A model generated the notes under the pieces. That model had not been told where the DNA came from, searched no databases, and saw only the letters and a program-made list of their open reading frames with translations. Shown here piece by piece: positions 1-64,000 of a stretch of DNA of 64,000 bases. The first letter of the stretch is position 1, and the number at the start of each line of letters is the position of its first letter. The position numbers were made by a program, and so were the translations under genes. Source of the DNA: Minisyncoccota bacterium (GTDB lineage: Bacteria > Patescibacteriota > Minisyncoccia > Phycocordibacterales > Phycocordibacteraceae); the NCBI GenBank assembly GCA_018062765.1, contig JAGORR010000001.1, positions 356,930-420,929 on the forward strand. Reading direction: 5' to 3'.

Positions 1-793
1 TCCGTGCTAAATATACCGCCTGATTCCGATAGGTACATAGAGAAGGCCTCGGTCGTCCGAAGACGAGCCGAGGCCCCGAAGTCTCTGCTATGTTTTCCCT
101 TTGCCGCGCGAAACTCACGCGCGACTCACAACAACTTAGATTGCGCTTTCGAGCCCAGCCTATGGTTCTCGTATGCGAGTTCCTAGCGTCTGGGTGAATC
201 GTCAGCCACCTCCTTTCTAGTTTGGGATCAGGCGATCAGATCATGGCGCCGGCCGATTTCTAACGGACGGACAAGCTGCGGTGCCAGGTCATGGTGACCT
301 CCCTTTTGGTGGAACACATCGTGGGGCGTCGCGCCCCGAGAACAGCCGAGACCTGTGCGTTGGGACGTATCCCGCCGCGCGTCTGGCGGTAGGAAGACTA
401 TACACGAAGCCTAAAAAATGTCAAGCACCCAAGAACGTGTCGAAATAACACGCCGCCGGCAAGCCTTTCCCAAGAACGCAGGGAAGTGCTCGCCGACGGC
501 GCTGGCTGAAATCAAATCAGCCTGGAAGGCGGTCGGTGCCGCGGGTCACTATTCGAGCGTACGTCGCTCTCGGTGATCGCGGTAGGCGGCATTCGTCGGA
601 AGCCCTGTCCCGAAGAAAGCCATCCCATCCAAAGATCTAGCCATATCGCCCTCGATGTTGCTATCGAAACGCAGGTCCCAGAGAAGGAGCTCAGGTCACT
701 CGGTACTCGTCAGATGCTCTCGTCTGGTCCTGCAGTCGTATCTACGCACGTAGAGGGAGCGTATGCAAGCTGCTGCTGTGTACGAAAAAGATA

Positions 794-817
794 GGGCCCT
801 GCACTGAGGCAGGGCCC
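794..817 (+). terminator. Perfect 9-bp GC hairpin (GGGCCCTGC-actgag-GCAGGGCCC) at the end of an ORF-poor region; no clear U-tract
   Basis: Inverted repeat read directly from the sequence; nothing upstream encodes a recognisable protein. Confidence 0.3.
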
Positions 818-893
818 GGAGTTGGCTGCGCCGATACTAAGGGGTTCGGGCTGGGTGGCGCAGCTATAGGAAGCTATCACCAGGCCTTCATTT

Positions 894-1556
894 TTGCTAT
901 ACTTCCTATACACAATGGTCATTACGCACCACGGCGGGCAGTGCTTCAAGGTCACGTTCGGGGACCTGACGCTTGCCTTCGACCCCATCTCAAAGTCAGG
1001 TACGCTGCCGCCGGTCAAATTCGGTGCGGATCTCGCGATCATCTCCCGCAACCACCCTGACATGAATGGCGCCGCGGAGGTGACCTATGGCGAGCGCGAA
1101 CCGTTTTTGATAAACGGTCCCGGCGAGTACGAACGCGCCGGAGTCGCGGTGCGCGGCTTTTTGACCAAGAGCCAGTACGGGCTTCCGAAGGGTCAGGCGG
1201 ATGCGATAAACACGATGTATTCGGTCGAGCTCGAGGATATGAATCTCGTCTTTCTAGGAGCGCTCTCCTCCACCGAGCTTCCTGCTGAGGCGCGCGAGGC
1301 GATAGATGAGATCGACATCCTATTCGTGCCGGTCGGCGGCGATGGGGTGTTGACGCCGGTCGAGGCGAACAAGCTCGCGGTCTCCCTAGAGCCCCACATC
1401 ATCATTCCTATGCACTGGAGCGGGATGGGAGAAACTAAGGCGCTCGATGCCTTCCTCAAGGAAGAGGGTGGAGAAGCTGAGAAGGTCGAGAAGCTCACCG
1501 TGCGCAAGAAGGACGTCGCCGGAAAGGACGGTGCTATCATCGTCATAACCCCGTAG
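894..1556 (+). CDS. MBL-fold metal-dependent hydrolase (UPF0173-like)
   Basis: 220-aa ORF; N-terminal motif VITHHGGQCFKV...GDLTLAFDP is typical of the UPF0173 / beta-lactamase fold; codon-dense with no internal stops. Confidence 0.55.
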   Translation: MLYFLYTMVITHHGGQCFKVTFGDLTLAFDPISKSGTLPPVKFGADLAIISRNHPDMNGAAEVTYGEREPFLINGPGEYERAGVAVRGFLTKSQYGLPKGQADAINTMYSVELEDMNLVFLGALSSTELPAEAREAIDEIDILFVPVGGDGVLTPVEANKLAVSLEPHIIIPMHWSGMGETKALDAFLKEEGGEAEKVEKLTVRKKDVAGKDGAIIVITP

Positions 1557-1558
1557 GT

Positions 1559-1879
1559 ATGAAGGAATACCTGGACTCACTTAGAAAGAAGCCGAAGGCG
1601 GTGCGCGAGCGCATCGCGATAGGCGCGTCGCTCGGCACTTCCGGCGTCATCGCCTTGGGCTGGCTTATGGTCATGATTTTCGTAACACCCTATGGGGGTG
1701 CTCCCGCTCCGTCCGAGGAGTTCAATGCATCTCTTTCTGAAACGCGCTCTTCTTTTACGGACGTGCTTGCTGGCGCGGGCGCTGCAGGCGCGACGACGAC
1801 GCGCGCAAGCGGCGTCGAGATCGTCGACACGACGCCGAATAAGCCCGCGGACGCGACGCCGTCCGCTATCGCGTTCTAG
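1559..1879 (+). CDS. Small membrane protein, hypothetical
   Basis: 106-aa ORF with one hydrophobic helix (GVIALGWLMVMIFV); starts 3 nt after the upstream gene and lies directly upstream of gyrA. Confidence 0.4.
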   Translation: MKEYLDSLRKKPKAVRERIAIGASLGTSGVIALGWLMVMIFVTPYGGAPAPSEEFNASLSETRSSFTDVLAGAGAAGATTTRASGVEIVDTTPNKPADATPSAIAF

Positions 1880-1888
1880 ATCCTGACT

Positions 1889-4360
1889 ATGGCAAAAGCT
1901 AAGGAGCCTGAAGCAGGAGGGGAAGCCGCGCCGGTACAGCGCGTCATACAGCAGTCGATTACGGGCGAGATGCGCACGTCGTATCTCGACTACGCGATGT
2001 CCGTCATTACCTCGCGCGCCCTGCCTGATGTGCGTGATGGCCTCAAGCCGGTGCATCGCCGCATCCTCTTTACGATGCGCGAAGCAGGCCTCACGCCGTC
2101 CGCAAAGTTCCGTAAGTCAGCGACGGTGGTCGGAGACGTGCTCGGTAAGTATCACCCTCATGGCGACGTCGCCGTCTACGACTCCATGGCTAAGATGGCG
2201 CAGGATTTCTCATACCGGTATCCGCTTGTCATGGGTCAGGGAAACTTCGGATCCATCGATGGCGATTCTCCTGCTGCCTACCGTTATACGGAGGCGAAGA
2301 TGTCGCGCCTTTCCGACGAGCTTCTCGCAGACCTCGAGAAGGACACGGTGACCTGGGGCGCCAACTACGACAACACCCGACAGGAACCGAAGGTGCTTCC
2401 GGCGGCGCTCCCGAATCTTCTTTTGAACGGAACGTTGGGCATCGCTGTTGGTATGGCGACCAACATCCCGCCGCATAACCTGAAGGAGGTGGTAGATGCG
2501 ACCGTGCACCTTATCGATGAGCCGGAGGCGACAACCGATGACCTCCTGGGAATCGTGAAGGGTCCTGACTTCCCTTTGGGCGGCATCGCATTCAATCAGG
2601 CAGACATCAAGCACGCGTACGCTAACGGCAAGGGCGGCGTTGTCGTGCGCGGCGAGGCAGAGATTGTCGAGGACAAGAAGGGAAGCCACATCGTGATCAC
2701 TTCTATTCCGTATCGCGTTAACAAGGCAGAACTCATCACGCGCATCGCGGAGTTGGTGCAGGAGAAGAAGCTCGAGGGCGTCCGCGACCTTCGCGATGAG
2801 TCAGCGGCAGACATTCGCGTCGTTGTCGAGCTTAAGGGCACTGCACACCCGCAGGCGGTATTAAACGCTCTCTATAAGCACACGGAATTGGAGTCCACCT
2901 TCCACTACAACATGCTGGCGCTCGTCGACGGTGTGCCGCAGACGCTGTCCTTGAAGGGTATGCTCGAGCACTTCATCGAGCACCGCAGGGAGGTGGTGAA
3001 GCGTCGCACGGAGTACGACCTCCGGAAGGCCGAGGAGCGCGAGCATATCCTCTTGGGACTCTCGAAAGCGCTCGATCATATCGACGAGGTCATCGCCATA
3101 ATCAAGAAATCAGCGGACGTTGCTGCGGCTTCCTTGGCGCTCCAGAAGAAGTTCGCGTTCTCGCAGATACAGGCGGCAGCGATTCTCGAGATGCGCCTTT
3201 CGAAGCTTGCAGGCCTCGAGCGCAAGAAGATTGAGGATGAGCTTGCGGAGGTCCAGGCGCTCATCAAGAAGCTCAAAGAGATTCTCTCCTCCGCGAAGAA
3301 GATTCTCGCGGTGGTGAAGGCCGAGCTCGTCGCTATCGGCGAGAAGTACGGAGATGATCGCCGTACGAAGATCGTGAAGGGCGGAGTGAAGAACATCTCG
3401 GTCGAGGACATGGTTCCCGACGAGGAGAGCGTCTTGGTCATCACCGCAGGCGGCTATGTGAAGCGCACTAACCCATCAGAGTACAAGGCGCAGAAGCGCG
3501 GTGGCGTTGGTGTTATCGATATGTCTACCAAAGAAGAGGATGTGGTGACCCACTTCCTTTCTACTTCGGCGCACTCCGACCTTCTCTTCTTCACGAATCT
3601 CGGCAAGGCGTACCAGACCAAGATGTACGACATCCCAGAAGGAAGGCGCGCAACGAAGGGGAAGTCCATCATGAACTTCCTGCCTTTTGCAGCCGAGGAG
3701 AAGGCGACATCAGTGCTTGCGGTTCCAAAGGGCGCCGAGCGGGATGCCTTGTCTGTGTTCTTCGTGACCGAGCAGGGCGTCGTGAAGAAAGTTGCTGCCA
3801 AGTCATTCGCTGACGTGCGCAAGTCCGGCATCATCGCGATAAACCTCAAGGGCGGAGATAAGCTCGTCTCCGCGCACTTGGCCTCCGAGGGGGATACCAT
3901 TTCCATAGTGACCGCGAAGGGGCAATCGATACGGTTTGCGGCAGACGACGTGCGCGAGATGGGGCGCACGGCGGCGGGTGTGCGCGGCATGTCTGTGAAG
4001 AAGGGAGACTCGGTAGTTTCCGCAGAAGTCATTCCAGCTGCGGACGAGAAGCACGCAGCGCTCCTCGTCGTCATGGCCAAAGGGTATGGCAAACACACAT
4101 CTATCGATGAGTACAAAATTCAGGGACGCGGTGGATCGGGTATTAAGACCGCAGAGGTGACCGGCAAGACTGGTGAGATTATCGGCGCGAAGGTTCTCAC
4201 GGGTGAATTTAAGGAGGATGAAATCGTCGTCATCTCGAAGAAAGGCCAGGTCATCCGCACGAAGGTGGGGGAGATTTCGAGCCTTGGACGCGCGACGCAG
4301 GGGGTACGCATTATGAAGTTGCGAGAGGGAGATGCCATCGCCTCCATGGTGGCGTTGTAA
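1889..4360 (+). CDS. gyrA: DNA gyrase subunit A
   Basis: 823 aa; N-terminal [26 protein letters not shown] active-site region and a C-terminal beta-pinwheel repeat region. Confidence 0.95.
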
Positions 4361-4581
4361 ACCGCGGATAAGGGTCATCTGCGTCGTTTCTCATTCCGGT
4401 GCTCGCTCACCGTATTTCAATACGGCTCGCTTCGCTCCTCATTCGTGCCTCGCATCTGAACCCTTCTTCACGGTTTATTGAGTGACTTAGTATCTGCTTC
4501 CAATTTTCGCCAAAATTCCTGTGGCGTTGCGCTTTATAGGTGTCGGGCTACACTCGAGAACGGAAAGAAAGGAGGGCCCCA

Positions 4582-5238
4582 ATGGACCTCGATGCACTTA
4601 AGGAACGTTTCTTCAGGCTCTGGCATTTCTCAGACGCCAAGCAGGTCATCTGGAACGATGTGATCGCTCGTTATGGTGAGAAGCATCGCTTCTACCACAC
4701 GCTCGAACATATCGGCCACTGTCTCACGGAGTTCGATATCGCCCGCAAGTATCTCACGCTTCCGCGCGCGACCGACTGGGCGGCTATCGAGCACGCGCTC
4801 TGGTTCCACGACATCGTCTACAGCACGACGTCGTCCGGTAACGAGGAGAAGAGCGCGGAGTACGCCTATCGCGAGCTTCGCGGCATGGACATGCCGGTGC
4901 TGTTCTGTGATCAGGTGAAGCGGCTCATTCTCGTGACGAAGCTGCATCTGCCGCAGGCTCCCGACGAAGAGGTGATGTGCGACATCGACCTCGCCATCCT
5001 CGGGCAGCCTCGGCTGCGTTTCTCGCAGTACGAGGAATACATCAAGTTCGAATACGGAGTCGAGCCGCACGTTTTTTCCGCCGGCCGCGCGAAATTCCTC
5101 GTCGGTATGCTGAAGCGGCGACCCATCTTCTCGACGAGCCTCTTCCAACATGCGTACGAGCTCCATGCGCGCGCGAACATGGCTCTCTCCCTGCATCAGT
5201 GCGAGATAGATGTCGACATGCATGAGAATGCCGCCTGA
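4582..5238 (+). CDS. HD-superfamily phosphohydrolase (COG4339-like)
   Basis: HTLEHIGH...WFHDIVY His/Asp motifs; RBS AAAGGAGG lies 5 nt upstream of the ATG at 4582, so the track ORF start at 4540 is probably too long. Confidence 0.55.
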   Translation: MDLDALKERFFRLWHFSDAKQVIWNDVIARYGEKHRFYHTLEHIGHCLTEFDIARKYLTLPRATDWAAIEHALWFHDIVYSTTSSGNEEKSAEYAYRELRGMDMPVLFCDQVKRLILVTKLHLPQAPDEEVMCDIDLAILGQPRLRFSQYEEYIKFEYGVEPHVFSAGRAKFLVGMLKRRPIFSTSLFQHAYELHARANMALSLHQCEIDVDMHENAA

Positions 5239-5257
5239 CAACGAGTGTGACGACTGT

Positions 5258-5284
5258 AAGCGGGACGCTTAGGCGTCCCGTTTT
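5258..5284. terminator. Bidirectional intrinsic terminator (GGGACGC-ttag-GCGTCCC + TTTT) between convergent genes
   Basis: Hairpin plus T-tract read from the sequence. Confidence 0.5.
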
Positions 5285-5935
5285 CTATTTGCTACGGAGC
5301 GCAAGCAAGGAGAGGATGCCGGAGAACGCACCAGCGGACAGTAGTCCGTGCCACAGGAAGTGAGTGCCCATTGTTATGTACTCGCATGCCCACAAATCGA
5401 TAGACCGGAACAGGAGCGCGGATAGGGCGAGCACGAGTGCAAGGATGCCAAGGAGAGCGGCGCGTCCGGATACTCGATAGCTCCTCCACGTGAGTAAAAG
5501 CCCAAGGAGGACAACCGGAATTGCGACGCCTGCGAAAAAAGGTAGTTCAGGGAAGGTGGCATCGACCAGGAGTGCCGAGAGGTATTGGAGCGCGAGAAAT
5601 GCGACAAACATGAGGCCGGCGCCGAGCCATCCGTAGAACGTGCGAGCCCAAAAATATACGAAGAACAGTAGGAATAGAAGTCCTGGTGTCGTGTCGAAGG
5701 CAAGTGCCCACGGGGTGCGCAGTCCGTGCCATAGTAGGCTCCCAACGCCGTTCGTGACTAAGAGAATGCCAAGTACCCAGAGATCGTACGCGCGCGGTGC
5801 GCGGCGGTACACAAGGTAGAGTGCGAGGAGTCCGAACGCGACAATGATGAGGTTGGACCATGTATTCCATGTTTCCGCAGGGAACGCGGTTAACACATCT
5901 GGCGTCTCACAATACTGCGGACCGAAAGGGTACAT
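5285..5935 (-). CDS. Polytopic membrane protein, ceramidase-like
   Basis: 216 aa with about 7 predicted TM helices; ETWNTWSNL motif resembles the alkaline ceramidase family. Confidence 0.4.
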   Translation of the reverse strand: MYPFGPQYCETPDVLTAFPAETWNTWSNLIIVAFGLLALYLVYRRAPRAYDLWVLGILLVTNGVGSLLWHGLRTPWALAFDTTPGLLFLLFFVYFWARTFYGWLGAGLMFVAFLALQYLSALLVDATFPELPFFAGVAIPVVLLGLLLTWRSYRVSGRAALLGILALVLALSALLFRSIDLWACEYITMGTHFLWHGLLSAGAFSGILSLLALRSK

Positions 5936-5987
5936 GCGCCTAGTTTAGCAAATCGCTATTCCTCGACCTCCTTGCTCTCTCCTAGTT

Positions 5988-6025
5988 TGCTCCATCTCGG
6001 TGCCTATAGGCACCGAGATGGAGCA
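5988..6025. repeat. 38-bp perfect palindrome TGCTCCATCTCGGTGCC-TATA-GGCACCGAGATGGAGCA (copy 1 of 2)
   Basis: Second copy at 62403-62440 with a symmetric t>c / a>g change; the CT-rich upstream flank is also similar in both. Confidence 0.8.
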
Positions 6026-6175
6026 AAGAAGTTCACGGCATATCACGTTGTTACATGTACTAGCTCGCGTTTGCGCGCAAAAGCTCGCGCGCACCCAATA
6101 GTACTCACATCCTGTTCCTACTCTCCCCAAAAACCGACGACCCAAGGCAGATGCGTGCTATTTTTATACATATAT

Positions 6176-6712
6176 ATGTCATTCGCGGACCCGCGAGAGA
6201 ATGTTCTGCAGATAGGCCTTCATGACGGCATGAAGGTGGGAGACTTGGGCGCTGGATCGGGTCACTACGCGCTTGCTGCAGCTGGCGCCGTCGGAGACAC
6301 CGGTCGCGTGTACGCGATCGATGTCCAGGAGGAAGTCGTCATGCATATAAGGGACGCGGCACATCGCGCAGGGCTCAAGAATGTCGAGACGATATGGGGA
6401 GACTTCGAACGCCCTGGCGGCACCAAGCTTAAGGACGGAGTCCTCGATGCTGCCATACTCTCGAATGTCATGTTCCAGGTGGAGCATCATACGAGCGCGA
6501 TCTCGGAGGTGAAGCGCATCGTGCATCCTGGCGGAAAGGTGCTTGTCATCGACTGGGCGGGTTCCTACGGGCACTTGGGGCCTCATCCGGACCAGGTCGT
6601 TCCTGAGTCAGAAGCAGAGCGATTGTTTATACAGGCAGGATTCCACAAGGCGAAGAGTTTTCGCGCAGGTCCCCATCACTACGGTATCCTGTTTACGACA
6701 CCCGCCTCATGA
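6176..6712 (+). CDS. Class I SAM-dependent methyltransferase
   Basis: VGDLGAGSGHYAL SAM-binding motif I; start placed at the MSFADP Met at 6176, because the upstream part of the track ORF overlaps the palindrome and promoter region. Confidence 0.65.
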   Translation: MSFADPRENVLQIGLHDGMKVGDLGAGSGHYALAAAGAVGDTGRVYAIDVQEEVVMHIRDAAHRAGLKNVETIWGDFERPGGTKLKDGVLDAAILSNVMFQVEHHTSAISEVKRIVHPGGKVLVIDWAGSYGHLGPHPDQVVPESEAERLFIQAGFHKAKSFRAGPHHYGILFTTPAS

Positions 6713-8007
6713 TGCCGAACCTGAACATTCGTCCGTTCCAACTCATCGTGATCTCCGTCTTCGGAGTACTGGCGCTCGTAGGTGTGTTCGTGTTCGCCAC
6801 CTACGAGCGCAACGCAACAGGAAGCACGAGTGCGGGCAAAGTAGTTATCTGGGGCATTATCCCCGAGCGCGAGATGCAGGGGGCGATGGAGGAGCTGACG
6901 CGAAACAGCGACTATCGCAACGTGTCGTATCTGTACGTGCGGCCCGAAGCATTCGCTTCAGAGCTTGCGAACGCGCTTGCTGAGGGTAATGGCCCCGATC
7001 TGGTACTTATCTCCCAAGAGGAGCTCGCAAGCCAAGAGTCGAAGCTCTCGCTCATCTCTTTCAAGTCCGTTCCGGAAAGGACGTATCGTGATATGTACGC
7101 CACCATATTCGAGATATTCCTTACGAATGAGGGCACATACGGATTCCCGCTCGCGCTCGACCCTATGGTCATGTATTACAATCGACAAACGCTCGCGAAC
7201 GCAGGCATCGCGACGCCGCCCACAACCTGGGCCGGGATACGCGGTCTCGTGGACACGCTTACGAGCCGGCAAGGGGATACTGTCGCGAAGTCGGCAATAC
7301 CCTTCGGGAGCTACGGGAACGTGGATAATGCGCGCGGAATTATCTCGACCCTGTTCTTGCAGGCAGGCTCGCGTCTCTCCGAGCGAGGCACGAGCGGCAT
7401 ACGCGCCACATTCACTAGCGACGCGGGTGGAGGAAGCCCGGTCCAATCCGCTCTTCTCTTTTATGCAGAGTTCGCTGACCCGGTGAAGCCGTTTTATACT
7501 TGGAACAGCGCGCGCGAATCGTCCCGACAAGCGTTTCTTTCTGGAACCTTGGCGTTCTACCCGGGCTACGCGTCGGAGGCGCGTTCCCTAGCCGCAGCAA
7601 ACCCTAATCTCGACTTTGATATGGCGCGCATGCCGCAGCCGGAGGCAGGCGGCACTAAGGCGGTGTACGCGAAAGCATACGCGCTCGCGATAACCAAGGT
7701 ATCGCGCAATTACCACGGGGCATTCTCTGCAGCGCTCGGGCTTACGGAGGCCCGCATAATGTCGCTTGCTGCGCAGAGTGCCGGTCTAGCACCTGCCATG
7801 CGCACCCTGATAGCGAAGCCGCCCGCGGACCTCTACTCACCGGTCTTCTATCCGGATGCGCTCATTGCGCGCGGTTGGCTCTCCCCAGCGCCCTCCGTCA
7901 CGGACGGCATCTTCGCTGGTATGATGCAGAACGTGACTTCAGGACGCTTTACTATCGCGCAAGCAATCAAGTATGCGTCAGATTCCATCGACGCGTCGTT
8001 AAGGTAA
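6709..8007 (+). CDS. Membrane-anchored extracellular solute-binding protein (ABC-type SBP family 1-like)
   Basis: 432 aa; N-terminal TM anchor then a periplasmic-binding-protein-like sequence; ATGA overlap with the upstream gene; no cognate permease or ATPase adjacent. Confidence 0.45.
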   Translation: MMPNLNIRPFQLIVISVFGVLALVGVFVFATYERNATGSTSAGKVVIWGIIPEREMQGAMEELTRNSDYRNVSYLYVRPEAFASELANALAEGNGPDLVLISQEELASQESKLSLISFKSVPERTYRDMYATIFEIFLTNEGTYGFPLALDPMVMYYNRQTLANAGIATPPTTWAGIRGLVDTLTSRQGDTVAKSAIPFGSYGNVDNARGIISTLFLQAGSRLSERGTSGIRATFTSDAGGGSPVQSALLFYAEFADPVKPFYTWNSARESSRQAFLSGTLAFYPGYASEARSLAAANPNLDFDMARMPQPEAGGTKAVYAKAYALAITKVSRNYHGAFSAALGLTEARIMSLAAQSAGLAPAMRTLIAKPPADLYSPVFYPDALIARGWLSPAPSVTDGIFAGMMQNVTSGRFTIAQAIKYASDSIDASLR

Positions 8008-8011
8008 GGCA

Positions 8012-8464
8012 ATGAAACGCACAGCCATCTTCGTTTCTGCACTCTTGCTGACTCTTTCAGCGATGTCCGCCCCAGTGTACGCGCAGGACATGAATCTTGG
8101 GGGTGGAGCGACCGGTAACGCTAGTACCAATCTCGGCGGAGGTCCGTCAGGTAACGGTACCAATCTGGGGGGAGGCTCTCAGGGGTGCGGATTCCTTTTG
8201 AATCCACTCGACAACGAGTGCAATAGCGACATGACGCTCAATGATCTCCTTAGCAAAATATTGAACGTCATCGTCCAGATAGGTGTAGTCGTGCTCACTA
8301 TGATGCTCGTCTACGTTGGTTTTCTCTTTGTCACTGCCCAAGGGAACCCGGAAAATCTTTCCAAGGCCCGGAGCGCACTCATATGGACGATAATCGGCGG
8401 CTTCCTCGTGCTTGGCGCGAGCGTCATTGCAGAGGCGGTTAAGTCGACGGTTGAAGCGCTCTGA
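8012..8464 (+). CDS. TrbC/VirB2-type pilin-like protein (paralog 1 of 5)
   Basis: Signal peptide, Gly/Asn-rich low-complexity segment, then two TM helices separated by NPENLSKARSAL; the same motif occurs in the 22412 and 23928 proteins. Confidence 0.6.
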   Translation: MKRTAIFVSALLLTLSAMSAPVYAQDMNLGGGATGNASTNLGGGPSGNGTNLGGGSQGCGFLLNPLDNECNSDMTLNDLLSKILNVIVQIGVVVLTMMLVYVGFLFVTAQGNPENLSKARSALIWTIIGGFLVLGASVIAEAVKSTVEAL

Positions 8465-8465
8465 T

Positions 8466-8738
8466 ATGGACGGCGAGGAGGTTATCGTCGTGGGACAGAA
8501 AGGCACCTTCGCCTCGATGGTGTACAAGTTCACCGGCTTCATTGACTCCAGTATTATCCCGTTATTGTTTGCGGCCGCATTCCTCGCGATGCTGGTGGGC
8601 ATATTTCGCTATTTCATGATTCCGGGCGAGGAGAATTTGCAGAAGGGTCGCCAGTTTTTGCTGTGGGGCGGTATCGCTTTTGTGTTCATGTTCCTTATCT
8701 GGGGGCTCGTAAACCTACTCCTCGATTCGGTATTCTAG
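8466..8738 (+). CDS. TrbC/VirB2-type pilin-like protein (paralog 2)
   Basis: 90 aa; two TM helices flanking EENLQKGRQFLLWGGIAFVFMFLIWGLVNLL; ATG lies 1 nt after the paralog-1 stop. Confidence 0.55.
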   Translation: MDGEEVIVVGQKGTFASMVYKFTGFIDSSIIPLLFAAAFLAMLVGIFRYFMIPGEENLQKGRQFLLWGGIAFVFMFLIWGLVNLLLDSVF

Positions 8739-8786
8739 CTGTTTATAAGTACACATAGCCTGGCTCAGTACTGATACGCTAAACGT

Positions 8787-9215
8787 ATGAAAAAGACATT
8801 CTCCGCCCTATTGTTTTCACTAGCGCTCATGTTCACACTTACACCGTCCATTGCCTTTGCGCAGGGCCAGCAGCAGCCGCAACCTGATCAGCAGGGCACG
8901 GGTGAGTCACAGCCGAGCGAGCTCGAGCTTCGTATCGGATGGCTTCTCGACTTCGTCGATGGGTACGTCATTCCGCTCATATTCGGACTCGCATTCGTCG
9001 TATTCATCTGGTTCGTGTTCGTGTACTTCATCCTTGGCGGAGCTGAGGAAGAGCAGCGCGCTAAAGGAAAGCAGTTCCTGTTGTGGAGTCTTATTGGGTT
9101 CGTACTCATGCTCTCCTTGTGGGGTATCGTGAACCTGCTTCAGAACACCATAGGATTCGATAATAACTCCAAGCCGTGTCTGCCGGTGTTCGAACAGGAC
9201 AACGAAGACTGCTAA
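8787..9215 (+). CDS. TrbC/VirB2-type pilin-like protein (paralog 3)
   Basis: Signal peptide, Gln/Pro-rich region, two TM helices with EEQRAKGKQFLLWSLIGFVLMLSLWGIVNLL. Confidence 0.6.
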   Translation: MKKTFSALLFSLALMFTLTPSIAFAQGQQQPQPDQQGTGESQPSELELRIGWLLDFVDGYVIPLIFGLAFVVFIWFVFVYFILGGAEEEQRAKGKQFLLWSLIGFVLMLSLWGIVNLLQNTIGFDNNSKPCLPVFEQDNEDC

Positions 9216-9299
9216 TGCGGTTGTCCCCACAGTGCACCCCATACGATTGACTTCGCGCCAAAGCCGCTTACCCTTAGTACATATCCGCTTACCACTGCT

Positions 9300-9689
9300 A
9301 TGAAGAAAATTCTCTTGCTCGTCGCTCTGTTCACCATCCCGGCCATTGCGTTCGCGCAGTTTGGCGAAGGCGGTAATAATCAGGACCTTGGCGATCTCGG
9401 TCAGGAGTTCACTGACATCATCAATAACATCGCGGTTCCGCTTATCTTCGCGCTCGCGTTCGTCATCTTTATTTGGGGAGTATTCAAGTACTTCATTCTT
9501 GGTGGCGGAGACGAGGAGGCTCGCGAGAAAGGTCGCGACCTCATGATTTGGGGACTTCTGGGATTCTTCTTCATGATTTCAGTCTGGGGACTCGTGAATC
9601 TCGTCGTGAACACCATCGACCTGGAGCAAAGCGGAGCACCGGACGAAAATGACTTGCCGGACGCTCCGGGAGTCAGGGACTCGAACTAA
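9300..9689 (+). CDS. TrbC/VirB2-type pilin-like protein (paralog 4)
   Basis: Signal peptide, two TM helices with EEAREKGRDLMIWGLLGFFFMISVWGLVNLV. Confidence 0.6.
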   Translation: MKKILLLVALFTIPAIAFAQFGEGGNNQDLGDLGQEFTDIINNIAVPLIFALAFVIFIWGVFKYFILGGGDEEAREKGRDLMIWGLLGFFFMISVWGLVNLVVNTIDLEQSGAPDENDLPDAPGVRDSN

Positions 9690-9705
9690 CTCATAGTGTA
9701 GGCGA

Positions 9706-9730
9706 AAAGACCCGCTCGGCGGGTCTTTTG
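9706..9730 (+). terminator. Intrinsic terminator AAAAGACCCGC-tcg-GCGGGTCTTTT
   Basis: Hairpin plus T-tract after paralog 4. Confidence 0.6.
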
Positions 9731-9783
9731 CTATCCCCGATTAGTACGTGCCATAGATGAGTGCGGATATATACTGAACAGTA

Positions 9784-10053
9784 ATGAACGAAAGAGTAGA
9801 GATACCGCTTCTTGAGGGCATCAAAACGCAGATAGTGAATCCCATCATCACGCTTCTAGCGCTTGGAGCATTTGTAATGTTTCTTTGGGGTCTCGTCGTA
9901 TTCATATGGAATGCCGGGGATGCGGAGGCGCAGTCGACGGGGAAGCGCGTCATGCTGTGGGGTGTCATTGGGCTTGTTGTCATATTCGGTGCGTGGAGCA
10001 TTGTGGAGCTTATCGGAAGCACGATAGGGGTAGACCCAAATCAGTACCGGTAA
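9784..10053 (+). CDS. TrbC/VirB2-type pilin-like protein (paralog 5)
   Basis: 89 aa; two TM helices with AEAQSTGKRVMLWGVIGLVVIFGAWSIVELI. Confidence 0.55.
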   Translation: MNERVEIPLLEGIKTQIVNPIITLLALGAFVMFLWGLVVFIWNAGDAEAQSTGKRVMLWGVIGLVVIFGAWSIVELIGSTIGVDPNQYR

Positions 10054-10103
10054 AGAAGAAGGCCGCCGTCACCATCAGGTGCGGCGGCCTCAAGAGGAAA
10101 GAA

Positions 10104-10610
10104 CTAGTTCGGACCTTCTATCCAGTAATGGAAGACGAAGGGTTCTGCTGTAGAGCTTCGGATGCGAAATCCATCAGCAAACTCGCAGCCTTCTGCTGTC
10201 CAGTTGATCCAGGCTTCATGCACGTAGCACTGGGCCTCGTAGCCGCTCGTCTCTAGCACGTGAAGATCAGCGGCAGGGCAGTTTCTCGGCATCCAAAGCT
10301 CGGGAGCATGCGACCAGTCGTCTGGGGACGACTTGGCCGGAGCTATTCGCGCCTGGGGTCTCGTCTCGCCACTTGGCTTGCCGCAGATTGTTGGCACGTT
10401 TAAGCGCTCATCTTGAGACGAACTTCTGTAGCCACGCTCATTTGTAGCCTGCGTCGGATTCGATTCACCCCAAAACTGGAAGTGGTAGCCTAAGAATCCG
10501 AGCACGCTCAGAGCGATCGTAACCCAAAGCGCAATGTCCCACATGAAGGAATTGCCGCTCTTCTTCGCCTCACCAGGCGAGCCTGCTGAGGGTGTAGCGT
10601 GAGATGCCAC
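10104..10610 (-). CDS. Membrane-anchored hypothetical protein with a Cys-containing C-terminal domain
   Basis: 168 aa; one TM helix (WDIALWVTIALSVLGFLGY); directly downstream of the SPFH gene on the same strand. Confidence 0.4.
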   Translation of the reverse strand: MASHATPSAGSPGEAKKSGNSFMWDIALWVTIALSVLGFLGYHFQFWGESNPTQATNERGYRSSSQDERLNVPTICGKPSGETRPQARIAPAKSSPDDWSHAPELWMPRNCPAADLHVLETSGYEAQCYVHEAWINWTAEGCEFADGFRIRSSTAEPFVFHYWIEGPN

Positions 10611-10621
10611 AAGTTACTCCT

Positions 10622-11860
10622 TCAGATGTTCTTGGTTGCATTATGGCCGACAGCGGCGTCGAGAAGGCTGTTGCCGCTCGACTGCACGATGACCTTTTTT
10701 GCAGTCCCGCGCCGGGCTTGTACCCGGTCGAGAGCCTCGGTCAAGGTCATGATAGACTCCTTTGTTTTTTCAGAAGACTTTTCGGACGCCGCGACGAGCT
10801 TGAGCGCTTGCTCGAGTTCGGCATCGCTGTCCTTATCCTCGGCACGCTTCTCTGCGTCTTCCGCTGCGGCCTTGTTCTGTGCCAGTAGCATCACAGCATC
10901 TGGAGTGAGACGCGCGACGTTGAATCGCGTGATCTTAACACCAAGCTGCCGTACGTCACCGACACCGTTCGCAACCGCAGTGTTGAGGAAGAACTCAATC
11001 TCCTTCTCAACCTCGCGTTGCGCGGCGCGCTGCTCCTTCGCTTCGAGGCCCGCGCCTGCCTCAAGGAAGTAGGCTACGGGGTCGTCGATCGCTTTAAGCG
11101 TTCCGTCCTGAGTCTTCGCCTCGTAGTTCGTGGCAGTGATACCGAGACGTTTGATCTGCGCTTCGTCGACTTTCCCGCTTGCGTCGCGAGGAAGCTCAGC
11201 CATCTTGGTGTTCGCGATCATCGTGATGAGCTGAACGGATAGTGGAAGCTTGAGGAACAGGAACTGCTCCCAGGTATGGAAGAGTGCTGCACCACGCATG
11301 GCCTCCTTCGTCATGCCTTCAACGATGCTTCGGACGCCGTTCATGAGGCCGCTCTTGATCAACTCCTTCATGCGCTGAGGCCCGATCGGTCTTCCGCTGT
11401 CGTCCTTGGCTTCATGGTCTGGCTCGATCGTAAGATCGACCTTCACATCCACGGAACCGCCCGCGGTCTGTTTGCCCTCCTTGTCGGTCGCCTTGCAGGT
11501 GACCGAGAATGGGGCAAATTCGACATCGAGACGGGTTACGTCAATTGGTATCAGGCCGATTTCAAACGGCAGGTAGTCTGCCGTCATGTAGTCGCCTGGT
11601 CCGACGAGGATGTCCTGCGGTTCGCCATAGCAAGTCACCAAGGCGACATGCTGCGGCTTGGCAGAGACGTTCGTTTTCCAGCCCATCTTCACCATGAGGA
11701 TTCCGAGAGTGGCAAAGCTGACACCCATGAGGTAGTTCCCGTCGACTCGGTAGGCGAGAAACGCACAGAGCGCGCCGACCGCCATAAGTATGACGGCGAT
11801 GCGCCACAACTTCGAACTGAAGTCAGGACCGACTATGTATTGGCTTACAAGGTTCTTCAT
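10622..11860 (-). CDS. SPFH/band-7 (stomatin/flotillin-like) domain protein
   Basis: 412 aa; N-terminal TM helix, SPFH-like core and a Glu/Ala/Lys-rich coiled-coil C-terminus. Confidence 0.6.
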   Translation of the reverse strand: MKNLVSQYIVGPDFSSKLWRIAVILMAVGALCAFLAYRVDGNYLMGVSFATLGILMVKMGWKTNVSAKPQHVALVTCYGEPQDILVGPGDYMTADYLPFEIGLIPIDVTRLDVEFAPFSVTCKATDKEGKQTAGGSVDVKVDLTIEPDHEAKDDSGRPIGPQRMKELIKSGLMNGVRSIVEGMTKEAMRGAALFHTWEQFLFLKLPLSVQLITMIANTKMAELPRDASGKVDEAQIKRLGITATNYEAKTQDGTLKAIDDPVAYFLEAGAGLEAKEQRAAQREVEKEIEFFLNTAVANGVGDVRQLGVKITRFNVARLTPDAVMLLAQNKAAAEDAEKRAEDKDSDAELEQALKLVAASEKSSEKTKESIMTLTEALDRVQARRGTAKKVIVQSSGNSLLDAAVGHNATKNI

Positions 11861-11898
11861 TCCTATGACCCTCCTGGTCGTTAAGGTTCCCTGTATGT

Positions 11899-11927
11899 AT
11901 TATACACCACAGCCCACACAATGTCAA
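11899..11927 (-). promoter_or_regulatory. Consensus sigma70-type promoter (TTGACA-17 nt-TATAAT) upstream of the SPFH gene
   Basis: Reverse complement of plus 11922-11927 is TTGACA and of 11899-11904 is TATAAT, with a 17-nt spacer. Confidence 0.5.
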
Positions 11928-11974
11928 GCGTCAAATCAAGAAAAGAGCTCATAGGTACGGGCTCGTTTGTCGAT

Positions 11975-12100
11975 TGCTGGGGGAGGGCTTGGTCAGGCGC
12001 TCATTCGTCGCCGTCGCTCCTCACTCCGCCTGACCACCCTCGCGTGACAGACTTTGCTAAGTCTGTAGACCGCGCTCGGTTTCAAGTCTCCACCCCATGC
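11975..12100 (-). repeat. tRNA-Leu-associated structured repeat unit (copy u2, minus orientation)
   Basis: 5' end GCATGGGGTGGAGACTTGAAAC (reverse complement of a T-loop-like GTTCAAGTCTCC); hairpin ACAGACTT-AGCA-AAGTCTGT; 3' end CCAAGCCCTCCCCCAGCA mimics the tRNA-Leu 3' end. Confidence 0.6.
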
Positions 12101-12128
12101 CATTGCGGCTGCTTGCGCAGCCTTTATG

Positions 12129-12252
12129 TGCTGGGGAGGGCTTGGCGAAGCGTCTGCCGATCGTCGTCACTCCCGGCTCCGCTCGGCCCTGCTCGCACGA
12201 CACGGCGTGCTCGCCGCGTAGACCGTGCTTGCGTTCAAGTCTCCACCCATGC
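12129..12252 (-). repeat. tRNA-Leu-associated structured repeat unit (copy u1, minus orientation)
   Basis: Same architecture as u2; hairpin CGCGGCG-AGCA-CGCCGTG; 3' end CCAAGCCCTCCCCAGCA. Confidence 0.6.
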
Positions 12253-12282
12253 CTCTGCGCCAGGCTTGTGTCTGGTTACGTG

Positions 12283-12364
12283 TGCTGGGGAGGAGACTTG
12301 AACTCCTAACCCGTGAGGGACATGGTCCTAAGCCATGCGCGTATACCAATTCCGCCACCCCAGC
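12283..12364 (-). tRNA. tRNA-Leu (anticodon TAG), class II with a long variable arm
   Basis: Manual fold: acceptor GCTGGGG/CCCCAGC, D stem GCG/CGC, anticodon stem CATGG/CCATG with loop CTTAGGA, T arm AGGAG-TTCAAGT-CTCCT, discriminator A. Confidence 0.8.
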
Positions 12365-12406
12365 GTCCTTCACAGAATACTACGATTTGTTATATTGCGT
12401 TCTGTC

Positions 12407-12479
12407 GCGCCTATAGCTCAGTTGGTAGAGCAGATCCCTCTTAAGGATAAGGTCCCTGGTTCGAGCCCAGGTAGGCGCA
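12407..12479 (+). tRNA. tRNA-Lys (anticodon CTT)
   Basis: Manual fold: acceptor GCGCCTA/TAGGCGC, D arm GCTC-AGTTGGTA-GAGC, anticodon loop CTCTTAA, T arm CCTGG-TTCGAGC-CCAGG. Confidence 0.85.
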
Positions 12480-12486
12480 CTAACAC

Positions 12487-12517
12487 GAAAAAGTCCTGGT
12501 CTGCACCAGGACTTTTC
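12487..12517 (+). terminator. Intrinsic terminator after tRNA-Lys (AAAAGTCCTGGT-ctgc-ACCAGGACTTTT)
   Basis: Perfect 12-bp stem plus U-tract. Confidence 0.65.
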
Positions 12518-12725
12518 GGTTAGTGCGCGACGGAACCATGTTTTGCGAGCGCGCAAAACCGGTGAGCCAGGGTCGTAGCCTGAAGTGAGTGTCGACGAGC
12601 TTCAGGGCTATGACCACGTGCGAGGCACAGCGATGTTTTGTCTGCAGATAAAACCACGAGCCGGGATAGCGGAATTTCATGAATAATGACTAATGAAATA
12701 TCCGTGACCACAAATTGCAAAACGT

Positions 12726-13562
12726 TTAGATACCAGCGTACTTTCTGAATCGTCCAATTAGGTCAGTCGTGAGGGTCCCTGGCTTACCGCTGCCTACCTT
12801 ACGGTCATCGATGCGGATGACCGGCACTACGTCCTTGAACGACGAGGTGATAAACACCTCATCAGCGTTCCAAACGTCGTCCATGCTGACTGCGCGCTCT
12901 TCGGTCTTGTAACCGGCTTCAGCCGCAAGCTCTAGGATGACCTTCCTGGTAATGCCATGCAATACGCCCTCCTTCGCCGTGATAACCACTTTGTCCTTCA
13001 CGATGAACGCGTTTGATGTCGAGCACTCGAGCATGTTGCCGTTTGCGTGGTACAGGATTTCGAGTGCGTTCGCGGCTCGTCGCTTAGGCTGTAGCATCAC
13101 CGCATTTATGTAATTGATGGTCTTGTACTCCGGCATCATGCGCTGGTGCTCGCTCGTGATGAGAGAAACGCCATCAGTAAACACTTCGGGCGCAAGCACA
13201 AATGCCGGCTCGCAATTTATGAAGAATGTCTCGCGTCCAGGAACGTGCTCAAGCCCTCCGAGCGCTTCTCCGCCAGTAAGAACGACACGTACGGTTGCGC
13301 GCGTATCTGGTGAGTTGCGCTTGGCGATCTCTATCAGGGCAGCCTCAAACGCGTCGCGCTCGATAGGAATGGTAAGGGAGAGGGCAGCCGCTGACTTCAG
13401 TAACCGCTGCCAGTGGTCTTCGAAGCGAAACGGCTTTCCGCCAATGACCGTAATGCCCTCATAGACACCGTAGGAGCGTAGGACGCCGAGATCGAGGATG
13501 CCCACCTTCGCCTCCTGAAGCGGAAGAAATGCCCCATTAAGAAAGGCGACAGGCTCGTTCAT
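12726..13562 (-). CDS. Aminotransferase class IV (branched-chain or D-amino-acid aminotransferase family)
   Basis: Fold-type IV PLP-enzyme-like sequence; start set at MNEPVAFLNG (13562), because the upstream part of the track ORF is antisense to tRNA-Leu(TAA). Confidence 0.6.
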   Translation of the reverse strand: MNEPVAFLNGAFLPLQEAKVGILDLGVLRSYGVYEGITVIGGKPFRFEDHWQRLLKSAAALSLTIPIERDAFEAALIEIAKRNSPDTRATVRVVLTGGEALGGLEHVPGRETFFINCEPAFVLAPEVFTDGVSLITSEHQRMMPEYKTINYINAVMLQPKRRAANALEILYHANGNMLECSTSNAFIVKDKVVITAKEGVLHGITRKVILELAAEAGYKTEERAVSMDDVWNADEVFITSSFKDVVPVIRIDDRKVGSGKPGTLTTDLIGRFRKYAGI

Positions 13563-13625
13563 CGGAGGATTATAACAGCAGTAATGTGTTATGGGTTTCT
13601 CGATATATGCTAGAACTAGTCGTAC

Positions 13626-13708
13626 GCCAGGGTGATGGAACGGTAGACATAGGGGACTTAAAATCCCCAGCTGTAACAAGCGTGTGGGTTCGACTCCCAC
13701 CCCTGGTA
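13626..13708 (+). tRNA. tRNA-Leu (anticodon TAA), class II
   Basis: Acceptor GCCAGGG/CCCTGGT (G1-U72), anticodon stem GGGGA/TCCCC with loop CTTAAAA, long variable arm, T arm GTGGG-TTCGACT-CCCAC. Confidence 0.8.
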
Positions 13709-13738
13709 CTCGGTAGGGCGTGATAGGATTCTGCCATC

Positions 13739-13810
13739 GGCCCGATGGTGAAGTGGTAACACGGGGGACTGCAAATCCTCTATGCGCGGGTTCAATTCCC
13801 GCTCGGGCCT
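13739..13810 (+). tRNA. tRNA-Cys (anticodon GCA)
   Basis: Acceptor GGCCCGA/TCGGGCC, anticodon loop CTGCAAA, T arm GCGGG-TTCAATT-CCCGC, discriminator U as is typical of tRNA-Cys. Confidence 0.8.
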
Positions 13811-13872
13811 CAAATTGGACGCGCAGCGTCTAATAGCGGGAATTGAAGGCCGTAGCTATATCGTGCGAGCAC

Positions 13873-13918
13873 GCACGATTGCGAGGCGGGGTCACGAATA
13901 AGGTCTGCTCGACGGAGC
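13873..13918. terminator. Long bidirectional terminator hairpin (GGTCACGAATAAGGTCTGCTC-gacg-GAGCAGACCTTATTCGTGACC)
   Basis: 21-bp perfect inverted repeat between the tRNA pair and the convergent rbfA gene. Confidence 0.6.
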
Positions 13919-13949
13919 AGACCTTATTCGTGACCAGTACCGCTCTGTC

Positions 13950-14303
13950 TTAAATTTGGTTCCCTAACTCATCCATTCGCTGACGGTTCTTCTCCCCAGC
14001 ATCGTGCTCAAACTTTACAGACGGAATGGCGCGCAGACGGGACTTCTGCTTGAGGAAGGTCCGGAATTCATCGCGGTTGCGATTTAAGAAATCTAGCGCG
14101 TAGGGAAGGGCGGTGTCAGGGAACACGGTGACGAACAAGGTGGCGCGGTCACCTCTTGAGGAGAGTACTGCGCGTGTCACCGTTATAAGCGATGTGTTAT
14201 TCGATTCGCGCGCAATAAACTCAGCCGCTAGATGCGCTACCTGCTCCTCGGCGCGCTCGCCGTGATGATTTGCCTTGCCGCCCCCGGTAAATGGAAGGCT
14301 CAT
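13950..14303 (-). CDS. rbfA: Ribosome-binding factor A
   Basis: 117 aa; sits downstream of infB with an ATGA overlap, which is the conserved infB-rbfA synteny; RbfA-like size and sequence character. Confidence 0.6.
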   Translation of the reverse strand: MSLPFTGGGKANHHGERAEEQVAHLAAEFIARESNNTSLITVTRAVLSSRGDRATLFVTVFPDTALPYALDFLNRNRDEFRTFLKQKSRLRAIPSVKFEHDAGEKNRQRMDELGNQI

Positions 14304-15802
14304 GCTATATCCGTGCGAAAAGCTGCGACAACATCCCCGCCCTGCACCTCCGCCTTTGTCTCTATCTGCATACCAAAATCTCCTTCTACCTTAATCTCCG
14401 AGACATCCGCTCGTGCCTGCTGGAGGTTTACAATCTTTCCACGACCAATTTCTTCGTCCTGACGAAGTATCTTCACGAGCGCATTGAGAGCGAGCGTACC
14501 GGACACATGCTTTGCTCCGACAACCTTTTTCGTAGAGGTTGCACTGAAGACTTTAAGCAGTTTCGCCTCGCCGGTGACAGTCTCAACGTTTATTTTTGGC
14601 GTACGCTCGATTAGAAGTGCTTCTACACGCTCCTTGAGCTCGTAAATAATAGTAAATGTTTCTATGAGAACGCCAGAGCGCTCGGCGACATCGCGCGCAG
14701 CTGCATCGACGCTTACGGAGAACCCAATAACGACGCCTCCTGATGCTTGCGCGGTCTTTACGTCCGCTTCACCCACCGCGCCAATGCCCGTCTGGATGAT
14801 ACGGATAGCCGCACGCTCATGAGTAATCTTCGCGAGCTCGTGCTTGATTGCTTCTATGCTCCCCGTTACATCAGCCTTAATAACGAGTGCGAGGGTAGTG
14901 ATGCTGTCGTTTGTCTCCACATTCGCTGCTTGCTCCTTCTTGGCCTCGGCATTGAACGCCGTGGCAAGCGCCTCTGCGTCTTTGCGGGACTTTGCGGAGG
15001 AAAAGGGCGTGCCTGCAGGCGGAAGGATGGAAAACCCGGATATGCGTGCGGGCGCCGAGGGGAGTGCTGCATCGACGCGCTTTCCGGCGAAGTTCTCAAT
15101 AAATCGCACTGGTGCGTATGCGCCTCCTGCGACTACAAACGAGCCTGACGAGAGCGTGCCATCCTTGACTATCAAGGTCGCGGAAAGTCCCTGCTTAGGG
15201 TCCTGCGTGGATTCGAGAACGAATCCGGAGGCAGGAGCGTCCGCGTCAGCGGAAAGCTCTGCAAGGTCTGCGGTAAGAAGCACGAGATCCAAAAGTTCAG
15301 GCACGCCCACACCAGACTTTGAAGAGACGCCCGCGTATGGAATATCTCCGCCGAGTCCTTCGAGGTAGACACCGTTCTCAAGAAGCGATGACTTTGCGCG
15401 CTCCGCGTCAGCACCATTCTTATCAATCTTCGTGAGCGCGACGACGAACGGTGTCTTCGCCTCCTGAATCGACGCAAGTGCCTCCAGCGTCTGTGGCTTT
15501 ACGCCTTCATCGGCTGCGACGACGAGGATTGCGACATCAGCTACCGCAGCGCCGCGCGCGCGAAGCGCACGGAATGCCTCATGACCTGGGGTGTCGAGAA
15601 AGGTGATTTTGCGCACAGCGCCCTCGTGCTCGTGTAGAGCCTCGTATGCGGACACGTGTTGCGTGATGCCGCCTGCCTCGCCTGCGGTAACGTTCGCCTT
15701 ACGGATGTAGTCAAGCAAGGATGATTTGCCGTGGTCGATGTGACCCATAACAGCAACGATGGGAGGGCGTGGGGAGGCGGCCATATTCGCCGATTTCATC
15801 AC
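14300..15802 (-). CDS. infB: Translation initiation factor IF-2 (short form, 500 aa)
   Basis: G1 motif AVMGHIDHGKSSLLD, DTPGHEAF, and domain II/IV-like C-terminus; lacks the long N-terminal extension. Confidence 0.85.
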   Translation of the reverse strand: MMKSANMAASPRPPIVAVMGHIDHGKSSLLDYIRKANVTAGEAGGITQHVSAYEALHEHEGAVRKITFLDTPGHEAFRALRARGAAVADVAILVVAADEGVKPQTLEALASIQEAKTPFVVALTKIDKNGADAERAKSSLLENGVYLEGLGGDIPYAGVSSKSGVGVPELLDLVLLTADLAELSADADAPASGFVLESTQDPKQGLSATLIVKDGTLSSGSFVVAGGAYAPVRFIENFAGKRVDAALPSAPARISGFSILPPAGTPFSSAKSRKDAEALATAFNAEAKKEQAANVETNDSITTLALVIKADVTGSIEAIKHELAKITHERAAIRIIQTGIGAVGEADVKTAQASGGVVIGFSVSVDAAARDVAERSGVLIETFTIIYELKERVEALLIERTPKINVETVTGEAKLLKVFSATSTKKVVGAKHVSGTLALNALVKILRQDEEIGRGKIVNLQQARADVSEIKVEGDFGMQIETKAEVQGGDVVAAFRTDIA

Positions 15803-15842
15803 GAAAATCGCCTTTTTGCAATGTTTTTTATATAGTGCGCAT

Positions 15843-17006
15843 ATGTTCAGGAACCTGTTTCAGAAGAAGCGAACGTATCTCGACTACGCAGCGAGCGCAC
15901 CGGCGTCGGTGCGGGCACTGCACGCACATGGAGAGGCGCTGCAGCTTGTCGGGAACCCGTCGTCCCCGCATACGGAAGGCCGTGCCGCAAAATCGCTTCT
16001 TGAGGGTGCGCGTACGCGCGTTGCGCGGGTGCTTTCGGTTAAATCGGACGATGTCATCTTTACCTCAGGTGCGACCGAGGCGAACAATATCGCGATTCAA
16101 GGGAACGTAATGTCCGCAAAAAGGCGAGGCGCCGCAGCGCCGCATGTTCTTTACCTCCCTAGCGCGCACGCTTCGGTCATTGAAACACTCAAATCTCTCT
16201 CACAATGGGGGGTGGTCATGGAACCGCTCGCGATACGAGACGGAGAAATCGATATAGAATATCTGAAGAAGCAGCTACGGCCAGATACCGTGCTCGTCGT
16301 GGTAGATATGGTGTGCGGGGAGACAGGAACGCTTTGGAATACGCGCGAAGTCGCACTTGCGCTTCGTGACACGAGCGCAAAGCTTCTCGTTGACGCGAGT
16401 CAGGCACCTTATACAGAGCAGATGGAGCGCACGCGCATTGCAGGTGACATCATTGTGCTCGATGCACAGAAGATTGGGGGCGTGCGGGGTACAGGTGTCC
16501 TTATTGCGCCGCGTATGCTCGGACTCATCCCGTATGCACATGGCGGCGGGCAGGAACGCGGGCTTTCACCTGGTACTGAGAACGTCGCAGGTGCAGTGGC
16601 TTTTGCGATAGCGCTCGAAGACGCTGAGCGCGAACGGGAGTCGCGGGTCACCGAATGGGAGCGAATGCGCAATGTGGTGATGGACGCCATAGCTGCCATT
16701 CCTGTTATCGAGATAAACGAAGGGAAGAAGCGTTCGCCACGCATACTCAATCTGTCGCTTCGTGGCCGCGATACCGATTATCTTGTCGCGCTTCTGGATG
16801 AAGCAGGATTCGCTGTTTCGACCAAAAGCGCCTGCGAATCCGATTCATCGCAAGGCTCGCGTGCAGTCACTGCTCTAACGCAGGACGAGGCGCGGGCGAC
16901 GTCGACGCTCCGTATCTCCTGGGGACCAGGCGTATCGATGCATGACCTGACACGTTTCGTTATCGCGCTCAAAAAGACCGTCGTATTCCTTGACGCATCC
17001 TTGTAG
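15843..17006 (+). CDS. Cysteine desulfurase / class V aminotransferase (IscS/NifS-like)
   Basis: YLDYAASAP...SGATEANN N-terminal pattern of IscS/NifS; start set at MFRNLF (15843). Confidence 0.7.
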   Translation: MFRNLFQKKRTYLDYAASAPASVRALHAHGEALQLVGNPSSPHTEGRAAKSLLEGARTRVARVLSVKSDDVIFTSGATEANNIAIQGNVMSAKRRGAAAPHVLYLPSAHASVIETLKSLSQWGVVMEPLAIRDGEIDIEYLKKQLRPDTVLVVVDMVCGETGTLWNTREVALALRDTSAKLLVDASQAPYTEQMERTRIAGDIIVLDAQKIGGVRGTGVLIAPRMLGLIPYAHGGGQERGLSPGTENVAGAVAFAIALEDAERERESRVTEWERMRNVVMDAIAAIPVIEINEGKKRSPRILNLSLRGRDTDYLVALLDEAGFAVSTKSACESDSSQGSRAVTALTQDEARATSTLRISWGPGVSMHDLTRFVIALKKTVVFLDASL

Positions 17007-17035
17007 CCATACCAGCCCCGGAGTATCCTAGATGC

Positions 17036-17758
17036 ATGGACATAGACGATCTCTCCAAATCACAGCTCCTGCTCTTGACGCTCCTCGTGAACTTCGTGAT
17101 GTCGATTGCAACCGGAATCGTAACCGTCTCGCTTCTTGATGAGGCACCTCCTGTTATCACGCAGACGGTGAACCGTATCGTCGAACACACGGTCGAGACT
17201 GTGGCTCCCGCTGTTGTCACGCCGGGAAAGCCACAACCGTCGGAGGAGGACCGTCTCGTCTCGGCCGTCGCGGTTGCAAACGCACGGACGGTATTCCTTT
17301 ATGATAAGTCGACAACGACTCCGGCTATCGCGCGCGGCATGTATCTCCCTACCTCGCGTAGCGCGGTATTCGTCACGGACGAGGCGCTTCCGAACGAAGC
17401 TATCGTCGGTTTCGCAAACGGCGCCTCTTCGCCAGTGTCTCTTACGCGCAAGAACGGGTCGCTCATGCTCTATGGATTCTCCGATAACGCGGCACTCCCG
17501 CCCGCAACGGCAGCGAATCCCGTCCCATCGTCATCGCTCAAGCAGGGACAGGCAGTAATAGCGATACGCGCCGACGGAAGCGCGGTGACCGGCATCGTAT
17601 CCAAGGTGGACGCCGGTAGCGTGACGACTACGCTTCCAGAAACCACGCGCGGTAGCGGAGCCGTGGATCTTTCAGGTCGGGTCGTCGGCATCTCAACGGG
17701 TGCGGCGAGCACGTACATCGGTGCAGAGAGCATTACGTCGATACTCGAAGCGCAATAG
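17036..17758 (+). CDS. Membrane-anchored hypothetical protein with a possible degenerate trypsin-like domain
   Basis: 240 aa; N-terminal TM helix; C-terminal GSGAVDLSGRVVGI sits where S1 proteases have GNSGGPL..G.VIGI, so the catalytic Ser motif looks degenerate. Confidence 0.35.
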   Translation: MDIDDLSKSQLLLLTLLVNFVMSIATGIVTVSLLDEAPPVITQTVNRIVEHTVETVAPAVVTPGKPQPSEEDRLVSAVAVANARTVFLYDKSTTTPAIARGMYLPTSRSAVFVTDEALPNEAIVGFANGASSPVSLTRKNGSLMLYGFSDNAALPPATAANPVPSSSLKQGQAVIAIRADGSAVTGIVSKVDAGSVTTTLPETTRGSGAVDLSGRVVGISTGAASTYIGAESITSILEAQ

Positions 17759-17847
17759 CACGCTCCGTGCTATACTTTCAGTAACGCGGATGAATCTGGC
17801 ATCCGGGCGGTAAGGATAGCTAGGCGTTCGCGTCTTCTTCTAAAGCC

Positions 17848-20532
17848 ATGCCTCCCTTTAAGAATTTCACGACCAAGGCCAAGGAAGCGATACGCAAGGC
17901 CCATGAACTCGCCATTGAGCGCGGGCAGAATCACGTTTCCCCGCTACATCTTTTGACGGCGCTCATCCATCAGGAAGAGAGTCTTGTCTTTTCTATACTC
18001 GACCGCCTCGACATCGACACGATGCTTCTTGCGGATACTCTTCTTGAAACCTTGGAGGCGCCAGAGACTTCGAGCGTACTTTCGCCTTCCTATCAGCTGT
18101 ATCTCACTCCCGACCTCGCGCAGGCCTTGGAGGCCTCTGGCAAGGTTGCGGCACGCATGAATGATGCGTTCGTGGGCACTGAGCATCTTTTCGTTGCGCT
18201 TCTTGAGCACCCGGGCCCAGCCTCTGATGTGCTTGCACGCTTCAAAATAGACGAAGAGACGGTCGAAAGCGTGCTTAAGGAGTTGAAGAGCATGAAGGAA
18301 GGGCAGGGCGCGGAACCAAAGCGTTTCAAGGCGCTTGCCAAGTACACCAGGAATCTGACGAAGCTCGCCTCTGAGAATGCGCTCGACCCGGTTATTGGAC
18401 GCGATCAGGAAATAAACCGCGTCATCCAGATATTGTCGCGCCGCACGAAGAACAATCCAGTCCTTATCGGCGAAGCGGGGGTCGGAAAGACCGCGCTCGC
18501 GGAAGGACTCGCGTCAAGAATCGCGAGCGGGGACGTGCCGGAATCGCTCCGTAATAAGGAGCTCCTTTCCCTTGACCTCGGGCTTCTTATCGCCGGGACA
18601 AAGTACCGAGGCGAGTTCGAGGAGCGAATGAAGAACGTGATGAAGGAGGTGGAGAAGGCCGACGGAAAAGTCATCCTTTTCGTCGACGAGCTTCATACCT
18701 TGGTCGGAGCTGGCGCCGCTGAAGGTGCGATGGATGCATCGAACATGCTGAAGCCCGCACTGGCGCGTGGAGAGATACGCGTTATTGGCGCAACTACCCT
18801 GAAGGAGTATCAGAAGTACATAGAGAAGGATACGGCACTCACCCGCCGCTTCCAGCCTATTTTCGTACAGGAGCCGAGCCCCGAGGATGCTATCGCGATA
18901 CTGCGTGGCTTACGCGATAAATATGAGCTATTCCATGGCGTGCGCATCACGGACGGCGCGATTGTAAACGCAGTAGAACTCTCCAGCCGCTACATAAGCG
19001 ACCGTTTTCTTCCGGACAAGGCGATAGATCTTATTGATGAGGCCGCCTCGGGTCTCCGTATTGCGCTTGAGAACAAACCGCCTCTTCTTGAGGAGACTGA
19101 CCGTAAGATTCGCCGGCTTGAGATTGAACGCCAAGCGCTTGAAAAGGACGAGGACGGGGATCGTGCGAAAGAAATTAAGGAGCGCATAAAGTCTATCGAT
19201 ACCGAGGTTGCGGACCTGCGTGAGAAGACGGCGGAGCTCGAACTTAAGTGGAAGAACGAGAAAGAGGTACTCGATGGCATTCGAAAGGCTAAGACCGAGC
19301 TTGAGAAGCTTAGGAATCAAGCGGAGAACGCGGAAGCGCTCGCTGACCTTGGCACTGCTGCGGAAATTCGCTACGGCAAGATTCCTGCGTGGGAAAAAGA
19401 TCTTGAGACTAAGATGAAGCGCTTGAAGTCGCTTCAGAAGTCTCGCCGCGTGCTGAACGAAGAGGTAACTGAGCAGGAGATAGCGAGCGTGGTTTCGCGG
19501 TGGACCGGCGTCCCAGTCTCTAAGATGCTTGAGGAAGAGGCAGCAAAACTCGCACGCATGGATGACGCATTGAAGTCCGCGGTTATCGGTCAGGAAAAGG
19601 CAGTGCTTGCGGTGACGGACGCGGTGAAGCGCTCCCGCGTTGGCATCGCTGACCCTAACCGTCCTATCGGCTCGTTCCTCTTCCTTGGCCCAACCGGCGT
19701 CGGTAAGACGGAGCTTTCGCGGCGACTTGCGGAATTTATGTTCAACGACACAGACGCACTGGTGCGCGTTGATATGTCTGAGTTCATGGAGAAACACTCG
19801 ATTGCGAAGCTCATCGGCGCGCCGCCAGGCTACGTGGGTTACGAGGAGTCGGGAAGCCTGACTGAACGCATTCGTCATCGTCCGTATGCGGTCGTACTCT
19901 TTGACGAGGTCGAGAAAGCACATCCGGAGGTGTTCAACATTCTCCTCCAGGTTCTCGACTCGGGGCACCTTACCGATGGCAAAGGACGTAAAGTTAATTT
20001 CAAGAATACGATTATCGTCCTCACCTCGAACATCGGCGCGGAGTTCATGGACCGCATGTCCACGATGGGCTTTGGTGTATCGGGTGCTGACGACGCCGCG
20101 AAATACGAGCAGATAAAGGAGAAGGTGATGGGCGCCTTGAAAGATCATTTCCGTCCGGAGTTCCTCAATCGTCTCGATGATATCGTCATGTTCGATGTGC
20201 TCTCCAAAGCAGCGCTCGCGGACATCGTAGAGAAGCAGGTAGAGGAGGTAATTGCGCGCCTTGGCGGGAAGCGCATCACGCTCGCGCTCTCGCCCGAGAT
20301 TCGCGCATGGCTTGCGGAAAAGGGATACAACCCGCAATACGGCGCACGCCCCCTAAAGCGCCTCATCCAGGACAAAATACTGACGCCTATCGCGACCCTG
20401 ATGGTAGGCCAAGGCATCATGGAAGGCGGGTCTGTCGTCGTGACGCTTAAGAACGGCGAGCCGTCGTTTGAGGTCCGCAAGAACGCGCCGCGTGGCGGGC
20501 ACCGGGCTGCCGCGACCGCTCACGCGGCCTAA
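17848..20532 (+). CDS. clpB: ATP-dependent chaperone ClpB
   Basis: 894 aa; Clp N domain, two AAA+ modules (GEAGVGKTA and GPTGVGKTE Walker A motifs) and a coiled-coil middle domain. Confidence 0.95.
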
Positions 20533-20568
20533 ATTGCCGAAAAAAGGCCTTCCTGCTATAGTTTTCGC

Positions 20569-20724
20569 ATGTCACAGGACCACCTCATAAAGCTGAAGTC
20601 CACGAAGTCCGACTACGTGTACTTCACCCGCAAGAACCGCAAGCAGGTTGAGCGGAAGCTTGAATACATCAAATTCGACCCGACGCTTCGCAAGCGGGTC
20701 GCTTTCAAGGAGGCGAAGAAATAG
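20569..20724 (+). CDS. rpmG: 50S ribosomal protein L33
   Basis: 51-aa ORF missed by the >=60-aa track: MSQDHLIKLKSTKSDYVYFTRKNRKQVERKLEYIKFDPTLRKRVAFKEAKK matches the L33 pattern Y.T.KN.R....KLE..K.DP..RK.V..KE.K; followed by a terminator. Confidence 0.75.
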   Translation: MSQDHLIKLKSTKSDYVYFTRKNRKQVERKLEYIKFDPTLRKRVAFKEAKK

Positions 20725-20730
20725 ATTCTA

Positions 20731-20758
20731 CCGAAACCGCCCGAAAGGGCGGTTTTGC
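20731..20758 (+). terminator. Intrinsic terminator AAACCGCCC-gaaa-GGGCGGTTTT after rpmG
   Basis: Hairpin plus U-tract. Confidence 0.65.
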
Positions 20759-20859
20759 ATTACTCAGGCCAGCTTGACGAGGGGTCTTTCATGCAGCAGA
20801 GTGCGCACGGACCAGATACCGGATTCCCCGGTCACATCATCTGGCAGAGAGAGGTTCGA

Positions 20860-21342
20860 ATGAATTTCTGGCAAAAGCTTGGGATCGCGGTCGGTGCGCT
20901 TCTCGTCCTCACGATGCTCGGCTACGGCTTCTTCCGCGCCGGTTTCGTCGGCAAGGTCGAGAACTACGAGATCGGTTACGTCTTCCATCCGCTCTCAGGT
21001 GAAATCGAACGGCTCGATCGGCCCGGCTACCATCTGATGCTGCCGTGGGATAACCTCGGCGTCATCGACAAGCGCCCGATGCAGGTTTGCATCGCCGCGA
21101 ACAAACGCGTCCTCAACTGCAAGTTAGTGCAGTTCAACCCGAGCGAGGAGGGACTCAAGACGTTCCTCAGCTGGCACGGCGTCGACTACGCGAGCGGGAC
21201 AGTCGCCTCGGCCGGCTCGGGATCCCCTCTCGCGGAGATCCTGATGAGCTATGCATACGACGGGTCGGGGAAGACCTATCCCTTCCTCACGGTCATCCGC
21301 GAGATGAAGGGGATAGATGCTGACGCGGCATCCGTGCAATGA
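20860..21342 (+). CDS. Membrane-anchored SPFH-N-terminal-like protein (paralog A)
   Basis: 160 aa; N-terminal TM helix; VENYEIGYVFHPLSGEIERLDRPGYHLMLPW resembles the start of the SPFH domain; RBS GAGAGG; paralogous to the next gene. Confidence 0.4.
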   Translation: MNFWQKLGIAVGALLVLTMLGYGFFRAGFVGKVENYEIGYVFHPLSGEIERLDRPGYHLMLPWDNLGVIDKRPMQVCIAANKRVLNCKLVQFNPSEEGLKTFLSWHGVDYASGTVASAGSGSPLAEILMSYAYDGSGKTYPFLTVIREMKGIDADAASVQ

Positions 21343-21791
21343 GGACCGTCGCGTACGCAACCCTCATGGGCCTCGCGATTGCGCTCGCTTCGTTCTATCT
21401 GCTCTGCGTGAACTATCTGGGTGCGAACGAGCGCGGACTTGCCTACGACGTGTTCTCGGGCGAGCTCTTCTTGCAGGAGCAGCCGGGCATCCAAGTGACC
21501 CCGCCGTGGATCTTCACGACGAGAATCGACCTGGAGCCGAATAAGGTGTGCGTCACTTCGACGGCGCATGCCCGGTTCAACTGCAGGCTTGTCCAGTTCA
21601 TACCGGAGGAATACCGTGCGTTCCTCGAGGTCGAAGGGTGGCGCTGGTATTGGTGGAGCAATCGCATCTCCTTCAACTGGGGGTACGACGACGAGTACCG
21701 AGGGTTCCGCGACGTGCTGCGCGGCTATGCACTCTCCGGCCAGGACTACCCGTTCATCCGCGTTCTCGAGGAGTTCGAAGAAGGAGCCTGA
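21339..21791 (+). CDS. Membrane-anchored SPFH-N-terminal-like protein (paralog B)
   Basis: 150 aa; ATGA overlap with paralog A; shares ...N(C)KLVQF.P.E... with paralog A. Confidence 0.4.
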   Translation: MRTVAYATLMGLAIALASFYLLCVNYLGANERGLAYDVFSGELFLQEQPGIQVTPPWIFTTRIDLEPNKVCVTSTAHARFNCRLVQFIPEEYRAFLEVEGWRWYWWSNRISFNWGYDDEYRGFRDVLRGYALSGQDYPFIRVLEEFEEGA

Positions 21792-21796
21792 ATACC

Positions 21797-21835
21797 GACC
21801 CGCCACGCCCTTTGGGCCTGGCGGGTCATTCTTTT
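21797..21835 (+). terminator. Terminator hairpin GACCCGCCA...GGCGGGTC + ATTCTTTT
   Basis: Read from the sequence. Confidence 0.45.
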
Positions 21836-21895
21836 GGTGCGAGCACCAAGGCAACGTAGGCGTATACTGAAACAGGACAAGCGAAGGAGGTCCAC

Positions 21896-22096
21896 ATGTC
21901 ACGCACTAAGGGAGTCGACCTGCCGACTCATCTGCAGGAACTCGCTGACCGCATCGACGCGAACGATGACTCGTTCGGGAATCCTATGAAGCTCAAGTTT
22001 GCTTCGGAAGATCGTGTCGATCTACGCCAGCAGATGTTTGAGGCCGGGTACACCGTCGACGAAGTCGATGCGGTAACTGGAAGTAACTGCGATTAA
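21896..22096 (+). CDS. Small acidic hypothetical protein (66 aa)
   Basis: Strong RBS GAAGGAGG 6 nt upstream of the ATG; followed by a hairpin terminator at 22105-22130. Confidence 0.5.
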   Translation: MSRTKGVDLPTHLQELADRIDANDDSFGNPMKLKFASEDRVDLRQQMFEAGYTVDEVDAVTGSNCD

Positions 22097-22198
22097 CCAC
22101 CGATAGCCAGCAGCTGCTGGCTATCGTCTTTATATGGGTGCGGCTCCCAGGTGGTCACAAATACTTCCGCGTCGACACTTGGAAGTTTCGCGACCCCG

Positions 22199-22239
22199 CC
22201 AAAAAGGAAAAACCTGGAGCAGTCCAGGTTTTTCCTTTT
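22199..22239. terminator. Bidirectional terminator AAAAAGGAAAAACCTGG-agcag-TCCAGGTTTTTCCTTTTT
   Basis: 17-bp stem flanked by A/T tracts, immediately 3' of the minus-strand tRNA-Trp. Confidence 0.6.
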
Positions 22240-22313
22240 TGGCGGGCCCAGTAGGAATCGGACCTACGCTAACGGTTTTGGAGACCGTTGTACTACCACT
22301 ATACGATGGACCC
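22240..22313 (-). tRNA. tRNA-Trp (anticodon CCA), CCA end encoded
   Basis: Minus-strand fold: acceptor GGGTCCA/TGGGCCC, anticodon stem ACGGT/ACCGT with loop CTCCAAA, T arm GTAGG-TCCGATT-CCTAC, discriminator G + CCA. Confidence 0.8.
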
Positions 22314-22411
22314 GTTGTGCAAATGGCGAGCTACCTCTAGACGATACCAGAGGCGCGTTCGTGGGGAAAGCAGCACGCACTAGCCATTATTGAAGCTACA
22401 ATCAAAGCCAC

Positions 22412-23368
22412 ATGCGCCGCTTGGCACTTTACCTCCTCGCAGCTTCTCTCATACCGCTTGCCGCGGCGGCACAAGGGCTTCCGTCAGGCTCAATCATCCC
22501 GGACCTCGATGAGGGAGATCAGAACCTGCGCACGTGCGCTGCAGGTTGGAAGGCGGTTCTCATAATATCGGGAGGGTTCCTAGAGCTCGCAATTTACATC
22601 GCGATGCTTATCGCCGTTCTCGTTATCGTCTATGCAGGGATTATATTCCTGTTTAATGCGACAAACCCCGAGAACCTGTCGAAAGGGAAAAAGATTCTTG
22701 GAAACGCGGCGATTGGTCTTCTTATTACGCTTTGCGCATGGCTACTTGTGAATACGGTGCTCACAAGCCTGGGCGCAGGAGACATCGCAAGCCGCACAAG
22801 CGTCATAGGTTCAGGCGGCTCGCTCTGTATCACGATACAACCTCCGCAATCTCAAATACCAACCAGTCAGGAAGTAGCTGCCGGTTTGCCACTGGCACCA
22901 CCTCCTCGAGGTACCGGCTCGTGTGACCCGATTGCTGTGCGCGCAGCCGCAGCGGCCGGTGGGTACCAAATCTCGGAGCGAGAGGCGAACACATTTGCCT
23001 GCCTTGCAGGTCCCGAGAGCTCGTGCGGCGCAAATGTCGATGGTGCGACGACGCCTTCTGGGCAGCGTACGAGTGCAGCGGGTCCGTGGCAGAACATTCT
23101 TGGTTTTAAGGATAAGTGCCACTCACTCAACATCCCCGCCTGTGGCAACTTGCAGTGTCACCAGGCATTTTCAGGCGGAGTGGAGAAGTCTGATCCGGCC
23201 TCGAGAGCTCTCGCTGCCAAGTGTCGTCAGGCACTTGCAAACCTTACGTGCGCTGCCGCCGCAGCCGTGTGTCTTAATAACGCGAGCGGAAACGACTTCA
23301 GCGACTGGACTGCGGATTCGCGCAGCTCGAAACAGAAGAAGTGTATTCGCGACCATGCGGGGCTCTAG
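22412..23368 (+). CDS. Pilin-domain protein (TrbC/VirB2-like two-TM module) with a C-terminal Cys-rich extracellular domain
   Basis: 318 aa; signal peptide; TM-NPENLSKGKKIL-TM module like the paralogs at 8012 and 23928; about 200-aa C-terminal region with at least 14 Cys. Confidence 0.5.
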   Translation: MRRLALYLLAASLIPLAAAAQGLPSGSIIPDLDEGDQNLRTCAAGWKAVLIISGGFLELAIYIAMLIAVLVIVYAGIIFLFNATNPENLSKGKKILGNAAIGLLITLCAWLLVNTVLTSLGAGDIASRTSVIGSGGSLCITIQPPQSQIPTSQEVAAGLPLAPPPRGTGSCDPIAVRAAAAAGGYQISEREANTFACLAGPESSCGANVDGATTPSGQRTSAAGPWQNILGFKDKCHSLNIPACGNLQCHQAFSGGVEKSDPASRALAAKCRQALANLTCAAAAAVCLNNASGNDFSDWTADSRSSKQKKCIRDHAGL

Positions 23369-23383
23369 CGCTATACTTTACCT

Positions 23384-23926
23384 ATGAGCCGAACAGCCTT
23401 TTGGATACTCGCACTCGCATCGGTTGGGCTTTTGGCTGCTGGCACACTTTTCTATCTCAATTTGAATCCTGAGCCGGAAGCTCCTCCCATGGTAACTCCT
23501 GACCCATTTGGGAGTACTAACGATGGCGTAATTATTACGGCCGTGGGCGGGGAGGACATACGCGCTCGTGACTTCGTTAACGATGGCGAGACTGAACCTG
23601 ATCCCGGTAATCCCGGAACGTACTTCCTTGCCGGTTATTTCGGCTACTGCGACGGGGACGAGGAGTGTGAACCTATTGCAACAAGCGACTTCAACATTAA
23701 GTACGATAGCAAGATTGATGCCTTCACGATCGGTCTTGCCACCGAGCCGATAGGTGAAGTTAGGAAGCGTGCAGAAGCATTTCTAATGAAGAAGCTCGGG
23801 ATTGGGGAAAATGATATGTGTGCACTCAATTACTATGTCGGCACTTCGTATTGGGTAAATGAAACTTACTCGGGAGGTAATCTTGGGTGGAGTTTCTGTC
23901 CCGGCTCCATAGCACTTCCTGACTAG
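23384..23926 (+). CDS. Secreted/anchored hypothetical protein
   Basis: 180 aa; N-terminal hydrophobic signal/anchor; no recognisable domain. Confidence 0.4.
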   Translation: MSRTAFWILALASVGLLAAGTLFYLNLNPEPEAPPMVTPDPFGSTNDGVIITAVGGEDIRARDFVNDGETEPDPGNPGTYFLAGYFGYCDGDEECEPIATSDFNIKYDSKIDAFTIGLATEPIGEVRKRAEAFLMKKLGIGENDMCALNYYVGTSYWVNETYSGGNLGWSFCPGSIALPD

Positions 23927-23927
23927 T

Positions 23928-24839
23928 ATGCGACGTACTACGACATTGCTCCTGCTTCTCCCGTTGCTACTTACAGCTATGCCCGCGCATGCGCAGTTCA
24001 CCGAGGGCTGGACCATCGTCCCGGCAGCGTGCCATTCGTGCCCTGCGGCTTGGGTTTGCGTACTTGAGATGCTCAACAATCTGGTGACGCTCATCATGAC
24101 CATCGCGGTCTTAATCGTCGTACTCGTCATCACCTACGCCGGCATCCTGCTTGTGTTTACTGCGACGAACCCCGAGAACAAGAGCAAAGCAAAAAGCATG
24201 CTTATTAATGCTGCGGTAGGTCTCGTCATCGCTCTTGGCGCGTGGCTCATCATCGATAAGGTCCTCGAGTCTTTGGGTGCGGGCGGTATAGACGAGACAA
24301 CGCGCGTTATTGGTACCGGTGGCAGCGCATGTGTTGTTGCTCAGGATCCGATCACTGAGCCGCCTGAGGGAACGGATCCATCGCCTATTACTCCCGGTCC
24401 TGGCGGTGGAGGCAGCGGCGCTAATTGCCCGGTCCCGGCGGCGTCCGGGATGGTGGCATTCCCTGCGGAGGCTACAAGCGGTGAAACTGAATACGCAACA
24501 CCGAGTACGGTCGAGAACTTCCTTGCGATGCGCGCCGCAGCGCTTGCCGATGGAATTGACATTAAGGTGACTGACGGATATCGGTCCGAAGCCGAACAGG
24601 TTCAGTTATGGTATCGCTACAATCAGGACACGAGCCAAGTCGCAAGGCCGTGTACGCTAGGTGGCAGCGGTTCAAACCACAACTCAGGTGTCGCTCTGGA
24701 CCTCACCGTCGGCTGTAGAAAGACAGATAGTTCCTGTGATAGCGCCCAATACCGATGGCTTAAAGCAAATGGTTCTCAGTGGGGCTTCAACAACAATTTG
24801 CCTACCGATACGGTGCACTGGTCACCATCGGGTCGCTAG
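23928..24839 (+). CDS. Fusion of a pilin-type two-TM module with an M15 (VanY-like) D-Ala-D-Ala carboxypeptidase domain
   Basis: N-terminus TM-NPENKSKAKSML-TM; C-terminus contains ...DGYRSEAEQVQLW...SNHNSGVALDL, the hallmark Zn-peptidase M15 motifs (SxHxxGxAxD). Confidence 0.55.
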   Translation: MRRTTTLLLLLPLLLTAMPAHAQFTEGWTIVPAACHSCPAAWVCVLEMLNNLVTLIMTIAVLIVVLVITYAGILLVFTATNPENKSKAKSMLINAAVGLVIALGAWLIIDKVLESLGAGGIDETTRVIGTGGSACVVAQDPITEPPEGTDPSPITPGPGGGGSGANCPVPAASGMVAFPAEATSGETEYATPSTVENFLAMRAAALADGIDIKVTDGYRSEAEQVQLWYRYNQDTSQVARPCTLGGSGSNHNSGVALDLTVGCRKTDSSCDSAQYRWLKANGSQWGFNNNLPTDTVHWSPSGR

Positions 24840-25687
24840 ACAAGCGCAGAAAGCTTTCGAAGCCACGCCTTCTGACGGCGCGCATACTGCCATAGCTTCG
24901 CGTTAAGGGAAGGGAGAAGTGATGCTTCCTCGCGCTCACCACGCAGATACTCGCCGACAATGCGGTACTCAAGTCCGAGCTCGTTAAGGCGTGCATCACC
25001 CACGCGCTCGCGTGTTCGCCGTACTTCCTCGATGAGTCCCTTCTCGAGCGCCTCCTCAAGACGCGCCTCTATGCGAGGCTTCAATTCCTCAGCCTCCGGG
25101 TTCAGCACTATCCATTCGACTTCGTACTTCTCGGTCAGTGATTCGCGCTCAGGCACCGAGCCCTTGGCTTCGATGATTTCCAGAGCGCGCAAGAGCCGAC
25201 GGCGATTCTTTGGGTCAAGCTCCACAGCTCGCCGCGGGTCTAGTTTCTGAAGTCTAGCGAAGAGTTCTTCGCTAGAAACATCGGCCAGTTCTGACTGAAG
25301 CGCTGGGTTTGTGGGAACTGCTTCTGGTATGCCGCGCAGAAGCGCGTCGAAATAGAAGTGCGTGCCGCCGGCAAGAATTGGAATCTTCCCTCGCGCGTGG
25401 ATATCTTCAATAAAACGCGTCGCATCATCCCGAAAGTCGCCGGCGCTGTAGGAGTCCTCCGGTTCCCGTATGTCGATGAGGTGATGGGGAACGCCACGCA
25501 TCTCTTCCGGCCGAATCTTTTCCGTGCCGATATCAAGCGTTCGATAGACTTGGCGTGAATCGACGGAAATGATTTCGCCCCCTCTCTTAAGAGCTTCATC
25601 GACTGCGCGCGCGGTCTTGCCGCTTGCGGTCGGACCCGCAACGAGAATAAGCCGTATTTTGGCGCTCATAGGGCGAAATGCTATCAT
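24836..25687 (-). CDS. miaA: tRNA dimethylallyltransferase
   Basis: P-loop GPTASGKT near the N-terminus; IPP-transferase-like length and sequence. Confidence 0.85.
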   Translation of the reverse strand: MIAFRPMSAKIRLILVAGPTASGKTARAVDEALKRGGEIISVDSRQVYRTLDIGTEKIRPEEMRGVPHHLIDIREPEDSYSAGDFRDDATRFIEDIHARGKIPILAGGTHFYFDALLRGIPEAVPTNPALQSELADVSSEELFARLQKLDPRRAVELDPKNRRRLLRALEIIEAKGSVPERESLTEKYEVEWIVLNPEAEELKPRIEARLEEALEKGLIEEVRRTRERVGDARLNELGLEYRIVGEYLRGEREEASLLPSLNAKLWQYARRQKAWLRKLSALV

Positions 25688-25723
25688 GTGCCCACCTATT
25701 TACTAGCTAGCGGCTAATCTACT

Positions 25724-26386
25724 ATGGCAAAAGACACCAAGAGCAATTACTGCGAGCACTGTGGTAACTTCCACGACGAAGCAAAGGAGTATTCGTTGAA
25801 CGTGAAAGTGGGTGAGGCCGTCCCGGACTACGAGTTCGAGGTGTTTCAGAATAACGAAGCAAAGACGATGAGTTTCTCATCGCTTCGCGGAAAGTGGGTG
25901 GTAGTTGCATTCTACCCAGCAGACTTTACGTTCGTCTGCCCGACGGAGCTTGAGGAGCTCGCTGCGCTCTATCCGAAGTTCAAGGAGCTCAATGCGGAGG
26001 TTATTTCTGTCTCCTCCGACACGGTGCACAGCCATAAGGCATGGCACGATACTTCACCTTCCATCAAGAAGATTGAGTATCCGATGGCCGCAGACCCGTC
26101 AGGAAAGCTTGGCTACGCGTTTGGCGTACTCATCGAAGGTGGCGAGGCTGAGTTCACTCCGGATGAAGGGCTCTCAATGCGCGGAACCTTCATCATCGAT
26201 CCTTCCGGCATACTTCGTTCGATGGAAATCAACGACAACAGCATGGGGCGCAAGGGTGCGGAGACGCTCCGCAAACTCCAGATGGCGCAGTATGTCGAGA
26301 CGCATAAGGGGCAGGTATGTCCCGCAAGTTGGGAGCCGGGCGGCGACACCTTAGAGCCCGGCATGGATCTCGTCGGTAAGATATAG
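25724..26386 (+). CDS. Peroxiredoxin (AhpC/TSA, typical 2-Cys) with a short N-terminal CxxC extension
   Basis: FYPADFTFVCPTE peroxidatic-Cys motif; N-terminal YCEHCGNFHDE precedes the Prx domain. Confidence 0.85.
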   Translation: MAKDTKSNYCEHCGNFHDEAKEYSLNVKVGEAVPDYEFEVFQNNEAKTMSFSSLRGKWVVVAFYPADFTFVCPTELEELAALYPKFKELNAEVISVSSDTVHSHKAWHDTSPSIKKIEYPMAADPSGKLGYAFGVLIEGGEAEFTPDEGLSMRGTFIIDPSGILRSMEINDNSMGRKGAETLRKLQMAQYVETHKGQVCPASWEPGGDTLEPGMDLVGKI

Positions 26387-26483
26387 CAATCAGCAACCCG
26401 CCATAGTGCGGGTTGCGCATTTACCTGACTCAGCCTAGATTCGGATGGGGGTGCATGCTGCACCCGAACGGCTAGGAGGCCAA

Positions 26484-27245
26484 ATGACCGACAATACCGA
26501 GTACGACCTGCACGGATACGAGCCAGGGCATGACGATACGCCGCTCGTACTTCTAGAGAAAGCAGGAGGATTTTACGAATGTCCGCGCGATGCTGATGGC
26601 AAGCGCATCGGACCGCTTGTTGGCTACGCGGGGAAGTACGGATCCGACGAGCTCCAGTACGTCGGCGATGTCTATGCGAATTTCGGGAAGCTCGAGCGAT
26701 GGCCACATCTGGTCGAATCGATCGTCGATACGACGGACCTGATCGCGCTCTACGAATATCCGATTGACGTGATCTGCGGCGTCCCTGAAGGCGGCCGTAC
26801 GCTCGGTCAAGAAGTGGCTCGTCAGCTGCGCTCTGCGTTCGTCTATCCGGTCAAATCCATCGTGAAGCCCGCGACCGAGACGCACCGACAGGAAGAAGCG
26901 CTGGTCTTCAGTCGCGAAGAGCCGTGGGCCGGTCATCGGGTCTGGATATCGGAAGATGTCGTCAATAACATGACGAACACCGAAGAGACCATCGCCGGCA
27001 TCGAAGCATTCGGTGCAACTGTCGAGGGCATCTGCTGTTTCTTGAATCGTTCGGAAACGAACGATCACGAGTACACCACGAGGTCGGGTCGCACGATACC
27101 TATCGTCTATGCGGTCAGGAAGACCTACTCGCAGTGGCAGCAGGATGACCCTGCGGTCGCCCTCGATATGCAGTCGGGAAATTTCGCCTTGAAGCCGAAG
27201 AAGGAGTGGTCGCGCCTCATGAGCGCCATGAATGCCGCTCGCTAA
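26484..27245 (+). CDS. Type I phosphoribosyltransferase, probably orotate PRTase-like
   Basis: PRPP-binding-like hydrophobic stretch VWISEDVVNNMTNT; adjacent to pyrF; start set at MTDNTEYDL. Confidence 0.45.
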   Translation: MTDNTEYDLHGYEPGHDDTPLVLLEKAGGFYECPRDADGKRIGPLVGYAGKYGSDELQYVGDVYANFGKLERWPHLVESIVDTTDLIALYEYPIDVICGVPEGGRTLGQEVARQLRSAFVYPVKSIVKPATETHRQEEALVFSREEPWAGHRVWISEDVVNNMTNTEETIAGIEAFGATVEGICCFLNRSETNDHEYTTRSGRTIPIVYAVRKTYSQWQQDDPAVALDMQSGNFALKPKKEWSRLMSAMNAAR

Positions 27246-27297
27246 GATAAACGATAAAGGCCGCGCGTGTAAACGCGCGGCCTTCTACGTTGCAAGC

Positions 27298-28059
27298 CTA
27301 AAGATCGCCAAGGTGCTTGCGATACTCCAGGTACCGTTCTTGAGGGTTCGCATGCGACAGATAGTCGCGGCCGATAATCGTGACTGTCGCGCCGCTCTCG
27401 TAGGCGAACAGAGTTGTCTCGATGTTCTTCTGGTCATGTGCATTGCCGCCCGGAAGACGTGTTCCAGGAACAACAGTCCGAAGGTCGGGGAACTTCTCCG
27501 AGATCTCCCTCACTTCGTTCGCAGCACAGACGACGCCCCAGAGTCCGGATTCGAGTGCGAAACCGGCAAGCTGCAGCACCTTCTCAAGGCGCCGCATGCC
27601 GTACATCTCGACGCACTGCCGGTCGCTGAGCGAAGTCGGCACGGTAACGCCCAGGATGCCGAAGTCGGTACCGCCGTTGTCATCGAAGGCCTTCACTGCC
27701 GCGCGCATCATCTCCCTCCCGCCGGTAGTGTGGACGGTGATGAGAGAAGCGCCCGCTCTCGTGAACTTCGCGACGCTGTTTGCGACCGTGTTAGGTATGT
27801 CGTGCAGCTTTGGGTCTGCGAAGACATGTCCGTACTCTTTCAGAATCTCGATGAGCGTCGTAGCACCTACTTCGCCGATGAGCGCGTCATTTACCTTGAC
27901 GCCGAGGAAACGCTCCTTGTTGTCGGATGCCACCGATATCGCGGTGCCAAGAGACATCCCGTCGAGCGCGAGAAACGCAGACTCATGCAGGCGAAACACA
28001 CGTGTCGATTCGGTCACAGTGACCTCCCAAGGCTCAGAATTGAGCCATTCCGGACGCAC
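27298..28059 (-). CDS. pyrF: Orotidine 5'-phosphate decarboxylase
   Basis: KLHDIPNTV active-site motif (K.HDIPNT) and an N-terminal LALDG...KVND segment. Confidence 0.8.
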   Translation of the reverse strand: MRPEWLNSEPWEVTVTESTRVFRLHESAFLALDGMSLGTAISVASDNKERFLGVKVNDALIGEVGATTLIEILKEYGHVFADPKLHDIPNTVANSVAKFTRAGASLITVHTTGGREMMRAAVKAFDDNGGTDFGILGVTVPTSLSDRQCVEMYGMRRLEKVLQLAGFALESGLWGVVCAANEVREISEKFPDLRTVVPGTRLPGGNAHDQKNIETTLFAYESGATVTIIGRDYLSHANPQERYLEYRKHLGDL

Positions 28060-28115
28060 CCTACCACAGAGACTACATTCTCAAAAACCGAGGAGTGACG
28101 TAGGATGTGAGCTAC

Positions 28116-28196
28116 GCCGGGGTGGCGAAATGGTAAACGCAGAGGATTCAAAACCCTCCGCCGCAAGGCTTGAGAGTTCAAGTCTCTCCCCCGGCA
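28116..28196 (+). tRNA. tRNA-Leu (anticodon CAA), class II
   Basis: Acceptor GCCGGGG/CCCCGGC, D stem GCG/CGC, anticodon loop TTCAAAA, 13-nt variable arm, T arm GAGAG-TTCAAGT-CTCTC, discriminator A. Confidence 0.8.
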
Positions 28197-28216
28197 CAAA
28201 GCGCGAAGCGCGCATG

Positions 28217-28364
28217 GTCGGGGAGTACCCTGCCTGCGCAGGGTACGTGAGAGACTTGAACGCCGGAGCGATGATTCGTCAGCAGACGAATCCGCGAGGC
28301 AAGGCTATGAAAATTCTCGAGTGACGGCGAGAGAATTATTCCTGGCCAAGCCTTCCCCGGCACA
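28217..28364 (+). repeat. tRNA-Leu-associated structured repeat unit (copy B, plus orientation)
   Basis: 5' GTCGGGG pairs with 3' CCCCGGC-A (acceptor-like); internal GAGAGACTTGAACGCCGGAGCGATG; hairpin GATTCGTC-AGCA-GACGAATC; 3' end CCAAGCCTTCCCCGGCACA. Confidence 0.6.
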
Positions 28365-28385
28365 TGAAGCACGCGCAGCGTGCGA

Positions 28386-28511
28386 AGGGCTCGTGGGTGG
28401 GACTTGAACGCCGGAGCGATGCTTCATCAGCAGATGAAGCCGTGAGCTGGGGTCGCGGAAAATGCCATGTGACGACATGGCATTTATTCGCGACCAAGCC
28501 ACCCCGGCACG
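28386..28511 (+). repeat. tRNA-Leu-associated structured repeat unit (copy C, plus orientation)
   Basis: GGGACTTGAACGCCGGAGCGATG; hairpin GCTTCATC-AGCA-GATGAAGC, which is compensatory relative to copy B; second hairpin ATGCCATGT-gacg-ACATGGCAT; 3' end CCAAGCCACCCCGGCACG. Confidence 0.55.
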
Positions 28512-28555
28512 TGACAAATATGTTGCGCGCATAAGCGCATGCTAAAATCCTTCAC

Positions 28556-29575
28556 ATGACAGAGCCGATGCGATCAGTAGAGCCGACACGATACGACTCC
28601 GTGTATTGGGTCGATACTGACAAGGTCAAACCGAATCCCTATCAGCCCCGGAAGGAGTTCGACGAAGAGCGTCTGAAGTCGCTTGCAGAAAGTATTCGCC
28701 AGTACGGGATACTGCAGCCCTTGACCGTAACACGCGTCGAGATAGCGCGCATGGATGGAGGACTCGCGACCGAGTACGAGCTCATCGCTGGAGAGCGCCG
28801 GCTCCGTGCCTCGAAGCTTATCGGTCTCAAGCAGGTACCGGTCGTTATTCGTATCGGAGAAGAATCAGGCAAGGTAAAGCTCGAGCTTGCCATCATCGAG
28901 AACCTGCAGCGTGAGGACCTTAACGCAATCGACCGAGCGCAGGCACTGAACCAGCTCGTAAAGGAGTTCGATCTCTCTCATGCGGAAGTGGGTGAAAAGA
29001 TAGGACGCTCGCGTGAGTATGTCTCGAACTCCATCCGTCTGTTGGCGCTCCCGCCGCAAGTGCAGCAGGCTGTCGTCAATCGCGAGCTTTCCGAGGGGCA
29101 TGCCCGGGCACTCCTCATGATCGCCGATAAGCCGGTTGAGATGGAAACTCTGTTCAAGGAAATTGTCCTTAAGAAAACGTCTGTGCGCCACGTCGAGCAG
29201 ATGGTGCGTCGACTTGCACAGGACAAGATTCGCAAGCACGACAAGACACCAGAGATGATGGCGCTCGAGAAGTCGCTTACGGAAACCCTAGGTACGCGCG
29301 TCCTCATCGAGAATCGCCCGCAAGGCGGACGTCTCCTCATCGAGTTTTTCTCGCCAGAGGACCTTTCCAATATAGTCTCTCAGCTTGCGACGAAGGAGGA
29401 TACTTCTTTCGGAGAGCCGGGAGCACCAGAGGTGTCCGCAACTTCCCATATCGAACATGCGAACACGTCTCAGATTACGGATGAGGTAGCAACAACTCCG
29501 CTAGCAGCACCAGCACCAGCATCAACAGCAGCAGAGCAGGATGATCTTGATTCCATCAAGAACTTCAGCGTCTAG
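28556..29575 (+). CDS. parB: ParB/Spo0J-family partition protein
   Basis: ParB N-terminal box (LIAGERRLRAS), HTH region and a C-terminal dimerisation region; no parA adjacent. Confidence 0.85.
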   Translation: MTEPMRSVEPTRYDSVYWVDTDKVKPNPYQPRKEFDEERLKSLAESIRQYGILQPLTVTRVEIARMDGGLATEYELIAGERRLRASKLIGLKQVPVVIRIGEESGKVKLELAIIENLQREDLNAIDRAQALNQLVKEFDLSHAEVGEKIGRSREYVSNSIRLLALPPQVQQAVVNRELSEGHARALLMIADKPVEMETLFKEIVLKKTSVRHVEQMVRRLAQDKIRKHDKTPEMMALEKSLTETLGTRVLIENRPQGGRLLIEFFSPEDLSNIVSQLATKEDTSFGEPGAPEVSATSHIEHANTSQITDEVATTPLAAPAPASTAAEQDDLDSIKNFSV

Positions 29576-29582
29576 CGCGTGC

Positions 29583-29692
29583 GTCAAAAAAGCCCCGATA
29601 CTTTGTCACGCATCACTCGAAAACGCTCAACGTACAGATGCGTACGCCTCGCATTTTCTCGATCGCGCTCCTTGTCTCAGGGCTTTTTTGAC
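29583..29692. terminator. Long-range inverted repeat GTCAAAAAAGCCC...(84 nt)...GGGCTTTTTTGAC between convergent parB and rel; likely a bidirectional terminator
   Basis: 13-bp perfect inverted repeat with A6/T6 tracts; internal small hairpin CGTAC-agatgc-GTACG. Confidence 0.5.
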
Positions 29693-29705
29693 AGCACGCG
29701 AGATC

Positions 29706-31352
29706 CTAACGGCGCGTTTTCGGAAGTATCCGCTTTTTCGCGCGCCTCCTCGGTACTGCCGCTTCCGCGACCTTGTGCTCCTTATCGGCGACTTGTAGCC
29801 GAATGTGGCGCTTCGCGAGAGAGGTCTTCGCATACTCGAGCCACTTTTTCGTTGGATGTGCTGAGTCTCGCGTCATAATTTCAACCTGATCTCCGTTACG
29901 AAGCTTCGTATCAAGAGATACAAGCTTGCCGTTAATCTTTGCGCCATTCATGTGGTTACCGAGGTCCGAATGTATAGCGTACGCAAAATCGACAGGGGTA
30001 GATTCGTACGGAAGGTCGATTGCATCGCCTCTCGGAGTGAATACAAATACGCGGTGTGAGAAGAAGTCCTCTTTGAGTCCTTCGATGAATTCTTCTGAGC
30101 CCTCAATTCCTGCGTGACCATCACGTAAATCTCTAAGCCACTGCGGGGTGTCTTTTATTTCTACTGGCGATGTGCCAGGAGCCGTCGGTTTCTTGGAATA
30201 GCGAAGTAGGGACGGAATGAGTCCGCGTATCCAGGAAAGTGAAAGCCGCTCAAATGCGCTCTTCTGACTTGCCGCGTCTAGTTTCTCGATACCCTTACCG
30301 AGCTGCTTGTAGGAAAGGTGTGAAGCGATACCGAACTGCGCGCGCTGGTGCATCTCCTCTGTGCGTACCTGCATCTCTACGATTCCCGCTTCAGCAGTGA
30401 GTGTCGTCGTATGGAGGGACTGATAACCGTTCGGCTTGGGGAACGCGATGTAGTCCTTGAACTCGCCCGGCAATGGTTTCCATAAGGAGTGGATGACACC
30501 AAGCGCCAAGTAACAGTCATCTACCGTAGGCACGATGACGCGAAGCGCCGCTATGTCGTGAATCTTTGTGATGTCGTCATGCTTTCGCTTCAACTTCTGG
30601 TGCAGACTCCAGAGACCCTTTGTGCGAATCTCGGTCTTGAACTTCGTGACGCCGCGCTTGGCGAGCTCTTTTTGGAGCGCTTTCTGTATACGTGCGAGTC
30701 CCTCCTCGTTCTCTTTGGTCTTGAGCTTCCTTACTTCTACCGCGTGCGCATAGGCGTCCGGGTCCACGTAGGGGAATGCCATATCTTCTAACTGCTTTTT
30801 TATACGTCCCATGCCAAGTCGGTCGGCAATCGGTGCGTATATTTCCAACGTCTCCATCGCGATGCGCTTACGCTTCTCCTCAGGCACATGCTCGATAGTC
30901 GTCATGTTATGGAAACGGTCGAGAAGCTTCACGATGAGTACGCGGATATCAGCAGAAGTAGCGACCAAGAGGCGTCTAAGGCTCTCTGCATGACGCTCGG
31001 CGCCCCGATACTTGTGCTTCCCGAGCTTCGTCACTCCTTCGACAAGAAAAAGGACTTCCTTGCCAAACTCGCGCTCGACTTCTTCGGATGTGGCCTTCGC
31101 GTCTTCGATTGAATCATGTAAAAGACCTGCGGCTATCGCAGGTGCATCCATGCCAAACTCCGCTAAATGCTTCGCGACAGCGGATGGGTGTACGAAATAC
31201 GGCTCACCGGAATAGCGCGCGTGTCCCTCATGCGCTCTCTTTCCAAACTCGTACGCTTTTGTGATAAGGGCGATGTCCTCTGCAGAGGGACTTCGCATGG
31301 CTGCCACAATCTCTTTGGCGCTCGTCACGGCTACAGCATACCAAATCGGCAC
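29706..31352 (-). CDS. rel: Bifunctional (p)ppGpp synthetase/hydrolase (RelA/SpoT homolog), 548 aa
   Basis: N-terminal HD domain (HD...LLHDSIED), RelA/SpoT synthetase region and a TGS-like C-terminus; shorter than canonical Rel. Confidence 0.85.
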   Translation of the reverse strand: MPIWYAVAVTSAKEIVAAMRSPSAEDIALITKAYEFGKRAHEGHARYSGEPYFVHPSAVAKHLAEFGMDAPAIAAGLLHDSIEDAKATSEEVEREFGKEVLFLVEGVTKLGKHKYRGAERHAESLRRLLVATSADIRVLIVKLLDRFHNMTTIEHVPEEKRKRIAMETLEIYAPIADRLGMGRIKKQLEDMAFPYVDPDAYAHAVEVRKLKTKENEEGLARIQKALQKELAKRGVTKFKTEIRTKGLWSLHQKLKRKHDDITKIHDIAALRVIVPTVDDCYLALGVIHSLWKPLPGEFKDYIAFPKPNGYQSLHTTTLTAEAGIVEMQVRTEEMHQRAQFGIASHLSYKQLGKGIEKLDAASQKSAFERLSLSWIRGLIPSLLRYSKKPTAPGTSPVEIKDTPQWLRDLRDGHAGIEGSEEFIEGLKEDFFSHRVFVFTPRGDAIDLPYESTPVDFAYAIHSDLGNHMNGAKINGKLVSLDTKLRNGDQVEIMTRDSAHPTKKWLEYAKTSLAKRHIRLQVADKEHKVAEAAVPRRRAKKRILPKTRR

Positions 31353-31373
31353 TCTCGACGACAGAATGCGAAG

Positions 31374-33803
31374 TTACTTGAGGTATTCGAGTGCCTCGAC
31401 AACAGAAAGCGAGTGAGGAGAAACGCTTTCGGGAATGTAGATGCGCCGCAGACCCTTCTTAAGGAAATGACCCTGCTTTGACTTATAGAGAATGACTGTC
31501 TTTCCGGTGCGCGGATGCTTACCCAGTTCCTTCATGCTCTCAACGCCGCGTGGCGGCTTCTTCGGCTCCTTGATGAGCGCGAGCGCGTGCTCGAGAGTGA
31601 TTGTATAAGGGTCCAGAGGCGCCTTTAACGAACGAAACTCGCCATCATGGACTACGAACGGGCCGAATCGACCGACTCCCGACGAAATCATCTTCCCGGT
31701 GTCGGGGTTCACGCCAAGTTCTCGCGGAAGCGATAGCCACTTCACCGCGTCGGCAAGGGTGATGGTAGCGAGGTCAGTTCCAGGAGGGACGCTGGCGCGC
31801 TTCGCTTCAATCTTCACCTTCTTAGGTTTTTTGGCTCGCGCCGGTTTCTTCGCTGCTTTTCTCTTCTTGGGTTTCTCTTCTTCCTTGGGCTCCTCAGTCA
31901 GGCTGTCAGCTACCAGCTCTGAGCTAACAGCTTGTTTCAATGGCATCTCCACATACGGGCCGAAGCGTCCGGTTTTGATGTATACGGGCATCCCGGTGTC
32001 CGGGTGCGTGCCGATAGGCTCATCCGGACGTATCTCGGTTCCATCCTCGCCGCGCGCACCTTCGCACTCCGGGTAGCGCTTGCAGCTCATGAATACACCA
32101 CCACGCCCGAGCTTGAATTCCATCGCGCTCTCACAGTCAGGGCAATGGAACTTCTCAGGGACGTCACCCAGCGAAGTCGCTTTCGGCAGATCCTCCTTCG
32201 CATCGACCGCTTTCCTGAACGGCTTATAGAATTCCGCGAGCGTCTTCTCGTACTCGCGTTCGCCGCGCGCTATCTCGTCGAGCTCGTCCTCCATCTCAGC
32301 CGTGAATGAATCGCTGATGTACTCGGCAAAATGCTCCTCGAGCCACCCCGACACCACCATGCCGGTAGCCGTAGGCATCAAGGTACGTCCTTCCTTGAGA
32401 GCATACTCGCGGTCCTGGATTGTCTTCATGATGGACGCGTACGTCGATGGGCGGCCGATGCCGCGCTTCTCAAGCTCCTTCACAAGCCCTGCCTCGGTGT
32501 AGCGGTTGGGCGGCTCCGTCTGCTTCTCGGTCCCTTCGAGAGACTTCAACTCGACGACCTCTCCCTCAGCGAGCTTCGGAAGCTCCACGTCCTCACCGCG
32601 CGCTTTGGTGTCGAGCGCGAGCCATCCAGGGAAGGTAACGCGGGAGCCGTTCGCGGTAAACGCAGGTACACCCGGCGTCGCAACCGATACGCTCGTGCGC
32701 AACACCTTGGCTGCTGCCATCTGGCTCGCAAGCGCACGCGTACGGATGAGCTCATAGAGATTCGCCTCATCGGTCGTCGAGCCGGCTTTCTCGCGCGCAG
32801 GGTCAGTCGGGCGCACTGCCTCGTGCGCTTCCTGAGCATTCTTCGACTTGGTCTTGTATTCCCGACGGTCGACGTACTCCTTGCCGAACTTCCTCTCGAC
32901 GATGCTGAGTATCGCGTTTACGGCATCCTTGCCTAGATTCACGGAGTCCGTGCGCATGTAGGTGATGTGACCGGCTTCATAGAGCTTCTGCGCGGCGCGC
33001 ATGGTGCGTGATGGCGAGAATCCGAGACGCGTAGAAGCAACCTGTTGCAGGGTGGAGGTCGTGAACGGCGGACGGGGATTACGATCCTCCGCACGCTCTA
33101 CGACCTTTGCGACAGACCATGCGCCTGCCTTGCCTGCAGCCAGGAGCTTGTCCGCTTCCTCGCGTGTCTTCGGCTCTTCGGAACAGGTCGCGGAGAATTC
33201 CCCGCTCTTCGCCTTGAAAAGTGCGGAGAGCACGAAATACGTCACCGGAACGAATGCCTGGATCTCGCGCTCGCGCTCGGCGAGTATGCGAAGCGCAGGG
33301 GACTGCACGCGGCCGGCGGAGAGCCCGTAGCGCACTTTCTTCCAGATAAGGCCCGAGAGGTCGTACCCCACGATGCGGTCGAGGACGCGGCGCGCCTCCT
33401 GCGCCTTTCTGAGGTCCTCATCTATATGGCGCGGGTGCGTAAGCGCTTCCTCAATGGCCGCCTTGGTGATCTCATGGAATACGACGCGCTTAGGGTGTTT
33501 CAGTCCAACCGCCTCCTTTATATGCCACGAGATGGCCTCGCCCTCGCGATCGGGGTCGGTCGCAAGGTATATCTCATCCGCCTTCGCAGCAGCCCGTCTG
33601 ATGCGTTCGATAACGTCGAGCTTTCCAGGGGAAATGATGTAGTGAGGACGGAATCCCTTCTCGATATCTATAGCGTTCTTGTCGCTTTTCGGGAGGTCAC
33701 GCACGTGACCCACGGAGGCAAGCACCTCGTATTCCTTACCGAGGTACTGCTGTATGGTGCGCGCTTTCGCGGGCGACTCGACTATGAGCAGCTTCTTCGC
33801 CAT
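31374..33803 (-). CDS. topA: DNA topoisomerase I
   Basis: TOPRIM N-terminus MAKKLLIVESPAKARTI; C-terminal Zn-ribbon-like repeats and a Lys-rich tail. Confidence 0.95.
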   Translation of the reverse strand: MAKKLLIVESPAKARTIQQYLGKEYEVLASVGHVRDLPKSDKNAIDIEKGFRPHYIISPGKLDVIERIRRAAAKADEIYLATDPDREGEAISWHIKEAVGLKHPKRVVFHEITKAAIEEALTHPRHIDEDLRKAQEARRVLDRIVGYDLSGLIWKKVRYGLSAGRVQSPALRILAEREREIQAFVPVTYFVLSALFKAKSGEFSATCSEEPKTREEADKLLAAGKAGAWSVAKVVERAEDRNPRPPFTTSTLQQVASTRLGFSPSRTMRAAQKLYEAGHITYMRTDSVNLGKDAVNAILSIVERKFGKEYVDRREYKTKSKNAQEAHEAVRPTDPAREKAGSTTDEANLYELIRTRALASQMAAAKVLRTSVSVATPGVPAFTANGSRVTFPGWLALDTKARGEDVELPKLAEGEVVELKSLEGTEKQTEPPNRYTEAGLVKELEKRGIGRPSTYASIMKTIQDREYALKEGRTLMPTATGMVVSGWLEEHFAEYISDSFTAEMEDELDEIARGEREYEKTLAEFYKPFRKAVDAKEDLPKATSLGDVPEKFHCPDCESAMEFKLGRGGVFMSCKRYPECEGARGEDGTEIRPDEPIGTHPDTGMPVYIKTGRFGPYVEMPLKQAVSSELVADSLTEEPKEEEKPKKRKAAKKPARAKKPKKVKIEAKRASVPPGTDLATITLADAVKWLSLPRELGVNPDTGKMISSGVGRFGPFVVHDGEFRSLKAPLDPYTITLEHALALIKEPKKPPRGVESMKELGKHPRTGKTVILYKSKQGHFLKKGLRRIYIPESVSPHSLSVVEALEYLK

Positions 33804-33864
33804 TCAGTCAGTCATAACGCGACACTATATATATGGTCAAGCATCGAATATGCGATGAAGGCGA

Positions 33865-34722
33865 CTACACGCGTCTCCACAGGCCGAATTCCTCACGGAC
33901 GAAGCCATTCAATTCGAGTGATGCGAGCGCGGAAAGCGCACGACCGGCTGGAAGGCTCGTAGCACGCAACAGGTCATCGCGGGACAACGGCTCAACTAGG
34001 GCGTCATGCATGACACGCTCATCATCGGACATCGCCTGCGAGGGCGAAGCGAGAGCAGAACGTTCCTGTATGCCGAGAACCTCAAGGATATGGGCAGGCT
34101 CAGAGACGAGTACGGCACCAAGGCGTATGAAAAGGTGCGCCCCAAATCCGCCTGGGTCGCCGATGCGGTAGGGAACGCAGAGCAGGTCGCGGTTATAGTC
34201 GGTCGCGAGCCTTGCGGTAATGAGCGTCCCGGACTTTTCACCGGCTTCGATGATCAGAGTCCCCGCGGACATTCCCGCCATGATGCGGTTACGAGACGGG
34301 AAGAACTCGGGGCGAGCAAGCGTACCTGGTGCGTGCTCCGAAAGAAGTGCTCCTCCCGAGCCCAGTATCCGCTTCGCGAGCGCTTGATTAGTCACGGGCG
34401 CTATCGAATCATCATCTATCGCGGAGCCTGGTATGGCGATCGTATGGAGTCCGGTACGGAGCGCTGCCTCGTGCGCGCAGGCGTCTGCACCCAATGCAAG
34501 ACCCGAGACGATGGATACGGGATAGCCGCGAAGCCCTGTGATCAGTTTCGTGCATGCTTCGCGCCCGTACGAGGAAAGCGCGCGGGAACCGACGACTGCG
34601 AGATATGTCGTACCTTCCGGCGCGAGCGTGCCGCGCAGCCAGAGCGAAGGCGGCGCATCAGGAATCTCCCGGAGCAGCGCCGGATATTCGCTTGCTTCAA
34701 GTTGTCGCAAGCCCTCCGCCAT
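33865..34722 (-). CDS. dprA: DNA processing protein DprA (Smf)
   Basis: Rossmann-like DprA core (AVVGSR...); conserved dprA-topA synteny. Confidence 0.8.
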   Translation of the reverse strand: MAEGLRQLEASEYPALLREIPDAPPSLWLRGTLAPEGTTYLAVVGSRALSSYGREACTKLITGLRGYPVSIVSGLALGADACAHEAALRTGLHTIAIPGSAIDDDSIAPVTNQALAKRILGSGGALLSEHAPGTLARPEFFPSRNRIMAGMSAGTLIIEAGEKSGTLITARLATDYNRDLLCVPYRIGDPGGFGAHLFIRLGAVLVSEPAHILEVLGIQERSALASPSQAMSDDERVMHDALVEPLSRDDLLRATSLPAGRALSALASLELNGFVREEFGLWRRV

Positions 34723-34742
34723 ACTATGCTGGCTAAGTATAT

Positions 34743-36059
34743 ATGCTGGATATCCACTTCATCCGCGAGAATGCTGACATCGTGAAGATGGCAGCCCAGA
34801 AGAAGAAGGTCGATGTCGATATCGATCGCCTCCTCGTCGTCGACGAAGAACGAAAGGCGATACGACAGCAATTGGACGACAAGCGCGCCGAGCAGAACCG
34901 AGCATCCGGACGAATCTCGCTTGCGGGCGGTGAGGAGCGCTCGAAACTCATAGAGTCCATGCAGCACCTGAAGGAGGGTATGAAGGAGCTCGAGGAGCAG
35001 TTCACTAAGGCGACCGAGGAGTGGACGAAGCTCATGCTCGCGGTCCCTAATCTCCCGTCTCCGGACACTCCGGAGGGCGAGGACGAGGCAGGTAACAAAG
35101 TGGTGCGCGAGTGGGGTAAGCCGACTGCGTTTTCGTTCGCACCCAAGGCGCACTGGGATATCGGTCGCGACCTCGACATCATCGATACCGATACCGCAGG
35201 CGCGGTTTCCGGCGCGCGGTTCTCATACCTTAAGGGTGACCTCGCGATGATGCAGTTCGCGCTCATCCAATTCGCGATGAAGACGCTCACTTCGCGAGAA
35301 ACTTTGGAGAAGATAGCGCAGGAGGCAGGGCTTGAGGTGGACACGCGCCCGTTCGTGCCGGTCATCCCGCCCGTGATGGTGCGCGCAGAGGTCGCCGGCC
35401 GCATGGCACGCCTGCATCCTTTGGACGAGCGCTACTACTTTGAGAAGGACGACATCCTCCTGGTCGGGAGCGCCGAGCATACCCTGGGTCCTATACACAT
35501 GGACCAGATTCTCGAGGACGAGCGGCTGCCGATACGGTATGTCGGCTATTCGACCGCATTCCGGCGCGAAGCCGGTGCTGCCGGGAAGGACACGCGCGGG
35601 ATACTGCGCCAGCATCAGTTCGATAAGATAGAGATGGAGAGCTTCACCAGGCCCGAGGACGGATACAAGGAGCAGGATTTCTTCGTCGCGATACAGGAAT
35701 ACCTCATGCGTTCCCTGGAGCTCCCGCACCAGACGTTGATCGTCTGCACTGGCGATATGGGAAAGCCCGATCAGCGGCAGTTCGATATCAATACGTGGAT
35801 GCCGGGACAGGATACCTATCGCGAGACGCACACTTCCGACTACATGGGAAGCTATCAGGCGCGTCGCCTCAATACGCGCGTCAGGCTCGCGTCCGGCGAT
35901 ACGACGCCGGTGCATATGAACGACGCCACCGCATTCGCCATCGGCCGTACCCTTATAGCGATACTCGAGAACTACCAGCAGGAGGACGGGAGCGTGCGCG
36001 TTCCGACGGTACTCGTTCCTTATGTCGGCAAAGAGATCCTGGGACATAACGCCGGGTAA
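34743..36059 (+). CDS. serS: Seryl-tRNA synthetase
   Basis: N-terminal coiled-coil arm and class II aaRS core motifs; 438 aa. Confidence 0.9.
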   Translation: MLDIHFIRENADIVKMAAQKKKVDVDIDRLLVVDEERKAIRQQLDDKRAEQNRASGRISLAGGEERSKLIESMQHLKEGMKELEEQFTKATEEWTKLMLAVPNLPSPDTPEGEDEAGNKVVREWGKPTAFSFAPKAHWDIGRDLDIIDTDTAGAVSGARFSYLKGDLAMMQFALIQFAMKTLTSRETLEKIAQEAGLEVDTRPFVPVIPPVMVRAEVAGRMARLHPLDERYYFEKDDILLVGSAEHTLGPIHMDQILEDERLPIRYVGYSTAFRREAGAAGKDTRGILRQHQFDKIEMESFTRPEDGYKEQDFFVAIQEYLMRSLELPHQTLIVCTGDMGKPDQRQFDINTWMPGQDTYRETHTSDYMGSYQARRLNTRVRLASGDTTPVHMNDATAFAIGRTLIAILENYQQEDGSVRVPTVLVPYVGKEILGHNAG

Positions 36060-36930
36060 GAAGAGCGCGTCCGCTGGCGCGTCTTCACGCAGACCCGCGC
36101 CGAAAGCGGGCAAACGTGTCGATACCTCCGTGCCTTTGCGGGCGCGCAGGAAGCGAGCCCGTAATCGCTCGCTCGTCATAGCGTGCGTCGTCCTCGCGCT
36201 TCTTGCGGGAGGTGCGATCTACGCGCTTAATCATCCGTCGCTACGCATACGGACGATCGAGACGGATGGCGCGCACAAGCTCGAGATGGAAGCGATAGCG
36301 AAAACCGCCATGGGGGGTACGTTCATCGGCGTGATACCGCAGGACTCGATACTCTTTTTCTCACAGCACGAGATACGCTCCTCGATACTCGCGAAGCTTC
36401 CGGATGTTTCCGCGCTCTCCATACAACGCACCGGGCTTTCCTCGATACGCATCTCGGCGGTCGAACGCGCGGAGGCCTTCTCATGGTGCGGAGTTTCAGC
36501 GGCCCTTCCCGCCGCAGGATGCTACGAGGCCGATGGCGAGGGGTTTATCTACCGGCTCCGAGAGAGTGCTACTACATTGCTGCGTATCTATGCGCCCCTT
36601 GCAGACGGCGACACGGAGCCGGTGGGTGCGACCGTGGAAGCCGCGCGACAGGTACCCTTCGCGCTCCAGCTCGTACGCGCTATAGAGTCCTTGGGTGCTG
36701 GCGTCGAGTCTGTGGAGCTGCGGGGAGATGAGGCAGATCTCTATGTATACGGCAGCCGCTCCCGCATCACGTATATCCTCGGGCAGGAGGCCGCGGCAGC
36801 GGCCCTCGCTGCGAGCGTGATGCCGACGATCTCCATGACGGATGGGTCCATCGACTACCTGGATCTCCGCTTCGAGGGGAAGGCATACGTGAGCCGCAGG
36901 CAATCCCCAGTAGACAACGCCGCAGAGTGA
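36022..36930 (+). CDS. FtsQ/DivIB-like cell-division protein (basic cytoplasmic tail, TM helix, POTRA-like region)
   Basis: 302 aa; KRARNRSLVIACVVLALLAGGAIY TM helix, then ...LRIRTIETDGAHKLEMEAI...ISAVERAEAFSW, which is POTRA/FtsQ-like; the ATG at 36022 overlaps the serS 3' end by 38 nt, so the true start is uncertain. Confidence 0.45.
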   Translation: MSAKRSWDITPGKKSASAGASSRRPAPKAGKRVDTSVPLRARRKRARNRSLVIACVVLALLAGGAIYALNHPSLRIRTIETDGAHKLEMEAIAKTAMGGTFIGVIPQDSILFFSQHEIRSSILAKLPDVSALSIQRTGLSSIRISAVERAEAFSWCGVSAALPAAGCYEADGEGFIYRLRESATTLLRIYAPLADGDTEPVGATVEAARQVPFALQLVRAIESLGAGVESVELRGDEADLYVYGSRSRITYILGQEAAAAALAASVMPTISMTDGSIDYLDLRFEGKAYVSRRQSPVDNAAE

Positions 36931-36945
36931 TATAAGACTTTACGT

Positions 36946-37947
36946 ATGGATTCCTTCTGGAGCCGGCTGCCACGGCCCTTTTTCGTGCTCGCCCCTATGG
37001 CGGACGTGACCGACGCAGCCTTCCGCTCACTCATCGCGGAGAAGGGCGCGCCGCACGTAACCTGGACCGAGTTCGTCTCGGCTGACGGCCTCTATCACAC
37101 GCGCGAGCCGCGCAGCGATGGTTCCGTCGTGTACGCCTCGGACGCTGAGAATCCGCTCATCCGGGACCTCCGCTTCACGGAGGGCGAGCGACCCATCGTC
37201 GCACAGCTCTTCTCCGCAAAGCCGGAAATGATGAGATACGGTGCGAAGCTGTGCGCGGAGCTCGGATTCGATGGTATCGATATCAATATGGGTTGCCCGG
37301 ATAAGACCATCGAGAAGCAGGGCTGCGGCGCGGCGATGATCAAGGACCCGGCACTTGCTGCGAGCGTTCTTGAGGCTGCACGCGAGGGCGCTCGAGAAGG
37401 GAGGGCAGGCGGATTGCCGGTCTCCGTAAAGACCCGTATCGGATACAGCCGCGAAGACATCGACGGCTGGATACGTCATGCCATAACCATGCGTCCTGAT
37501 GCTCTTACGGTGCATCTGCGTACACGCAAAGAGATGTCCTTAGTGCCCGCGCACTGGGAGCTGATGCCGCGTATCGTTGCGCTGCGTGATGAAATAGCGC
37601 CCGGGATGCCAATCATCGGAAACGGGGATGCGGAGGATCTGGATGATGCGCGAAAAAAAGCAGAAGCGTCCGGATGCGATGGCGTCATGCTCGGCCGAGG
37701 TATATTCGGCAATCCATGGCTGTTTTCAGGCAGGAATCTCGCTGATATTCCTCTCGACGAGAGGCTAGCAGCACTCGTCGAGCTCGCCAAGCGCTTCGAG
37801 ACGCTCGCACCCCGAAAATCATTCCACATACTAAAGAAGCACGTAAAAGCGTTCGTAAAGGATTTCGATGGGGCGGCCGAATTGCGCGGCAAGCTCATGC
37901 AAACGGAAACTGCGGCAGAACTCGAGAACGTCGCTGGTACGCTATAA
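36946..37947 (+). CDS. tRNA-dihydrouridine synthase
   Basis: FVLAPMADVTDAAFR N-terminal Dus motif; TIM-barrel flavoenzyme length. Confidence 0.85.
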   Translation: MDSFWSRLPRPFFVLAPMADVTDAAFRSLIAEKGAPHVTWTEFVSADGLYHTREPRSDGSVVYASDAENPLIRDLRFTEGERPIVAQLFSAKPEMMRYGAKLCAELGFDGIDINMGCPDKTIEKQGCGAAMIKDPALAASVLEAAREGAREGRAGGLPVSVKTRIGYSREDIDGWIRHAITMRPDALTVHLRTRKEMSLVPAHWELMPRIVALRDEIAPGMPIIGNGDAEDLDDARKKAEASGCDGVMLGRGIFGNPWLFSGRNLADIPLDERLAALVELAKRFETLAPRKSFHILKKHVKAFVKDFDGAAELRGKLMQTETAAELENVAGTL

Positions 37948-37959
37948 TCGGGGCACGCT

Positions 37960-39003
37960 ATGGCAGAACTCTCCTTGTATCGTCGCTACCGTCCGCAGTC
38001 CTTCAAAGAAGTCATGGGGCAGGAGCATATTACGGGGACTCTTGAAAGTCAGGTCGAGGGTAAGACGTTCGCGCACGCGTACCTGTTTGCCGGCTCTAGG
38101 GGTTTGGGAAAGACGTCCATAGCGCGCATTTTCGCTCGCGAACTAGGTGCGGATGAGCGCGACATAAGGGAGATCGACGCAGCAAGCCACAACGGCGTCG
38201 ATCACATCCGCGCGCTTTCAGAAGAGGTGTACACGATGCCGTTCTCCTCGCCCTATAAGGTCTACATACTGGATGAGGCGCACATGCTCTCTAAGAACGC
38301 ATGGAATGCGTTTCTGAAGACTTTGGAGGAGCCGCCCGCGCACGCGGTTTTCATCCTCGCGACGACAGAGCTCGAGAAAGTACCGGAGACCGTAAAATCC
38401 CGGTGCCAGGTGTTCGAGTTCAGGAAGCCATCTAAAGGTGCGCTCGCAAAGCTCGTGGCGTCGGTCGCGAAGAAGGAGGGGTACCAGATAGAGACTGCAG
38501 CAGCAGACCTCGTCGCCATGCTCGCCGACGGTTCGTACCGTGATTCACTCTCGGTACTCGAGCGCGTCCTCGCTTCCGCGAGCGACAGGAGCATCACGCT
38601 TTCAGAGACTGAGAAGGTCACGGGAGCTCCGAAGCGCGAGCTCGTGGCAACGCTTGCCGCAGCGCTCGGCAAAGGGGACGCTGGCGAAGCGCTCGCCACG
38701 CTTAGAAGGGCATCAGAAGGGGACGTAGATATGTCGCTTTACCTCGATCTTCTGCTCGAATACGTGCGCGCAACGCTGCTCGTTCGTTACGCACCGACGC
38801 TCCGCAAGGTGATAGAGGAGGAGCAGGGGGGCGATGCGTACGCGGGAATCCTCGCGCTCGCTGAAGACAAGGACTCGAAGCTGACGCACGACGTCCTGAA
38901 AGCACTCCTTGAAGCAGCCTCCCAGATGCGGTACGCGAGCGTGCCTGCGCTACCCCTGGAGCTTGCGATACTCGGGCTTTTTGCAGGCAGCAGAGAGTTA
39001 TAA
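37960..39003 (+). CDS. dnaX: DNA polymerase III subunit gamma/tau (short, 347 aa) or delta-prime-like clamp-loader subunit
   Basis: YRPQSF...GQEH...AYLFAGSRGLGKTS Walker A, DEAHML Walker B, SRC-like TVKSRCQVFEF. Confidence 0.7.
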   Translation: MAELSLYRRYRPQSFKEVMGQEHITGTLESQVEGKTFAHAYLFAGSRGLGKTSIARIFARELGADERDIREIDAASHNGVDHIRALSEEVYTMPFSSPYKVYILDEAHMLSKNAWNAFLKTLEEPPAHAVFILATTELEKVPETVKSRCQVFEFRKPSKGALAKLVASVAKKEGYQIETAAADLVAMLADGSYRDSLSVLERVLASASDRSITLSETEKVTGAPKRELVATLAAALGKGDAGEALATLRRASEGDVDMSLYLDLLLEYVRATLLVRYAPTLRKVIEEEQGGDAYAGILALAEDKDSKLTHDVLKALLEAASQMRYASVPALPLELAILGLFAGSREL

Positions 39004-39013
39004 TCAAAACACC

Positions 39014-39328
39014 ATGCAGAAAAGGATACTGCTCATAGAAGTGCTCCTGACGCTTGCGGTTAACTCGTTGCTTCTCATCAACCTGCCATACCTCACTGAT
39101 TCATACCCAGACTTAGCTGCGCTCGCTGGCGCGGTAATCTTGTTTGCTTTCCTTTCGGTGATCAACATAACGATGATCATCCGTTCGTTTGTGAATAAGG
39201 AAGCAAATAACCGCAAGGCGTATGTACTGGCATTGATCGTTACATTCCTGCTCGGCCCAGTATTGATGTATTTCATGCTCGACACGTTCGGTAGCTGGAT
39301 CATGGAGGTGAGCGCGTCCCTCGTTTAA
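39014..39328 (+). CDS. Small polytopic membrane protein, hypothetical
   Basis: 104 aa from the MQKRILL Met; 3 predicted TM helices. Confidence 0.4.
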   Translation: MQKRILLIEVLLTLAVNSLLLINLPYLTDSYPDLAALAGAVILFAFLSVINITMIIRSFVNKEANNRKAYVLALIVTFLLGPVLMYFMLDTFGSWIMEVSASLV

Positions 39329-39372
39329 TCAAGTCTTTTCAATTTTCGTAACCGTTGTATCGTTAGAGTCAT

Positions 39373-39443
39373 TGGGGGGTCGTCTAATGGTAGGACAGAG
39401 GCCTTTGAAGCCTTTAATTTTGGTTCGACTCCAAGCCCCCCAG
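39373..39443 (+). tRNA. tRNA-Gln (anticodon TTG)
   Basis: Acceptor TGGGGGG/CCCCCCA, anticodon stem GAGGC/GCCTT with loop CTTTGAA, T arm TTTGG-TTCGACT-CCAAG, discriminator G. Confidence 0.8.
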
Positions 39444-39538
39444 CCAACTTGAGCGAGGTTCTTGCGTCCGAGACGCATTGAACTAAGCCAAGACTCCATT
39501 CAGAAAAGGCATACCGGCTGAGAGTCGCATTCAGAACG

Positions 39539-39563
39539 AAAAACCGCCCTAGGGCGGTTTTTC
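39539..39563 (+). terminator. Intrinsic terminator AAAAACCGCCC-ta-GGGCGGTTTTT
   Basis: Hairpin plus U-tract; a TATAAT-like -10 box at 39573-39578 precedes the next gene. Confidence 0.65.
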
Positions 39564-39585
39564 GTTTGCGCGTTATAATTGGATT

Positions 39586-40233
39586 ATGAAGGTTACGAAA
39601 TTCGCCCATTCCTGTCTCCTCATCGAAACCGATGAAGTTCGTATCCTTACCGATCTGGGCTCTTGGAATACTGGGGTTCCAGATATATCCGATCTCAATG
39701 CAGTTCTTATAACCCACGAACATGCGGATCATTTCGAGCCAGAGAAGCTCAAGGTTGTTCTAGAGAAGAACCCCGAAGCGAAGGTTATAACTCATGCGGC
39801 TGTAGGCTCGAAGCTCGAGGAAGTGGGAATCGCCTATACCACTATCGAGCCAGGGCAGAACATCGACGTAAACGACGTTTCTATTGAAAGCTACGGAACT
39901 GACCATGCGATTATCTACGGCGATACTTCACCTTGCCGCAACACGGGCTACCTCATTGCCGGAAAGCTATTTATTCCAGGTGATGCGCTTCATGATGTGC
40001 CACCAAAACAGGTTGAGATTCTTGCGCTCCCAACAGGGGGCCCATGGCTGAAGATCTCAGAAGCTATCGACTACGGTAAGGCAATAAAACCGAAGATTAC
40101 ATTTCCAATACACGACGCGATGTATACCGATGCATACAAGCAAACTAGTATTCCTCGCTGGATCGGGACGCAGCTTGAGGCGAACGGAACTAAGTTTATA
40201 AACATGGCGGATAACTCCACTGAAGAATTCTAG
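39586..40233 (+). CDS. MBL-fold metallo-hydrolase
   Basis: HEHADH metal-binding motif (H.H.DH). Confidence 0.7.
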   Translation: MKVTKFAHSCLLIETDEVRILTDLGSWNTGVPDISDLNAVLITHEHADHFEPEKLKVVLEKNPEAKVITHAAVGSKLEEVGIAYTTIEPGQNIDVNDVSIESYGTDHAIIYGDTSPCRNTGYLIAGKLFIPGDALHDVPPKQVEILALPTGGPWLKISEAIDYGKAIKPKITFPIHDAMYTDAYKQTSIPRWIGTQLEANGTKFINMADNSTEEF

Positions 40234-40384
40234 ACATGAAACTCTTTCTAGCTTCGTCAGCAGATAAGACTCTTTCAGAATTAGAAAAAGTTTGCCCTAA
40301 GATTGGGAAGAGGGTTCTATTCAGGAACCGCCCATAGGGGCCGCGTGTCTGGTACATCGGCGAAGGCTCGCTTAGAATGCACGA

Positions 40385-40783
40385 ATGGCGACAAAAGCGA
40401 CGATTCGTACTCCGGAAACAGAGGCCAGGTACGCGGCAGAGCGGAGCAGACGCCCTGCGGACTACGGGTGTCCTCTCTGTAAGGCAGAGACGGTGAAGGA
40501 TTTCACCCATTGGAGGATCGTGCGCAATGATTTCCCGTACGACCTTATTGCGAAGCAGCACGACATGATCCTCTCCAAGAGGCACGTGACGGAGCATGAG
40601 CTCACGGAGGAAGAGAAAGCAGAGTACGCGACTATCAAGGACGGATATGCCCAGGAGCAGGGATATAACTACATCGCTGAAGCGACGCATGACGCGAAAT
40701 CCGTACCTGCGCACCACCACGTACATCTCATAACGCTGCGGGACGATAACTGGGAGAGGATAGCTTCACCGGCAGTTCATTAA
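40385..40783 (+). CDS. Hypothetical protein, possibly HIT-like nucleotide hydrolase/transferase fold
   Basis: 132 aa; CPLC pair and a His-rich C-terminus (HHHVHL); assignment is weak. Confidence 0.3.
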   Translation: MATKATIRTPETEARYAAERSRRPADYGCPLCKAETVKDFTHWRIVRNDFPYDLIAKQHDMILSKRHVTEHELTEEEKAEYATIKDGYAQEQGYNYIAEATHDAKSVPAHHHVHLITLRDDNWERIASPAVH

Positions 40784-40884
40784 GCACGCGGTACAAGTAG
40801 CTGCTGAGTCGTGGTGCGTTGCGGCGTCAACCGACGGCGCGCGTAGTACGATTAAGACGCGCCTTATCAGGAATCACTTCACCC

Positions 40885-41037
40885 ATGCTTTACACCATCG
40901 CGACCATCCTGCTGATCCTCTGGATCCTAGGATTCGTGACCGGCTACACCATAGGGAATTTCATCCATATTCTCCTCGTGATTGCCGTGATCATGATCCT
41001 CATCCGTCTCATCCGCGGAGAGAACCCCATCGCCTGA
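40885..41037 (+). CDS. Small two-TM membrane protein (lmo0937-like family)
   Basis: 50 aa: MLYTIATILLILWILGFVTGYTIGNFIHILLVIAVIMILIRLIRGENPIA. Confidence 0.5.
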   Translation: MLYTIATILLILWILGFVTGYTIGNFIHILLVIAVIMILIRLIRGENPIA

Positions 41038-41067
41038 CCTTTACCCGTACCCACTAGCATTATCCTC

Positions 41068-41250
41068 ATGAACCAAGGCAACAGCACCACCAACGTCATA
41101 CTCGTACTCCTCTTAGTCGCTGTCGTAGGCCTCGGTGTCTGGTACTTCGCGTACCGCACACCTGTTGAAGAGTCGTCAGACGCCGGGATTAACATCGAAC
41201 TTGATGGCGGCGGAAGCGGAGAGTCCGACGGAACTGACACAACCTTCTAG
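41068..41250 (+). CDS. Small membrane protein, hypothetical
   Basis: 60 aa; one TM helix (VILVLLLVAVVGLGVWYFAY) and an acidic Gly-rich tail. Confidence 0.4.
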   Translation: MNQGNSTTNVILVLLLVAVVGLGVWYFAYRTPVEESSDAGINIELDGGGSGESDGTDTTF

Positions 41251-41271
41251 CGAGCGAGGTGCTCTAAGCGC

Positions 41272-41544
41272 ATGGATGACTTTCTCAAGATGGACGTGTT
41301 CTTCGTTGTCGCGACGGGGAGCATGCTCATCCTCAGCGCGTTCGCCGCAATCATCCTTTGGCGCATCGCGCGTATCCTCAAGGAAGTAGAGCGCGTAACC
41401 CGTGAGGTCGCGGCCGAGAGCGAGCTCATCCGCGCGGATATAGAGGACTTCAGAGGTCGCGTTCGCACTGGGAAGGCGACATTCCGCTCATTCATGCGGC
41501 TTATCGGGAACCTCGGGAAACATGGACGAAGCAAGGACGATTAG
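41272..41544 (+). CDS. Hypothetical membrane-anchored protein
   Basis: 90 aa; N-terminal TM helix followed by a charged helical region. Confidence 0.4.
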   Translation: MDDFLKMDVFFVVATGSMLILSAFAAIILWRIARILKEVERVTREVAAESELIRADIEDFRGRVRTGKATFRSFMRLIGNLGKHGRSKDD

Positions 41545-41561
41545 CGGCTAAGCATACGCAC

Positions 41562-41960
41562 ATGGATAAGAAAACCACCCAAGCACTTGAGATCGGCGCA
41601 GGCGTCGCGGCCGCAGCGGCGATAGTCGGTGCCGGTTATTACTTCTACGCGAGTCCGGAAGCGAAGAAGCATCGGCAAGCGGCTTCGAAGTGGGCTACCG
41701 GTCTTAAGCGGTCGGTTATCAAGGAAGCGAAGAAGCTCGGGAAGCTCGACGCTAAATCAATCGCTCGCATCGTCGACGATGCGGCTATGGCATACGAGGA
41801 TGCAAGAAACCTCAAGAAGTCGGACCTCACAGCAGCGATGAAGGAGCTGAAGTCGAACTGGAAGCTGGTTGCGGCAGAGGCTGGGGCCGGTGCTACTGGC
41901 GCAGCAAGGACTGCCGTGAAGCGGGCGGCGCCTAGGAAGTCTGCAAAGAAGAGATCATAG
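41562..41960 (+). CDS. Hypothetical protein (Ala/Lys-rich)
   Basis: 132 aa; N-terminal TM/Ala-rich segment. Confidence 0.4.
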   Translation: MDKKTTQALEIGAGVAAAAAIVGAGYYFYASPEAKKHRQAASKWATGLKRSVIKEAKKLGKLDAKSIARIVDDAAMAYEDARNLKKSDLTAAMKELKSNWKLVAAEAGAGATGAARTAVKRAAPRKSAKKRS

Positions 41961-41963
41961 CGC

Positions 41964-42296
41964 ATGAACATACTCATCCGTTGGCTGCTGTTCGCTCTCG
42001 CTATCTACGTATCTGCATATGTCGTGCCGGACGTGGAGACGACCGTGCCCGCCGCCTTCGTGCTCGCGATCGTACTGGGCCTCATCAATGCGTTCCTGAA
42101 GCCGATTCTCGTGCTTCTGACGCTCCCCATAACGATCGTCACGCTCGGTCTCTTCGCGCTCGTCCTCAACGCACTCCTCGTCATGCTCGCGGACGCCATC
42201 GTGCCTGGGTTCGAGACAGCTGGATTCATTTCAGCGCTCCTGTTCTCAATCGTGCTTGCGCTGGTCGGCTATGTACTGAAGCGCTTCGATGATTAA
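41964..42296 (+). CDS. Phage-holin-4-2 / DUF360 family membrane protein
   Basis: 110 aa; 3-4 TM helices; sequence pattern typical of the DUF360 family. Confidence 0.5.
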   Translation: MNILIRWLLFALAIYVSAYVVPDVETTVPAAFVLAIVLGLINAFLKPILVLLTLPITIVTLGLFALVLNALLVMLADAIVPGFETAGFISALLFSIVLALVGYVLKRFDD

Positions 42297-42356
42297 GTGC
42301 TATAGTCCCCGACAGGCTCAGGTTCCTTCCTGAAGCGGACAAGCAAGGGGGTATAG

Positions 42357-42902
42357 ATGGTCACTAAGCCACGTGCCTGGGGTGTAAAAGCACCTGCGGC
42401 AGAGCCAGGCACGGATACGAAACTCAAAGTTCTCATTCTGGTAAAGAAGGGGTGCGACGATCTGGCTCGAGCAGTGAAAATGGAGCTCGAACAGTTCGGC
42501 ATCGCATACGGATGCGTGCCCTTGAAGTCCAGCACCGGGTGCGGTGCTGCCTCGAGCATAGTGCGCACCTGCCCGGAGAGCGGTTACGGCGCGATTATCG
42601 TCATCTCAGGCGACTCCGTCCACGAAGCACACATGCTCACGCGAGCGAGCGTCGTGCCCATGTGCCTGGTGCTCAACACCGGAGGCAGGTCAGCTAAGCA
42701 TTGGTTGCGCTCCATGTCGGACCTGATTGGCGTTGAGGTCGGAAGCGGCATACCGGTCTTTCTCTCGGGTGATCCGCATGATGACCTAACCGCAGCAGGG
42801 AACGCGGCGCTCCACGCCGCGAAGTGCCTCGCGCTCCACGACCAAAAGCTGCGCAAACGCATCTACATGCTCATCGTAGAGGGTTCTCCAGCTTCGATAT
42901 GA
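42357..42902 (+). CDS. Hypothetical protein, possible PurE/AIR-carboxylase-like flavodoxin fold
   Basis: 181 aa; KVLILVKKGCDDL...AIIVISGDS...PVFLSGDP alternation resembles the PurE-class fold; weak. Confidence 0.25.
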   Translation: MVTKPRAWGVKAPAAEPGTDTKLKVLILVKKGCDDLARAVKMELEQFGIAYGCVPLKSSTGCGAASSIVRTCPESGYGAIIVISGDSVHEAHMLTRASVVPMCLVLNTGGRSAKHWLRSMSDLIGVEVGSGIPVFLSGDPHDDLTAAGNAALHAAKCLALHDQKLRKRIYMLIVEGSPASI

Positions 42903-42989
42903 CATCGCGCGCCGCACGCTCTGTGCGGCGCGTTCCTTTATCCCTCATCGCGAGGCATGGTGCTCTACGCGTAGCCTATACTAGAGCGC

Positions 42990-45731
42990 ATGGAGGGAAC
43001 ACGGCAGCTTACGACTCCCGAGGAGGAGCTTGCCTACTTGCGTGCGCAAGTAGAGGAGAAAGAACGCGAGCTCGCGGGGCGCGCGCAGGAAGCACCGCGC
43101 AACACTCTCGTGCACGAGCGTATCCTTCATCACCGGCGCGAGATGCCAGAGACGGTGCTCGCTCCGTCCTACAAGCTACCTGAAGCTGAAGTGGAAGGCA
43201 TCGCGCTGGATCTCGATCCGGATGATAACGACGCAACGATGGCGGAACTTCAGGGAATCATGGAGGAGAAGGGTATCAAGAATGCGCTCTCGGTCCTTGA
43301 AAAGCTCCGGAATCCGCATCTCGATGACGACTTCCATCGATTCCTGGTGCAGTACGTCGTCGCTGGAATGCAGGTGAAGGGGCTCGGGGAACGGGAACCA
43401 GCATGGAAGGCGCTCCACATGACTCTCTACGAGGTCATCCTTCCGGAGCCCGGCAAGGACTCGGACGCGCGAGAGAAGACCTTGAAGGAACTCATCTCCT
43501 CGATGGAGCAGTTCTATGCAGGCATGCTCTCGGTGGGGGATGCGAGCGCGAGCGAGCCGGGCTATTTCTCGATGGAGCTCGCTGTTCCCGCTAATCGTCC
43601 GGAGCTCCTTTTCTATGTCGCTGTGCCTAACGGCAAGCGCGCGCTCTTTGAGCAGCAGCTCTTGGCAACCTTTCCGAACGCGAACATTCGTCCGCAGCCG
43701 AACGATTACAACATATTCAGCGAGGATGGCGTTGCCGTAGGCGCCTCTGCGACGCTAGCTGACAAAGGCGTGCTTCCTCTCAAGGATTATGCTGATTTCG
43801 ACTACGACCCGTTGAATACGGTTCTGGGTGCCTTCGCGAAGATCGAGAAGGCGAGCGAGGGAGCGGCGCTCCAAGTCATCATCGAGCGCGATACGCACCA
43901 CCTGGAACATTACCGCCGGATACTCGGAGCGCTCCGTCGCGGCGAATCGAAGGATCGTGCGCTCTCGATGCCGGAGACATTCGTGGGCGAGGCCGCGCGC
44001 GAGATCGGGTCAGCGCTCTTCCCGGGCTCACGCAAATGGGAGAACGAAGTTGAGAAGAGAGCCGAAAGGAAAGATGGGAACCAGGCTTTGATTGAGCAGA
44101 TAGAGAAGAAGATCGCAGCTCCCATCGTAAAGACGACGCTCCGTCTCATGGTGTCCTCGCCGACCCACACCCGCGCGGAGTCAGGGCTCGCGGACCTTGA
44201 GGCGGCATTCAATCAGTTCACCAACACCGTAGGCAACAAAATCAACTGGAATCGGTTCTCAGGCACCAAGGTACAGAGCCTTTTCCATGCATTCTCTTAC
44301 CGTTTGCCGGCGAAGGACGCGATACCGCTTTCTCTTCGAGAGGTCACGAGCCTCTACCACTTCCCGCCCGAGGGCATCAGCTCTACGCCGCAACTCCGGC
44401 AGTCGCGCTTCACTGCGGCCGCTGCGCCCTTGGATCTCCCTGACTCGGGGACGTATCTCGGGGATAACGAGTTCCGCGGACGGAAGACTGCGGCATTCCT
44501 GTCGCCGGAGGACCGCATGCGGCACCTCTATGTCGTCGGACAGACGGGAACCGGTAAGTCGGTATTCATGAGGAATCTCGCCATACAGGACATCAAGGCA
44601 GGGAACGGCGTCTGCTTCATCGACCCCCACGGGAACGACATCCTCGATATCCTCGCGGCTGTACCTCCCGAGAGATACGAGGATGTCATCTATTTCGATC
44701 CGGCGAACCTGGCGCGTCCGTTCGGCCTCAACTTGCTTGAATACGATGCGAGCCGCCCAGAGCAGAAAACCTTCATCGTTAATGAGATCCTCGCGATATT
44801 CCGCCGCCTCTACGGGGACGTGCCGGAGTCGATGGGTCCTGCGTTCGAGCAGTACTTCCGCAACTCAACCCTCCTGGTGATGGAGGACCCGGCATCGGGC
44901 TCGACCTTACTCGATATCGCGCGAGTCCTTTCGAACAAGGAGTTCCGCGACCTGAAACTCTCGCGAAGTAATAATCCGGTCATAAACCAGTTCTGGAACG
45001 AGATAGCGACGAAGGCTGAAGGAGAGGCATCGCTTCAAAACATCGTTCCGTACATCACTAACAAGTTCGATGACTTCACCGCGAACGACTTCATGCGGCC
45101 AATCGTCGGGCAGCAGGAATCCTCGTTCAAATTCCGTGAGGTGATGGACAACAAGAAGATACTCCTTGTGAACCTCTCTAAAGGAAGGCTCGGGGAACGA
45201 AACGCCAACCTCCTGGGCCTCATCCTCGTCGGGAAGATATTCATGGCTGCGCTCTCTCGTGCAGATAACCCGAGGGCAGACTACGCGCCGTTCTACCTCT
45301 ATATCGACGAATTCCAGAACATAACTACGGACTCCATACCGGGAATCCTCTCCGAGGCTCGCAAATACCGGCTTTCGCTTACCATGGCGCACCAGTTTCT
45401 GGCGCAGGTGGATGAGAAGGTGCGGGATGCCGTGTTCGGGAACGTCGGCTCCATGGCCGTGTTCCGCGTCGGCGAGGAAGATGGCGAGTACTTCGAGAAG
45501 CAGTTCGCGCCGGTGTTCTCCGCGCTCGATTTCGTGAACATAGAGAATTACAACGCGTACGTCAGACTCCTTGCGCGCGGCGTGCCGCAGAAGCCATTCA
45601 ATATAAAGACGCCGCCACCGGCCGCCACGAACCCTGCGCAGGTGGACGACCTCAGAGAGCTCTCAGCACTCGTCTACGGCCGCGACCGTACACAGGTGGA
45701 AAACCTTATCAGAAGCAGGTACATGTCATAA
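42990..45731 (+). CDS. Large P-loop NTPase, T4SS-type (VirB4/TraC/TraD-like) or HerA/DUF87-like, with an N-terminal ~480-aa domain of unknown function
   Basis: 913 aa; Walker A GQTGTGKSVF and Walker B LYIDEFQN in the C-terminal half; no N-terminal TM helices. Confidence 0.5.
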   Translation: MEGTRQLTTPEEELAYLRAQVEEKERELAGRAQEAPRNTLVHERILHHRREMPETVLAPSYKLPEAEVEGIALDLDPDDNDATMAELQGIMEEKGIKNALSVLEKLRNPHLDDDFHRFLVQYVVAGMQVKGLGEREPAWKALHMTLYEVILPEPGKDSDAREKTLKELISSMEQFYAGMLSVGDASASEPGYFSMELAVPANRPELLFYVAVPNGKRALFEQQLLATFPNANIRPQPNDYNIFSEDGVAVGASATLADKGVLPLKDYADFDYDPLNTVLGAFAKIEKASEGAALQVIIERDTHHLEHYRRILGALRRGESKDRALSMPETFVGEAAREIGSALFPGSRKWENEVEKRAERKDGNQALIEQIEKKIAAPIVKTTLRLMVSSPTHTRAESGLADLEAAFNQFTNTVGNKINWNRFSGTKVQSLFHAFSYRLPAKDAIPLSLREVTSLYHFPPEGISSTPQLRQSRFTAAAAPLDLPDSGTYLGDNEFRGRKTAAFLSPEDRMRHLYVVGQTGTGKSVFMRNLAIQDIKAGNGVCFIDPHGNDILDILAAVPPERYEDVIYFDPANLARPFGLNLLEYDASRPEQKTFIVNEILAIFRRLYGDVPESMGPAFEQYFRNSTLLVMEDPASGSTLLDIARVLSNKEFRDLKLSRSNNPVINQFWNEIATKAEGEASLQNIVPYITNKFDDFTANDFMRPIVGQQESSFKFREVMDNKKILLVNLSKGRLGERNANLLGLILVGKIFMAALSRADNPRADYAPFYLYIDEFQNITTDSIPGILSEARKYRLSLTMAHQFLAQVDEKVRDAVFGNVGSMAVFRVGEEDGEYFEKQFAPVFSALDFVNIENYNAYVRLLARGVPQKPFNIKTPPPAATNPAQVDDLRELSALVYGRDRTQVENLIRSRYMS

Positions 45732-45743
45732 TCACAGCTATAT

Positions 45744-48700
45744 ATGGCAGGCGAGGGTCCAGGAAACGGTAATGGCAGCAAGCTCGCGGAGCAGCTTGCG
45801 AAACTCGTCGAGCAGAAAGGCCTTCAAGGGATGGCAGTCGCTGATGCTGGTGAGGAACAGGTGCCTGCTCAAGTTGCCACCCCCGCTGTTGTTGAACAGC
45901 ATGAAGTGCCCGTTTCCAGCTACGATGAGGCAGCGGTCTCGAAAGCGCACAAGCGATTCACCGCGCTCATAAGGGGGCTTGAGAAACACCCCGAGATACA
46001 GGTACGTCCTGATGCGCTTGCGAGCCTGAAGACGGCATTCGATGCTATGGGTAAGGCAAAAGGCAGGCTGAAGGCTATGGATGACGCGAATGAAGTGAAT
46101 CACGAACGCCGTAAGAAACAGTTGGATATCATCCAGGCATCGTTTTCCGTGATATTCGGAGAAATCGGAAACGAAGTATCCGAAGGGCTGCGCCCGGTCG
46201 ATGGGACTGCGACAGGAAGGAACGAGGCCACTTCGCGCGACGAAGTGGATACGCGCTACTATCCGCTCGCAGATGAGATTTTCGCAAAGGGGTATAACCC
46301 GAATGAGCTCGAATCGTGGCGAAACATCGCTAAGCGAGTCAAAAGGCCGATTCCAGGAAAGCCTTACAACCCGGGGATATCGCTTACTGATCGCGAGATA
46401 CGCGCGGTTCGCGCCGAACTTGCCAAACTCGAGCAGAAGGACCCGATAGTGCTTCCGACTAAAGCTGCGTCAGAACCAGCACCGCAAGTGCCGCGCGAGC
46501 GGGCACGAAAGCCAAAGCGATCGGAAAAGGATCGCGAGTCACGCGCGATTCGCGATGAACCAAGCATATACGACTCACCTGGCCCGATGCGCCGTACCGA
46601 CATGGACCGCATTGATCCTGCGGTCGTATCAGGGGTAGTTGGAACGTTTGACACGAATGCTCCTGATACGGTTACGGAGCCTTCTGGAGCGGATGCCGCC
46701 TCTGAACTCGACGTCGAGCCTGCTATTCACGACAGCACGCCGAGGCTCCCTGCGGATAAGTTCAAGGATGCGACCCCGAAGAGCGTACGCGAGAGTCTGC
46801 GCCGTTCGATACTGAGTATCAAAGAGCTGCCGCCTACGGAAATGCCAGCCGGGGCTATCGATACCTTGCCGCCTGACCTCGGGTTGAGAACCACTACTCC
46901 CGCAAGAGCGGAAGCGCTGAGGTCCGTAGTCACCCCGCCCGGATCGATAGACACGCTTCCTCCGGTCATCGATACTGCGCCGCAAGCATCTGCAGCCCCA
47001 GAGCCTGTGCTGGTTGCGGAGGTAGATCCGGACGCCGCTGATGCGGCACTTGCGCACGCCGTGTTCCCGAGTGCGTCAACGGAAGGTGTAGCAAATCTTC
47101 CCGCAGTGGTGAATTCGGAAGCTACGCCTACATGGCAGCCGCTCTCGGAGCAAGGTCTCACGCAAGAAGAACTTGTGCATCGGCGTGCTGAGCGCCGTGT
47201 GCAGATTGGCGTCGAGGCTGGCCTTACACAGGAGCTTGGCGACATGTACAACGCACGCGAAGCGTACCTCACTGCGTACCGGGCATTTTATGCGAATAAC
47301 AACCTGGCTGCGCGCGCTGCAGTACAGGCAACGAATTCCACCGAGTGGCAGAACTTGAAGCGACTTGAGGCTGCCTCGGCGACAGCAAGCCTTGCATACC
47401 AGCAAGCACTCGAGCGTTCCGCGACGGAACGGCTAACGGCTAACGCGCCTGAGCGCGAGGCGCTGCTACGTGCAAAGGGAGAGGCCAGGTACCTACTTCT
47501 TGTCGGCGTCGGCTGGAATGCGCCGCGGTACGAAGACGGCCGGCTGATGTCTAAAGAGGACTACGTGAACCAGTACATGACGCAGTACCAGGGCCGCGTA
47601 CTCGATCGCTACATGTCTACTATTGCGTGGCGCGAAGTCACAGCCGGGAACGAGAACGCACGCATCGAGACTCGTGCGGAGGCGCTAGGAGCAAAACAAC
47701 GCAACGTCTTCGATAGGATGCGCTCGTTGGTCCAGGCAACGAACCAGGGACTCGAACGGACGCTTACTCCGACGGGCGCTCGCGCATTCCGTATCGTCGC
47801 AGCTGCGGGCGTCGGTACCGTGCTTGGCGGGTGGGCAGCAGGTGCGATGCGTGGTGCCTCGGTTATCGCAGGTATGCTCACTGGCTCCACCGCGGGTGCG
47901 GCAGCAGGCTCCTTGTTCCAGCGTCTCGTGGGTGCGCGCCGGGCAGCTGCCGTTGATACTGTGCGACACTCGCGTATCACAAGTGCCGCAGACTTAACAG
48001 CGGCAGCTGCTGCGTTCCGCAAGGGTGACGCTGCGCAAATAGCAGCTACGCGAAGGCGTTGGGAGATGGGCGTCGCGCTCGGCGTCGCCTTCCTTACGGC
48101 ACGTTCTATGCCGGGACTAGAGCCCGTCGTTACTAGCTCCCTTAGCGATTTGAGGCGCATCGGCGGAGAGATTATGGGAACAGGCGAGAGCGCCGGCGCG
48201 ACAGCGGCCGTACCCACTGGTGGCGAGTCAGCGTCGCCTTCGTCAGCGGTCACGGGAGGCGCTGGCGGCAGTGAAGGCCAGTCTGCGCCTGTCGCCGGGG
48301 GTGAGAGCGGTACGGGAAGCGGAGCACCAAGAGCAGGCGGTGAAGGCTCCGGGGGCGCAGCTCCGCTCGACTCATCCGTGCCGCCACCTGCGAACAATCC
48401 AGGCCCTGCGGGGAGTCCCTTCGGACGCATTCCGGTACCGACGGATTCCGTTCCGCAGGCGGACGCTATCGGGGGATTCGCTCGTGAGTCGGCGATAATC
48501 TCGGGCGGTAACGGAGGTGACGCCGTGTCGAGTGAAGGACTCGACGATATGCGCGCAGTTGCGGCCGAAGTGCGCGGCACCTCGACAGAATACGTGGCAC
48601 GTTCAGGTGACGGCGGCATTAAGCTCGTCGAAGGTCTCCAGCAGCAGCTTGCGCGCGAGGGCATCACTGAGACGACACCAGGCATTTCAGCTATGACGCG

Positions 48701-49547
48701 TGAGATAGCATCGGCTGATACGAATGCGGAAGCCGAGGCAGTCGCGAAGAAATACGGACTCTACAAGCCAGGGGTCACCGATGAGAGTGCAGCAATCGGT
48801 AAGGAAGCTCGAATCAGGATAGACGGAGAGAAGCTCGTGCTTACGGACGCAAAAGGCGAGGCAGTTTTCATAGACGAGAAGAATCCATATAGCGGAAAGA
48901 TGTTTGATAGCAATCCACCACCTCCTGTTCGTGAGATTCCACCGGAAACAAGGGCTTCCGGTGAACGCGTAGCTCCAAGTGAGGCGCCACCACCTGCTCA
49001 AAGAGAAGTAGTCTCGAGCGCAGGACAAGAGCAGATAGTTCCAAGAGAGGAGCCTCCTCGAGTAGCTGGTCAAACGAAGTCCTATTGGGACATGACAGAA
49101 GTCGAGAAGACGCAGCACCTGAACCGACTCTCGATAGCGGACGCGCGACAGGCACGTCTCGATTGGGAGGACTACGCACGTAAGTATGACGCGTATCTCG
49201 AAGAGGTGGCACGCGAGAGGGGAGTTCCTGCAGCCGCGGTTGTGGGAAGTGCTCCCGTCGCGTCCCCCGCTGCCATCGAACGCGATCTTCAACCGGTACG
49301 TGTAGACGCCTCACCAACGCCTGCGTCAGAACCTGCGCCTTCGGCGGCAAAACCCGCACCAGAGCCAGTTCGTCCTGTACCGTCTCCGGAAGGACCACCG
49401 CGCGATACCATTTCTACCGACGAAGCGATCCGTCAATTCGGCGATCCGCAGGCAGCGGCGTCACGAGGAGCAACGCCGACGCCAGCAGCGAGCGAGTCGA
49501 TAACCACGGACGAGGCTATTAACCAGCTTCGTGCGCAGAAGAAGTAA
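45744..49547 (+). CDS. Giant low-complexity protein (1267 aa; Ala/Glu/Pro/Gly-rich; central Gly-rich hydrophobic segment; Pro-rich C-terminus)
   Basis: Single uninterrupted ORF starting 13 nt after the ATPase gene; the internal antisense ORFs are GC-artefacts. Confidence 0.5.
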   Translation: MAGEGPGNGNGSKLAEQLAKLVEQKGLQGMAVADAGEEQVPAQVATPAVVEQHEVPVSSYDEAAVSKAHKRFTALIRGLEKHPEIQVRPDALASLKTAFDAMGKAKGRLKAMDDANEVNHERRKKQLDIIQASFSVIFGEIGNEVSEGLRPVDGTATGRNEATSRDEVDTRYYPLADEIFAKGYNPNELESWRNIAKRVKRPIPGKPYNPGISLTDREIRAVRAELAKLEQKDPIVLPTKAASEPAPQVPRERARKPKRSEKDRESRAIRDEPSIYDSPGPMRRTDMDRIDPAVVSGVVGTFDTNAPDTVTEPSGADAASELDVEPAIHDSTPRLPADKFKDATPKSVRESLRRSILSIKELPPTEMPAGAIDTLPPDLGLRTTTPARAEALRSVVTPPGSIDTLPPVIDTAPQASAAPEPVLVAEVDPDAADAALAHAVFPSASTEGVANLPAVVNSEATPTWQPLSEQGLTQEELVHRRAERRVQIGVEAGLTQELGDMYNAREAYLTAYRAFYANNNLAARAAVQATNSTEWQNLKRLEAASATASLAYQQALERSATERLTANAPEREALLRAKGEARYLLLVGVGWNAPRYEDGRLMSKEDYVNQYMTQYQGRVLDRYMSTIAWREVTAGNENARIETRAEALGAKQRNVFDRMRSLVQATNQGLERTLTPTGARAFRIVAAAGVGTVLGGWAAGAMRGASVIAGMLTGSTAGAAAGSLFQRLVGARRAAAVDTVRHSRITSAADLTAAAAAFRKGDAAQIAATRRRWEMGVALGVAFLTARSMPGLEPVVTSSLSDLRRIGGEIMGTGESAGATAAVPTGGESASPSSAVTGGAGGSEGQSAPVAGGESGTGSGAPRAGGEGSGGAAPLDSSVPPPANNPGPAGSPFGRIPVPTDSVPQADAIGGFARESAIISGGNGGDAVSSEGLDDMRAVAAEVRGTSTEYVARSGDGGIKLVEGLQQQLAREGITETTPGISAMTREIASADTNAEAEAVAKKYGLYKPGVTDESAAIGKEARIRIDGEKLVLTDAKGEAVFIDEKNPYSGKMFDSNPPPPVREIPPETRASGERVAPSEAPPPAQREVVSSAGQEQIVPREEPPRVAGQTKSYWDMTEVEKTQHLNRLSIADARQARLDWEDYARKYDAYLEEVARERGVPAAAVVGSAPVASPAAIERDLQPVRVDASPTPASEPAPSAAKPAPEPVRPVPSPEGPPRDTISTDEAIRQFGDPQAAASRGATPTPAASESITTDEAINQLRAQKK

Positions 49548-49574
49548 TAGTTTCGCATTGTAACAACCTGAAGT

Positions 49575-49859
49575 ATGGATACTCACACAAACGGAGCACT
49601 CGATATCGGCTCGCTTCCACCCGATGAGCAGGAGGAGGTTCTCCTTACTGCCGGAGACCTTATCATGAAGGAATCCCTAGTGCGGCTCGCGGAGCAGATG
49701 GATGATGCGACCGCAACCGAATTCGATGCGCTCCTCACTAAGGGCGCGAGCGAAGAAGAGATAGCAGCCTTCATACAGACTCGTGTGCCTGGTGCGGACG
49801 TTGCTATGAAGGGCTCCGTTGACGATGTGCAGGGTGCTATACTCGGGGACAAGCCTTAA
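49575..49859 (+). CDS. Small acidic hypothetical protein
   Basis: 94 aa; no recognisable domain. Confidence 0.35.
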   Translation: MDTHTNGALDIGSLPPDEQEEVLLTAGDLIMKESLVRLAEQMDDATATEFDALLTKGASEEEIAAFIQTRVPGADVAMKGSVDDVQGAILGDKP

Positions 49860-49871
49860 TACACATAGCGT

Positions 49872-50363
49872 ATGAATGTCACTGGTACCGGAGTAGCTGT
49901 CGCCCTCGCGGTCGTCTTTGCTCTCGGATTCCTGTTCTTCGGCCCCGCCATACTTACTCCGTCAGCAGTCATTTCTCCCCCTGTCACTATGAATTCAGAA
50001 GAAAACCTAGCAGCTTACGCAGATGTGCTGCCGACCGAGCTCACCGTAACCGATCTGAGTGTCGGGGAAGGCGCTGAGGCTGCGAGCGGCGACCTTATCT
50101 CCGTGAATTACATAGGAGCGTTCCCGGATAACACGATATTCGATGCGTCCGCAAGCCACGGCGGCCCCTTCACGTTCCGTCTTGGCGTGGATTCAGTCAT
50201 CCAAGGATGGCAGAAGGGACTCGTCGGGATGAAGGAGGGAGGTACGCGTATCCTTATCATTCCACCCCATGAGGGATACGGACCTGACGGATACGGCTCC
50301 ATTCCGCCAAACGCGACGCTCATCTTCAAGGTCGAACTCGTAAAAGTTGAAAAAGCTCAGTAG
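49872..50363 (+). CDS. FKBP-type peptidyl-prolyl cis-trans isomerase (secreted or anchored)
   Basis: N-terminal hydrophobic segment; FKBP core GDLISVNYIG...IQGWQKGLVGMKEGG...ATLIFKVELV. Confidence 0.85.
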   Translation: MNVTGTGVAVALAVVFALGFLFFGPAILTPSAVISPPVTMNSEENLAAYADVLPTELTVTDLSVGEGAEAASGDLISVNYIGAFPDNTIFDASASHGGPFTFRLGVDSVIQGWQKGLVGMKEGGTRILIIPPHEGYGPDGYGSIPPNATLIFKVELVKVEKAQ

Positions 50364-50380
50364 CTTTCGAACATAGTATA

Positions 50381-50409
50381 AAAAGTAAGCGCCGGAGATT
50401 TCTCTCCGG
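50381..50409. terminator. Bidirectional terminator AAGCGCCGGAGA-tttct-CTCCGGCGCTT
   Basis: Hairpin between convergent genes. Confidence 0.55.
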
Positions 50410-50446
50410 CGCTTGTAGTTTCCCACGAAGGGATGGTTGTCTCGGT

Positions 50447-51175
50447 TCAGTCCCGGATGGGATCCTGATACCGCTGTTCGACCTGGACTAGGCGGCCGTT
50501 CGCTTCGACGTAGCCGACGAAGGACGGGCACCATTCTCCCATCGCGTCGAGCCAGATGTCGTTCTGGGCGAACCAGAACCGCGACATGGCGAGCCACATG
50601 CTGTTCTGCATGTCGTACCCATCCAACATCGTGTTGTACATCATCTGGTTGGAGAGCGACGGAATCACACTGCCCAAGAGGTAGGTGGCGCCATAGTCGG
50701 CACCAAACGCACTCCAGGCCTGGATTCCGCCGGCAACCACCGAGCCGATGGTCACGATGTTGCTCGTGTCGCGCTGGGACTTGGCCTTCAGCTGGAAGGC
50801 CTCGATGTGATCCGCCTGACGGCGGAGCTCAGCGAGCCACAGGCGCTGCAACTCGATGCGGCCACAGGCGCGCACCACCTGCGGGATGTGATACCGCAGG
50901 TCGCGTTCGCCGAACTGTTCTATCGCGTAGCGGGTCGACAGGAAGGTCTGACGACCCAAGTCGTCAGTCTTTTCGGTCAGAGGCGCGATGTTCGGGGGCA
51001 GATTGCCCTCGTAGTACATGCCACGACCATCGAGGTTCGCATGGATCGACGCGTTCTGGACGCGCGCTTCGAAGTCAGCCGTCCGTTCCAGTGGTGCGAT
51101 TCCCTGACGGGAAGCGCATGCGCTGAGCGGAACGACGATCGCCATGGCGAGTGCCACGGCACGGAAGATACGCAT
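50447..51175 (-). CDS. Lipoprotein, hypothetical (lipobox LSAC)
   Basis: 242 aa; signal peptide plus Cys; RBS GAGGAGGG; paralogous to the disrupted gene at 51370-51729. Confidence 0.6.
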   Translation of the reverse strand: MRIFRAVALAMAIVVPLSACASRQGIAPLERTADFEARVQNASIHANLDGRGMYYEGNLPPNIAPLTEKTDDLGRQTFLSTRYAIEQFGERDLRYHIPQVVRACGRIELQRLWLAELRRQADHIEAFQLKAKSQRDTSNIVTIGSVVAGGIQAWSAFGADYGATYLLGSVIPSLSNQMMYNTMLDGYDMQNSMWLAMSRFWFAQNDIWLDAMGEWCPSFVGYVEANGRLVQVEQRYQDPIRD

Positions 51176-51266
51176 GTCAGTGCCCTCCTCGGGCGTTTCA
51201 GTTGATTGGTTTCAGTTTCGGAAGGGAATTGGCTCAGATGAGCCTCCTCCGGCACTCCTGCAGTCA

Positions 51267-51294
51267 AATATACATGATTATAGTAGCTTGTCAA
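51267..51294 (-). promoter_or_regulatory. Consensus sigma70-type promoter (TTGACA-16 nt-TATATT) for the lipoprotein gene
   Basis: Reverse complement of plus 51289-51294 is TTGACA and of 51267-51272 is TATATT. Confidence 0.5.
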
Positions 51295-51316
51295 GCTCAT
51301 GATCGTCGCTGGAAAA

Positions 51317-51354
51317 GTAAAAGGCGCCGAGGGGTTTCCTCGGCGCCTTGTTTG
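51317..51354. terminator. Terminator hairpin GGCGCCGAGG-ggtttc-CTCGGCGCC flanked by A/T tracts
   Basis: Read from the sequence. Confidence 0.55.
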
Positions 51355-51369
51355 CGCGGCTGTCGTCGC

Positions 51370-51729
51370 TTATTCGTCGACGATGGCGCCGTGCTTGTCG
51401 ATCCACATGGTGAAGAGCGAGCACCAGGCGGCCATCTCGCCGAGCTGCGTGTGCTGCCTGTCGCCGAACCAGAACCGGTTCAGCTAATGCCAATGCGCGT
51501 TCTGTGCGCATTCCTGCTTCATCGCGGCGACGCGGATGCGGACGGCGTTCTCGCCGAACGTGGCGCTCGCGGCATCGGTTCGGACGAAGAGCAGGCGGCC
51601 GAGGTCATCGGTCTGCACGGTCGCCGGCAGGATGTTCGGCGGCAACGGGCCTTCATAGGTCGGAGCCGCCGAAGAACAGCCGATCAGCATGAGCGCACAG
51701 GCGGCGCTTAACAACAGTTTGCGGGCCAT
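51370..51729 (-). pseudogene. Lipoprotein paralog (lipobox LIGC) interrupted by an in-frame TAG at plus 51484-51486
   Basis: MARKLLLSAACALMLIGCSS...QNAHWH-TAG-LNRFWFGDRQHTQLGEMAAWCSLFTMWIDKHGAIVDE; both halves align with the 50447-51175 protein (YEGPLPPNI..TDDLGR; RFWF..W..MGEWC); strong RBS GAAGGAGG. Confidence 0.6.
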
Positions 51730-51880
51730 AAGGCCTCCTTCAGGCTTGGGTTGCCGGGCACTTGTGCCCGTGGTCTTAGAACGTAAAACCGTGAGTGATA
51801 ATGAACTTATTACTGAATATGTCAAGTCTTCATGGCAGTCGCGGCTTGCCGTTTACGCCCGTCGCCCGTAGGCTTTTTAG

Positions 51881-53101
51881 ATGTCAGCCATCTTGTTTTC
51901 CATAGGTTCGCGTTCACCGCGCTCGAAGGCGCGTGCAGGAACGCTCACGACGCCGCATGGTGTCATCGAGACGCCCGCCTTCGTACCGGTAGGAACCAAG
52001 GCGAACGTGAAAGGCATCCTGCCGGAAACGCTAACGGCCATAGGAGCTCAGGTCGTTCTTGCTAATACCTACCACCTGTATCTCACGCCCGGCGAGGCTG
52101 TCGTAGAGCAGGCGGGAGGACTCGGGCAGTTCATGAACTGGAGCGGCCCTACGATGACGGACTCAGGCGGGTTTCAGGTGTTCTCTTTAGGTGTAGCGTT
52201 TGGAAAGACCATATCGAAGTTCGTGAAAGGCGAGGAGCCTGCCGAAGACGGGGTGGCGGTGTACGACGAGGGCGTCGCTTCGCAACACGGCCAGCTTGCG
52301 GTCATCGATGAGGAAGGCGTTACCTTCACCTCGCACTACGACGGTACCTTGCATCGCTTCACGCCGGAACGCTCGGTAGAGATTCAGCAACGACTTGGCG
52401 CAGACATGTTCTTCGCGTTCGATGAGTTCAAATCACCGACCGCGCCCTACGAGGAGCAAAAGGACTCGATGAATAGGACGCACCGCTGGGCGGAGCGCTC
52501 CCTTAAGGCGCATCGGCAGAATATCGCCGCGCGCGAGCGCCAGGCGATATTCGGCATCGTGCAGGGCGGGCGTCACGAAGACCTGCGGAAGGAATCCGCT
52601 AGAGAAATTGCCTCACTCGGATTCGACGGTATCGGCATCGGCGGCTCCTTCAGCAAGGAGGACATGCGAGGAGCGCTTCAAGCCGCGGTAAACGAATTGC
52701 CCGAAGAGCTACCCAAGCACTTCCTCGGGATAGGCGAGCCCGGCGATATCCTGGAGGGTATCGCTAACGGGATGGACCTCTTCGACTGTGTGGCGGCTAC
52801 CCGCATCGGCCGCCATGGCTCCATCTATACGAAGCGCGGGATACTTCACCTCCGGAATGGTTCCTTTAAGAACGACTTCTCGCCGCTTGACCCGGAGACG
52901 GTGATTCCGGGCACGGAAGGCTTCACACGCGCATACGTCTCGCACCTGACGCGAAGCGGGGAGCTACTCGGCTCCATGCTGTGCTCGATGCATAACGTCG
53001 GATTCATCCTTCAGCTCGTGGATGAAGCGCGACGTGCGATACAGGATGGTCGCTTCGAAGCATTTCGTGAGGAGTTTGTACGCAACTACTACAGCAATTG
53101 A
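51881..53101 (+). CDS. tgt: Queuine tRNA-ribosyltransferase
   Basis: TPHGVIETPAFVPVGT...LANTYHL N-terminal Tgt motifs; 406 aa. Confidence 0.85.
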   Translation: MSAILFSIGSRSPRSKARAGTLTTPHGVIETPAFVPVGTKANVKGILPETLTAIGAQVVLANTYHLYLTPGEAVVEQAGGLGQFMNWSGPTMTDSGGFQVFSLGVAFGKTISKFVKGEEPAEDGVAVYDEGVASQHGQLAVIDEEGVTFTSHYDGTLHRFTPERSVEIQQRLGADMFFAFDEFKSPTAPYEEQKDSMNRTHRWAERSLKAHRQNIAARERQAIFGIVQGGRHEDLRKESAREIASLGFDGIGIGGSFSKEDMRGALQAAVNELPEELPKHFLGIGEPGDILEGIANGMDLFDCVAATRIGRHGSIYTKRGILHLRNGSFKNDFSPLDPETVIPGTEGFTRAYVSHLTRSGELLGSMLCSMHNVGFILQLVDEARRAIQDGRFEAFREEFVRNYYSN

Positions 53102-53152
53102 CATATGCCTTGATTAGTGGTATACAGTACTCAGTCAGCTAAGGAGGTACAG

Positions 53153-53260
53153 ATGGTTGCGAACGATAATTTTGCGTACGGCAAATGGAAGCGTCGCGTG
53201 TGGTGGGTAGCCGGCATCCTTGCAGCGATCGGAGCGATCGTCTACGCGATGTCGACGTGA
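53153..53260 (+). CDS. 35-aa single-TM membrane peptide (MVANDNFAYGKWKRRVWWVAGILAAIGAIVYAMST)
   Basis: Strong RBS AAGGAGG 6 nt upstream; followed by terminator GGCGGCAGTCA-tttt-GACTGCCGC+TTTTT at about 53279-53307; missed by the >=60-aa ORF filter. Confidence 0.45.
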   Translation: MVANDNFAYGKWKRRVWWVAGILAAIGAIVYAMST

Positions 53261-53351
53261 GCCCGCCGATCAGGCGAAGGGCGGCAGTCATTTTGACTGC
53301 CGCTTTTTCTACATCCGCGGGCTGGCGCGTAAAGTGCTAGAATGTCCTGTC

Positions 53352-55418
53352 ATGGCGAATTTCAAGCTCCATACGCCCTTTCCGCCGGCTGGCGATCAGC
53401 CTGCGGCTATCAGCGCGCTCACCAAGGGGCTTAAGAACGGTCTCGAACACCAGACCTTGCTCGGCGTAACCGGCTCCGGAAAGACGTTCACCTGCGCAAA
53501 CGTCATCGCGAATTATGATAAGCCGACACTCGTCCTCGCGCACAACAAGACGCTTGCCGCGCAGCTCGCGCAGGAGTACCGCGAATTCTTCCCGGATAAC
53601 GCGGTGCACTTCTTCGTTTCGTACTATGACTACTACCAGCCGGAGGCATACATCGCGCACTCTGATACCTACATAGAGAAGGAGGCGCAGATAAACGCCG
53701 AGATAGATCGCCTAAGGCATGCTGCGACGCAGGCGCTTTTGACACGCAAGGATGTCATCATTGTGGCGTCCGTTTCAGCTATATACGGCCTCGGCTCGCC
53801 GGAAGAGTACGAGAAGGTGCATGTGAAGCTCGAGAAGGGAAAGGAGATAGAGGGCGGCCGGGCGGGACTTATCCGCAAGCTCATACGCATCTATTTCGAG
53901 CGCACGAACGCGGACCTTGAGCCTGGAAAGATCCGCGCCGTAGGGAACGCGGTGGAGTTCATGCCGGTCAACGAACGCTCTATATACCGGGTACGCTTCG
54001 ACGGGGATGTCGTCGCGGAGATCGAATGCCTCGACCCGGTATCCCGCGCGAAGTCGACTTCCGTGGACTCTGCGTTCATATTCCCGGCCAAGCACTTCGT
54101 ATCAGACGAGGAGGACAGAAACCGGGCAATCGAGGACATTAAGCTCGAGCTCGACGAGCACTTGGCGAAGCTGAAGCGCGAGGGCAAGGACCTCGAGGCG
54201 GAGCGCATGAAGCGCCGCACGCTTCATGATCTCGCTCTCATAAAGGAGATCGGCTATACGACGGGCATCGAAAACTACTCGCGTCACTTCGACGGCAGAA
54301 AGCCGGGAGAGCCGCCGCATACGCTGCTCTCCTACTTTCCACACAAGAAGGACGGTTCCGCGGATTTCCTCACGGTGATAGACGAGTCCCACGTAACCGT
54401 CTCGCAGATAGGCGGCATGTTCGCGGGTGACCGAAGTCGCAAAGATAACCTCGTTGAATACGGTTTCCGGCTGCCTTCGGCACGCGACAATCGTCCTTTG
54501 ATGTTCGAGGAATTCGAAAAGCGCATCGGACAAGTCATCTACACGTCTGCAACGCCAGGAAATTATGAACGTGAGCACTCGGTGGCACCTAGCGGCCAGG
54601 TTGTGGAGCAGATCATCCGTCCGACGGGCCTTATCGACCCGGAATTGGTCATACGGCCGGTCACCGAGGAAAAGGATTTCCCGGGGCAGGTGAAGGACTT
54701 TATCGCAGAGTCCGAGATTGTCATCAAGCGCGGCGGGCGTGCGCTTGCGACGACCCTCACCAAGCAGATGGCAGAGGACCTTGCGACGTTCCTGCGCGAG
54801 AAGGGAATCAAAGCCGAGTATCTTCACTCGGACATAAAGACCATCGACCGTATCGAGATACTCACGGCGTTCCGTAAGGGAACGTTCGACATACTGGTCG
54901 GCGTCAATCTCCTTCGAGAGGGGCTCGACCTGCCGGAAGTAGAGCTCGTTGGCATTCTCGACGCCGATAAGGAGGGATTCCTGCGCTCCGAGACCTCCCT
55001 CATCCAGACCATCGGACGCGCAGCGCGTAACGTTCTGGGGCGTGTGATTTTGTATGCGGATCAGATGACAGGGTCGCTTGAGAAGGCGATAGGGGAAACC
55101 AACCGACGTCGCGCGATTCAGGTTGCCTATAACGAGAAGCACGGCATAACGCCGCTTTCCATAAAAAAAGAGATTCGTGATATCGCTGAGTCGATACGCA
55201 CCGAGCATCAGAAGACAGTAGATTCGCTCCTCTCACTCGACGCAATCATGTATCGGGACGACCCAGAGGCGTTCGTGAAGGACAAGCGACAGCAGATGGC
55301 AGAGGCGGTGGAGTCCCTGGACTTCGAGACCGCAGCCCTCATCCGGGACGAGCTCTACGTGCTTGAAGGAAACGGCCCGGTTAAGAAAGCACGACCGAGA
55401 AATCGTCGTGGGCGGTAG
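53352..55418 (+). CDS. uvrB: Excinuclease ABC subunit B
   Basis: GVTGSGKTF Walker A, helicase motifs and a C-terminal UvrB/UvrC-interaction region; start set at MANFKLH (a TAGAAT -10-like box lies 10 nt upstream, so the mRNA is possibly leaderless). Confidence 0.9.
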   Translation: MANFKLHTPFPPAGDQPAAISALTKGLKNGLEHQTLLGVTGSGKTFTCANVIANYDKPTLVLAHNKTLAAQLAQEYREFFPDNAVHFFVSYYDYYQPEAYIAHSDTYIEKEAQINAEIDRLRHAATQALLTRKDVIIVASVSAIYGLGSPEEYEKVHVKLEKGKEIEGGRAGLIRKLIRIYFERTNADLEPGKIRAVGNAVEFMPVNERSIYRVRFDGDVVAEIECLDPVSRAKSTSVDSAFIFPAKHFVSDEEDRNRAIEDIKLELDEHLAKLKREGKDLEAERMKRRTLHDLALIKEIGYTTGIENYSRHFDGRKPGEPPHTLLSYFPHKKDGSADFLTVIDESHVTVSQIGGMFAGDRSRKDNLVEYGFRLPSARDNRPLMFEEFEKRIGQVIYTSATPGNYEREHSVAPSGQVVEQIIRPTGLIDPELVIRPVTEEKDFPGQVKDFIAESEIVIKRGGRALATTLTKQMAEDLATFLREKGIKAEYLHSDIKTIDRIEILTAFRKGTFDILVGVNLLREGLDLPEVELVGILDADKEGFLRSETSLIQTIGRAARNVLGRVILYADQMTGSLEKAIGETNRRRAIQVAYNEKHGITPLSIKKEIRDIAESIRTEHQKTVDSLLSLDAIMYRDDPEAFVKDKRQQMAEAVESLDFETAALIRDELYVLEGNGPVKKARPRNRRGR

Positions 55419-55487
55419 CTATTGACAGATATGTGTTTAGGTGCTATTATGCACATCAGCAATCACGCTAGCGGGTAGGAGATCCCA

Positions 55488-55901
55488 ATGCGGCAGTTCG
55501 TTTCCATGTCACTCGTTCTCGGCACTCTCTGCCTTTGTCTCGGGCTCGTTGCCTGCGGCGGGGCCCCTGGCGAACGCACCGTTCGCCGCGAATACGACGC
55601 ACTCATCGACTCTGTGAAGAACGAGGTCGGCTGGGCGGTCACGAAAGAGTCGCCGCGTCTGGAGAATCACGGAAAGGCGTCGATCGTCGCCGACAACGGC
55701 AACGGGCGCTGGATCGTGAAGACCGACGAGACGATCGCGATCGAGTTCTGGGACAATACGTTCTCAGAGCCGTACGATCAGCTCGAGATTCGCGAGGACG
55801 GCACCTGCGGCGATACACCCCAGGTTTGCATGTTCTTCAAAACCGAAGAGCTCGAGCGCGTCTATCGCACGCTCGACGACATGCTCATACATCGGTCCTG
55901 A
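55488..55901 (+). CDS. Lipoprotein, hypothetical (lipobox LVAC)
   Basis: 137 aa; followed by terminator AACCTCCCC-tgcatatc-TGGGGAGGTT (55921-55947). Confidence 0.5.
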   Translation: MRQFVSMSLVLGTLCLCLGLVACGGAPGERTVRREYDALIDSVKNEVGWAVTKESPRLENHGKASIVADNGNGRWIVKTDETIAIEFWDNTFSEPYDQLEIREDGTCGDTPQVCMFFKTEELERVYRTLDDMLIHRS

Positions 55902-55975
55902 GGTCCAGTGCCGAACTTCCAACCTCCCCTGCATATCTGGGGAGGTTTCGTTTATATATTGCTATCATTCAGGTA

Positions 55976-57004
55976 ATGCCTCTGGCGCTCTTGTTCTTCG
56001 TGTCTTATGTCATCCTAGCCGCCGTAGCTGCTGGCTCGGTCTGGTACTCGGTCATGGTGCAGGGCCATCCGCTATACGAGGCCGGTTCTACCGCTGTTGC
56101 CGCGGTCATCGTCCTTGCGCCGCTTTTCATATACTTATGGCTCACGATTGCGAAGCCGATGCGCGCTCTGAGAAGGGCGATGGCTGCATTCGCACAGGAC
56201 GGCACGCGACTCCCGTTCACGGTCCCGTCCTCCGCGCCGACAGATGTACGCTCATTGGCGCAATCGCTCTCAGCCTTGATCGAGGGCGTCGAGAAGCTGC
56301 ACAAGCGAGATGCGGAAGTGTCCCGCGTGAAGTCCGATTTCATCTCGACAGCCGCCCATCAGCTCCGGACCCCTTTGACCGGCATCCGCTGGGCGCTTGA
56401 AGCCCTAGAGAAGGACAACATCACGGAGGAACAGCGCTCCCTGGTAAAGAGCGCGACGGATAAGAGTCATGAGCTCGTCGCTATCGTCGGGACCCTGCTC
56501 GACATCTCTTCCATCGAATCAGGGAAGTACAAGTACAAGTTCGAGCTGGTGAATATCGATGCGCTTGCGGCCGAGGTCATCGCGGATCTGAAGCCACTCG
56601 CTGAGATGCGGAGCGTGTCATTGTCCCTGATGCACGCGACCGTCGCTGTGCCGAGCGTGAACGCGGACCGAGAGCGTATGAAGTGGGTCGTAACGAACCT
56701 CATCGAGAACGCAATACGGTACACGCCCTCCGGCGGAAGCGTTACCGCGGCGATGGACGTAGCTCCCGGCCGGGTGTACCTCATGGTGCGCGACACCGGC
56801 ATAGGCATCGCGCCAGAGGACAAGGGGAACATCTTCGAACGCTTCTATCGCGCGCAGAACGCGGTGGCCAAAGAGAATCAGGGCAACGGACTCGGTCTCT
56901 ATATCGCCCGCACCATCGCGACCGACCACGGCGGAGACCTGAATTTCACCCAGAACAAGGAGGGGCCAGGAACGACTTTCACCCTCTCCTTGCCGGCCGC
57001 ATAG
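55976..57004 (+). CDS. Sensor histidine kinase (two TM helices, HisKA, HATPase_c)
   Basis: H-box SDFISTAAHQLRTPLT, N-box NLIENAIRYT, G-boxes DTGIGI / GNGLGL; start set at MPLALLFF, because the upstream part of the track ORF is a different-frame artefact over the lipoprotein gene. Confidence 0.8.
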   Translation: MPLALLFFVSYVILAAVAAGSVWYSVMVQGHPLYEAGSTAVAAVIVLAPLFIYLWLTIAKPMRALRRAMAAFAQDGTRLPFTVPSSAPTDVRSLAQSLSALIEGVEKLHKRDAEVSRVKSDFISTAAHQLRTPLTGIRWALEALEKDNITEEQRSLVKSATDKSHELVAIVGTLLDISSIESGKYKYKFELVNIDALAAEVIADLKPLAEMRSVSLSLMHATVAVPSVNADRERMKWVVTNLIENAIRYTPSGGSVTAAMDVAPGRVYLMVRDTGIGIAPEDKGNIFERFYRAQNAVAKENQGNGLGLYIARTIATDHGGDLNFTQNKEGPGTTFTLSLPAA

Positions 57005-57023
57005 CCGTGCTATCCTAGCCTCC

Positions 57024-57404
57024 ATGACCGACACCAAATTCCTCCTCGTCGTCGAGGACGACCCCATCCTTAAGAACCTCCTAGGGCATACGTTTGCGGG
57101 GAAGTACCAGACCCTGTACGCATCCGACGGTAACGAGGCTATGTCGCTCTTCGAGCAATACCGGCCTGCTATGGTCCTTCTCGACCTCATGCTCCCAGCG
57201 ATGGACGGATTCGCCGTTCTCGAGACTATCCGCAAGCGACCGGATGAGGCAGGGAAGACGCCTATCATCGTCGTTTCGAATCTCGGACAGGAGAAAGATA
57301 AAGAGCGCGCGAAACAGCTTGGTGCTACCGAGTACCTGGTGAAGGCGGAGAATTCCGTGGAGGAGATAGTCGCACGGATGGAGAAGGTGCTCGGTTCTGC
57401 GTAA
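57024..57404 (+). CDS. Stand-alone response-regulator receiver domain (CheY-like)
   Basis: LLVVEDD...LDLMLP (phospho-acceptor Asp)...VVSNLG...K; 126 aa with no output domain. Confidence 0.8.
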   Translation: MTDTKFLLVVEDDPILKNLLGHTFAGKYQTLYASDGNEAMSLFEQYRPAMVLLDLMLPAMDGFAVLETIRKRPDEAGKTPIIVVSNLGQEKDKERAKQLGATEYLVKAENSVEEIVARMEKVLGSA

Positions 57405-57649
57405 CGGTACTGCAGCAGGTGCATATACGGAGTACACGTCAGCTCCTCCAGCGAGGAGCTGCGACTCTCTCGGCCTAGCAAATCCGCTCGCAGCTGCCCT
57501 ACAGCTCGCGGATTGCCATGCTGCTGCGGCCTGCGACGCCTCCTCCTGTGCACCTGCTTCCGTCACCTTCTATGTCAATCCTCGCTAGGAAAGGGTCGAT
57601 TTGATAGTATGTCTGGTGACCCTGTGCCTCCATGCGCGGGCGCAAATCT

Positions 57650-60298
57650 ATGGCAAGCAAGGCAAAAAAGGACGAGCATCACGCACGGGGAGCTGATTGG
57701 CTCACCGTTAAGGGTGCGCGTACCCATAACCTCAAGAACATATCGGTAAAGATGCCTCGTGGCGCGATGAGCGTCATCACAGGACTCTCCGGCTCCGGAA
57801 AGTCTTCTCTCGCTTTCGATACGATATTCGCCGAAGGGCAGCGTCGCTACGTCGAGTCGCTCTCCGCGTACGCGCGCCAATTCCTCAATCAGATGGGGAA
57901 GCCGGATGTTGACGAGATTACCGGCCTCTCGCCCGCTATTTCCATAGATCAGAAGAGTCGCTCGAATAACCCGCGCTCGACGGTGGCGACCATCACCGAG
58001 ATTTACGACTACCTGCGCGTCCTTTATGCGCGCGCGGGGCAGCCCTACTGCGTGAATCACGACGTACCCATCGTGAAGCTTTCAAAAGAGGAGATGGTGA
58101 AGATCGTCATGATGCGCCTTTCCGCCAGAGGCGAAGCTGGAGGCAAGGAGAAGGTGATGGGAGTTGCGGTCGATGCGCGGCAGGTAGCCGTTATGGCGCC
58201 GGTCGTTGTTGGTCGCAAGGGAGAGTACTACCAGCTTCTCTACGACCTCTTGGGTAAGGGTTACGAAAAAGTCGTAGTCGACGGAAAGACGCAGTCCTTG
58301 CGCGAGAAGATCGTGCTCGATCGGAACAAGCGGCATGACATCGACGCTCTGGTCGATACTATTTACCTTTCGGAATTCGAGAAGAACCCGAGCGCCGCGC
58401 GTGAGCGCCTGTCGGAAGCGCTTGAACTCGCGCTTAAGGAAGCGGACGGTCTGGTAAAGATTCGCCACGCAGACGGTACGACCGAGACCCTATCCTCGAA
58501 ATTCATCTGTCCAGAGGACGGTGCCTCGTTCCCTGAAGTCGAGCCTCGTCTGTTCTCGTTCAATAGTCCGTATGGTGCATGTCCCATATGTAACGGACTC
58601 GGTACCGAGTCTCTTTTCTCAGATGAGGTTTGCTCTACGTGCGAGGGAGCGCGCCTGCGTCCCGAAGCGCTCCGTGTCTTCCTGAAGGGTAAGGTCAAAA
58701 AGGGTGAAAACCCGCTTGGAAAGAACATTGTCGACTTCACGTCGATGTCGATACGCGACGCGAAGGAATTCGTCGACTCCTTGGAGTTCTCGGAACTGAA
58801 GACAGAGATCGCCGCGCCTATCGTCCGCGAAATAGACGGACGCCTGAAGTTCATGCTTGATGTCGGCCTTGATTACCTCTCGCTCTCGCGCACCGCGGCG
58901 ACGTTATCTGGTGGCGAGGCGCAGCGTATCCGTTTGGCGTCACAGCTTGGCACCGGTCTTGTGGGCGCACTCTATGTGCTTGATGAGCCCACTATAGGTC
59001 TTCATCAGCGCGATAACGACCGACTCATAAAGACCTTGGTATCTCTTAAGGAGCTCGGGAACACCATCATCGTCGTTGAGCACGACGAGGACACTATTTA
59101 CGCATCTGATTACCTCATCGATATCGGACCAGGAGCCGGAACCCATGGCGGGCAGGTAGTGGTCTCCGGCTGGCTTGAAGATCTCTTAACCGCAAAGACG
59201 AACGAAAGCGGGTCATCAACGCTTGCGTATCTTCGAGAGGAGAACGAGATTCCGGTTCCGGAGGAACGTCGCACAAGCGAGAAGGGAGCCATTAAGATCC
59301 GCGGCGCGACTCTGCATAACCTCGTGAATCAGAATGTTGATATTCCGCTTGGAAAGCTCGTGGGTATCACCGGCGTATCGGGCTCCGGGAAGTCTACGTT
59401 TCTGTATGACGTGCTTCATAAGAACGTCGCTGCAAAGTACTCAAGGCGTCAGTCTGAGGCGGTGCACGCGGCAAGCATTACCGGCACGGAGTACCTTTCC
59501 CGTGTCGTTCTCATTGACCAGTCCGCGATAGGCCGTACGCCACGCTCTAACCCCGCGACCTATACGGGCGCGTTTACGCACATACGCGATCTGTTCTCGG
59601 CGACGCCCGAGGCACGCGCACGCGGATGGAAGCCAGGCCGGTTCTCGTTCAACGTTCCGGGTGGCCGCTGCGAGGCATGCCAGGGCAACGGCATGGTAGC
59701 GGTGGAGATGCACTTCCTGCCGACCGTCTATGTCGTGTGTGACGTATGCGAGGGAAAGCGATTCATGAAAGAGACCCTAGACGTCACCTTCCGCGGTAAG
59801 AACATCCACGAAGTGCTCGGGCTCACCATCGAGGACGCGGTGGCGTTCTTCAAGGATATTCCGGCAATCGAGGATCGTCTCGCGACCTTGGTATCTACGG
59901 GACTCGGATACCTCACGCTGGGGCAGTCCGCGACAACGCTGTCCGGAGGCGAGGCGCAGCGCGTGAAGATTGCCACGGAGTTCTATCGTCCTATCACGAT
60001 GAAGACGCTTTACTTGCTTGATGAGCCAACGGTGGGGCTTCATTACGATGACGTACGCCGCCTCGTCGAGATCCTCCAGGAATTGGTACGACGCGGAAAC
60101 ACCGTAGTCGTCATCGAGCATAACCTCGACGTCATCAAGTGCGCTGACTACCTCATCGACTTCGGTCCTGAGGGTGGCGCCGGTGGCGGGAAGGTCGTCG
60201 CTAGAGGAACGCCGGAGGAAGTTTCCAATACTGAAGGCTCTCATACCGGCTACTACCTCAAGAAGGTCCTTGCTCGCAAAATAAAGCGGCCCAAGTAA
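57650..60298 (+). CDS. uvrA: Excinuclease ABC subunit A
   Basis: Two ABC ATPase modules ([10 protein letters not shown] and GVSGSGKST) and Zn-finger CxxC pairs; an alternative start 18 nt upstream at 57632. Confidence 0.9.
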
Positions 60299-60409
60299 TC
60301 GGACAGACTAAGGTGCGAAGTAGAAAACGACTGTTGGTGTTGCGCAAGGCGCTCGGAAGCTGCTAGTCTTAAATCTTCAGAAGCTCTCCATACGAAAAGG
60401 ACCTGTGCG

Positions 60410-60913
60410 ATGAAGGGAACTCGAACGCTAGAAGAACTCCTCGAGCGACACAAGATGCCGAAGCGTCCGCGCTGGGATGCGGAGCGGCCGCTGTACTACG
60501 TGCAACCGACTCCTCCCAAGGATTGCGGGCCGTGGAAGATGAACCGATGGTTCCCCACGGTGAATTCGATATGCGAGCCGTTGCTCGGGCACAGCGTGCG
60601 CGACCGAGCGACAGGGAAGATCGACGGAGTACGCTACCCGCCCATGGCCGCGAAGTACCGGATGTATCGCGAGGCGCTCGAGCTTGTAGCCGTAACCGGC
60701 AACCGTTCGGAACTCCTTACGATAGCCGTCTATCGCCGGAACGTGAGCCTCGGGAATCTCGAGCTCGACAAGCTCCTGGTGGCGCTCGGCGACCGGTTTG
60801 CGGATACGCCCTGGGAACTCATACAGGTGCGTATGCCGCACGGCACGTGGGTGGAGGCCCAGTGCATGCTGCGCGCGAACGAAGCGCGAGCCGTACTCAT
60901 CGCTGCCCAATAG
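60410..60913 (+). CDS. Hypothetical protein between uvrA and uvrC
   Basis: 167 aa; no recognisable motif. Confidence 0.35.
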   Translation: MKGTRTLEELLERHKMPKRPRWDAERPLYYVQPTPPKDCGPWKMNRWFPTVNSICEPLLGHSVRDRATGKIDGVRYPPMAAKYRMYREALELVAVTGNRSELLTIAVYRRNVSLGNLELDKLLVALGDRFADTPWELIQVRMPHGTWVEAQCMLRANEARAVLIAAQ

Positions 60914-60980
60914 ACCGCGAACCCGACCTAGGTTGGGTTCGCTTCTTTCCAATGACCGATTGAGCGCGTACGATTTACCC

Positions 60981-62279
60981 ATGATTCGCGACGACCTCAA
61001 GAAATTCGACCTTCCGGATGTCCCTGGGGTCTATCTCTTTTCCGCGGGGAAGGGGTCAGCGAAGCGCATTCTCTACGTAGGAAAGGCGACGTCCTTGCGG
61101 GATCGCGTGCGTTCCTATTTCGATGACGACCTTATTGCGACCCGGGGCCCGCGGCTTGTCGATATGGTGACGAAGGCGGACCGGGTGTCGTTTGAAACGA
61201 CGCCCACCGTGCTTGAGGCGCTGGTGCGCGAGGCTGCACTCATACGCGAGTATCTGCCGCCGGCCAATAGCGAGGGCAAGGATGATAAGTCGTTCCTGTA
61301 CGCGGTGGTAACCGATGAGGATGTGCCTCGTGTGCTCCCAGTGCGCGCTACCGCTATTGATATGGCTGCGAAGACGATATCCGAGCCGCAGGAAGTGGGC
61401 GTACGGAGCATTCACGGACCGTTTACCTCCGGGTACCAGCTTCGAACCGGCCTTGGCCTCATACGGAAGATATTTCCGTTTTTTGATACGGCGCAGCCAA
61501 TCATCCTGGTCGATGGACGGACGACGCTCGCGACCACCAATAAGCATCAGAAGGCGAAAGTAGAATTTAACAGGCAGATAGGTCAGTACCCGCGCGAGTT
61601 CGATCGGAAGTCCTACATGCGCTCGATACGGAACATCGAGCTATTTCTCTCCGGCGAGACGAAGGCGCTCCGGCGCAAGCTCGAAAAGTATATGAAGGAA
61701 GCGGCGGACGAGGAGCGCTTCGAGGATGCAGGCGAGGCGCGCCGGCAGCTATTCTCGCTCGACCACATACAGGATGTGTCGCTCATCAAGGCGGAGCGCA
61801 CGGAAGACAAGGCGTCTCCGCGTATAGAGGCATACGACACCGCGCATATCTCTGGTACGAATGCGATAGGCGTTATGACGGTTCTCGACTCAGGGCTCCC
61901 GGTAAAGCGGGACTATCGCACTTTCCGCATACGCGGGAAAGGCGGGAAGTCCCTAAACGATGACATCGCCTCCATGCGCGAGATCCTCGCGCGCCGCTTC
62001 AATCACCCGGAATGGCCGTACCCGCGCGCTATCGTGGTGGATGGCGGAAAGACGCATAGGAAGCAGGCAGAGTCGCTTCTCGCGGAGCTCGGCATAGGTA
62101 TCCCGGTACTCGCAGTCGTAAAGGACGAGCGCCACCGCCCGCGCGAGGTGCTCGGGATGAAGCCGGGATTTGCCGAGCAGGGCATTACTCCGGCGGATGC
62201 GGTGCTCGCAAATAGTGAAGCACATCGCTTCTCCCTGCGGCGCCATCGCGAAGCGCGCTCAAGAAGCCTGCGCAAGTAA
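60981..62279 (+). CDS. uvrC: Excinuclease ABC subunit C (short, 432 aa)
   Basis: N-terminal GIY-YIG (PGVYLF...YVGKA) and a UvrBC-like region; C-terminus shorter than canonical UvrC. Confidence 0.75.
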   Translation: MIRDDLKKFDLPDVPGVYLFSAGKGSAKRILYVGKATSLRDRVRSYFDDDLIATRGPRLVDMVTKADRVSFETTPTVLEALVREAALIREYLPPANSEGKDDKSFLYAVVTDEDVPRVLPVRATAIDMAAKTISEPQEVGVRSIHGPFTSGYQLRTGLGLIRKIFPFFDTAQPIILVDGRTTLATTNKHQKAKVEFNRQIGQYPREFDRKSYMRSIRNIELFLSGETKALRRKLEKYMKEAADEERFEDAGEARRQLFSLDHIQDVSLIKAERTEDKASPRIEAYDTAHISGTNAIGVMTVLDSGLPVKRDYRTFRIRGKGGKSLNDDIASMREILARRFNHPEWPYPRAIVVDGGKTHRKQAESLLAELGIGIPVLAVVKDERHRPREVLGMKPGFAEQGITPADAVLANSEAHRFSLRRHREARSRSLRK

Positions 62280-62402
62280 AAGAGTATTCCCGTTTGCGTA
62301 TGAGTTGCCTCGGGTGCTAGCTGCCCTGGTTGGTCGTGCGTTGCCCGGCAGCGCGTATCAAGCAGCCCGCTTCAGAACTTCTCTTTCCTCCTTACTTTCA
62401 CT

Positions 62403-62440
62403 TGCTCCATCCCGGTGCCTATAGGCACCGGGATGGAGCA
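62403..62440. repeat. 38-bp perfect palindrome TGCTCCATCCCGGTGCC-TATA-GGCACCGGGATGGAGCA (copy 2 of 2)
   Basis: Same element as 5988-6025, with a symmetric compensatory change. Confidence 0.8.
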
Positions 62441-62557
62441 ATGCATAAATAGGGCATATATGTGCGAGTCATACATACACGAGCGGTACATATGATGCGG
62501 TGGGAGTTGAAATGGTGTGCTGAAACTTGAGTGCAGGAGCTGCGTTATACTTTGCAT

Positions 62558-63526
62558 ATGCAAGGCACGGTAGTAGGAGTTCTGCGCGGCGGCCCGTCTC
62601 GCGAGCATGAGGTATCGCTTAAGTCAGGCGCTGCAATGCTCGCGCATCTGCCCGCTGATCACTACACCGTCCGCGACCTCTATATAGACAAGCGGGGAGT
62701 CTGGCATGACCGCGGGAGGGAAGTAGAGCCCATGAATGCGCTACGTTCCATCGATGTCGCCCTCTTGGGACTTCACGGGGAGTACGGAGAAGACGGACAG
62801 GTGCAGCGCCTTTTGGAGAATGCCGGGGTGCCCTATGCGGGGTCAGACTCCTTCTCTTCGCATGTAGCGATGCACAAGGCGATGACGAAGCACAGAGCGC
62901 GCGAGGCGGGCTTCCAGCTTGCGCGCGACGTGTACATCGAATCGGTAGACGGGGTGGAGGCCGGGGTGCATGACGCGATACGCGCATTTCATCAGCCGGT
63001 CGTGGTAAAGCCTGTGGGCTGGGGCTCGTCGGTGGGTGTTTCCATAGTTGCGGGTTATCAGCCTGTGCACGATGTCGTTGTGACCTTGTTTGAGGAGGGG
63101 GCTTCAGGTGTCCTTATCGAGGAACGCATCGTTGGTACAGAAGCGACTGTAGGAGTGGTCGAGAATCTTCGTGGAGAGGAGTTGTACCTATTGCCCGCAA
63201 TCGAAATCGTGCCACCACCACGCGACTTTTTTTCATACGACGCTAAATACTCGGGTTCTTCAAACGAGGTTTGCCCAGGACGCTTCTCTTCGGACGTGTC
63301 AGCGGAGTTGCGACGTCTCGCAGGCGAGGCGCACCGCATTCTAGGACTACGTCACTACTCGCGGTCTGACTTCATCGTGGCGCCCTCGGGCATTTACTAT
63401 CTTGAGACGAATACGCTCCCCGGCCTGACTTCCGAGTCACTCATGCCAAAGGGTCTTGCTGCCGTCGGCGTGTCGTTCCCTGAGTTCCTCCATCACCTCG
63501 TCGGGCTCGCAAAGCATGCGGTATGA
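62558..63526 (+). CDS. ddl: D-alanine--D-alanine ligase
   Basis: ATP-grasp ligase pattern (GxxGEDG, HGxxGEDGxxQ-like, C-terminal NxxPG); start at MQGTVVGVL. Confidence 0.8.
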   Translation: MQGTVVGVLRGGPSREHEVSLKSGAAMLAHLPADHYTVRDLYIDKRGVWHDRGREVEPMNALRSIDVALLGLHGEYGEDGQVQRLLENAGVPYAGSDSFSSHVAMHKAMTKHRAREAGFQLARDVYIESVDGVEAGVHDAIRAFHQPVVVKPVGWGSSVGVSIVAGYQPVHDVVVTLFEEGASGVLIEERIVGTEATVGVVENLRGEELYLLPAIEIVPPPRDFFSYDAKYSGSSNEVCPGRFSSDVSAELRRLAGEAHRILGLRHYSRSDFIVAPSGIYYLETNTLPGLTSESLMPKGLAAVGVSFPEFLHHLVGLAKHAV

Positions 63527-63852
63527 GCGAGCTCGCTAGGCGCAAGTGCGTTCCGTGCGAGGGGGATTTCCCTGCGCTTACGAAGGCGCAGGCAGGGGAT
63601 TTCCTCCCGCATGTTCCGGGTTGGGAAATGAACGTAGAAGCCAAGGAGATTTCGCGAGACTATACGTTCCCGGACTTTGCCGAAGCGCTCGCATTCGTCG
63701 ACAAGGTCGGTGCGCTTGCAGAGGAGGAAGGTCACCACCCCGATATTGTCTTGTCCTGGGGAAAGGTCGGCATCCGCCTTTCCACCCATGCTGTGAAGGG
63801 CCTCTCCGAGAACGACTTCATTCTCGCAGCCAAAATCGATCTACTCGACTAG
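63523..63852 (+). CDS. Pterin-4a-carbinolamine dehydratase (PCD/DCoH)
   Basis: EEEGHHPD active-site motif; 109 aa; ATGA overlap with ddl. Confidence 0.8.
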   Translation: MSELARRKCVPCEGDFPALTKAQAGDFLPHVPGWEMNVEAKEISRDYTFPDFAEALAFVDKVGALAEEEGHHPDIVLSWGKVGIRLSTHAVKGLSENDFILAAKIDLLD

Positions 63853-63913
63853 TGGTGAAAAGGGGTTGGCGAGAAAACGGCGATAGGGTAAAGTTCTACC
63901 TGTCCCTATATAT

Positions 63914-63986
63914 GGGCCGTTAGCTCAGTTGGTAGAGCACCTCATTTGCAATGAGGGGGTCGCAGGTTCGAATCCTGTACGGTCCA
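63914..63986 (+). tRNA. tRNA-Ala (anticodon TGC)
   Basis: Acceptor GGGCCGT/ACGGTCC (G3-U70 present), D arm GCTC-AGTTGGTA-GAGC, anticodon loop TTTGCAA, T arm GCAGG-TTCGAAT-CCTGT. Confidence 0.85.
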
Positions 63987-64000
63987 CAATCAGCCAGGCG

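What the first reader, a model, noticed from the sequence alone, without database searches (positions are those of the whole stretch)
5988..6025. 38-bp perfect palindrome present twice with a symmetric compensatory change
TGCTCCATCTCGGTGCC-TATA-GGCACCGAGATGGAGCA at 5988-6025 matches 62403-62440 except for T>C at stem position 10 and the paired A>G. This keeps the palindrome perfect, either as a 17-bp RNA/DNA hairpin or as a symmetric dimer-binding site. Both copies sit ~120-150 nt upstream of plus-strand genes (the methyltransferase at 6176 and ddl at 62558). Both are preceded by a similar CT-rich flank (…CCTCCTT…TTTGCTCCAT / …CCTCCTTACTTTCACTTGCTCCAT). Both are followed by an A/T-rich stretch with TATA-like boxes. 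A repeated regulatory element (operator or attenuator) or a REP-like intergenic repeat fits best.
Basis: seen in the sequence. Interest (0 to 1): 0.6.

Follow-up and report, generated by a model that had tools for sequence, protein, structure and literature searches.

The report
Lineage-specific dispersed 40-bp perfect palindrome
A 40-42-bp perfectly symmetrical DNA sequence occurs twice between genes in this tiny-genome (CPR) bacterium and in diverged but still symmetrical form in one sister species; it behaves like a small dispersed hairpin repeat rather than a conserved gene switch, and its function remains unproven.

Summary
The copies are perfect zero-loop palindromes of 42 bp (5986-6027) and 40 bp (62402-62441) that differ only by one mirrored T:A>C:G pair. 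The source is a Candidatus Pacebacteria (CPR) MAG. Independent read sets of the same species carry both copies.

A sister species (methyltransferase 85% identical) has a roughly 30%-diverged homolog at the orthologous site. All four visible inner-arm changes there are mirrored, with no one-sided changes and no wobble pairs.

Other close relatives lack it at both loci. One has an unrelated 38-bp perfect palindrome in the same uvrC-ddl spacer, and another has an ordinary terminator there.

Genes here are leaderless, with extended -10 boxes next to the ATG, so the palindromes lie upstream of promoters, not in 5'UTRs. They have no U-tail. They have no REP-type GTAG, no target-site duplication and no parS or Rfam match, and the window encodes no transposase.

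Best reading: a lineage-restricted, low-copy dispersed palindromic repeat. It is REP-like in behaviour but is not a REP family member. Its symmetry is kept at the DNA level, and it may act as a hairpin barrier where it is transcribed. The operator and attenuator readings are not supported. Genome-wide copy number could not be obtained.

The parts
5986..6027 (.). Copy 1: 42-bp perfect zero-loop palindrome. It lies between the divergent ceramidase-like gene (5285-5935, minus strand) and the methyltransferase gene (6176-6712, plus strand).
   Evidence: RNA hairpin dG -36.9 kcal/mol (z -11). DNA hairpin dG -23.9 kcal/mol. Present in Logan contig L016. Orthologous diverged copy in L017.
62402..62441 (.). 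Copy 2: 40-bp perfect zero-loop palindrome, 123 nt after the uvrC stop (62279) and 116 nt before the ddl ATG (62558).
   Evidence: RNA dG -38.1 kcal/mol. DNA dG -23.9 kcal/mol. Present in L005 and in the 92.5%-identical strain L008, where the visible 27 nt are 27/27 identical while the adjacent spacer is 67% identical.
5967..5973 (+). CCTCCTT left-flank motif of copy 1 (AAGGAGG on the minus strand), 12 nt before the palindrome. No start codon follows it on the minus strand.
   Evidence: The shared 7-mer has p about 0.08, so whether it belongs to the element is uncertain.
62387..62393 (+). CCTCCTT left-flank motif of copy 2, 8 nt before the palindrome.
6037..6043 (+). GGCATAT right-flank motif of copy 1, 9 nt after the palindrome.
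   Evidence: The same motif lies between the palindrome and the gene in L017. In L008 it is triplicated as TAGGCATGTA. It echoes the palindrome core TATAGGCA.
62453..62459 (+). GGCATAT right-flank motif of copy 2, 11 nt after the palindrome.
6156..6164 (+). Context, not part of the repeat: extended -10-like box TGCTATTTT of the methyltransferase gene, 11 nt before the ATG. It is conserved in relatives that lack the palindrome.
62546..62551 (+). Context: -10-like box TATACT of ddl, 6 nt before the ATG. The block CTGCGnTATACT is conserved in L006, L007, L008 and L010.
5942..5950 (-). Context: extended -10-like box TGCTAAACT of the ceramidase-like gene, 6 nt before its ATG (5935). This places the centre of copy 1 about 70 nt upstream of that transcription start.

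Best explanation
The element is a lineage-restricted, low-copy dispersed palindromic repeat. It is a 40-42-bp non-coding unit that has been copied or homogenised between at least two intergenic sites in this Pacebacteria species, and it is inherited at the methyltransferase locus in a sister species.

Its perfect dyad symmetry is maintained at the DNA level. A mutation in one arm is either reverted or copied to the other arm by hairpin-templated (template-switch) synthesis. Selection on pairing in both orientations may add to this.

It is neither a promoter-proximal operator nor a leader attenuator. Where it is transcribed (the 3' region of uvrC) it would fold into a 19-21-bp hairpin of about -37 kcal/mol. 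That hairpin could act as a barrier to read-through or to 3' exonucleases, in front of the next leaderless promoter, as REP elements do in enterobacteria. At the divergent copy-1 site it probably has no transcript to act on.

Shown: the two copies, their symmetry, the mirrored changes, the patchy phylogenetic distribution, the position relative to conserved -10 boxes, and the lack of U-tail, GTAG and target-site duplication. Inferred: the copying mechanism, the template-switch maintenance, and any barrier function.
For: 1. Two copies are 38/40 identical, and homology ends at the palindrome edges.
2. The single difference is mirrored (p=0.0085).
3. The L017 species carries a homolog at the orthologous site (CM 38 bits, E=1e-7 although truncated). 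Its arm identity is 14/20. In the inner 10 bp, 5 of 10 pairs changed on both sides across the three sequences. None changed on one side only, and 100% are Watson-Crick paired, against 20-43% in slid controls.
4. Within-genome copies (95%) are far more alike than the between-species orthologs (about 70%), as expected for a repeat that is copied or homogenised.
5. The distribution is patchy. The element is absent upstream of the methyltransferase gene in L014 (87% identical), L019 (79%) and L018 (76%). It is absent from the uvrC-ddl spacer in L006, L010 and L011/L012. The CM found no member in about 96 kb of relatives' loci.
6. There are no wobble pairs in about 70 bp of stems, and the centre itself is self-complementary. 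Both point to a DNA-level or two-strand constraint rather than a one-strand RNA.
7. Wherever uvrC and ddl are more than 100 nt apart, the spacer holds a strong hairpin: this element, an unrelated 38-bp palindrome in L007, or a canonical terminator in L010. This is consistent with a barrier role at that site.
8. Template switching that perfects and extends inverted repeats is established (PMC7202029, PMC8604942, PMC13100816).
9. In strain L008 the visible 27 nt are unchanged, while the neighbouring 89-nt spacer has 11 substitutions and 27 gap positions.
Against: Only two copies are seen, and the rest of the roughly 638-kb contig could not be searched, so 'dispersed repeat' rests on n=2 plus one ortholog.

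No mobilising enzyme (RAYT/HUH, transposase or recombinase) is encoded in the window. There is no GTAG guide motif and no target-site duplication.

Copy 1 lies between two gene starts, where a transcript barrier has no obvious substrate. The T...A polarity of the outer stem is the reverse of the genome's real terminators.

The same-orientation flank motifs (CCTCCTT on the left, GGCATAT on the right) hint at a polar, possibly protein-read unit. The outer 10 nt of the L017 left arm were not seen. The contig-start offset fits an arm of about 20 nt, but that is an inference.
Confidence: 0.5

Rival explanations
1. It is a duplex binding site for a symmetric dimeric protein. That protein could be a lineage-specific regulator, or the element could be a non-canonical centromere (parS-like) site for the ParB encoded at 28556-29575.
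For: The element has perfect dyad symmetry through the centre, and few copies. ParB lies between the two copies (22.5 kb and 33.8 kb away). The window has no canonical parS even at 3 mismatches, and no CACGTG-type core. No other long repeated palindrome exists in the window. The flank motif GGCATAT/TAGGCAT resembles the core half-site TAGGCA and is tandemly triplicated with a 10-bp period in L008. The centre of copy 1 lies about 70 nt upstream of the ceramidase-like gene's start.
Against: Twenty of twenty symmetric positions far exceeds any dimer footprint. Uncontacted positions should drift independently in the two arms, but none do. The sister-species ortholog differs at 6 of 20 arm positions, or equivalently by a symmetric 1-bp insertion per arm that would shift half-site spacing. 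Chromosomal ParB-parS pairs are otherwise strongly conserved (established knowledge). The element is absent from orthologous promoter regions in relatives that are 76-87% identical. Its distances to the downstream starts (about -130 and -160) are atypical for operators. The core was not found in 185,579 species genomes or in JGI metagenomes.
Confidence: 0.2
2. It is a functional RNA hairpin that evolved as a U-tail-less, bidirectional transcription terminator or insulator, or as an RNase III or 3'-exonuclease barrier. It would shield leaderless promoters from upstream read-through. The two copies would be alike simply because one was duplicated.
For: Copy 2 sits in the 3' region of uvrC. L010 has a canonical terminator in that spacer and L007 has another perfect palindrome there. 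The clade has other 20-24-bp perfect hairpins without U-tails right after tRNA genes (13890-13935, 22195-22246). One of these, L018:16192-16233, is followed directly by a TTGACA-N17-TATAAT promoter. The stems are very stable, and the mirrored changes keep pairing intact.
Against: Copy 1 lies between two divergent gene starts, so no gene ends there. The genome's clear terminators have A-tract/stem/T-tract polarity, and this element has the opposite polarity, with no U-run on either strand. The complete absence of G.U pairs and the self-complementary loop are not required of an RNA element. The relatives L006 and L011 manage with no spacer at all.
Confidence: 0.17
3. It is a minimal MITE-like remnant, meaning two abutted terminal inverted repeats of an insertion sequence, or it is a pair of site-specific recombination sites bounding a 56-kb invertible or excisable segment.
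For: The 38-bp core begins with TG and ends with CA, as the ends of many transposons do (established knowledge). The gyrA-methyltransferase interval next to copy 1 is a variable slot: relatives carry a 123-aa gene there, while this genome carries a phosphohydrolase gene plus a ceramidase-like gene. The central TATA resembles a crossover spacer.
Against: There is no target-site duplication at either copy. No transposase or recombinase is encoded in the window. Nothing lies between the arms. No full-length element and no plasmid or phage match was found. The 56 kb between the copies is housekeeping DNA in conserved synteny, and cumulative GC skew is monotonic across both sites.
Confidence: 0.08

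Closest known systems
REP / BIME elements with their RAYT (TnpA-REP) transposase, including the 'group 3' REPs with perfect stems (PMC8266576)
   Same: Both are short, non-coding, extragenic palindromes that can form hairpins. Copies are nearly identical within a genome and species-specific in sequence. Presence at orthologous sites is patchy. When transcribed, both can act as RNA hairpin barriers.
   Different: This element has no 5' GTAG/GTGG guide tetranucleotide. Its stem is 19-21 bp with a self-complementary centre, whereas REP stems are 8-16 nt perfect or bulged and imperfect. Only 2 copies are seen, against tens to hundreds for REPs. No RAYT gene was seen. The copies are not arranged in inverted pairs (BIME/REPIN).
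Quasipalindrome correction and inverted-repeat homogenisation by replication template switching (PMC7202029, PMC8604942, PMC13100816)
   Same: This mechanism explains mirrored double changes with no one-sided intermediates, perfection through the centre, and the absence of wobble pairs, all without requiring any function.
   Different: It is a mutational mechanism, not an element family. It does not explain how the same 40-bp sequence came to occupy two loci 56 kb apart.
Bidirectional intrinsic terminators
   Same: Both are stable GC-rich perfect hairpins in an intergenic spacer downstream of a gene (copy 2). Relatives have a terminator at the same place.
   Different: This element has no U-tract on either strand and the reverse T...A polarity. 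Copy 1 is not downstream of any gene. Terminators are not normally repeated with identical sequence.
parS / ParB centromere sites (16-bp palindrome TGTTNCACGTGAAACA)
   Same: Both are palindromic, present in a few dispersed and nearly identical copies, and here they lie within tens of kb of parB.
   Different: There is no sequence resemblance. The element is 40 bp rather than 16. Its sequence diverges between sister species, whereas chromosomal parS is conserved across phyla.
MITEs (for example Correia elements, RUP, ERIC)
   Same: Both are dispersed, non-coding, intergenic and made of inverted repeats.
   Different: This element has no internal segment, no target-site duplication and no identifiable parent IS. 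At 40 bp it is shorter than any described MITE known to me (from my own knowledge).

Membership tests
REP (RAYT-associated repetitive extragenic palindrome) | Conserved GTAG/GTGG tetranucleotide immediately 5' of the stem | tested here: not met
   The flanks are ...CTCCTAG|TTTGCTCC and ...TTTCAC|TTGCTCC. Neither strand has GT[AG]G next to the stem. The requirement is taken from PMC8266576.
REP (RAYT-associated repetitive extragenic palindrome) | High copy number (tens to hundreds) in extragenic space | tested here: inconclusive
   There are 2 copies in 64 kb, both intergenic.
REP (RAYT-associated repetitive extragenic palindrome) | Cognate tnpA-REP (HUH Y1 transposase) gene in the genome, usually flanked by REPs | tested here: inconclusive
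   None of the window proteins scanned against Pfam, NCBIfam or PHROGs is one. The rest of the genome was not seen.
Intrinsic (Rho-independent) terminator | GC-rich hairpin followed by a U-tract on the transcribed strand | tested here: not met
   The terminator scan found no sites in either region. The 3' flanks are GAAGTTC, TGCATAA, and ACTAGGA and GTGAAAG on the minus strand. Genuine terminators in the window do have the A...T polarity.
MITE / solo-TIR transposon remnant | Terminal inverted repeats flanked by a direct target-site duplication, with a related autonomous IS | tested here: not met
   Neither copy has a direct repeat at its edges. No transposase is encoded in the window. There are no plasmid, phage or viral matches.
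parS (ParB centromere) | Match to the conserved 16-bp consensus TGTTNCACGTGAAACA | tested here: not met
   The element does not match. The window has only chance hits at 3 mismatches and no TTCACGTGAA core.
parS (ParB centromere) | Specific binding and spreading of ParB | not testable with these tools
   This needs EMSA or ChIP with the ParB encoded at 28556-29575.
Transcription-factor operator or regulon motif | Conserved upstream of orthologous genes in related genomes, with conservation limited to contacted positions | tested here: not met
   The element is absent upstream of the methyltransferase gene in L014, L018 and L019, and upstream of ddl in L006, L010 and L011. Where it is present (L017), 6 of 20 positions differ, yet the visible inner 10 bp remain fully symmetric.
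Leader attenuator or riboswitch (Rfam families) | Located in the 5'UTR of the regulated gene, and/or matching a curated RNA family | tested here: not met
   The element lies about 100-160 nt upstream of the conserved -10 boxes that sit next to the ATGs of ddl and the methyltransferase. Rfam gave only microRNA-hairpin noise far below the gathering scores.

The most novel reading that the evidence does not exclude
The element is the founding member of a Paceibacteria-specific class of DNA-level dyad sites of about 40 bp with a TATA centre and polar flank motifs. In this reading it is read as duplex or cruciform DNA by a fast-co-evolving protein. The site could be, for example, the non-canonical centromere of a ParB that has no canonical parS within 64 kb. 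Alternatively it could be a cruciform insulator that partitions leaderless, extended -10 transcription units in a genome that has almost no 5'UTRs.
Probability: 0.12. Interest if true: 0.65.

Novelty: new variant of a known kind. Interest (0 to 1): 0.38.

Why it matters
CPR/Patescibacteria genomes are tiny and are usually described as nearly free of repeats and poor in regulators. A self-maintaining 40-bp perfect palindrome that is duplicated within a genome, and that stays symmetric through about 30% sequence divergence between species, shows something specific. It means that hairpin-templated concerted evolution, or an unknown hairpin- or dyad-reading protein, operates in these organisms.

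The element also has a practical consequence. It breaks k=31 assemblies at every copy: four independent Logan contigs start inside it.

If the element turns out to be protein-bound (for example a centromere-like site or an insulator), it would be a handle on chromosome organisation or transcription-unit insulation in a phylum with no genetics. If it is only a selfish or neutral repeat, it is a modest addition to the catalogue of REP-like elements.

Tried and rejected
1. Public-collection scans gave nothing real. CATCNCGGTGCCNNNNGGCACCGNGATG in 185,579 species genomes gave 3 hits, and a 24-base version in JGI metagenomes gave 1 hit. All are chance matches inside high-GC coding regions, with non-complementary N positions and no outer arms. 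IMG/VR gave 0 hits.
2. An exact look-up of GyrA failed. The 638-kb NCBI contig itself was never returned, only short Logan contigs, so genome-wide copy number is unknown.
3. Rfam at gathering and at permissive thresholds returned only tRNAs and microRNA-like noise.
4. The sigma-70 promoter and terminator scans found nothing in either region.
5. A small ORF starting at the ATG inside the arm (MEQ...) is rejected. The peptides differ after 3 residues, and L017 has ATG-TAA there.
6. The AAGGAGG on the minus strand after the hairpin is rejected as a ribosome-binding site. No start codon follows it, and there is an in-frame stop before the ceramidase-like gene's ATG. AAGGAGG is also generally enriched on coding strands here.
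7. A sigma-54 promoter reading (GG-N10-GC) was considered by eye and rejected because the spacing is N12. CIRCE/HrcA and NrdR boxes were also considered by eye and rejected because half-site spacing and orientation differ.
8. The L007 palindrome is not a family member. Its arm identity is 7/19, and the CM gives no hit at E<=10.
9. An R-M controller (C-box) next to 'the methyltransferase' is rejected. That gene is a conserved UbiE/Methyltransf_11-type small-molecule methyltransferase in fixed synteny with an SBP gene and pilin genes.
10. An origin, terminus or dif reading is rejected because cumulative GC skew rises monotonically across the window.

Full report
OBSERVATION. Copy 1 is a perfect zero-loop palindrome of 42 bp (5986-6027). 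Copy 2 is 40 bp (62402-62441). They differ at one position of the arm (T>C) and at its mirror (A>G). The expected number of palindromes with arms of 20 nt or more in 64 kb of this composition is 8.6e-8. Given two differences, the chance that the second is the complementary base at the mirror position is 0.0085. As RNA the hairpins have dG -36.9 and -38.1 kcal/mol (z about -10 to -11). As DNA both have dG -23.9 kcal/mol. Similarity between the loci ends at the palindrome edges, apart from one 7-mer on each side in the same orientation. These are CCTCCTT 8-12 nt to the left and GGCATAT 9-11 nt to the right. Each shared 7-mer alone has p about 0.08.

SOURCE AND REALITY. Ddl and the methyltransferase are 100% identical to proteins of a 'Candidatus Pacebacteria' (Paceibacterota, CPR) MAG with a 637,994-bp contig. 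Logan assemblies of SRR11088469 reproduce both loci exactly, and each contig starts 9 nt left of a palindrome centre (L016 at 5998, L005 at 62413). A k=31 graph is expected to do this at a perfect palindrome with arms of about 20 nt. The element is therefore genuine, not a MAG artefact.

CONTEXT. Copy 1 lies between two gene starts. One is a ceramidase-family membrane protein (5285-5935, minus strand; PF05875). The other is a UbiE-type methyltransferase (6176, plus strand). Copy 2 lies 123 nt after uvrC and 116 nt before ddl.

Gene starts in this window mostly lack a Shine-Dalgarno sequence. They carry TGCTAnnnT, TATACT or TATAAT 5-12 nt before the ATG. Examples are parB, ddl (TATACT, 62546-62551), the methyltransferase (TGCTATTTT, 6156-6164) and the ceramidase-like gene (TGCTAAACT). 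The ddl and methyltransferase boxes are conserved in several species whether or not those species have the palindrome. I infer leaderless or near-leaderless mRNAs. On that basis the palindromes lie about 70 nt (ceramidase-like gene), about 130 nt (ddl) and about 160 nt (methyltransferase) upstream of transcription starts, outside any 5'UTR. That removes the attenuator reading.

The window's clear terminators are perfect hairpins with A-tract/stem/T-tract polarity, placed after genes and tRNAs (9705, 12489, 27257, 39535, 50387). The element has the opposite polarity (TTTGC...GCAAA) and no U-run on either strand. No Rfam family matches it.

COMPARATIVE EVIDENCE. Relaxed core patterns found only chance hits in the GTDB species genomes, in JGI metagenomes and in IMG/VR. 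Nothing was found in plasmids or phages.

- The uvrC-ddl spacer in relatives. In L006 (Ddl 72% identical) the two genes are 21 nt apart. In L011/L012 they overlap. L010 has an ordinary terminator (CCTCAAGGTG-A-CACCTTGAGG followed by TTTTG). L007 has an unrelated perfect 38-bp palindrome, GTAGAGGAGATGTATCATA|TATGATACATCTCCTCTAC.
- The methyltransferase locus in relatives. L014 (87% identical, same MAG as L007), L019 (79%) and L018 (76%) have no palindrome. They have a different upstream gene: a 123-aa gene where this genome has a phosphohydrolase gene plus the ceramidase-like gene.
- The sister species. L017 (methyltransferase 85% identical, run SRR12901021) begins CTGTGACCTA|TAGGTCACAGGATGTAACAA, 85 nt before its methyltransferase ATG. 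This is a homolog of the element at the orthologous site.

For the L017 homolog, right-arm identity to copy 2 is 14/20. A covariance model scores it at 38 bits (E about 1e-7) even though it is truncated. Across the three sequences, all cells of the inner 10 bp are Watson-Crick pairs. Five of the 10 pairs changed on both sides and none changed on one side only. Slid controls pair in 20-43% of cells.

The same model finds no further member in the window or in about 96 kb of relatives' loci, and it does not recognise the L007 palindrome. In strain L008 (ddl 92.5% identical at the DNA level) the visible 27 nt of copy 2 are unchanged. The next 89 nt have 11 substitutions and 27 gap positions (p=0.03-0.13).

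WHAT IT IS. The pattern has five parts. Copies are near-identical within a genome (95%). The ortholog in the sister species is much more diverged (about 70%). Close relatives show presence or absence at the same sites. The location is intergenic. The element has no coding capacity.

This is the behaviour of a small dispersed palindromic repeat of the REP type, not of a conserved operator. Three features point to a constraint at the DNA level, or equally on both strands, rather than on a one-strand RNA:
- There are no wobble pairs in about 70 stem bp (p<=0.03 even at 5% wobble).
- The centre itself is self-complementary.
- Every observed change is a full double change.

Replication template switching at quasipalindromes is a documented mechanism that perfects and extends inverted repeats (PMC7202029, PMC8604942, PMC13100816). 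It would produce exactly these mirrored changes without any selection.

A function is not demonstrated. The most defensible one is a hairpin barrier where the element is transcribed, downstream of uvrC. Each lineage that has a uvrC-ddl spacer longer than 100 nt carries some strong hairpin there. Copy 1 has no obvious transcript to act on.

RIVALS.
- Protein-binding dyad site. The window encodes ParB (28556-29575) and has no canonical parS. No other long repeated palindrome is present. The flanks are polar, with a TAGGCA-like motif that is triplicated at a 10-bp period in L008. Against this, 20/20 symmetry and rapid symmetric divergence between sister species are not expected of a dimer footprint or of a chromosomal parS.
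- U-tail-less terminator or insulator. This fits copy 2 and the clade's other long tail-less hairpins after tRNAs (13890, 22195, L018:16192). It does not fit copy 1.
- MITE remnant or recombination site. This lacks target-site duplications, any enzyme in the window, and any sign of rearrangement.

COMPARISON WITH KNOWN FAMILIES. The element works like a REP but is not one by the defining GTAG motif (PMC8266576). Its stem is about twice as long as the 'perfect' group-3 REPs. Copy number and the presence of a RAYT gene are untested. It fails the tests for intrinsic terminator, MITE, canonical parS, conserved operator and Rfam family.

VERDICT. Interest is moderate (0.38). The symmetric co-evolution is clean and the CPR context is unusual. 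However, only two copies plus one ortholog are documented, and the function is inferred, not shown.

Noticed in passing
L007:9806-9843: A relative (GCA_964565655.1) has an unrelated perfect 38-bp palindrome with an ATAT centre in the same uvrC-ddl spacer. It starts with GTAG and ends with CTAC, the REP guide tetranucleotide. It is not a member of the window's family (CM).
   Followed up: partly
window-wide gene starts, e.g. 28541-28549 (parB), 62546-62551 (ddl), 6156-6164, 5942-5950: Most genes lack a Shine-Dalgarno sequence and carry an extended -10-like box (TGCTAnnnT, TATACT or TATAAT) 5-12 nt before the ATG. This implies mostly leaderless mRNAs in this Pacebacteria genome.
   Followed up: partly
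window 28556-29575 and the whole window: A canonical three-domain ParB is encoded, but the 64-kb window holds no parS-like site, even at 3 mismatches or for the CACGTG-type core. No ParA gene was recognised next to it.
   Followed up: partly
window 28200-28510: Directly after tRNA-Leu(caa) and upstream of parB there are two 105-nt direct repeats (28253-28357 and 28401-28505, 71% identical). Each is followed by a CCCCGGCAC tRNA-3'-end-like tag, and there is a hairpin at 28460-28485. This may be a remnant of integration at the tRNA.
   Followed up: no
window 12065-12095 and 12218-12248: A 31-nt tRNA-like fragment (…TTCAAGTCTCCACCC) is repeated next to tRNA-Leu(tag). It forms an inverted repeat with the tRNA itself (12233-12248 with 12288-12303).
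   Followed up: no
window 13890-13935, 22195-22246; L018:16192-16233: There are other very long perfect hairpins (20-24 bp stems) without U-tails immediately after tRNA genes. In L018 one is followed directly by a textbook TTGACA-N17-TATAAT promoter. These may be a clade-specific type of transcript-end or processing signal.
   Followed up: partly
L008 versus window 62413-63990: Strain mosaic: ddl is 92.5% identical at the DNA level, but the adjacent pterin-4a-carbinolamine dehydratase gene and everything downstream are 100% identical. This indicates recent recombination between strains.
   Followed up: no
L008:30-70: A 10-bp unit, TAGGCATGTA, is tandemly triplicated just after the palindrome in strain L008. 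The unit resembles the palindrome core TATAGGCA and the window's GGCATAT flank motif.
   Followed up: partly
window 4361-6150 versus L014, L018, L019: The gyrA-methyltransferase interval is a variable slot. Relatives carry one or two small minus-strand genes of unknown function (121-126 aa). This genome carries an HD-type phosphohydrolase (phrog_19425) and a ceramidase-family membrane protein instead.
   Followed up: partly
L007:12014-14336: The relative carries a CBASS-like pair (a SMODS/DncV-like nucleotidyltransferase plus a patatin phospholipase) just downstream of the ddl-pterin genes. The window has no counterpart there.
   Followed up: no
window 8012-9689, 22412-24839, 42990-49547: Multiple T4SS-pilin (PF18895) genes are present, one of them fused to a VanY peptidase domain. 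There is also a VirD4/TraG-like ATPase followed by a 1267-aa protein with no family match. This is the typical CPR surface and DNA-transfer apparatus.
   Followed up: no

Follow-up and report, generated by a model that had tools for sequence, protein, structure and literature searches.

A tandem array of five VirB2/TrbC-superfamily pilin-like genes with positional orthologues across Paceibacteria genomes

Our results support the assignment of five tandem genes in the chromosome of an ultra-small bacterium of the Paceibacteria (Patescibacteria/CPR) to the VirB2/TrbC superfamily (PF18895). As judged from cross-genome comparisons, the five are old, distinct subunits and not a recently diversifying array. 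The whole is best explained, with a probability that we consider fair, by a five-subunit pilin cassette whose products would be assembled by a VirB4-type T4SS into a filament or conduit, with gene 4 encoding the major subunit.

Family assignment and architecture of the array

Five consecutive same-strand genes had been claimed at 8012–10053 in a preliminary description of the 64-kb stretch analysed here (the window), and five + strand ORFs were found there (Table 1). In the public annotation they are KBC38_00130–00150, all ‘hypothetical’. The mechanical ORF for gene 2 starts at a TTG at 8412, encodes 108 aa and overlaps gene 1, and the ATG at 8466 gives 90 aa. The latter start is preferred because it agrees with the public gene calls and with the −4/+1 nt spacing usual at this junction in related loci (a 1-nt gap here; a median of −4 nt, an overlap, in 48 genomes).

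Table 1. Coordinates of the array, its neighbours and possibly associated features in the window
Feature	Position	Strand	Description
Class I SAM-dependent methyltransferase gene	6176..6712	+	First of conserved unit; Methyltransf_31/11/25 matches
Membrane-anchored MalE-like solute-binding protein	6709..8007	+	432 aa; PF13416 58.9 bits, PF01547 54.6 bits
Pilin-like gene 1	8012..8464	+	150 aa; predicted Sec leader, N/G-rich variable region, 3x NLGGG, two Cys, then hairpin
Pilin-like gene 2	8466..8738	+	90 aa; without leader; abuts gene 1
Pilin-like gene 3	8787..9215	+	142 aa; predicted Sec leader, Q/P-rich segment, hairpin, C-terminal tail
Gene 4 conserved putative promoter region	9221..9274	+	TTGTCCCCA box 9221-9229, -35 TTGACT 9247-9252, 16-nt spacer, -10 TACCCT 9269-9274
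Pilin-like gene 4	9300..9689	+	129 aa; predicted leader MKK...AFA↓Q, hairpin, short acidic/proline tail; candidate major subunit
Intrinsic-terminator-like hairpin and T tract after gene 4	9701..9736	+	MFE -20.7 kcal/mol, z -2.9
Promoter-like site, gene 5	9748..9775	+	GTGCCA-16-TATACT, 8 nt before ATG; consensus scan only
Pilin-like gene 5	9784..10053	+	89 aa; without leader, minimal hairpin
GC-rich hairpin after gene 5	10060..10090	+	Between convergent genes; MFE -30.7 kcal/mol in 70 nt past stop
Fusion 1, possibly associated	22412..23368	+	Predicted Sec leader, PF18895 hairpin (36.8 bits), proline-rich linker, Cys-rich C-terminal domain
Fusion 2, possibly associated	23928..24839	+	Predicted Sec leader, PF18895 hairpin (43.8 bits), linker, VanY/M15 peptidase
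P-loop ATPase, possibly associated	42990..45731	+	913 aa; TraG/VirD4/TraD coupling-protein type; no TM segment found

The claim that these are TrbC/VirB2-type pilins, for which a check against T4SS pilin HMMs had been suggested, is backed both by curated models and by a profile–profile match. All five products exceed the gathering cut-off of 26.6 bits for PF18895 (Pfam T4SS_pilin), with scores of 47.9, 26.9, 37.6, 43.2 and 39.7 bits for genes 1–5, the margin being slim for gene 2. Gene 1 additionally passes PF04956 (TrbC/VirB2; 32.8 bits, cut-off 27.9), to which gene 5 scores 12.3 bits and genes 2, 3 and 4 have no match. Alignment of the PF18895-type family with six bona fide plasmid VirB2/TrbC proteins using hhalign gave a probability of 74.8% (E 2.6e-5), which is moderate; TM composition is able to inflate such scores. 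From the A-x-A-Q cleavage site to the end of the second helix, the two sets of proteins stay in register. Against NF045849 (NCBIfam) genes 1–5 score 23.6–31.6 bits, under the 40-bit cut-off, and are related to this family but not members of it. A tblastn search with gene 1 of 72,556 plasmids returned no match, and the family profile gave chance-level matches only against PDB sequences. In total 645 homologues were found; the names of the 120 listed are of Patescibacteria type save one Rectinemataceae-labelled protein, and some homologues carry the NCBI name ‘pilin’.

The predicted arrangement of leader, two helices and short turn is that of TrbC/VirB2 proteins, with predicted leaders in genes 1, 3 and 4 alone. 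As the preliminary description had stated, two TM-length hydrophobic segments are seen in all five proteins by Kyte–Doolittle hydropathy (residues 90–108 and 122–140 in gene 1), and hydropathy and sequence reveal an additional N-terminal signal-like segment, ending A-x-A↓Q, in genes 1, 3 and 4. An AlphaFold2 monomer of the gene 4 product (mean pLDDT 74.7) has a leader helix at residues 3–21 and hairpin helices at 31–66 and 72–109; fold searches with the hairpin model gave non-specific matches, helical hairpins being structurally non-specific. The charged-turn motif is present in a looser form than had been described, with one invariant Glu among the seven copies in the window and its K-G-R/K and L/M-x-W-G parts kept in most of them. 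The compositional bias noted after the leaders is also found, as the NLGGG repeats of gene 1 and a Q/P-rich stretch in gene 3; a tandem-repeat scan of the region detected no DNA-level tandem repeat, and an Rfam scan of the region was empty. Variability between species lies in the N-terminal region of gene 1, which across genomes is G/T/A/S/N/P-rich and differs in length, reaching 262 aa, and in the C-terminal tail of gene 3, with a conserved P-C-L-P and a second Cys. Hairpin-domain identity to gene 4 is 21, 43, 54 and 35% for genes 1, 2, 3 and 5, respectively.

Positional orthology, gene 4 signals and chromosomal setting

Related loci were gathered with gene-4 orthologues, yielding 80 loci that are biased towards one Paceibacteria sub-lineage. 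In 48 related genomes all five genes are present with their order unchanged, and the best cross-genome match lies at the same position in 46 of the 48 for each of positions 1, 2 and 3, and in all 48 for positions 4 and 5. This retention of same-position orthologues argues that the copies are old and non-interchangeable. It speaks against the earlier view of the array as paralogs with a diversifying exposed segment, as does the outcome of the check for hypervariability between strains that had accompanied it: only one strain variant was found for comparison, and its array matches this one with 100% nucleotide identity. A fixed orthologous set likewise argues against the published idea that such arrays exist mainly for variation.

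Gene 4 is the most conserved position, with a median of 140 bits across genomes compared with 87–105 for the others. The box, −35 and −10 elements of its putative promoter (Table 1) can be aligned between genes 3 and 4 in the 30 related loci listed. Of 66 TTKTCCMCA matches across the 80 loci, 49 are + strand sites within the array, and elsewhere in the window there is one more match, which is the chance level. A strong hairpin lies within 60 nt 3′ of gene 4 in 46 of 48 genomes (median −28.7 kcal/mol), as opposed to 2–12 of 48 after genes 1–3; the hairpin after gene 5 is found in 45 of 48. In several related loci, TGCTATGAT-like extended −10 elements were seen by eye after the gene-4 hairpin. 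The conservation, promoter and terminator patterns suggest gene 4 as the major subunit, a candidate because it is the most conserved position and has its own conserved putative promoter and a terminator-like hairpin; with these signals defined, gene 4 is a clear first candidate to tag, deplete or model.

The methyltransferase gene, whose start is taken from the public gene call (178 aa), overlaps the start of the binding-protein gene by 4 nt and is found upstream of the cassette in 69 of the 80 related loci. The binding protein has a single N-terminal TM segment (residues 12–30) and distant MalE/sugar-SBP matches in the PDB; no ABC permease or ATPase gene is adjacent to it. As first described, its gene abuts gene 1, with the stop at 8007, the start at 8012 (a 4-nt gap) and AAGGTAAGG just upstream. 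The binding-protein gene lies directly upstream of the pilins in 72 of the 80 loci, and this kept adjacency renders the proposed co-transcription plausible; genes 1–3 are probably co-transcribed with both the methyltransferase and binding-protein genes. As evidence of a shared function the conserved adjacency is weak, because the whole neighbourhood is syntenic in the clade; most loci have gyrA on one side of the cassette and rbfA/infB/clpB on the other. An origin of the cassette in a mobile element was ruled out, the flanks being housekeeping genes that are syntenic in most loci.

Possible partners, assembly and alternative explanations

Two further PF18895 domains were found at 22412–24839, in agreement with the earlier suggestion that this locus may belong to one system with the array. 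Fusion 2 matches PF02557 (VanY) at 50.9 bits and carries the NCBI name M15 family metallopeptidase. For the C-terminal domain of fusion 1, an exhaustive HMMER search recovered 85 homologue clusters; among the 53 homologues aligned, 49 have PF18895, three PF18896 (SLT_3) and one PF01464 (SLT), and the family shows near-invariant E-S and G-x-F-Q-I motifs. The fusion 1 protein itself has no SLT match, a direct Pfam scan of its C-terminal domain (E ≤ 10) was empty, and a word-indexed homologue search with this domain found nothing. From the family relationships, the domain is probably lysozyme/SLT-like. Peptidoglycan-hydrolase-type domains placed C-terminal to the hairpin fit an outside-facing C terminus.

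VirB4, VirB3 and VirB6 gave no family match among the window proteins scanned (Pfam/NCBIfam; all ORFs from about 160 aa upwards included), so that coupling of the array to a T4SS in this genome is something that we infer. The cassette is not encoded within a T4SS gene cluster, being without adjacent virB1, virB3 or virB4; the canonical loci examined have the order virB1-virB2-virB3. The only T4SS-type ATPase in the window is the coupling-protein-like gene at 42990, 33 kb from the array, with weak DUF87, TraG-D_C and T4SS-DNA_transf matches and a P-loop match to TrwB; its best NCBIfam matches, TraD and CD1115 VirD4-like, are far under their cut-offs. It had been proposed to belong to one filament system with the pilins; it is coupling-protein-like, not a VirB4, and nothing ties it to them. 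The 1267-aa protein encoded beside it was considered as an extended VirB6 and ruled out, as it has no TM segment.

In the assembly that we favour, proteins 1, 3 and 4 would be exported via cleavable Sec leaders and proteins 2 and 5 inserted leaderless. Hydropathy and the moderate-confidence model suggest a membrane helical hairpin whose two ends face outwards, the charged turn (E..KGR/K) being cytoplasmic. We infer, entirely by analogy, that a VirB4-type T4SS encoded elsewhere would pull the pilins from the membrane pool and that the product would be an assembled surface filament or conduit used in host-cell contact; the array proteins would in this way form a pilus. The gene 4 product would be the main building block, with those of genes 1, 2, 3 and 5 as lower-abundance accessory subunits. 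On the outside, the exposed parts would be the species-variable, low-complexity N-terminal region in protein 1 and, in protein 3, the C-terminal tail with its Cys residues; the fusions at 22412–24839 may supply wall-cutting at the same site.

Alternatively, these VirB2-superfamily proteins may stay membrane-bound as parts of a monoderm-type T4SS channel or envelope complex, with no extracellular filament. Small pilin-like proteins of Mycoplasma ICEs are a possible parallel case, with NF045849 matched by the five pilins and both fusions at 21–34 bits, although all of these scores are under the cut-off of 40. Faint matches to the pLS20_p028 transmembrane protein, the general absence of pili from Gram-positive T4SSs (PMC10633639, PMC12102498) and the resemblance of the hairpin in the fusion proteins to a membrane anchor for enzymes point in the same direction. 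That the most conserved gene has a putative promoter and terminator of its own, and that there are five fixed subunit types, favours instead a set of major and minor filament subunits, and a membrane-bound role is in our view possible but rather unlikely. A more distant proposal is that the hairpin proteins and the MalE-like protein make up a T4SS-independent envelope complex, e.g. a host-contact uptake or adhesion device. This would account for a membrane-anchored binding protein without a neighbouring ABC permease/ATPase gene, for its conserved position directly before the pilins, close-set here, and for the lack of a VirB4 within 64 kb. However, with the gyrA-to-clpB neighbourhood wholly syntenic in these genomes, adjacency counts for little; the PF18895 array of Southlakia epibionticum lies within a T4SS cluster, adjoining a VirB6-like gene and not a binding protein (PMC10633639), and VirB4 is reported as widespread among Patescibacteria and, in Paceibacteria, as often lying close to dnaA, beyond the limits of the window (PMC12102498). 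A location near virB4, recorded in 1135 of 1948 surveyed assemblies, is hence not obligatory (PMC12102498). We consider such a complex improbable.

Still less probable is that the array serves as a variation device, its members being alternative forms of a single pilin that let the cell switch host range or vary its surface, an idea raised in PMC12102498. The low identity within the array, in the range of published arrays, and the gene 1 and gene 3 extensions that differ between species would be expected of such a device; it is difficult to reconcile with same-position best matches in 46–48 of 48 genomes, which indicate old, non-interchangeable copies, with the nucleotide identity of the one strain variant found, or with a region in which no recombination-driving DNA repeats were found. 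That the five are instead small hydrophobic proteins of holin, bacteriocin or toxin type, with no relation to pilins and matching the pilin HMMs through TM composition, is barely credible. Very weak matches to unrelated small membrane families (E 0.03–0.8) and the non-specificity of helical hairpins could be cited for it, yet every one of the five genes passes a curated threshold, real VirB2 proteins align with the family profile in register, leader cleavage site included, positional conservation is deep, and homologues are essential in Southlakia.

An extension of the favoured filament or conduit, which we put forward as speculative and doubtful, is a heteromeric five-subunit VirB2-type structure genetically uncoupled from the virB4 cluster and built with the membrane-anchored MalE-like protein and two pilin-tethered wall hydrolases. 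It might be a host-contact organelle for attachment to the surface of the host cell or uptake from it, not a conjugation pilus, in which gene 4 would provide the shaft and genes 1 and 3 species-specific exposed parts.

Comparison with known systems

That monoderm, host-dependent Patescibacteria have T4SS-type pilins is an acknowledged puzzle, and we know of no pilus of this type seen in any Patescibacterium. Reviews speak only of a ‘potential to elaborate conjugative pili’ for these bacteria (PMC12857230). In the one species tested, S. epibionticum, epibiotic growth requires a six-gene PF18895 array (Wang 2023, PMC10633639). A survey reported 441 VirB2-like pilin arrays in 383 Patescibacteria assemblies, defining an array as at least two PF18895/PF04956 genes in tandem or one gene apart in a Patescibacteria genome, and related the Patescibacterial VirB4 to the MPF_FATA type (Quinonero-Coronel 2025, PMC12102498). 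The present cassette, with five genes in tandem in a ‘Candidatus Pacebacteria bacterium’ MAG, falls within that definition, and its 21–54% identity to gene 4 accords with the identity between copies of published arrays (mean 25%, maximum 54%; PMC12102498). Because tandem VirB2-like arrays in Patescibacteria are already published, it is another example of a known array type and leaves the overall picture of Patescibacterial pilins unchanged. Beyond the accounts in PMC10633639 and PMC12102498, our comparisons point to fixed positional orthology, a putative separate gene-4 transcription unit and the gyrA–infB setting. The handles gained are five fixed orthologous subunits, a major-subunit candidate and two pilin-domain fusions to wall-hydrolase-type domains.

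With the known Patescibacteria arrays (Southlakia SEML1_0014–0019 and the 441 surveyed) the cassette shares tandem same-strand genes of ∼90–185 aa encoding PF18895 hairpins, some also PF04956, as well as low inter-copy identity, a chromosomal CPR location and no relaxase nearby. It differs in that it is not in or next to a virB4 cluster, has five copies rather than six, and follows the methyltransferase and MalE-like genes between gyrA and infB. Agrobacterium VirB2 and plasmid TrbC (MPF_T) have in common with it a small pre-protein, an A-x-A-Q leader end, two hydrophobic helices and a short turn. However, MPF_T systems have one pilin gene between virB1 and virB3, whereas here there are five without adjacent virB1 or virB3, and the Paceibacteria host, in contrast to Gram-negative MPF_T hosts, is described in the literature as monoderm, with no outer membrane to span. 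The 80-residue hairpin profile of the Mycoplasma ICE proteins Mbov_0395/MMCAP2_0565 (NF045849) is matched end to end by all copies in the window, at the sub-threshold scores given above, and monoderm or wall-less hosts are common to both; the Mycoplasma genes are single-copy in a mobile element, whereas the cassette is chromosomal and fivefold. Finally, Bartonella and Anaplasma T4SSs likewise have runs of divergent VirB2-family genes; a role in antigenic or host-range variation has been proposed for them, whereas here each position has a conserved orthologue and the array is identical in one strain variant.

Genes and products of the pilin-type cassette

The five consecutive plus-strand ORFs described at 8012-10053 are all found in the ORF list for 6000-12000; the observation of a five-gene array is confirmed, and its earlier interpretation is largely right. 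For gene 2 the most probable start is the ATG at 8466, which gene callers picked on identical public contigs; a 4-nt overlap of genes 1 and 2 is typical in related genomes. Two antisense ORFs (8147-8602 and 9741-10022) were rejected as spurious because they overlap conserved coding sequence. Identical proteins in NCBI (MBP6859964-68, locus tags KBC38_00130-00150) are each named 'hypothetical protein' and derive from a 'Candidatus Pacebacteria bacterium' MAG (637,994-bp contig).

Pilin-type genes, fusion proteins and surrounding features (window coordinates)
Feature	Position	Strand	Product or content
Methyltransferase gene	6176-6712	+	
MalE-like binding-protein gene	6709-8007	+	
Gene 1	8012-8464	+	150 aa
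Gene 2	8412/8466-8738	+	90 aa from ATG at 8466
Gene 3	8787-9215	+	142 aa
TT(G/T)TCC(A/C)CA box	9221-9229		
Gene 4	9300-9689	+	129 aa
Gene 5	9784-10053	+	89 aa
orf168 and orf412	10104-11860	-	
tRNA-Leu/tRNA-Lys pair	12282-12480		
Fusion protein 1	22412-23368		Sec leader, PF18895 hairpin, Cys-rich C-terminal domain
Protein between fusion genes	23384-23926		180 aa, single-TM, no assigned family
Fusion protein 2	23928-24839		Sec leader, PF18895 hairpin, VanY/M15 peptidase (50.9 bits)
Holin-like protein	41964-42296		110 aa
ATPase and its neighbour	42990-49547		913 aa and 1267 aa

Hydropathy places two TM-length segments in each of the five proteins, as claimed for a hydrophobic hairpin, and proteins 1, 3 and 4, which had been credited with signal peptides, carry an additional N-terminal signal-like segment ending in A-x-A followed by Q. 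The proposed charged turn motif is real but looser than described, with one Glu invariant among the seven PF18895 (Pfam T4SS_pilin) copies in the window and its K-G-K/R and L-x-W-G parts kept in most of them. Both low-complexity features, a triple NLGGG in protein 1 and a segment rich in Q and P in protein 3, were found; TRF detected no DNA-level repeat in the array region. In our reading, the array's T-rich skew and slightly reduced G+C are compatible with hydrophobic coding and alone are no pointer to foreign DNA.

All five proteins exceed the curated PF18895 cut-off of 26.6 bits (47.9, 26.9, 37.6, 43.2 and 39.7 bits for proteins 1-5), and protein 1 is additionally above the PF04956 (TrbC/VirB2) threshold (32.8 against 27.9 bits). 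A profile search across 5.8 billion proteins returned 645 relatives; among the 120 matches listed, all source names shown are Patescibacteria-type (Paceibacterota, Minisyncoccia, Parcubacteria) except for one Rectinemataceae-labelled protein, and several are named 'pilin' by NCBI. For comparison with canonical pilins, six VirB2/TrbC genes annotated on MPF_T plasmids were taken, all of them flanked by a lytic transglycosylase gene on one side and virB3 on the other. By hhalign their profile aligns with a 123-sequence Patescibacterial family profile over 82 columns (74.8% probability, E 2.6e-5), the register being kept from the A-x-A-Q cleavage site across the two helices. The AlphaFold2 model of protein 4, built from the 123-sequence family alignment (mean pLDDT 74.7), has a leader helix (3-21) and two hairpin helices (31-66 and 72-109; hairpin pLDDT 81-91).

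Positional orthology, neighbourhood and transcription signals

Gene-4 orthologues, used to scan 185,579 species-representative genomes, yielded 80 related loci, most titled Paceibacteria, Parcubacteria, Kaiserbacteria or Patescibacteria and the remainder 'uncultured Candidatus Saccharibacteria', 'uncultured bacterium' or, once, 'Bacillota'. Among the MAGs that have this Paceibacteria-type cassette and synteny, many were submitted under the name 'uncultured Candidatus Saccharibacteria bacterium' and one under 'Bacillota bacterium', labels that look like default or wrong taxonomy. By a local HMM, every locus uncut by a contig end contains a run of 4-7 PF18895-like ORFs, mostly 5, and the size pattern is the same. 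The position analysis was restricted to the 48 loci of exactly five genes; there each protein finds its best cross-genome match at its own position in 46-48 of 48 cases, with same-position medians of 87-140 bits (highest, 140 bits, at position 4) against a between-paralogue median of 51 bits; the cassette therefore comprises five old, distinct orthologous groups. They do not form an array undergoing recent expansion or shuffling. What varies between species is the part of protein 1 behind the leader (median 62 aa with the leader, up to 262 aa, G/T/A/S/N/P-rich) and, in protein 3, the C-terminal tail (12-124 aa, with a conserved P-C-L-P motif).

The methyltransferase gene precedes the cassette in 69/80 loci and the MalE-like binding-protein gene in 72/80, gyrA lying upstream and rbfA, infB and clpB downstream. 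One N-terminal TM segment anchors the binding protein. Its gene has neither an ABC permease nor an ATPase gene beside it and stops at 8007, leaving the 4-nt gap to gene 1 that had been claimed; AAGGTAAGG precedes the gene 1 start at 8012. The two genes downstream of the cassette are poorly conserved (orf412 matched 5/80 loci, orf168 none) and gave no family matches; their products are single-TM proteins, one of 146-168 aa and Cys/Trp-rich, the other of 412 aa and coiled-coil-like in its C-terminal part. The two genes make up a small variable spot between the cassette and the tRNA pair, the region being syntenic apart from them.

The suspected hypervariability of the pilin N-terminal regions among strains was not borne out, the array being 100% identical in the one strain variant found (ENA ERZ27275549 k141_138928). 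Differences from this contig are confined to 6688-7908, almost entirely the binding-protein gene (∼191 differences in 1296 coding nt, dS 0.78, dN/dS 0.045, 92% amino acid identity), and fall within the first 1.2 kb of the contig, which begins just ahead of that gene's start. They end sharply ∼100 nt before the binding-protein stop codon, and identity is 100% over the following 4.5 kb (five pilins, orf168, orf412); this represents either a divergent allele imported by recombination or a chimeric metagenome contig.

In related loci genes 1 and 2 abut or overlap, and in the 48 five-gene loci gene 4 is preceded by a gap of median 90 nt. In the 30 related loci printed, this gene-3/gene-4 gap contains, in alignment, a TTGTCCACA-like box, a TTGAC(G/T) -35 and a TA(T/C)CCT -10. 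The conserved box lies just past the gene 3 stop, ∼20 nt ahead of the gene-4 -35. Its specificity for this gap is high, since 49 of the 66 matches across the 1.2 Mb of the 80 loci fall there, and it may be a regulator-binding site or UP-like element. Behind gene 4 in 46/48 genomes, and behind gene 5 in 45/48, lies a strong GC hairpin with a T tract, comparable hairpins occurring after genes 1-3 in only 2-12 of 48. We infer at least three transcription units, one with the methyltransferase, the binding protein and genes 1-3 and one each for gene 4 and gene 5, a reading under which gene 4 is likely to encode the high-abundance structural subunit.

The fusion locus, the ATPase and the chromosomal setting

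Of the 'distributed system' suggested in the preliminary description, the locus at 22412-24839 does carry PF18895 hairpins; nothing found in this analysis ties the ATPase at 42990 to the pilins. The C-terminal domain of fusion protein 1 gave no match in a direct family scan; an exhaustive HMMER search recovered 85 clusters of homologues, a family almost always fused to the pilin hairpin: of 53 aligned, 49 carry that hairpin, while three match PF18896 SLT_3, which is lysozyme-like, and one matches PF01464 SLT. Its relatives keep an E-S pair and a G-x-F-Q-I motif almost without exception, and we read these, short of proof, as lytic-transglycosylase-like. Given this and the VanY/M15 domain, the locus seems to encode two predicted wall hydrolases, each tethered through a pilin hairpin. 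If so, the two-domain VirB1 of monoderm T4SSs would be a functional parallel; in Southlakia, essential peptidase and lysozyme genes adjoin virB4 (PMC12102498).

The ATPase matches TraD, VirD4-like CD1115, TrwB P-loop and TraG-D_C, all far below cut-offs, and probably belongs to coupling-protein families rather than to VirB4; its NCBI name agrees with the coupling-protein assignment. Coupling-protein homologues are common in Patescibacteria, usually away from virB4, and that of Southlakia is not essential (PMC12102498). The protein has a P-loop, ∼500 N-terminal residues without a family match and no TM segment. Its 1267-aa neighbour, starting 12 nt downstream and Ala/Pro/Glu-rich, gave no family or PDB match and was rejected as VirB6-like, being soluble and of low complexity.

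The window is ordinary chromosome, with gyrA, infB, rbfA, clpB, miaA, parB, relA/spoT, topA, dprA, serS, dnaX, tgt, uvrABC, ddl and eight tRNA genes. No integrase or relaxase was found in it, and no window protein scanned matched the VirB4, VirB3 or VirB6 families. The holin-like protein strongly matches Phage_holin_4_2 (102.6 bits); its gene's surroundings are chromosomal and do not look like a prophage.

Proposed role and relation to known arrays

It is moderately likely that the cassette encodes a five-subunit VirB2-type pilin set, in which the gene 4 product would be the major subunit and those of genes 1, 2, 3 and 5 accessory, assembled by a T4SS encoded elsewhere into a surface filament or conduit contacting the host. 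The analysis establishes membership of the family, the hairpin architecture, positional orthology, conserved patterns of promoters and terminators, and a place on the chromosome. Beyond these, the scheme presumes leader cleavage, membrane topology, extraction and polymerisation, and subunit stoichiometry, as well as a link of the cassette to VirB4 and to the binding protein. Pilin-family proteins might instead remain in the membrane in a non-filament role, an unlikely reading that still carries some weight. A T4SS-independent complex of the pilin-like proteins with the binding protein is quite improbable; the whole neighbourhood is syntenic in the sub-lineage, which makes adjacency by itself a weak argument for a functional link. 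Less probable again is an array serving as a variation device, which both positional orthology and strain identity disfavour, and that the five are chance hydrophobic proteins, outside the pilin family, is hardly credible.

Southlakia SEML1_0014-0019 are given as PF18895 proteins in the supplement of Wang et al. (PMC10633639). Quinonero-Coronel et al. (2025), searching 3,035 genomes with PF04956 and PF18895, reported VirB2-like pilins in 1,948 assemblies, close to virB4 in 1,135 of these, and 441 arrays of 2-11 genes (identity mean 25%, maximum 54%), and suggested that arrays give versatility towards different hosts (PMC12102498). This kind of feature is therefore already known. The present example is unannotated and sits in Paceibacteria, away from virB4; the comparative anatomy of the cassette is the part that adds to the literature, and its details are useful for experiment design. 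All seven PF18895 proteins of the window, proteins 1-5 among them, also match the Mycoplasma-ICE family 'Mbov_0395 pilin-like conjugal transfer protein' (NCBIfam NF045849), in each case sub-threshold, end-to-end and consistently; its neighbour in Mycoplasma ICEs is the VirB4 family NF045975. These matches bear on the published question of Patescibacterial pilin origin and hint that monoderm MPF_FATA-type systems already have VirB2-like hairpin proteins.

Follow-up and report, generated by a model that had tools for sequence, protein, structure and literature searches.

Very probable structured RNA modules with arms copied from the upstream tRNA in the 3′ trailers of Patescibacteria tRNA genes

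We report a family of repeated units that, with little doubt, are structured RNA modules in the 3′ trailers of tRNA genes of CPR/Patescibacteria and have not been described before. Each module consists of a spacer hairpin (S), which is often terminator-like, a 5′ arm (a′), a conserved core, and a 3′ arm (a). The a′ arm is the Watson-Crick reverse complement of positions ~54-75 in the upstream tRNA, spanning the T-loop, the 3′ strands of the T and acceptor stems, the discriminator, and the next 1-2 nt, and a small hairpin (P1.1) often interrupts it. The a arm is a direct copy of tRNA positions ~61-75 with a constant CCAAG(C) in front, and the spacer is a palindrome that runs on into both a and a′. 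The core, ~100 nt and constant in length, is a three-way junction with two helical domains, P2 and P3, and is marked by an invariant GY-GACG-RC hairpin tip (the GACG loop of P3) and by a conserved G·U pair. This design, in which variable arms are rewritten for each neighboring tRNA around a constant core, has no described counterpart; it implies either a new form of control or proofreading of tRNA maturation, where protein regulators are few, or a self-copying element that uses the T-loop as its handle. The family would add a widespread class of structured RNA to a huge and little-understood branch of the bacteria, in 120-330-nt blocks behind tRNA genes that are at present unannotated.

The window, the 64,000-nt stretch of DNA that we analyzed, contains eight tRNA genes according to ARAGORN and eight units, each closely 3′ of one of five tRNA genes and in the same orientation: two behind tRNA-Leu(TAG), two behind tRNA-Leu(CAA), one behind tRNA-Cys, two degenerate units behind tRNA-Lys, and a remnant behind tRNA-Trp. 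An initial annotation had described four copies, two ~125-nt units on the minus strand behind tRNA-Leu(TAG) and a recurrence of the family at 28217-28511. Both sequence and ARAGORN place the first pair behind that tRNA gene (12282-12364), the second pair lies behind tRNA-Leu(CAA), and all four copies are real, but as a total for the window the count was too low by the four units at the Cys, Lys, and Trp genes.

The gene for tRNA-Leu(TAG) (12282-12364, minus strand; called by ARAGORN, by the Rfam tRNA model at 57.6 bits, and from the sequence) lacks an encoded CCA and ends in ..CCCCAGC-A73-C74-A75. It is followed on the same strand by spacer S1 (12253-12281), which includes a small hairpin, has no T-run, and has no terminator or promoter predicted on the sense strand, and then by unit U1 (12128-12252, minus strand), which is delimited by its fold and the consensus structure and matches covariance model R1 at 12136-12244 with 92.7 bits. 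All parts of U1 lie on the minus strand: a 5′ antisense arm a′ (~12233-12252; GCATGGGTGGAGACTTGAAC), P2 with its AGCA loop (~12191-12232), P3 with a GT-GACG-AC loop (~12144-12188), and a 3′ sense arm (~12128-12143; AAGCCCTCCCCAGCAC). Beyond spacer S2 (12101-12127), in which the sequence and the hairpin list show the hairpin GGCTGC-GCAA-GCAGCC, lies U2 (11975-12100, minus strand; fold z = -4.56; model match 11983-12091, 86.4 bits), a tandem copy with the architecture of U1, supported by covariation, in which the stem sequences differ yet still pair. A consensus sigma-70 promoter at 11927-11899 comes directly after U2, ahead of the next gene. As originally noted, both copies start with GCATGGG(G)TGGAGACTTGAA, their 5′ end being the reverse complement of a T-loop, and both end with CCAAGCCCTCCCC(C)AGCA, which mimics the 3′ end of the adjacent tRNA. 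The 7-8-bp hairpin with an AGCA loop is likewise there, but it had been called perfectly paired and one of the two stems contains a G·U pair. The ends are tRNA-like, as had been proposed, but not in a generic sense: in both U1 and U2, one arm repeats the 3′ ~20 nt of tRNA-Leu(TAG) itself in antisense and the other repeats it in sense.

The second pair of units is arranged in the same way on the plus strand. The gene for tRNA-Leu(CAA) (28116-28197; called by ARAGORN, Rfam, and from the sequence) also lacks an encoded CCA, and its 3′ terminus, ..CCCCCGGCAC, is reproduced in both U3 and U4. Spacer S3 (28198-28216), with the mini-hairpin GCGCG-AAG-CGCGC, leads into U3 (28217-28363; fold z = -6.04; model match 28250-28355, 94.4 bits), in which the optional hairpin P1.1 (28226-28245, with a CUGC-type loop) splits the 5′ arm and results in a four-way junction; P2 (28262-28300), P3 (28303-28347), and the 3′ arm (28348-28363) follow. 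Spacer S4 (28364-28392), with the hairpin GCACGC-GCA-GCGTGC, separates U3 from its tandem copy U4 (28393-28510; fold z = -6.46; model match 28398-28503, 85.1 bits); both spacers were identified from the sequence and the hairpin list. Since no sense-strand terminator or promoter was predicted in the window between the two Leu tRNAs and their units, co-transcription is the simplest reading.

The remaining loci show the module in reduced or decayed form. Behind tRNA-Cys (13739-13811, plus strand), a spacer and one unit occupy 13812-13950 on the same strand (model match 13837-13943, 65.5 bits); the sequence of the 5′ arm, AGCGGGAATTGAA, is that of the tRNA-Cys T arm in reverse complement, down to the unusual T-loop TTCAATT, and the arms have no acceptor-like part. 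Behind tRNA-Lys (12407-12480, plus strand), the sequence at 12481-12709 contains a terminator-like hairpin with a T-run and then two degenerate units, which match the model at 12526-12623 (43 bits) and 12624-12709 (27.5 bits). Behind tRNA-Trp (22240-22313, minus strand), in which CCA is encoded, a terminator-like hairpin precedes a remnant (22140-22239, minus strand) with a match at 22153-22244 (22.8 bits, covering model positions 12-100); this remnant retains a 7-nt antisense arm, TGGCGGG, P3 as its sole core domain, and a degenerate sense arm. The 14-mer GGTGGAGACTTGAA occurs five times with at most 2 mismatches, compared to 0.41 occurrences expected by chance, and the spacings inside units are nearly fixed (60 or 63 nt, then 17 nt).

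The arms follow the local tRNA very closely. The neighboring tRNA's 3′ strand recurs unchanged as the 3′ arm, and the 5′ arm complements that tRNA perfectly, even across the tRNA's own G·U pairs (G4·U69 in Asp, G50·U64 in Val) and through local variants of the T-loop (AATTGAA in Cys, ATTTGCA and ACTTGCA in Met, ACTCGAA in Leu-GAG). The stretch of the 5′ arm that matches the T-loop is unpaired within the unit's own fold. The copied block stops at N73-C74(-A75), exactly as the tRNA gene does, and a second terminator-like hairpin often follows; thus, the 3′ end of the unit is set in the processing context of a tRNA.

The predicted folds of the units are very stable (z-scores of -2.0 to -6.5), and the covariation that the initial annotation had seen in them is genuine. 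RNAalifold on the four window copies yielded a three-way junction of 37 pairs; in 22 of these, both sides have changed and pairing is retained. Among 53 distinct homologs, 93.8% of pair cells hold standard pairs (compared to 33-41% when the partners are slid), compensatory double changes occur in 29 of the 31 pairs, and none of 500 shuffles equaled the observed values for pairing and covariation, support that is on a par with that for accepted Rfam families. The conserved G·U pair is G·U in 35 cases, A-U in 10, and G-C in 2, and all pair cells together hold 79 G·U but only 24 A·C; both results point to the tRNA-sense strand as the one that folds. Tandem or paralogous copies in one genome are ~64-67% identical with every helix kept, which indicates long-term selection on the structure; copies within one genome are old, diverged, and structurally intact. 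A mutual information analysis for long-range tertiary pairs yielded no loop-loop contact, only helix extensions and exchanges between A·G and Watson-Crick pairs.

A covariance model search of CPR genomes and metagenomes extended the family beyond the window to 57 units, with at least 10 tRNA identities ahead of them across CPR bacteria. The upstream tRNAs are those for Asp, Val, Leu, His, Cys, Lys, Arg, Met, and Trp, and probably also Ser, so the link to tRNA-Leu first suggested was too narrow. Nearly all units with upstream flank lie behind a co-oriented tRNA (with a gap of 26-80 nt) or behind another tandem unit; at least one exception (L011) has no tRNA within 170 nt and is preceded by a promoter-like sequence and followed by a terminator. 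Each of the 29 high-scoring units stands behind a tRNA that lacks an encoded CCA and is the last of its cluster, and none of 16 CCA-encoding tRNAs has a high-scoring unit, although this association comes from loci fetched for carrying a unit and is therefore subject to ascertainment bias. The gene context is housekeeping synteny (GatA-type amidase, RluA-like, L19, RF2-like, LigA-like, ParB, Rel, and IF-2). All-against-all clustering of ORFs from 38 loci recovered this synteny and no recurrent partner gene beyond the tRNAs, and no recurrent integrase, transposase, or reverse transcriptase was found among the ORFs of the loci and their flanking genes.

ARAGORN calls none of the units as tRNA or tmRNA, and Rfam (gathering score, E<=10) calls only true tRNAs, in agreement with the earlier judgment that they are neither tRNAs nor a known ncRNA; the position of the T-loop is occupied by the ~100-nt core, in contrast to the tRNA cloverleaf. 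At the gathering score, neither the units of the window nor those of 14 related loci matched any curated Rfam 15 family, self-cleaving ribozymes, Y RNA-like families, 5S, SRP, and 6S among them, and at E<=10 the two window loci gave only chance-level matches. Only short ORFs run across the units, and the compensatory stem changes together with the G·U pattern favor RNA over protein coding. The units are not mirror tRNAs, since only positions ~54-75 are copied and the core bears no reverse-complement relation to the tRNA body. An att-site scar at a tRNA gene fits poorly with the 110-150 nt of noncoding sequence between the repeats, which holds no integrase and is flanked by housekeeping genes. 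Integron attC sites carry the boxes R″ (RYYYAAC) and R′ (GTTRRRY) and lie near cassette ORFs and an IntI integrase; compared by eye with this consensus, the units have ends of GACTTGAAC ... CCAAGCC instead, and no cassettes or integrase. The consensus boxes of dif-like sites are missing as well. A retroelement primer-binding site was rejected because the arm matches the gene's N73-C-A rather than N73-CCA, and there is no reverse transcriptase. A phage or plasmid origin was rejected as well: the strict pattern did not occur in viral contigs, and the two arrays of the window had no blastn match in phage or plasmid collections. As terminal repeats of a MITE or REP-like element, the arms are anomalous in that they vary with the neighboring tRNA, and same-genome copies are mostly less than about 70% identical, tandem twins and one chimera excepted. 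A full-text literature search returned no description of the module family.

We tentatively propose that the module acts in cis on tRNA maturation through two mutually exclusive helices, which we call H0 and P1. Sequences for both helices are present together with a conserved core, and the alternative partner is the upstream tRNA. Minimum free energy folds were predicted for tRNA, spacer, and unit together. Of 30 modules, 27 showed pairing of a′ with at least 15 nt of the tRNA's 3′ strand, and 29 no longer formed the acceptor stem. In a control, the median number of the last 22 tRNA nucleotides paired downstream was 19 with a unit, compared to 2 without one. The invaded state is predicted to be favored over the folded tRNA plus folded unit by a median of -16.4 kcal/mol, a nearest-neighbor energy that ignores tRNA tertiary structure and modifications.

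Specifically, the module would be transcribed as part of the tRNA precursor. In H0, the spacer hairpin would set a′ beside the free 3′ tail of the tRNA, and a′ would zip along the tRNA 3′ strand, unfolding the acceptor and T arms. In P1, a′ would pair instead with the module's own sense arm a, which would close the unit as a mimic of an acceptor/T-stem minihelix with the core as its cap. The choice between the helices would be set by timing, that is, by whether RNase Z-type cleavage after N73 occurs before a′ is synthesized, and precursors still unprocessed would meet the module as a checkpoint or a trap. Afterward, the sense arm would neutralize the harmful antisense arm, and the conserved core would bind a putative protein or ligand. 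The large predicted stability advantage of H0 over P1 makes reversible switching under ligand control unlikely and leaves a kinetic race as the only fit. The spacer resembles a strong intrinsic terminator (a GC hairpin with a T-run) in many CPR loci; if this is a working terminator, a′ would seldom be on the same RNA as the tRNA. We are more doubtful of the proposal in its fullest form, a cis-encoded device of CPR bacteria, one per tRNA, that would unzip its own uncut tRNA while the core recruits a putative factor, as a checkpoint or regulator of maturation. If this checkpoint exists, it would be a kind of control undescribed for any organism, and the modules are open to experiments in vitro and in the handful of Saccharibacteria in culture.

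We considered it unlikely, but worth weighing, that the module acts in trans as a stable mimic of a tRNA minihelix. The freed trailer would fold via P1, with the core in place of the T-loop, would be trimmed and perhaps CCA-tailed like a tRNA after RNase Z-type cleavage, and would act on a protein with affinity for the acceptor/T arm of tRNAs (a processing enzyme, synthetase, toxin, or nuclease), as its decoy or its partner. The geometry is consistent with such a mimic, with P1a (7-9 bp) and P1b (~6 bp) fitting the 12-bp acceptor/T stack and the optional P1.1 at the branch point expected for the D and anticodon arms, as are the processing context that the 3′ ends of unit and tRNA share and the orphan unit of L011 with its own promoter-like sequence and terminator. 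However, a mimic has no need for a 5′ arm complementary to a T-loop, a stretch left unpaired in the unit, nor for identity to the neighboring tRNA, from which it would be free to drift through compensatory changes, like P2 and P3. Moreover, the 5′ arm pairs with N73 and C74, so that, unlike in tRNA, there is no free discriminator, and the palindromic spacer continuous with a and a′ is left unexplained.

Modules have been gained and lost at orthologous positions. At the tRNA-Leu(CAA)/parB locus, there are two modules in the window, one in the related locus L102, and none in the related locus L100, where the tRNA differs from that of the window at two positions but is identical in the T arm and 3′ end and lies in the same synteny; the module is thus dispensable for a given tRNA. 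The L102 module lies between the copies of a 36-nt exact direct repeat, made up of the tRNA's last 11 nt and 25 nt of host flank, and has an orthologous P2 but a different P3. Such presence/absence polymorphism with flanking direct repeats is a feature of MITE or REP-like elements, and copies would multiply and vanish by slippage between direct repeats. For the mobile-element reading raised in the initial annotation, the signs are mixed: gain and loss point to it, but the setting, housekeeping synteny without transposase or integrase genes, does not.

It seems rather unlikely to us that the modules are selfish, or at least self-propagating, repeats that colonize tRNA gene 3′ ends and whose conserved structure serves propagation. 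They would spread by template switching or recombination, with the T-loop sequence, near-universal among tRNAs, providing the homology on either side: a nascent strand would snap back at the spacer hairpin and copy the tRNA 3′ end into a′, and synthesis would switch to the core of another module, return at CAAG, and recopy a and the flank. As a variant, a folded single-stranded circle would integrate in the fashion of CTX phage; the order a-S-a′-core-a is expected if a dumbbell-shaped circle with a single a/a′ stem integrates. The L102 and L100 polymorphism, the bracketing repeat, and the combination of an orthologous P2 with a different P3 in L102 all fit self-propagation, as do tandem arrays (with identical twin units in L079), cores common to different tRNA contexts (85% identity between L017, at Asp, and L033, at Met; a chimeric unit, L033:1559), and arm boundaries that always fall at the T-loop, the sole stretch common to all tRNAs. 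Against it, neither a recurrent mobility gene nor a match in viral contigs, phages, or plasmids was found, as described above, and the tRNA-Asp module keeps the same housekeeping synteny in ~9-10 loci. Copies in one genome are diverged, with core identities of at most about 70% (tandem twins and a chimeric pair of L033, at 94%, being the exceptions), show no sign of recent bursts, and keep all their helices by compensatory change. Neutral inserts between direct repeats 150 nt apart should vanish fast in streamlined genomes, and the host flank inside the repeat argues for local duplication over import.

Finally, it is improbable that the modules are REP-like 3′-end elements, structured plugs behind the last tRNA of a transcription unit that protect against exonucleases, back up termination, or insulate the next gene from the tRNA promoter, with the tRNA-derived arms as historical baggage: they do sit behind the cluster's last tRNA, directly ahead of the next gene's promoter in the case of U2, they fold very stably, and the empty sites of relatives bear an ordinary hairpin, but a plug needs neither the invariant GACG loop, conserved G·U pair, and fixed lengths nor arms matched to the tRNA down to its T-loop variant, no T-run was found behind the units in the window, and the antisense arm would harm the tRNA to be protected.

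Several known systems share features with the modules. The MALAT1 mascRNA and menRNA are tRNA-like elements in longer transcripts that are cut by RNase P and RNase Z. The modules similarly place an acceptor/T-stem-like helix, possibly a bait for tRNA-end processing enzymes, in a precursor, and they too adjoin another RNA whose end the cut defines. In contrast, the units have no T-loop or cloverleaf, their 5′ strand pairs past the discriminator, and their arms copy the neighboring tRNA; the Rfam mascRNA-menRNA model scored weakly for a real tRNA only and not for units. The bacterial Y RNA YrlA has a canonical T arm and D arm and adjoins the rsr (Ro60) gene, whereas the units have neither arm, are multicopy, and lie beside tRNAs. 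YrlA resembles the units as a bacterial ncRNA that in part mimics tRNA, through a tRNA-like domain, and is closed by a long terminal stem (PMC4201824). The units had no match to Y-RNA-like Rfam families, even at E<=10.

In E. coli tyrT, tRNA-Tyr is followed by 178-bp tandem repeats, each with the last ~19 nt of the tRNA gene. These are likewise direct repeats of a tRNA 3′ end in tandem downstream of the gene, probably expanded by unequal recombination, but tyrT is a single locus in one species, is not known to have an antisense copy or a conserved covarying core, and has a repeat that is partly protein-coding (tpr), whereas the units carry an antisense copy and a covarying core at many loci. 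As in the terminator/antiterminator/anti-antiterminator logic of riboswitches and T-box leaders, the modules have a conserved junction domain, a P1 strand that is also used by a competing helix, and tandem arrangements; the differences are that P1 competes with a partner located upstream, the product tRNA itself, and that H0 is predicted to be far more stable than P1, which makes a kinetic mechanism likelier than a reversible one. The primer-binding site of retroviruses and LTR retroelements (18 nt) is similar in that the modules hold a ~20-nt exact complement of one tRNA's 3′ end, but they match the gene's N73-C-A rather than the mature CCA end, pair this arm with a sense copy, and have no reverse transcriptase nearby. 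REP/BIME and MITE elements, attC sites, and CTX attP are, like the modules, small, structured, multicopy, and extragenic, with structure conserved more than sequence, tandem arrays, and gain and loss, and the CTX-phage attP is also a folded hairpin that mimics its target. In contrast, the module core is conserved over deeply divergent CPR lineages with arms that vary by neighbor, same-genome copies are not near-identical, and R″/R′ consensus, integrase, and RAYT are all missing.

Group I introns at position 35/36 have been described in Patescibacteria tRNAs (PMC13011429). That paper does not concern these units, but an intron of this type probably explains the tRNA-Asp that appeared to be missing from locus L027.

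Two tandem units lie behind tRNA-Leu(TAG) (12282-12364, minus strand), at 12252-12128 (U1) and 12100-11975 (U2) on the same strand, as the initial annotation had described. Both begin with GCATGGG(G)TGGAGACTTGAA, end with CCAAGCCCTCCCC(C)AGCA and contain the hairpin with an AGCA loop. The proposed recurrence of the family was borne out by a second array on the plus strand, U3 (28217-28363) and U4 (28393-28510), downstream of tRNA-Leu(CAA) (28116-28197). ARAGORN and Rfam (gathering score; E ≤ 10) recognized true tRNAs only, in agreement with the view that the units are neither tRNAs nor a known ncRNA. The members of each array are about 64-67% identical (U1 to U2; U3 to U4), and RNAalifold places all four units in one common three-way junction, with 22 of 37 pairs kept despite changes on both sides; thus, the covariation claimed from the stems holds across the units. 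The tRNA-sense strand of all four folds well (z = -2.0 to -6.5). Internal spacing is nearly fixed, since GYGACGRC follows GACTTGAA at 60 or 63 nt and precedes CCAAGCC by exactly 17 nt, and a 14-mer common to the units occurs five times at ≤2 mismatches (0.41 expected). A covariance model run with filters off found eight units in the window: these four, a good one after tRNA-Cys (13837-13943; 65.5 bits), two degenerate units after tRNA-Lys, and a remnant of only the P3 helix after tRNA-Trp.

We examined the family more widely by scanning a single genome from each species with a strict pattern; this returned 32 stretches, 14 of them true units and the remainder chance hits. The true hits were all in MAGs (Saccharibacteria, Nomurabacteria, Adlerbacteria, Paceibacterota, or another small MAG). 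The strict pattern matched 66 stretches in metagenomes and none in viral contigs. A covariance model (R1) built from 18 units yielded 57 units at E ≤ 1e-5 from 38 sources. Among the 53 distinct unit sequences, 93.8% of pair cells hold standard pairs, compared to 33-41% when the partners are slid; changes on both sides occur at 29 of 31 pairs, and none of 500 shuffles reached the observed covariation values. P3 contains a conserved G.U pair (35 G.U, 10 A-U, 2 G-C), and G.U cells outnumber A.C cells overall (79 vs 24). Thus, the tRNA-sense strand is the one that folds, most simply as RNA. In P3, the hairpin tip (G-Y-GACG-R-C) and the basal GG...CC pairs are nearly invariant, an invariance partly imposed by the search pattern.

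The family probably includes subtypes missed by both pattern and model. In one contig (L021), a divergent variant at ~6523-6626 (minus strand; 18.7 bits) with the end CAAGTCCGGTCGGCCGCGCCA and a different P3 tip immediately precedes a canonical unit. In three others, tRNA-Leu(GAG) and tRNA-Ser(TGA) genes with no model hit at E ≤ 1e-5 (L022 2862-2947, L074 5453-5540, L067 1116-1201) have their last 13 nt directly copied, with 0-1 mismatch, 150-310 nt downstream, and in L074 a weak 23.9-bit hit immediately follows tRNA-Ser; these trailing copies are likely divergent modules below detection.

Nearly every unit with a known upstream flank lies 26-80 nt behind a co-oriented tRNA or behind a preceding tandem unit, with exceptions in L011 and L021. 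The upstream tRNAs are Asp, Val, Leu (TAG, CAA, GAG, CAG), His, Cys, Lys, Arg, Met, Trp and, probably, Ser. After a constant CCAAG(C), the 3' sense arm (a) copies the 3' strands of the upstream tRNA's T-stem and acceptor stem, the discriminator, and the next 1-2 bases (compare tRNA-Asp, ...GTCCCGTCTCTCGCGCA, to its unit, ...CCAAGCCCGTCTCTCGCGCA). The same tRNA stretch, prolonged through the T-loop, is represented in the 5' antisense arm (a') as its reverse complement. Watson-Crick complementarity is perfect even opposite the tRNA's own G.U pairs (GCGAGAG vs CTCTCGC, where the tRNA 5' strand is GCGGGAG), and thus a' was not copied from the 5' half of the tRNA. Moreover, a' tracks local T-loop variants, though the unit's own fold leaves this part unpaired: TTCAATT of tRNA-Cys is matched by AATTGAA, TGCAAAT and TGCAAGT of two tRNA-Met genes by ATTTGCA and ACTTGCA, and TTCGAGT of tRNA-Leu(GAG) by ACTCGAA; L001 is an exception. 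A small hairpin, P1.1, often interrupts a' exactly at the acceptor/T-stem boundary. Its recurrent loops, CUGC on a 9-bp stem or a GCGAAGC/GCGGAGC mini-hairpin (window 28226-28245; L079, L089, L082, L016, L027), suggest a further conserved recognition element.

At L027 ~1055-1095, upstream of a unit at 1152-1262, ARAGORN called no tRNA; here the 3' part of a tRNA-Asp starts exactly after anticodon position 35 (...aacgtg followed by CACGGCGGAGGTTGCGGGTTCAAGTCCCGTCTCTCGCGCC). A group I intron occurs at position 35/36 of Patescibacteria tRNA-Asp (PMC13011429), and the fit to this position suggests that intron-containing tRNAs carry modules too.

From this layout of arms, the closed unit resembles its tRNA's acceptor/T-stem minihelix, the conserved core standing in for the T-loop. 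One reading, which we consider rather unlikely, is that the unit is a stable minihelix mimic acting in trans. Folding predictions bear on a second, competing helix. The spacer between tRNA and unit (S) is a hairpin whose arms continue nearly uninterrupted into the tRNA 3' strand and a' in most loci outside the window (more weakly within it), such that tRNA positions ~54-75, S and a' form one long hairpin, H0. In predicted minimum-energy folds of tRNA, spacer and unit, the acceptor stem is gone in 29 of 30 modules (spacer plus unit), and in 27 of the 30, a' is base-paired to 15 nt or more of the tRNA 3' strand. The predicted H0 state is favored over folded tRNA plus folded unit by a median of -16.4 kcal/mol (range 0 to -26; 30 modules). 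Among tRNAs without a unit, examined as a control, the final 22 nt pair with downstream sequence over a median of 2 nt, compared to 19 nt for tRNAs with a unit.

Predictions for the window place neither a terminator nor a promoter on the sense strand between the Leu tRNAs and the units behind them; thus, co-transcription with the tRNA is the simplest reading there. A perfect sigma-70 consensus promoter (11899-11927, minus strand; TTGACA, 17 nt, TATAAT) directly follows U2 and precedes a 412-aa ORF (10622-11860) with no Pfam match.

We tentatively prefer a cis checkpoint or trap, a possible mechanism in which the module would be transcribed together with its tRNA. Tethered by S beside the free N73-C-A tail, a' would invade the tRNA unless the trailer had already been cut off; a would later cap a' to give the closed, minihelix-like unit, and the conserved core would bind a putative factor. 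Three observations count against this mechanism: the spacers of many loci are terminator-like (GC stem, GNRA loop, flanking A-run and T-run), L100 does without the module, and L011 has an orphan unit.

We then compared the orthologous tRNA-Leu(CAA) locus beside parB in the window and four relatives (L100-L103). Two modules occur in the window and one in L102 (ParB 77% identical), where an exact 36-nt direct repeat, comprising the last 11 nt of the tRNA and 25 nt of host flank, brackets the module. No module is present in L100 (81% identical), whose tRNA is in the same orientation and nearly identical (two differences, identical 3' half); thus, the module is not essential for a given tRNA. In L101 and L103 the tRNA is inverted relative to the window, L100 and L102, has a different T arm (GTGGGTTCAAGTCCCAC), and is followed by an ordinary hairpin. 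The L102 unit shares ~85% identity with U3 in P2, with P3 of another sequence type. Cores are also shared by units behind different tRNAs: those of L017, downstream of tRNA-Asp, and L033, downstream of tRNA-Met, have 85% identity. Within L033, a comparison of units at 1559-1660 (minus strand), 2227-2332 and 3251-3352 revealed the first to be a chimera, with spacer, 5' arm and P1.1 identical to the tRNA-Asp module ~570 nt away, whose own 3' arm is truncated, and a core 94% identical to that of a tRNA-Met module in the same contig. L079 has two identical tandem modules. Thus, modules are duplicated, deleted and recombined via their repeats.

These dynamics bring up a repeat that propagates itself with the T-loop as its homology handle, or a folded circle with integration as in CTX phage, a reading that we think a little less likely still than the trans-acting mimic; no recurrent integrase or transposase was found among module neighbors. 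Old paralogues keep every helix through compensatory change, and direct repeats 150 nt apart should quickly purge neutral inserts from streamlined genomes, so persistence points to selection or active re-creation. A REP-like 3' plug or insulator is improbable.

The modules work a little like tRNA-like processing mimics (e.g., mascRNA) and the alternative-helix logic of riboswitches and T-boxes, and the antisense arm recalls a retroviral primer-binding site. The E. coli tyrT repeats, which repeat tRNA 3' ends, are also a little similar. The modules do not appear to belong to any of these families, most of the defining features tested being absent; for the riboswitch type, a conserved core and mutually exclusive helices are predicted, but the alternative partner is the upstream tRNA, and H0 would be much more stable than the helix between a and a'. 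A full-text literature search found no description of such modules. The element class is real, strongly supported and apparently undescribed, the units very probably constitute a new family of tRNA-trailer RNA modules, and their neighbor-specific design is unprecedented.

Possession of a unit is associated with the absence of an encoded CCA. All 29 high-scoring units follow a tRNA without encoded CCA and without a further tRNA within 150 nt, while no high-scoring unit follows any of 16 CCA-encoding tRNAs, an association subject to ascertainment bias since loci were fetched through a unit. Among the tRNA genes of the window (12282-12364, 12407-12480, 13626-13709, 13739-13811, 22240-22313, 28116-28197, 39373-39446 and 63914-63987), only tRNA-Trp and tRNA-Gln encode CCA, each with a remnant (Trp) or nothing downstream; the other six end N73-C, then A or T, and intact units occur only behind CCA-less tRNAs.

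Recurrent module neighbors are housekeeping genes, among them a GatA-type amidase, an RluA-like pseudouridine synthase and L19 (Pfam-confirmed), and RF2-like, LigA-like and GatC-like ORFs (assigned by eye from the sequences); those in the window are IF-2, Rel, ParB and aminotransferases. Homologues of this ParB carry the names Paceibacterota, Parcubacteria, Minisyncoccia or Patescibacteria, which assigns the window to a CPR genome. The tRNA-Asp module has the same synteny in ~9-10 loci. Elsewhere in the window, three consecutive small ORFs (8012-9689, plus strand) adjoin a solute-binding protein gene, and each has a match to PF18895, a pilin family of type IV secretion systems.
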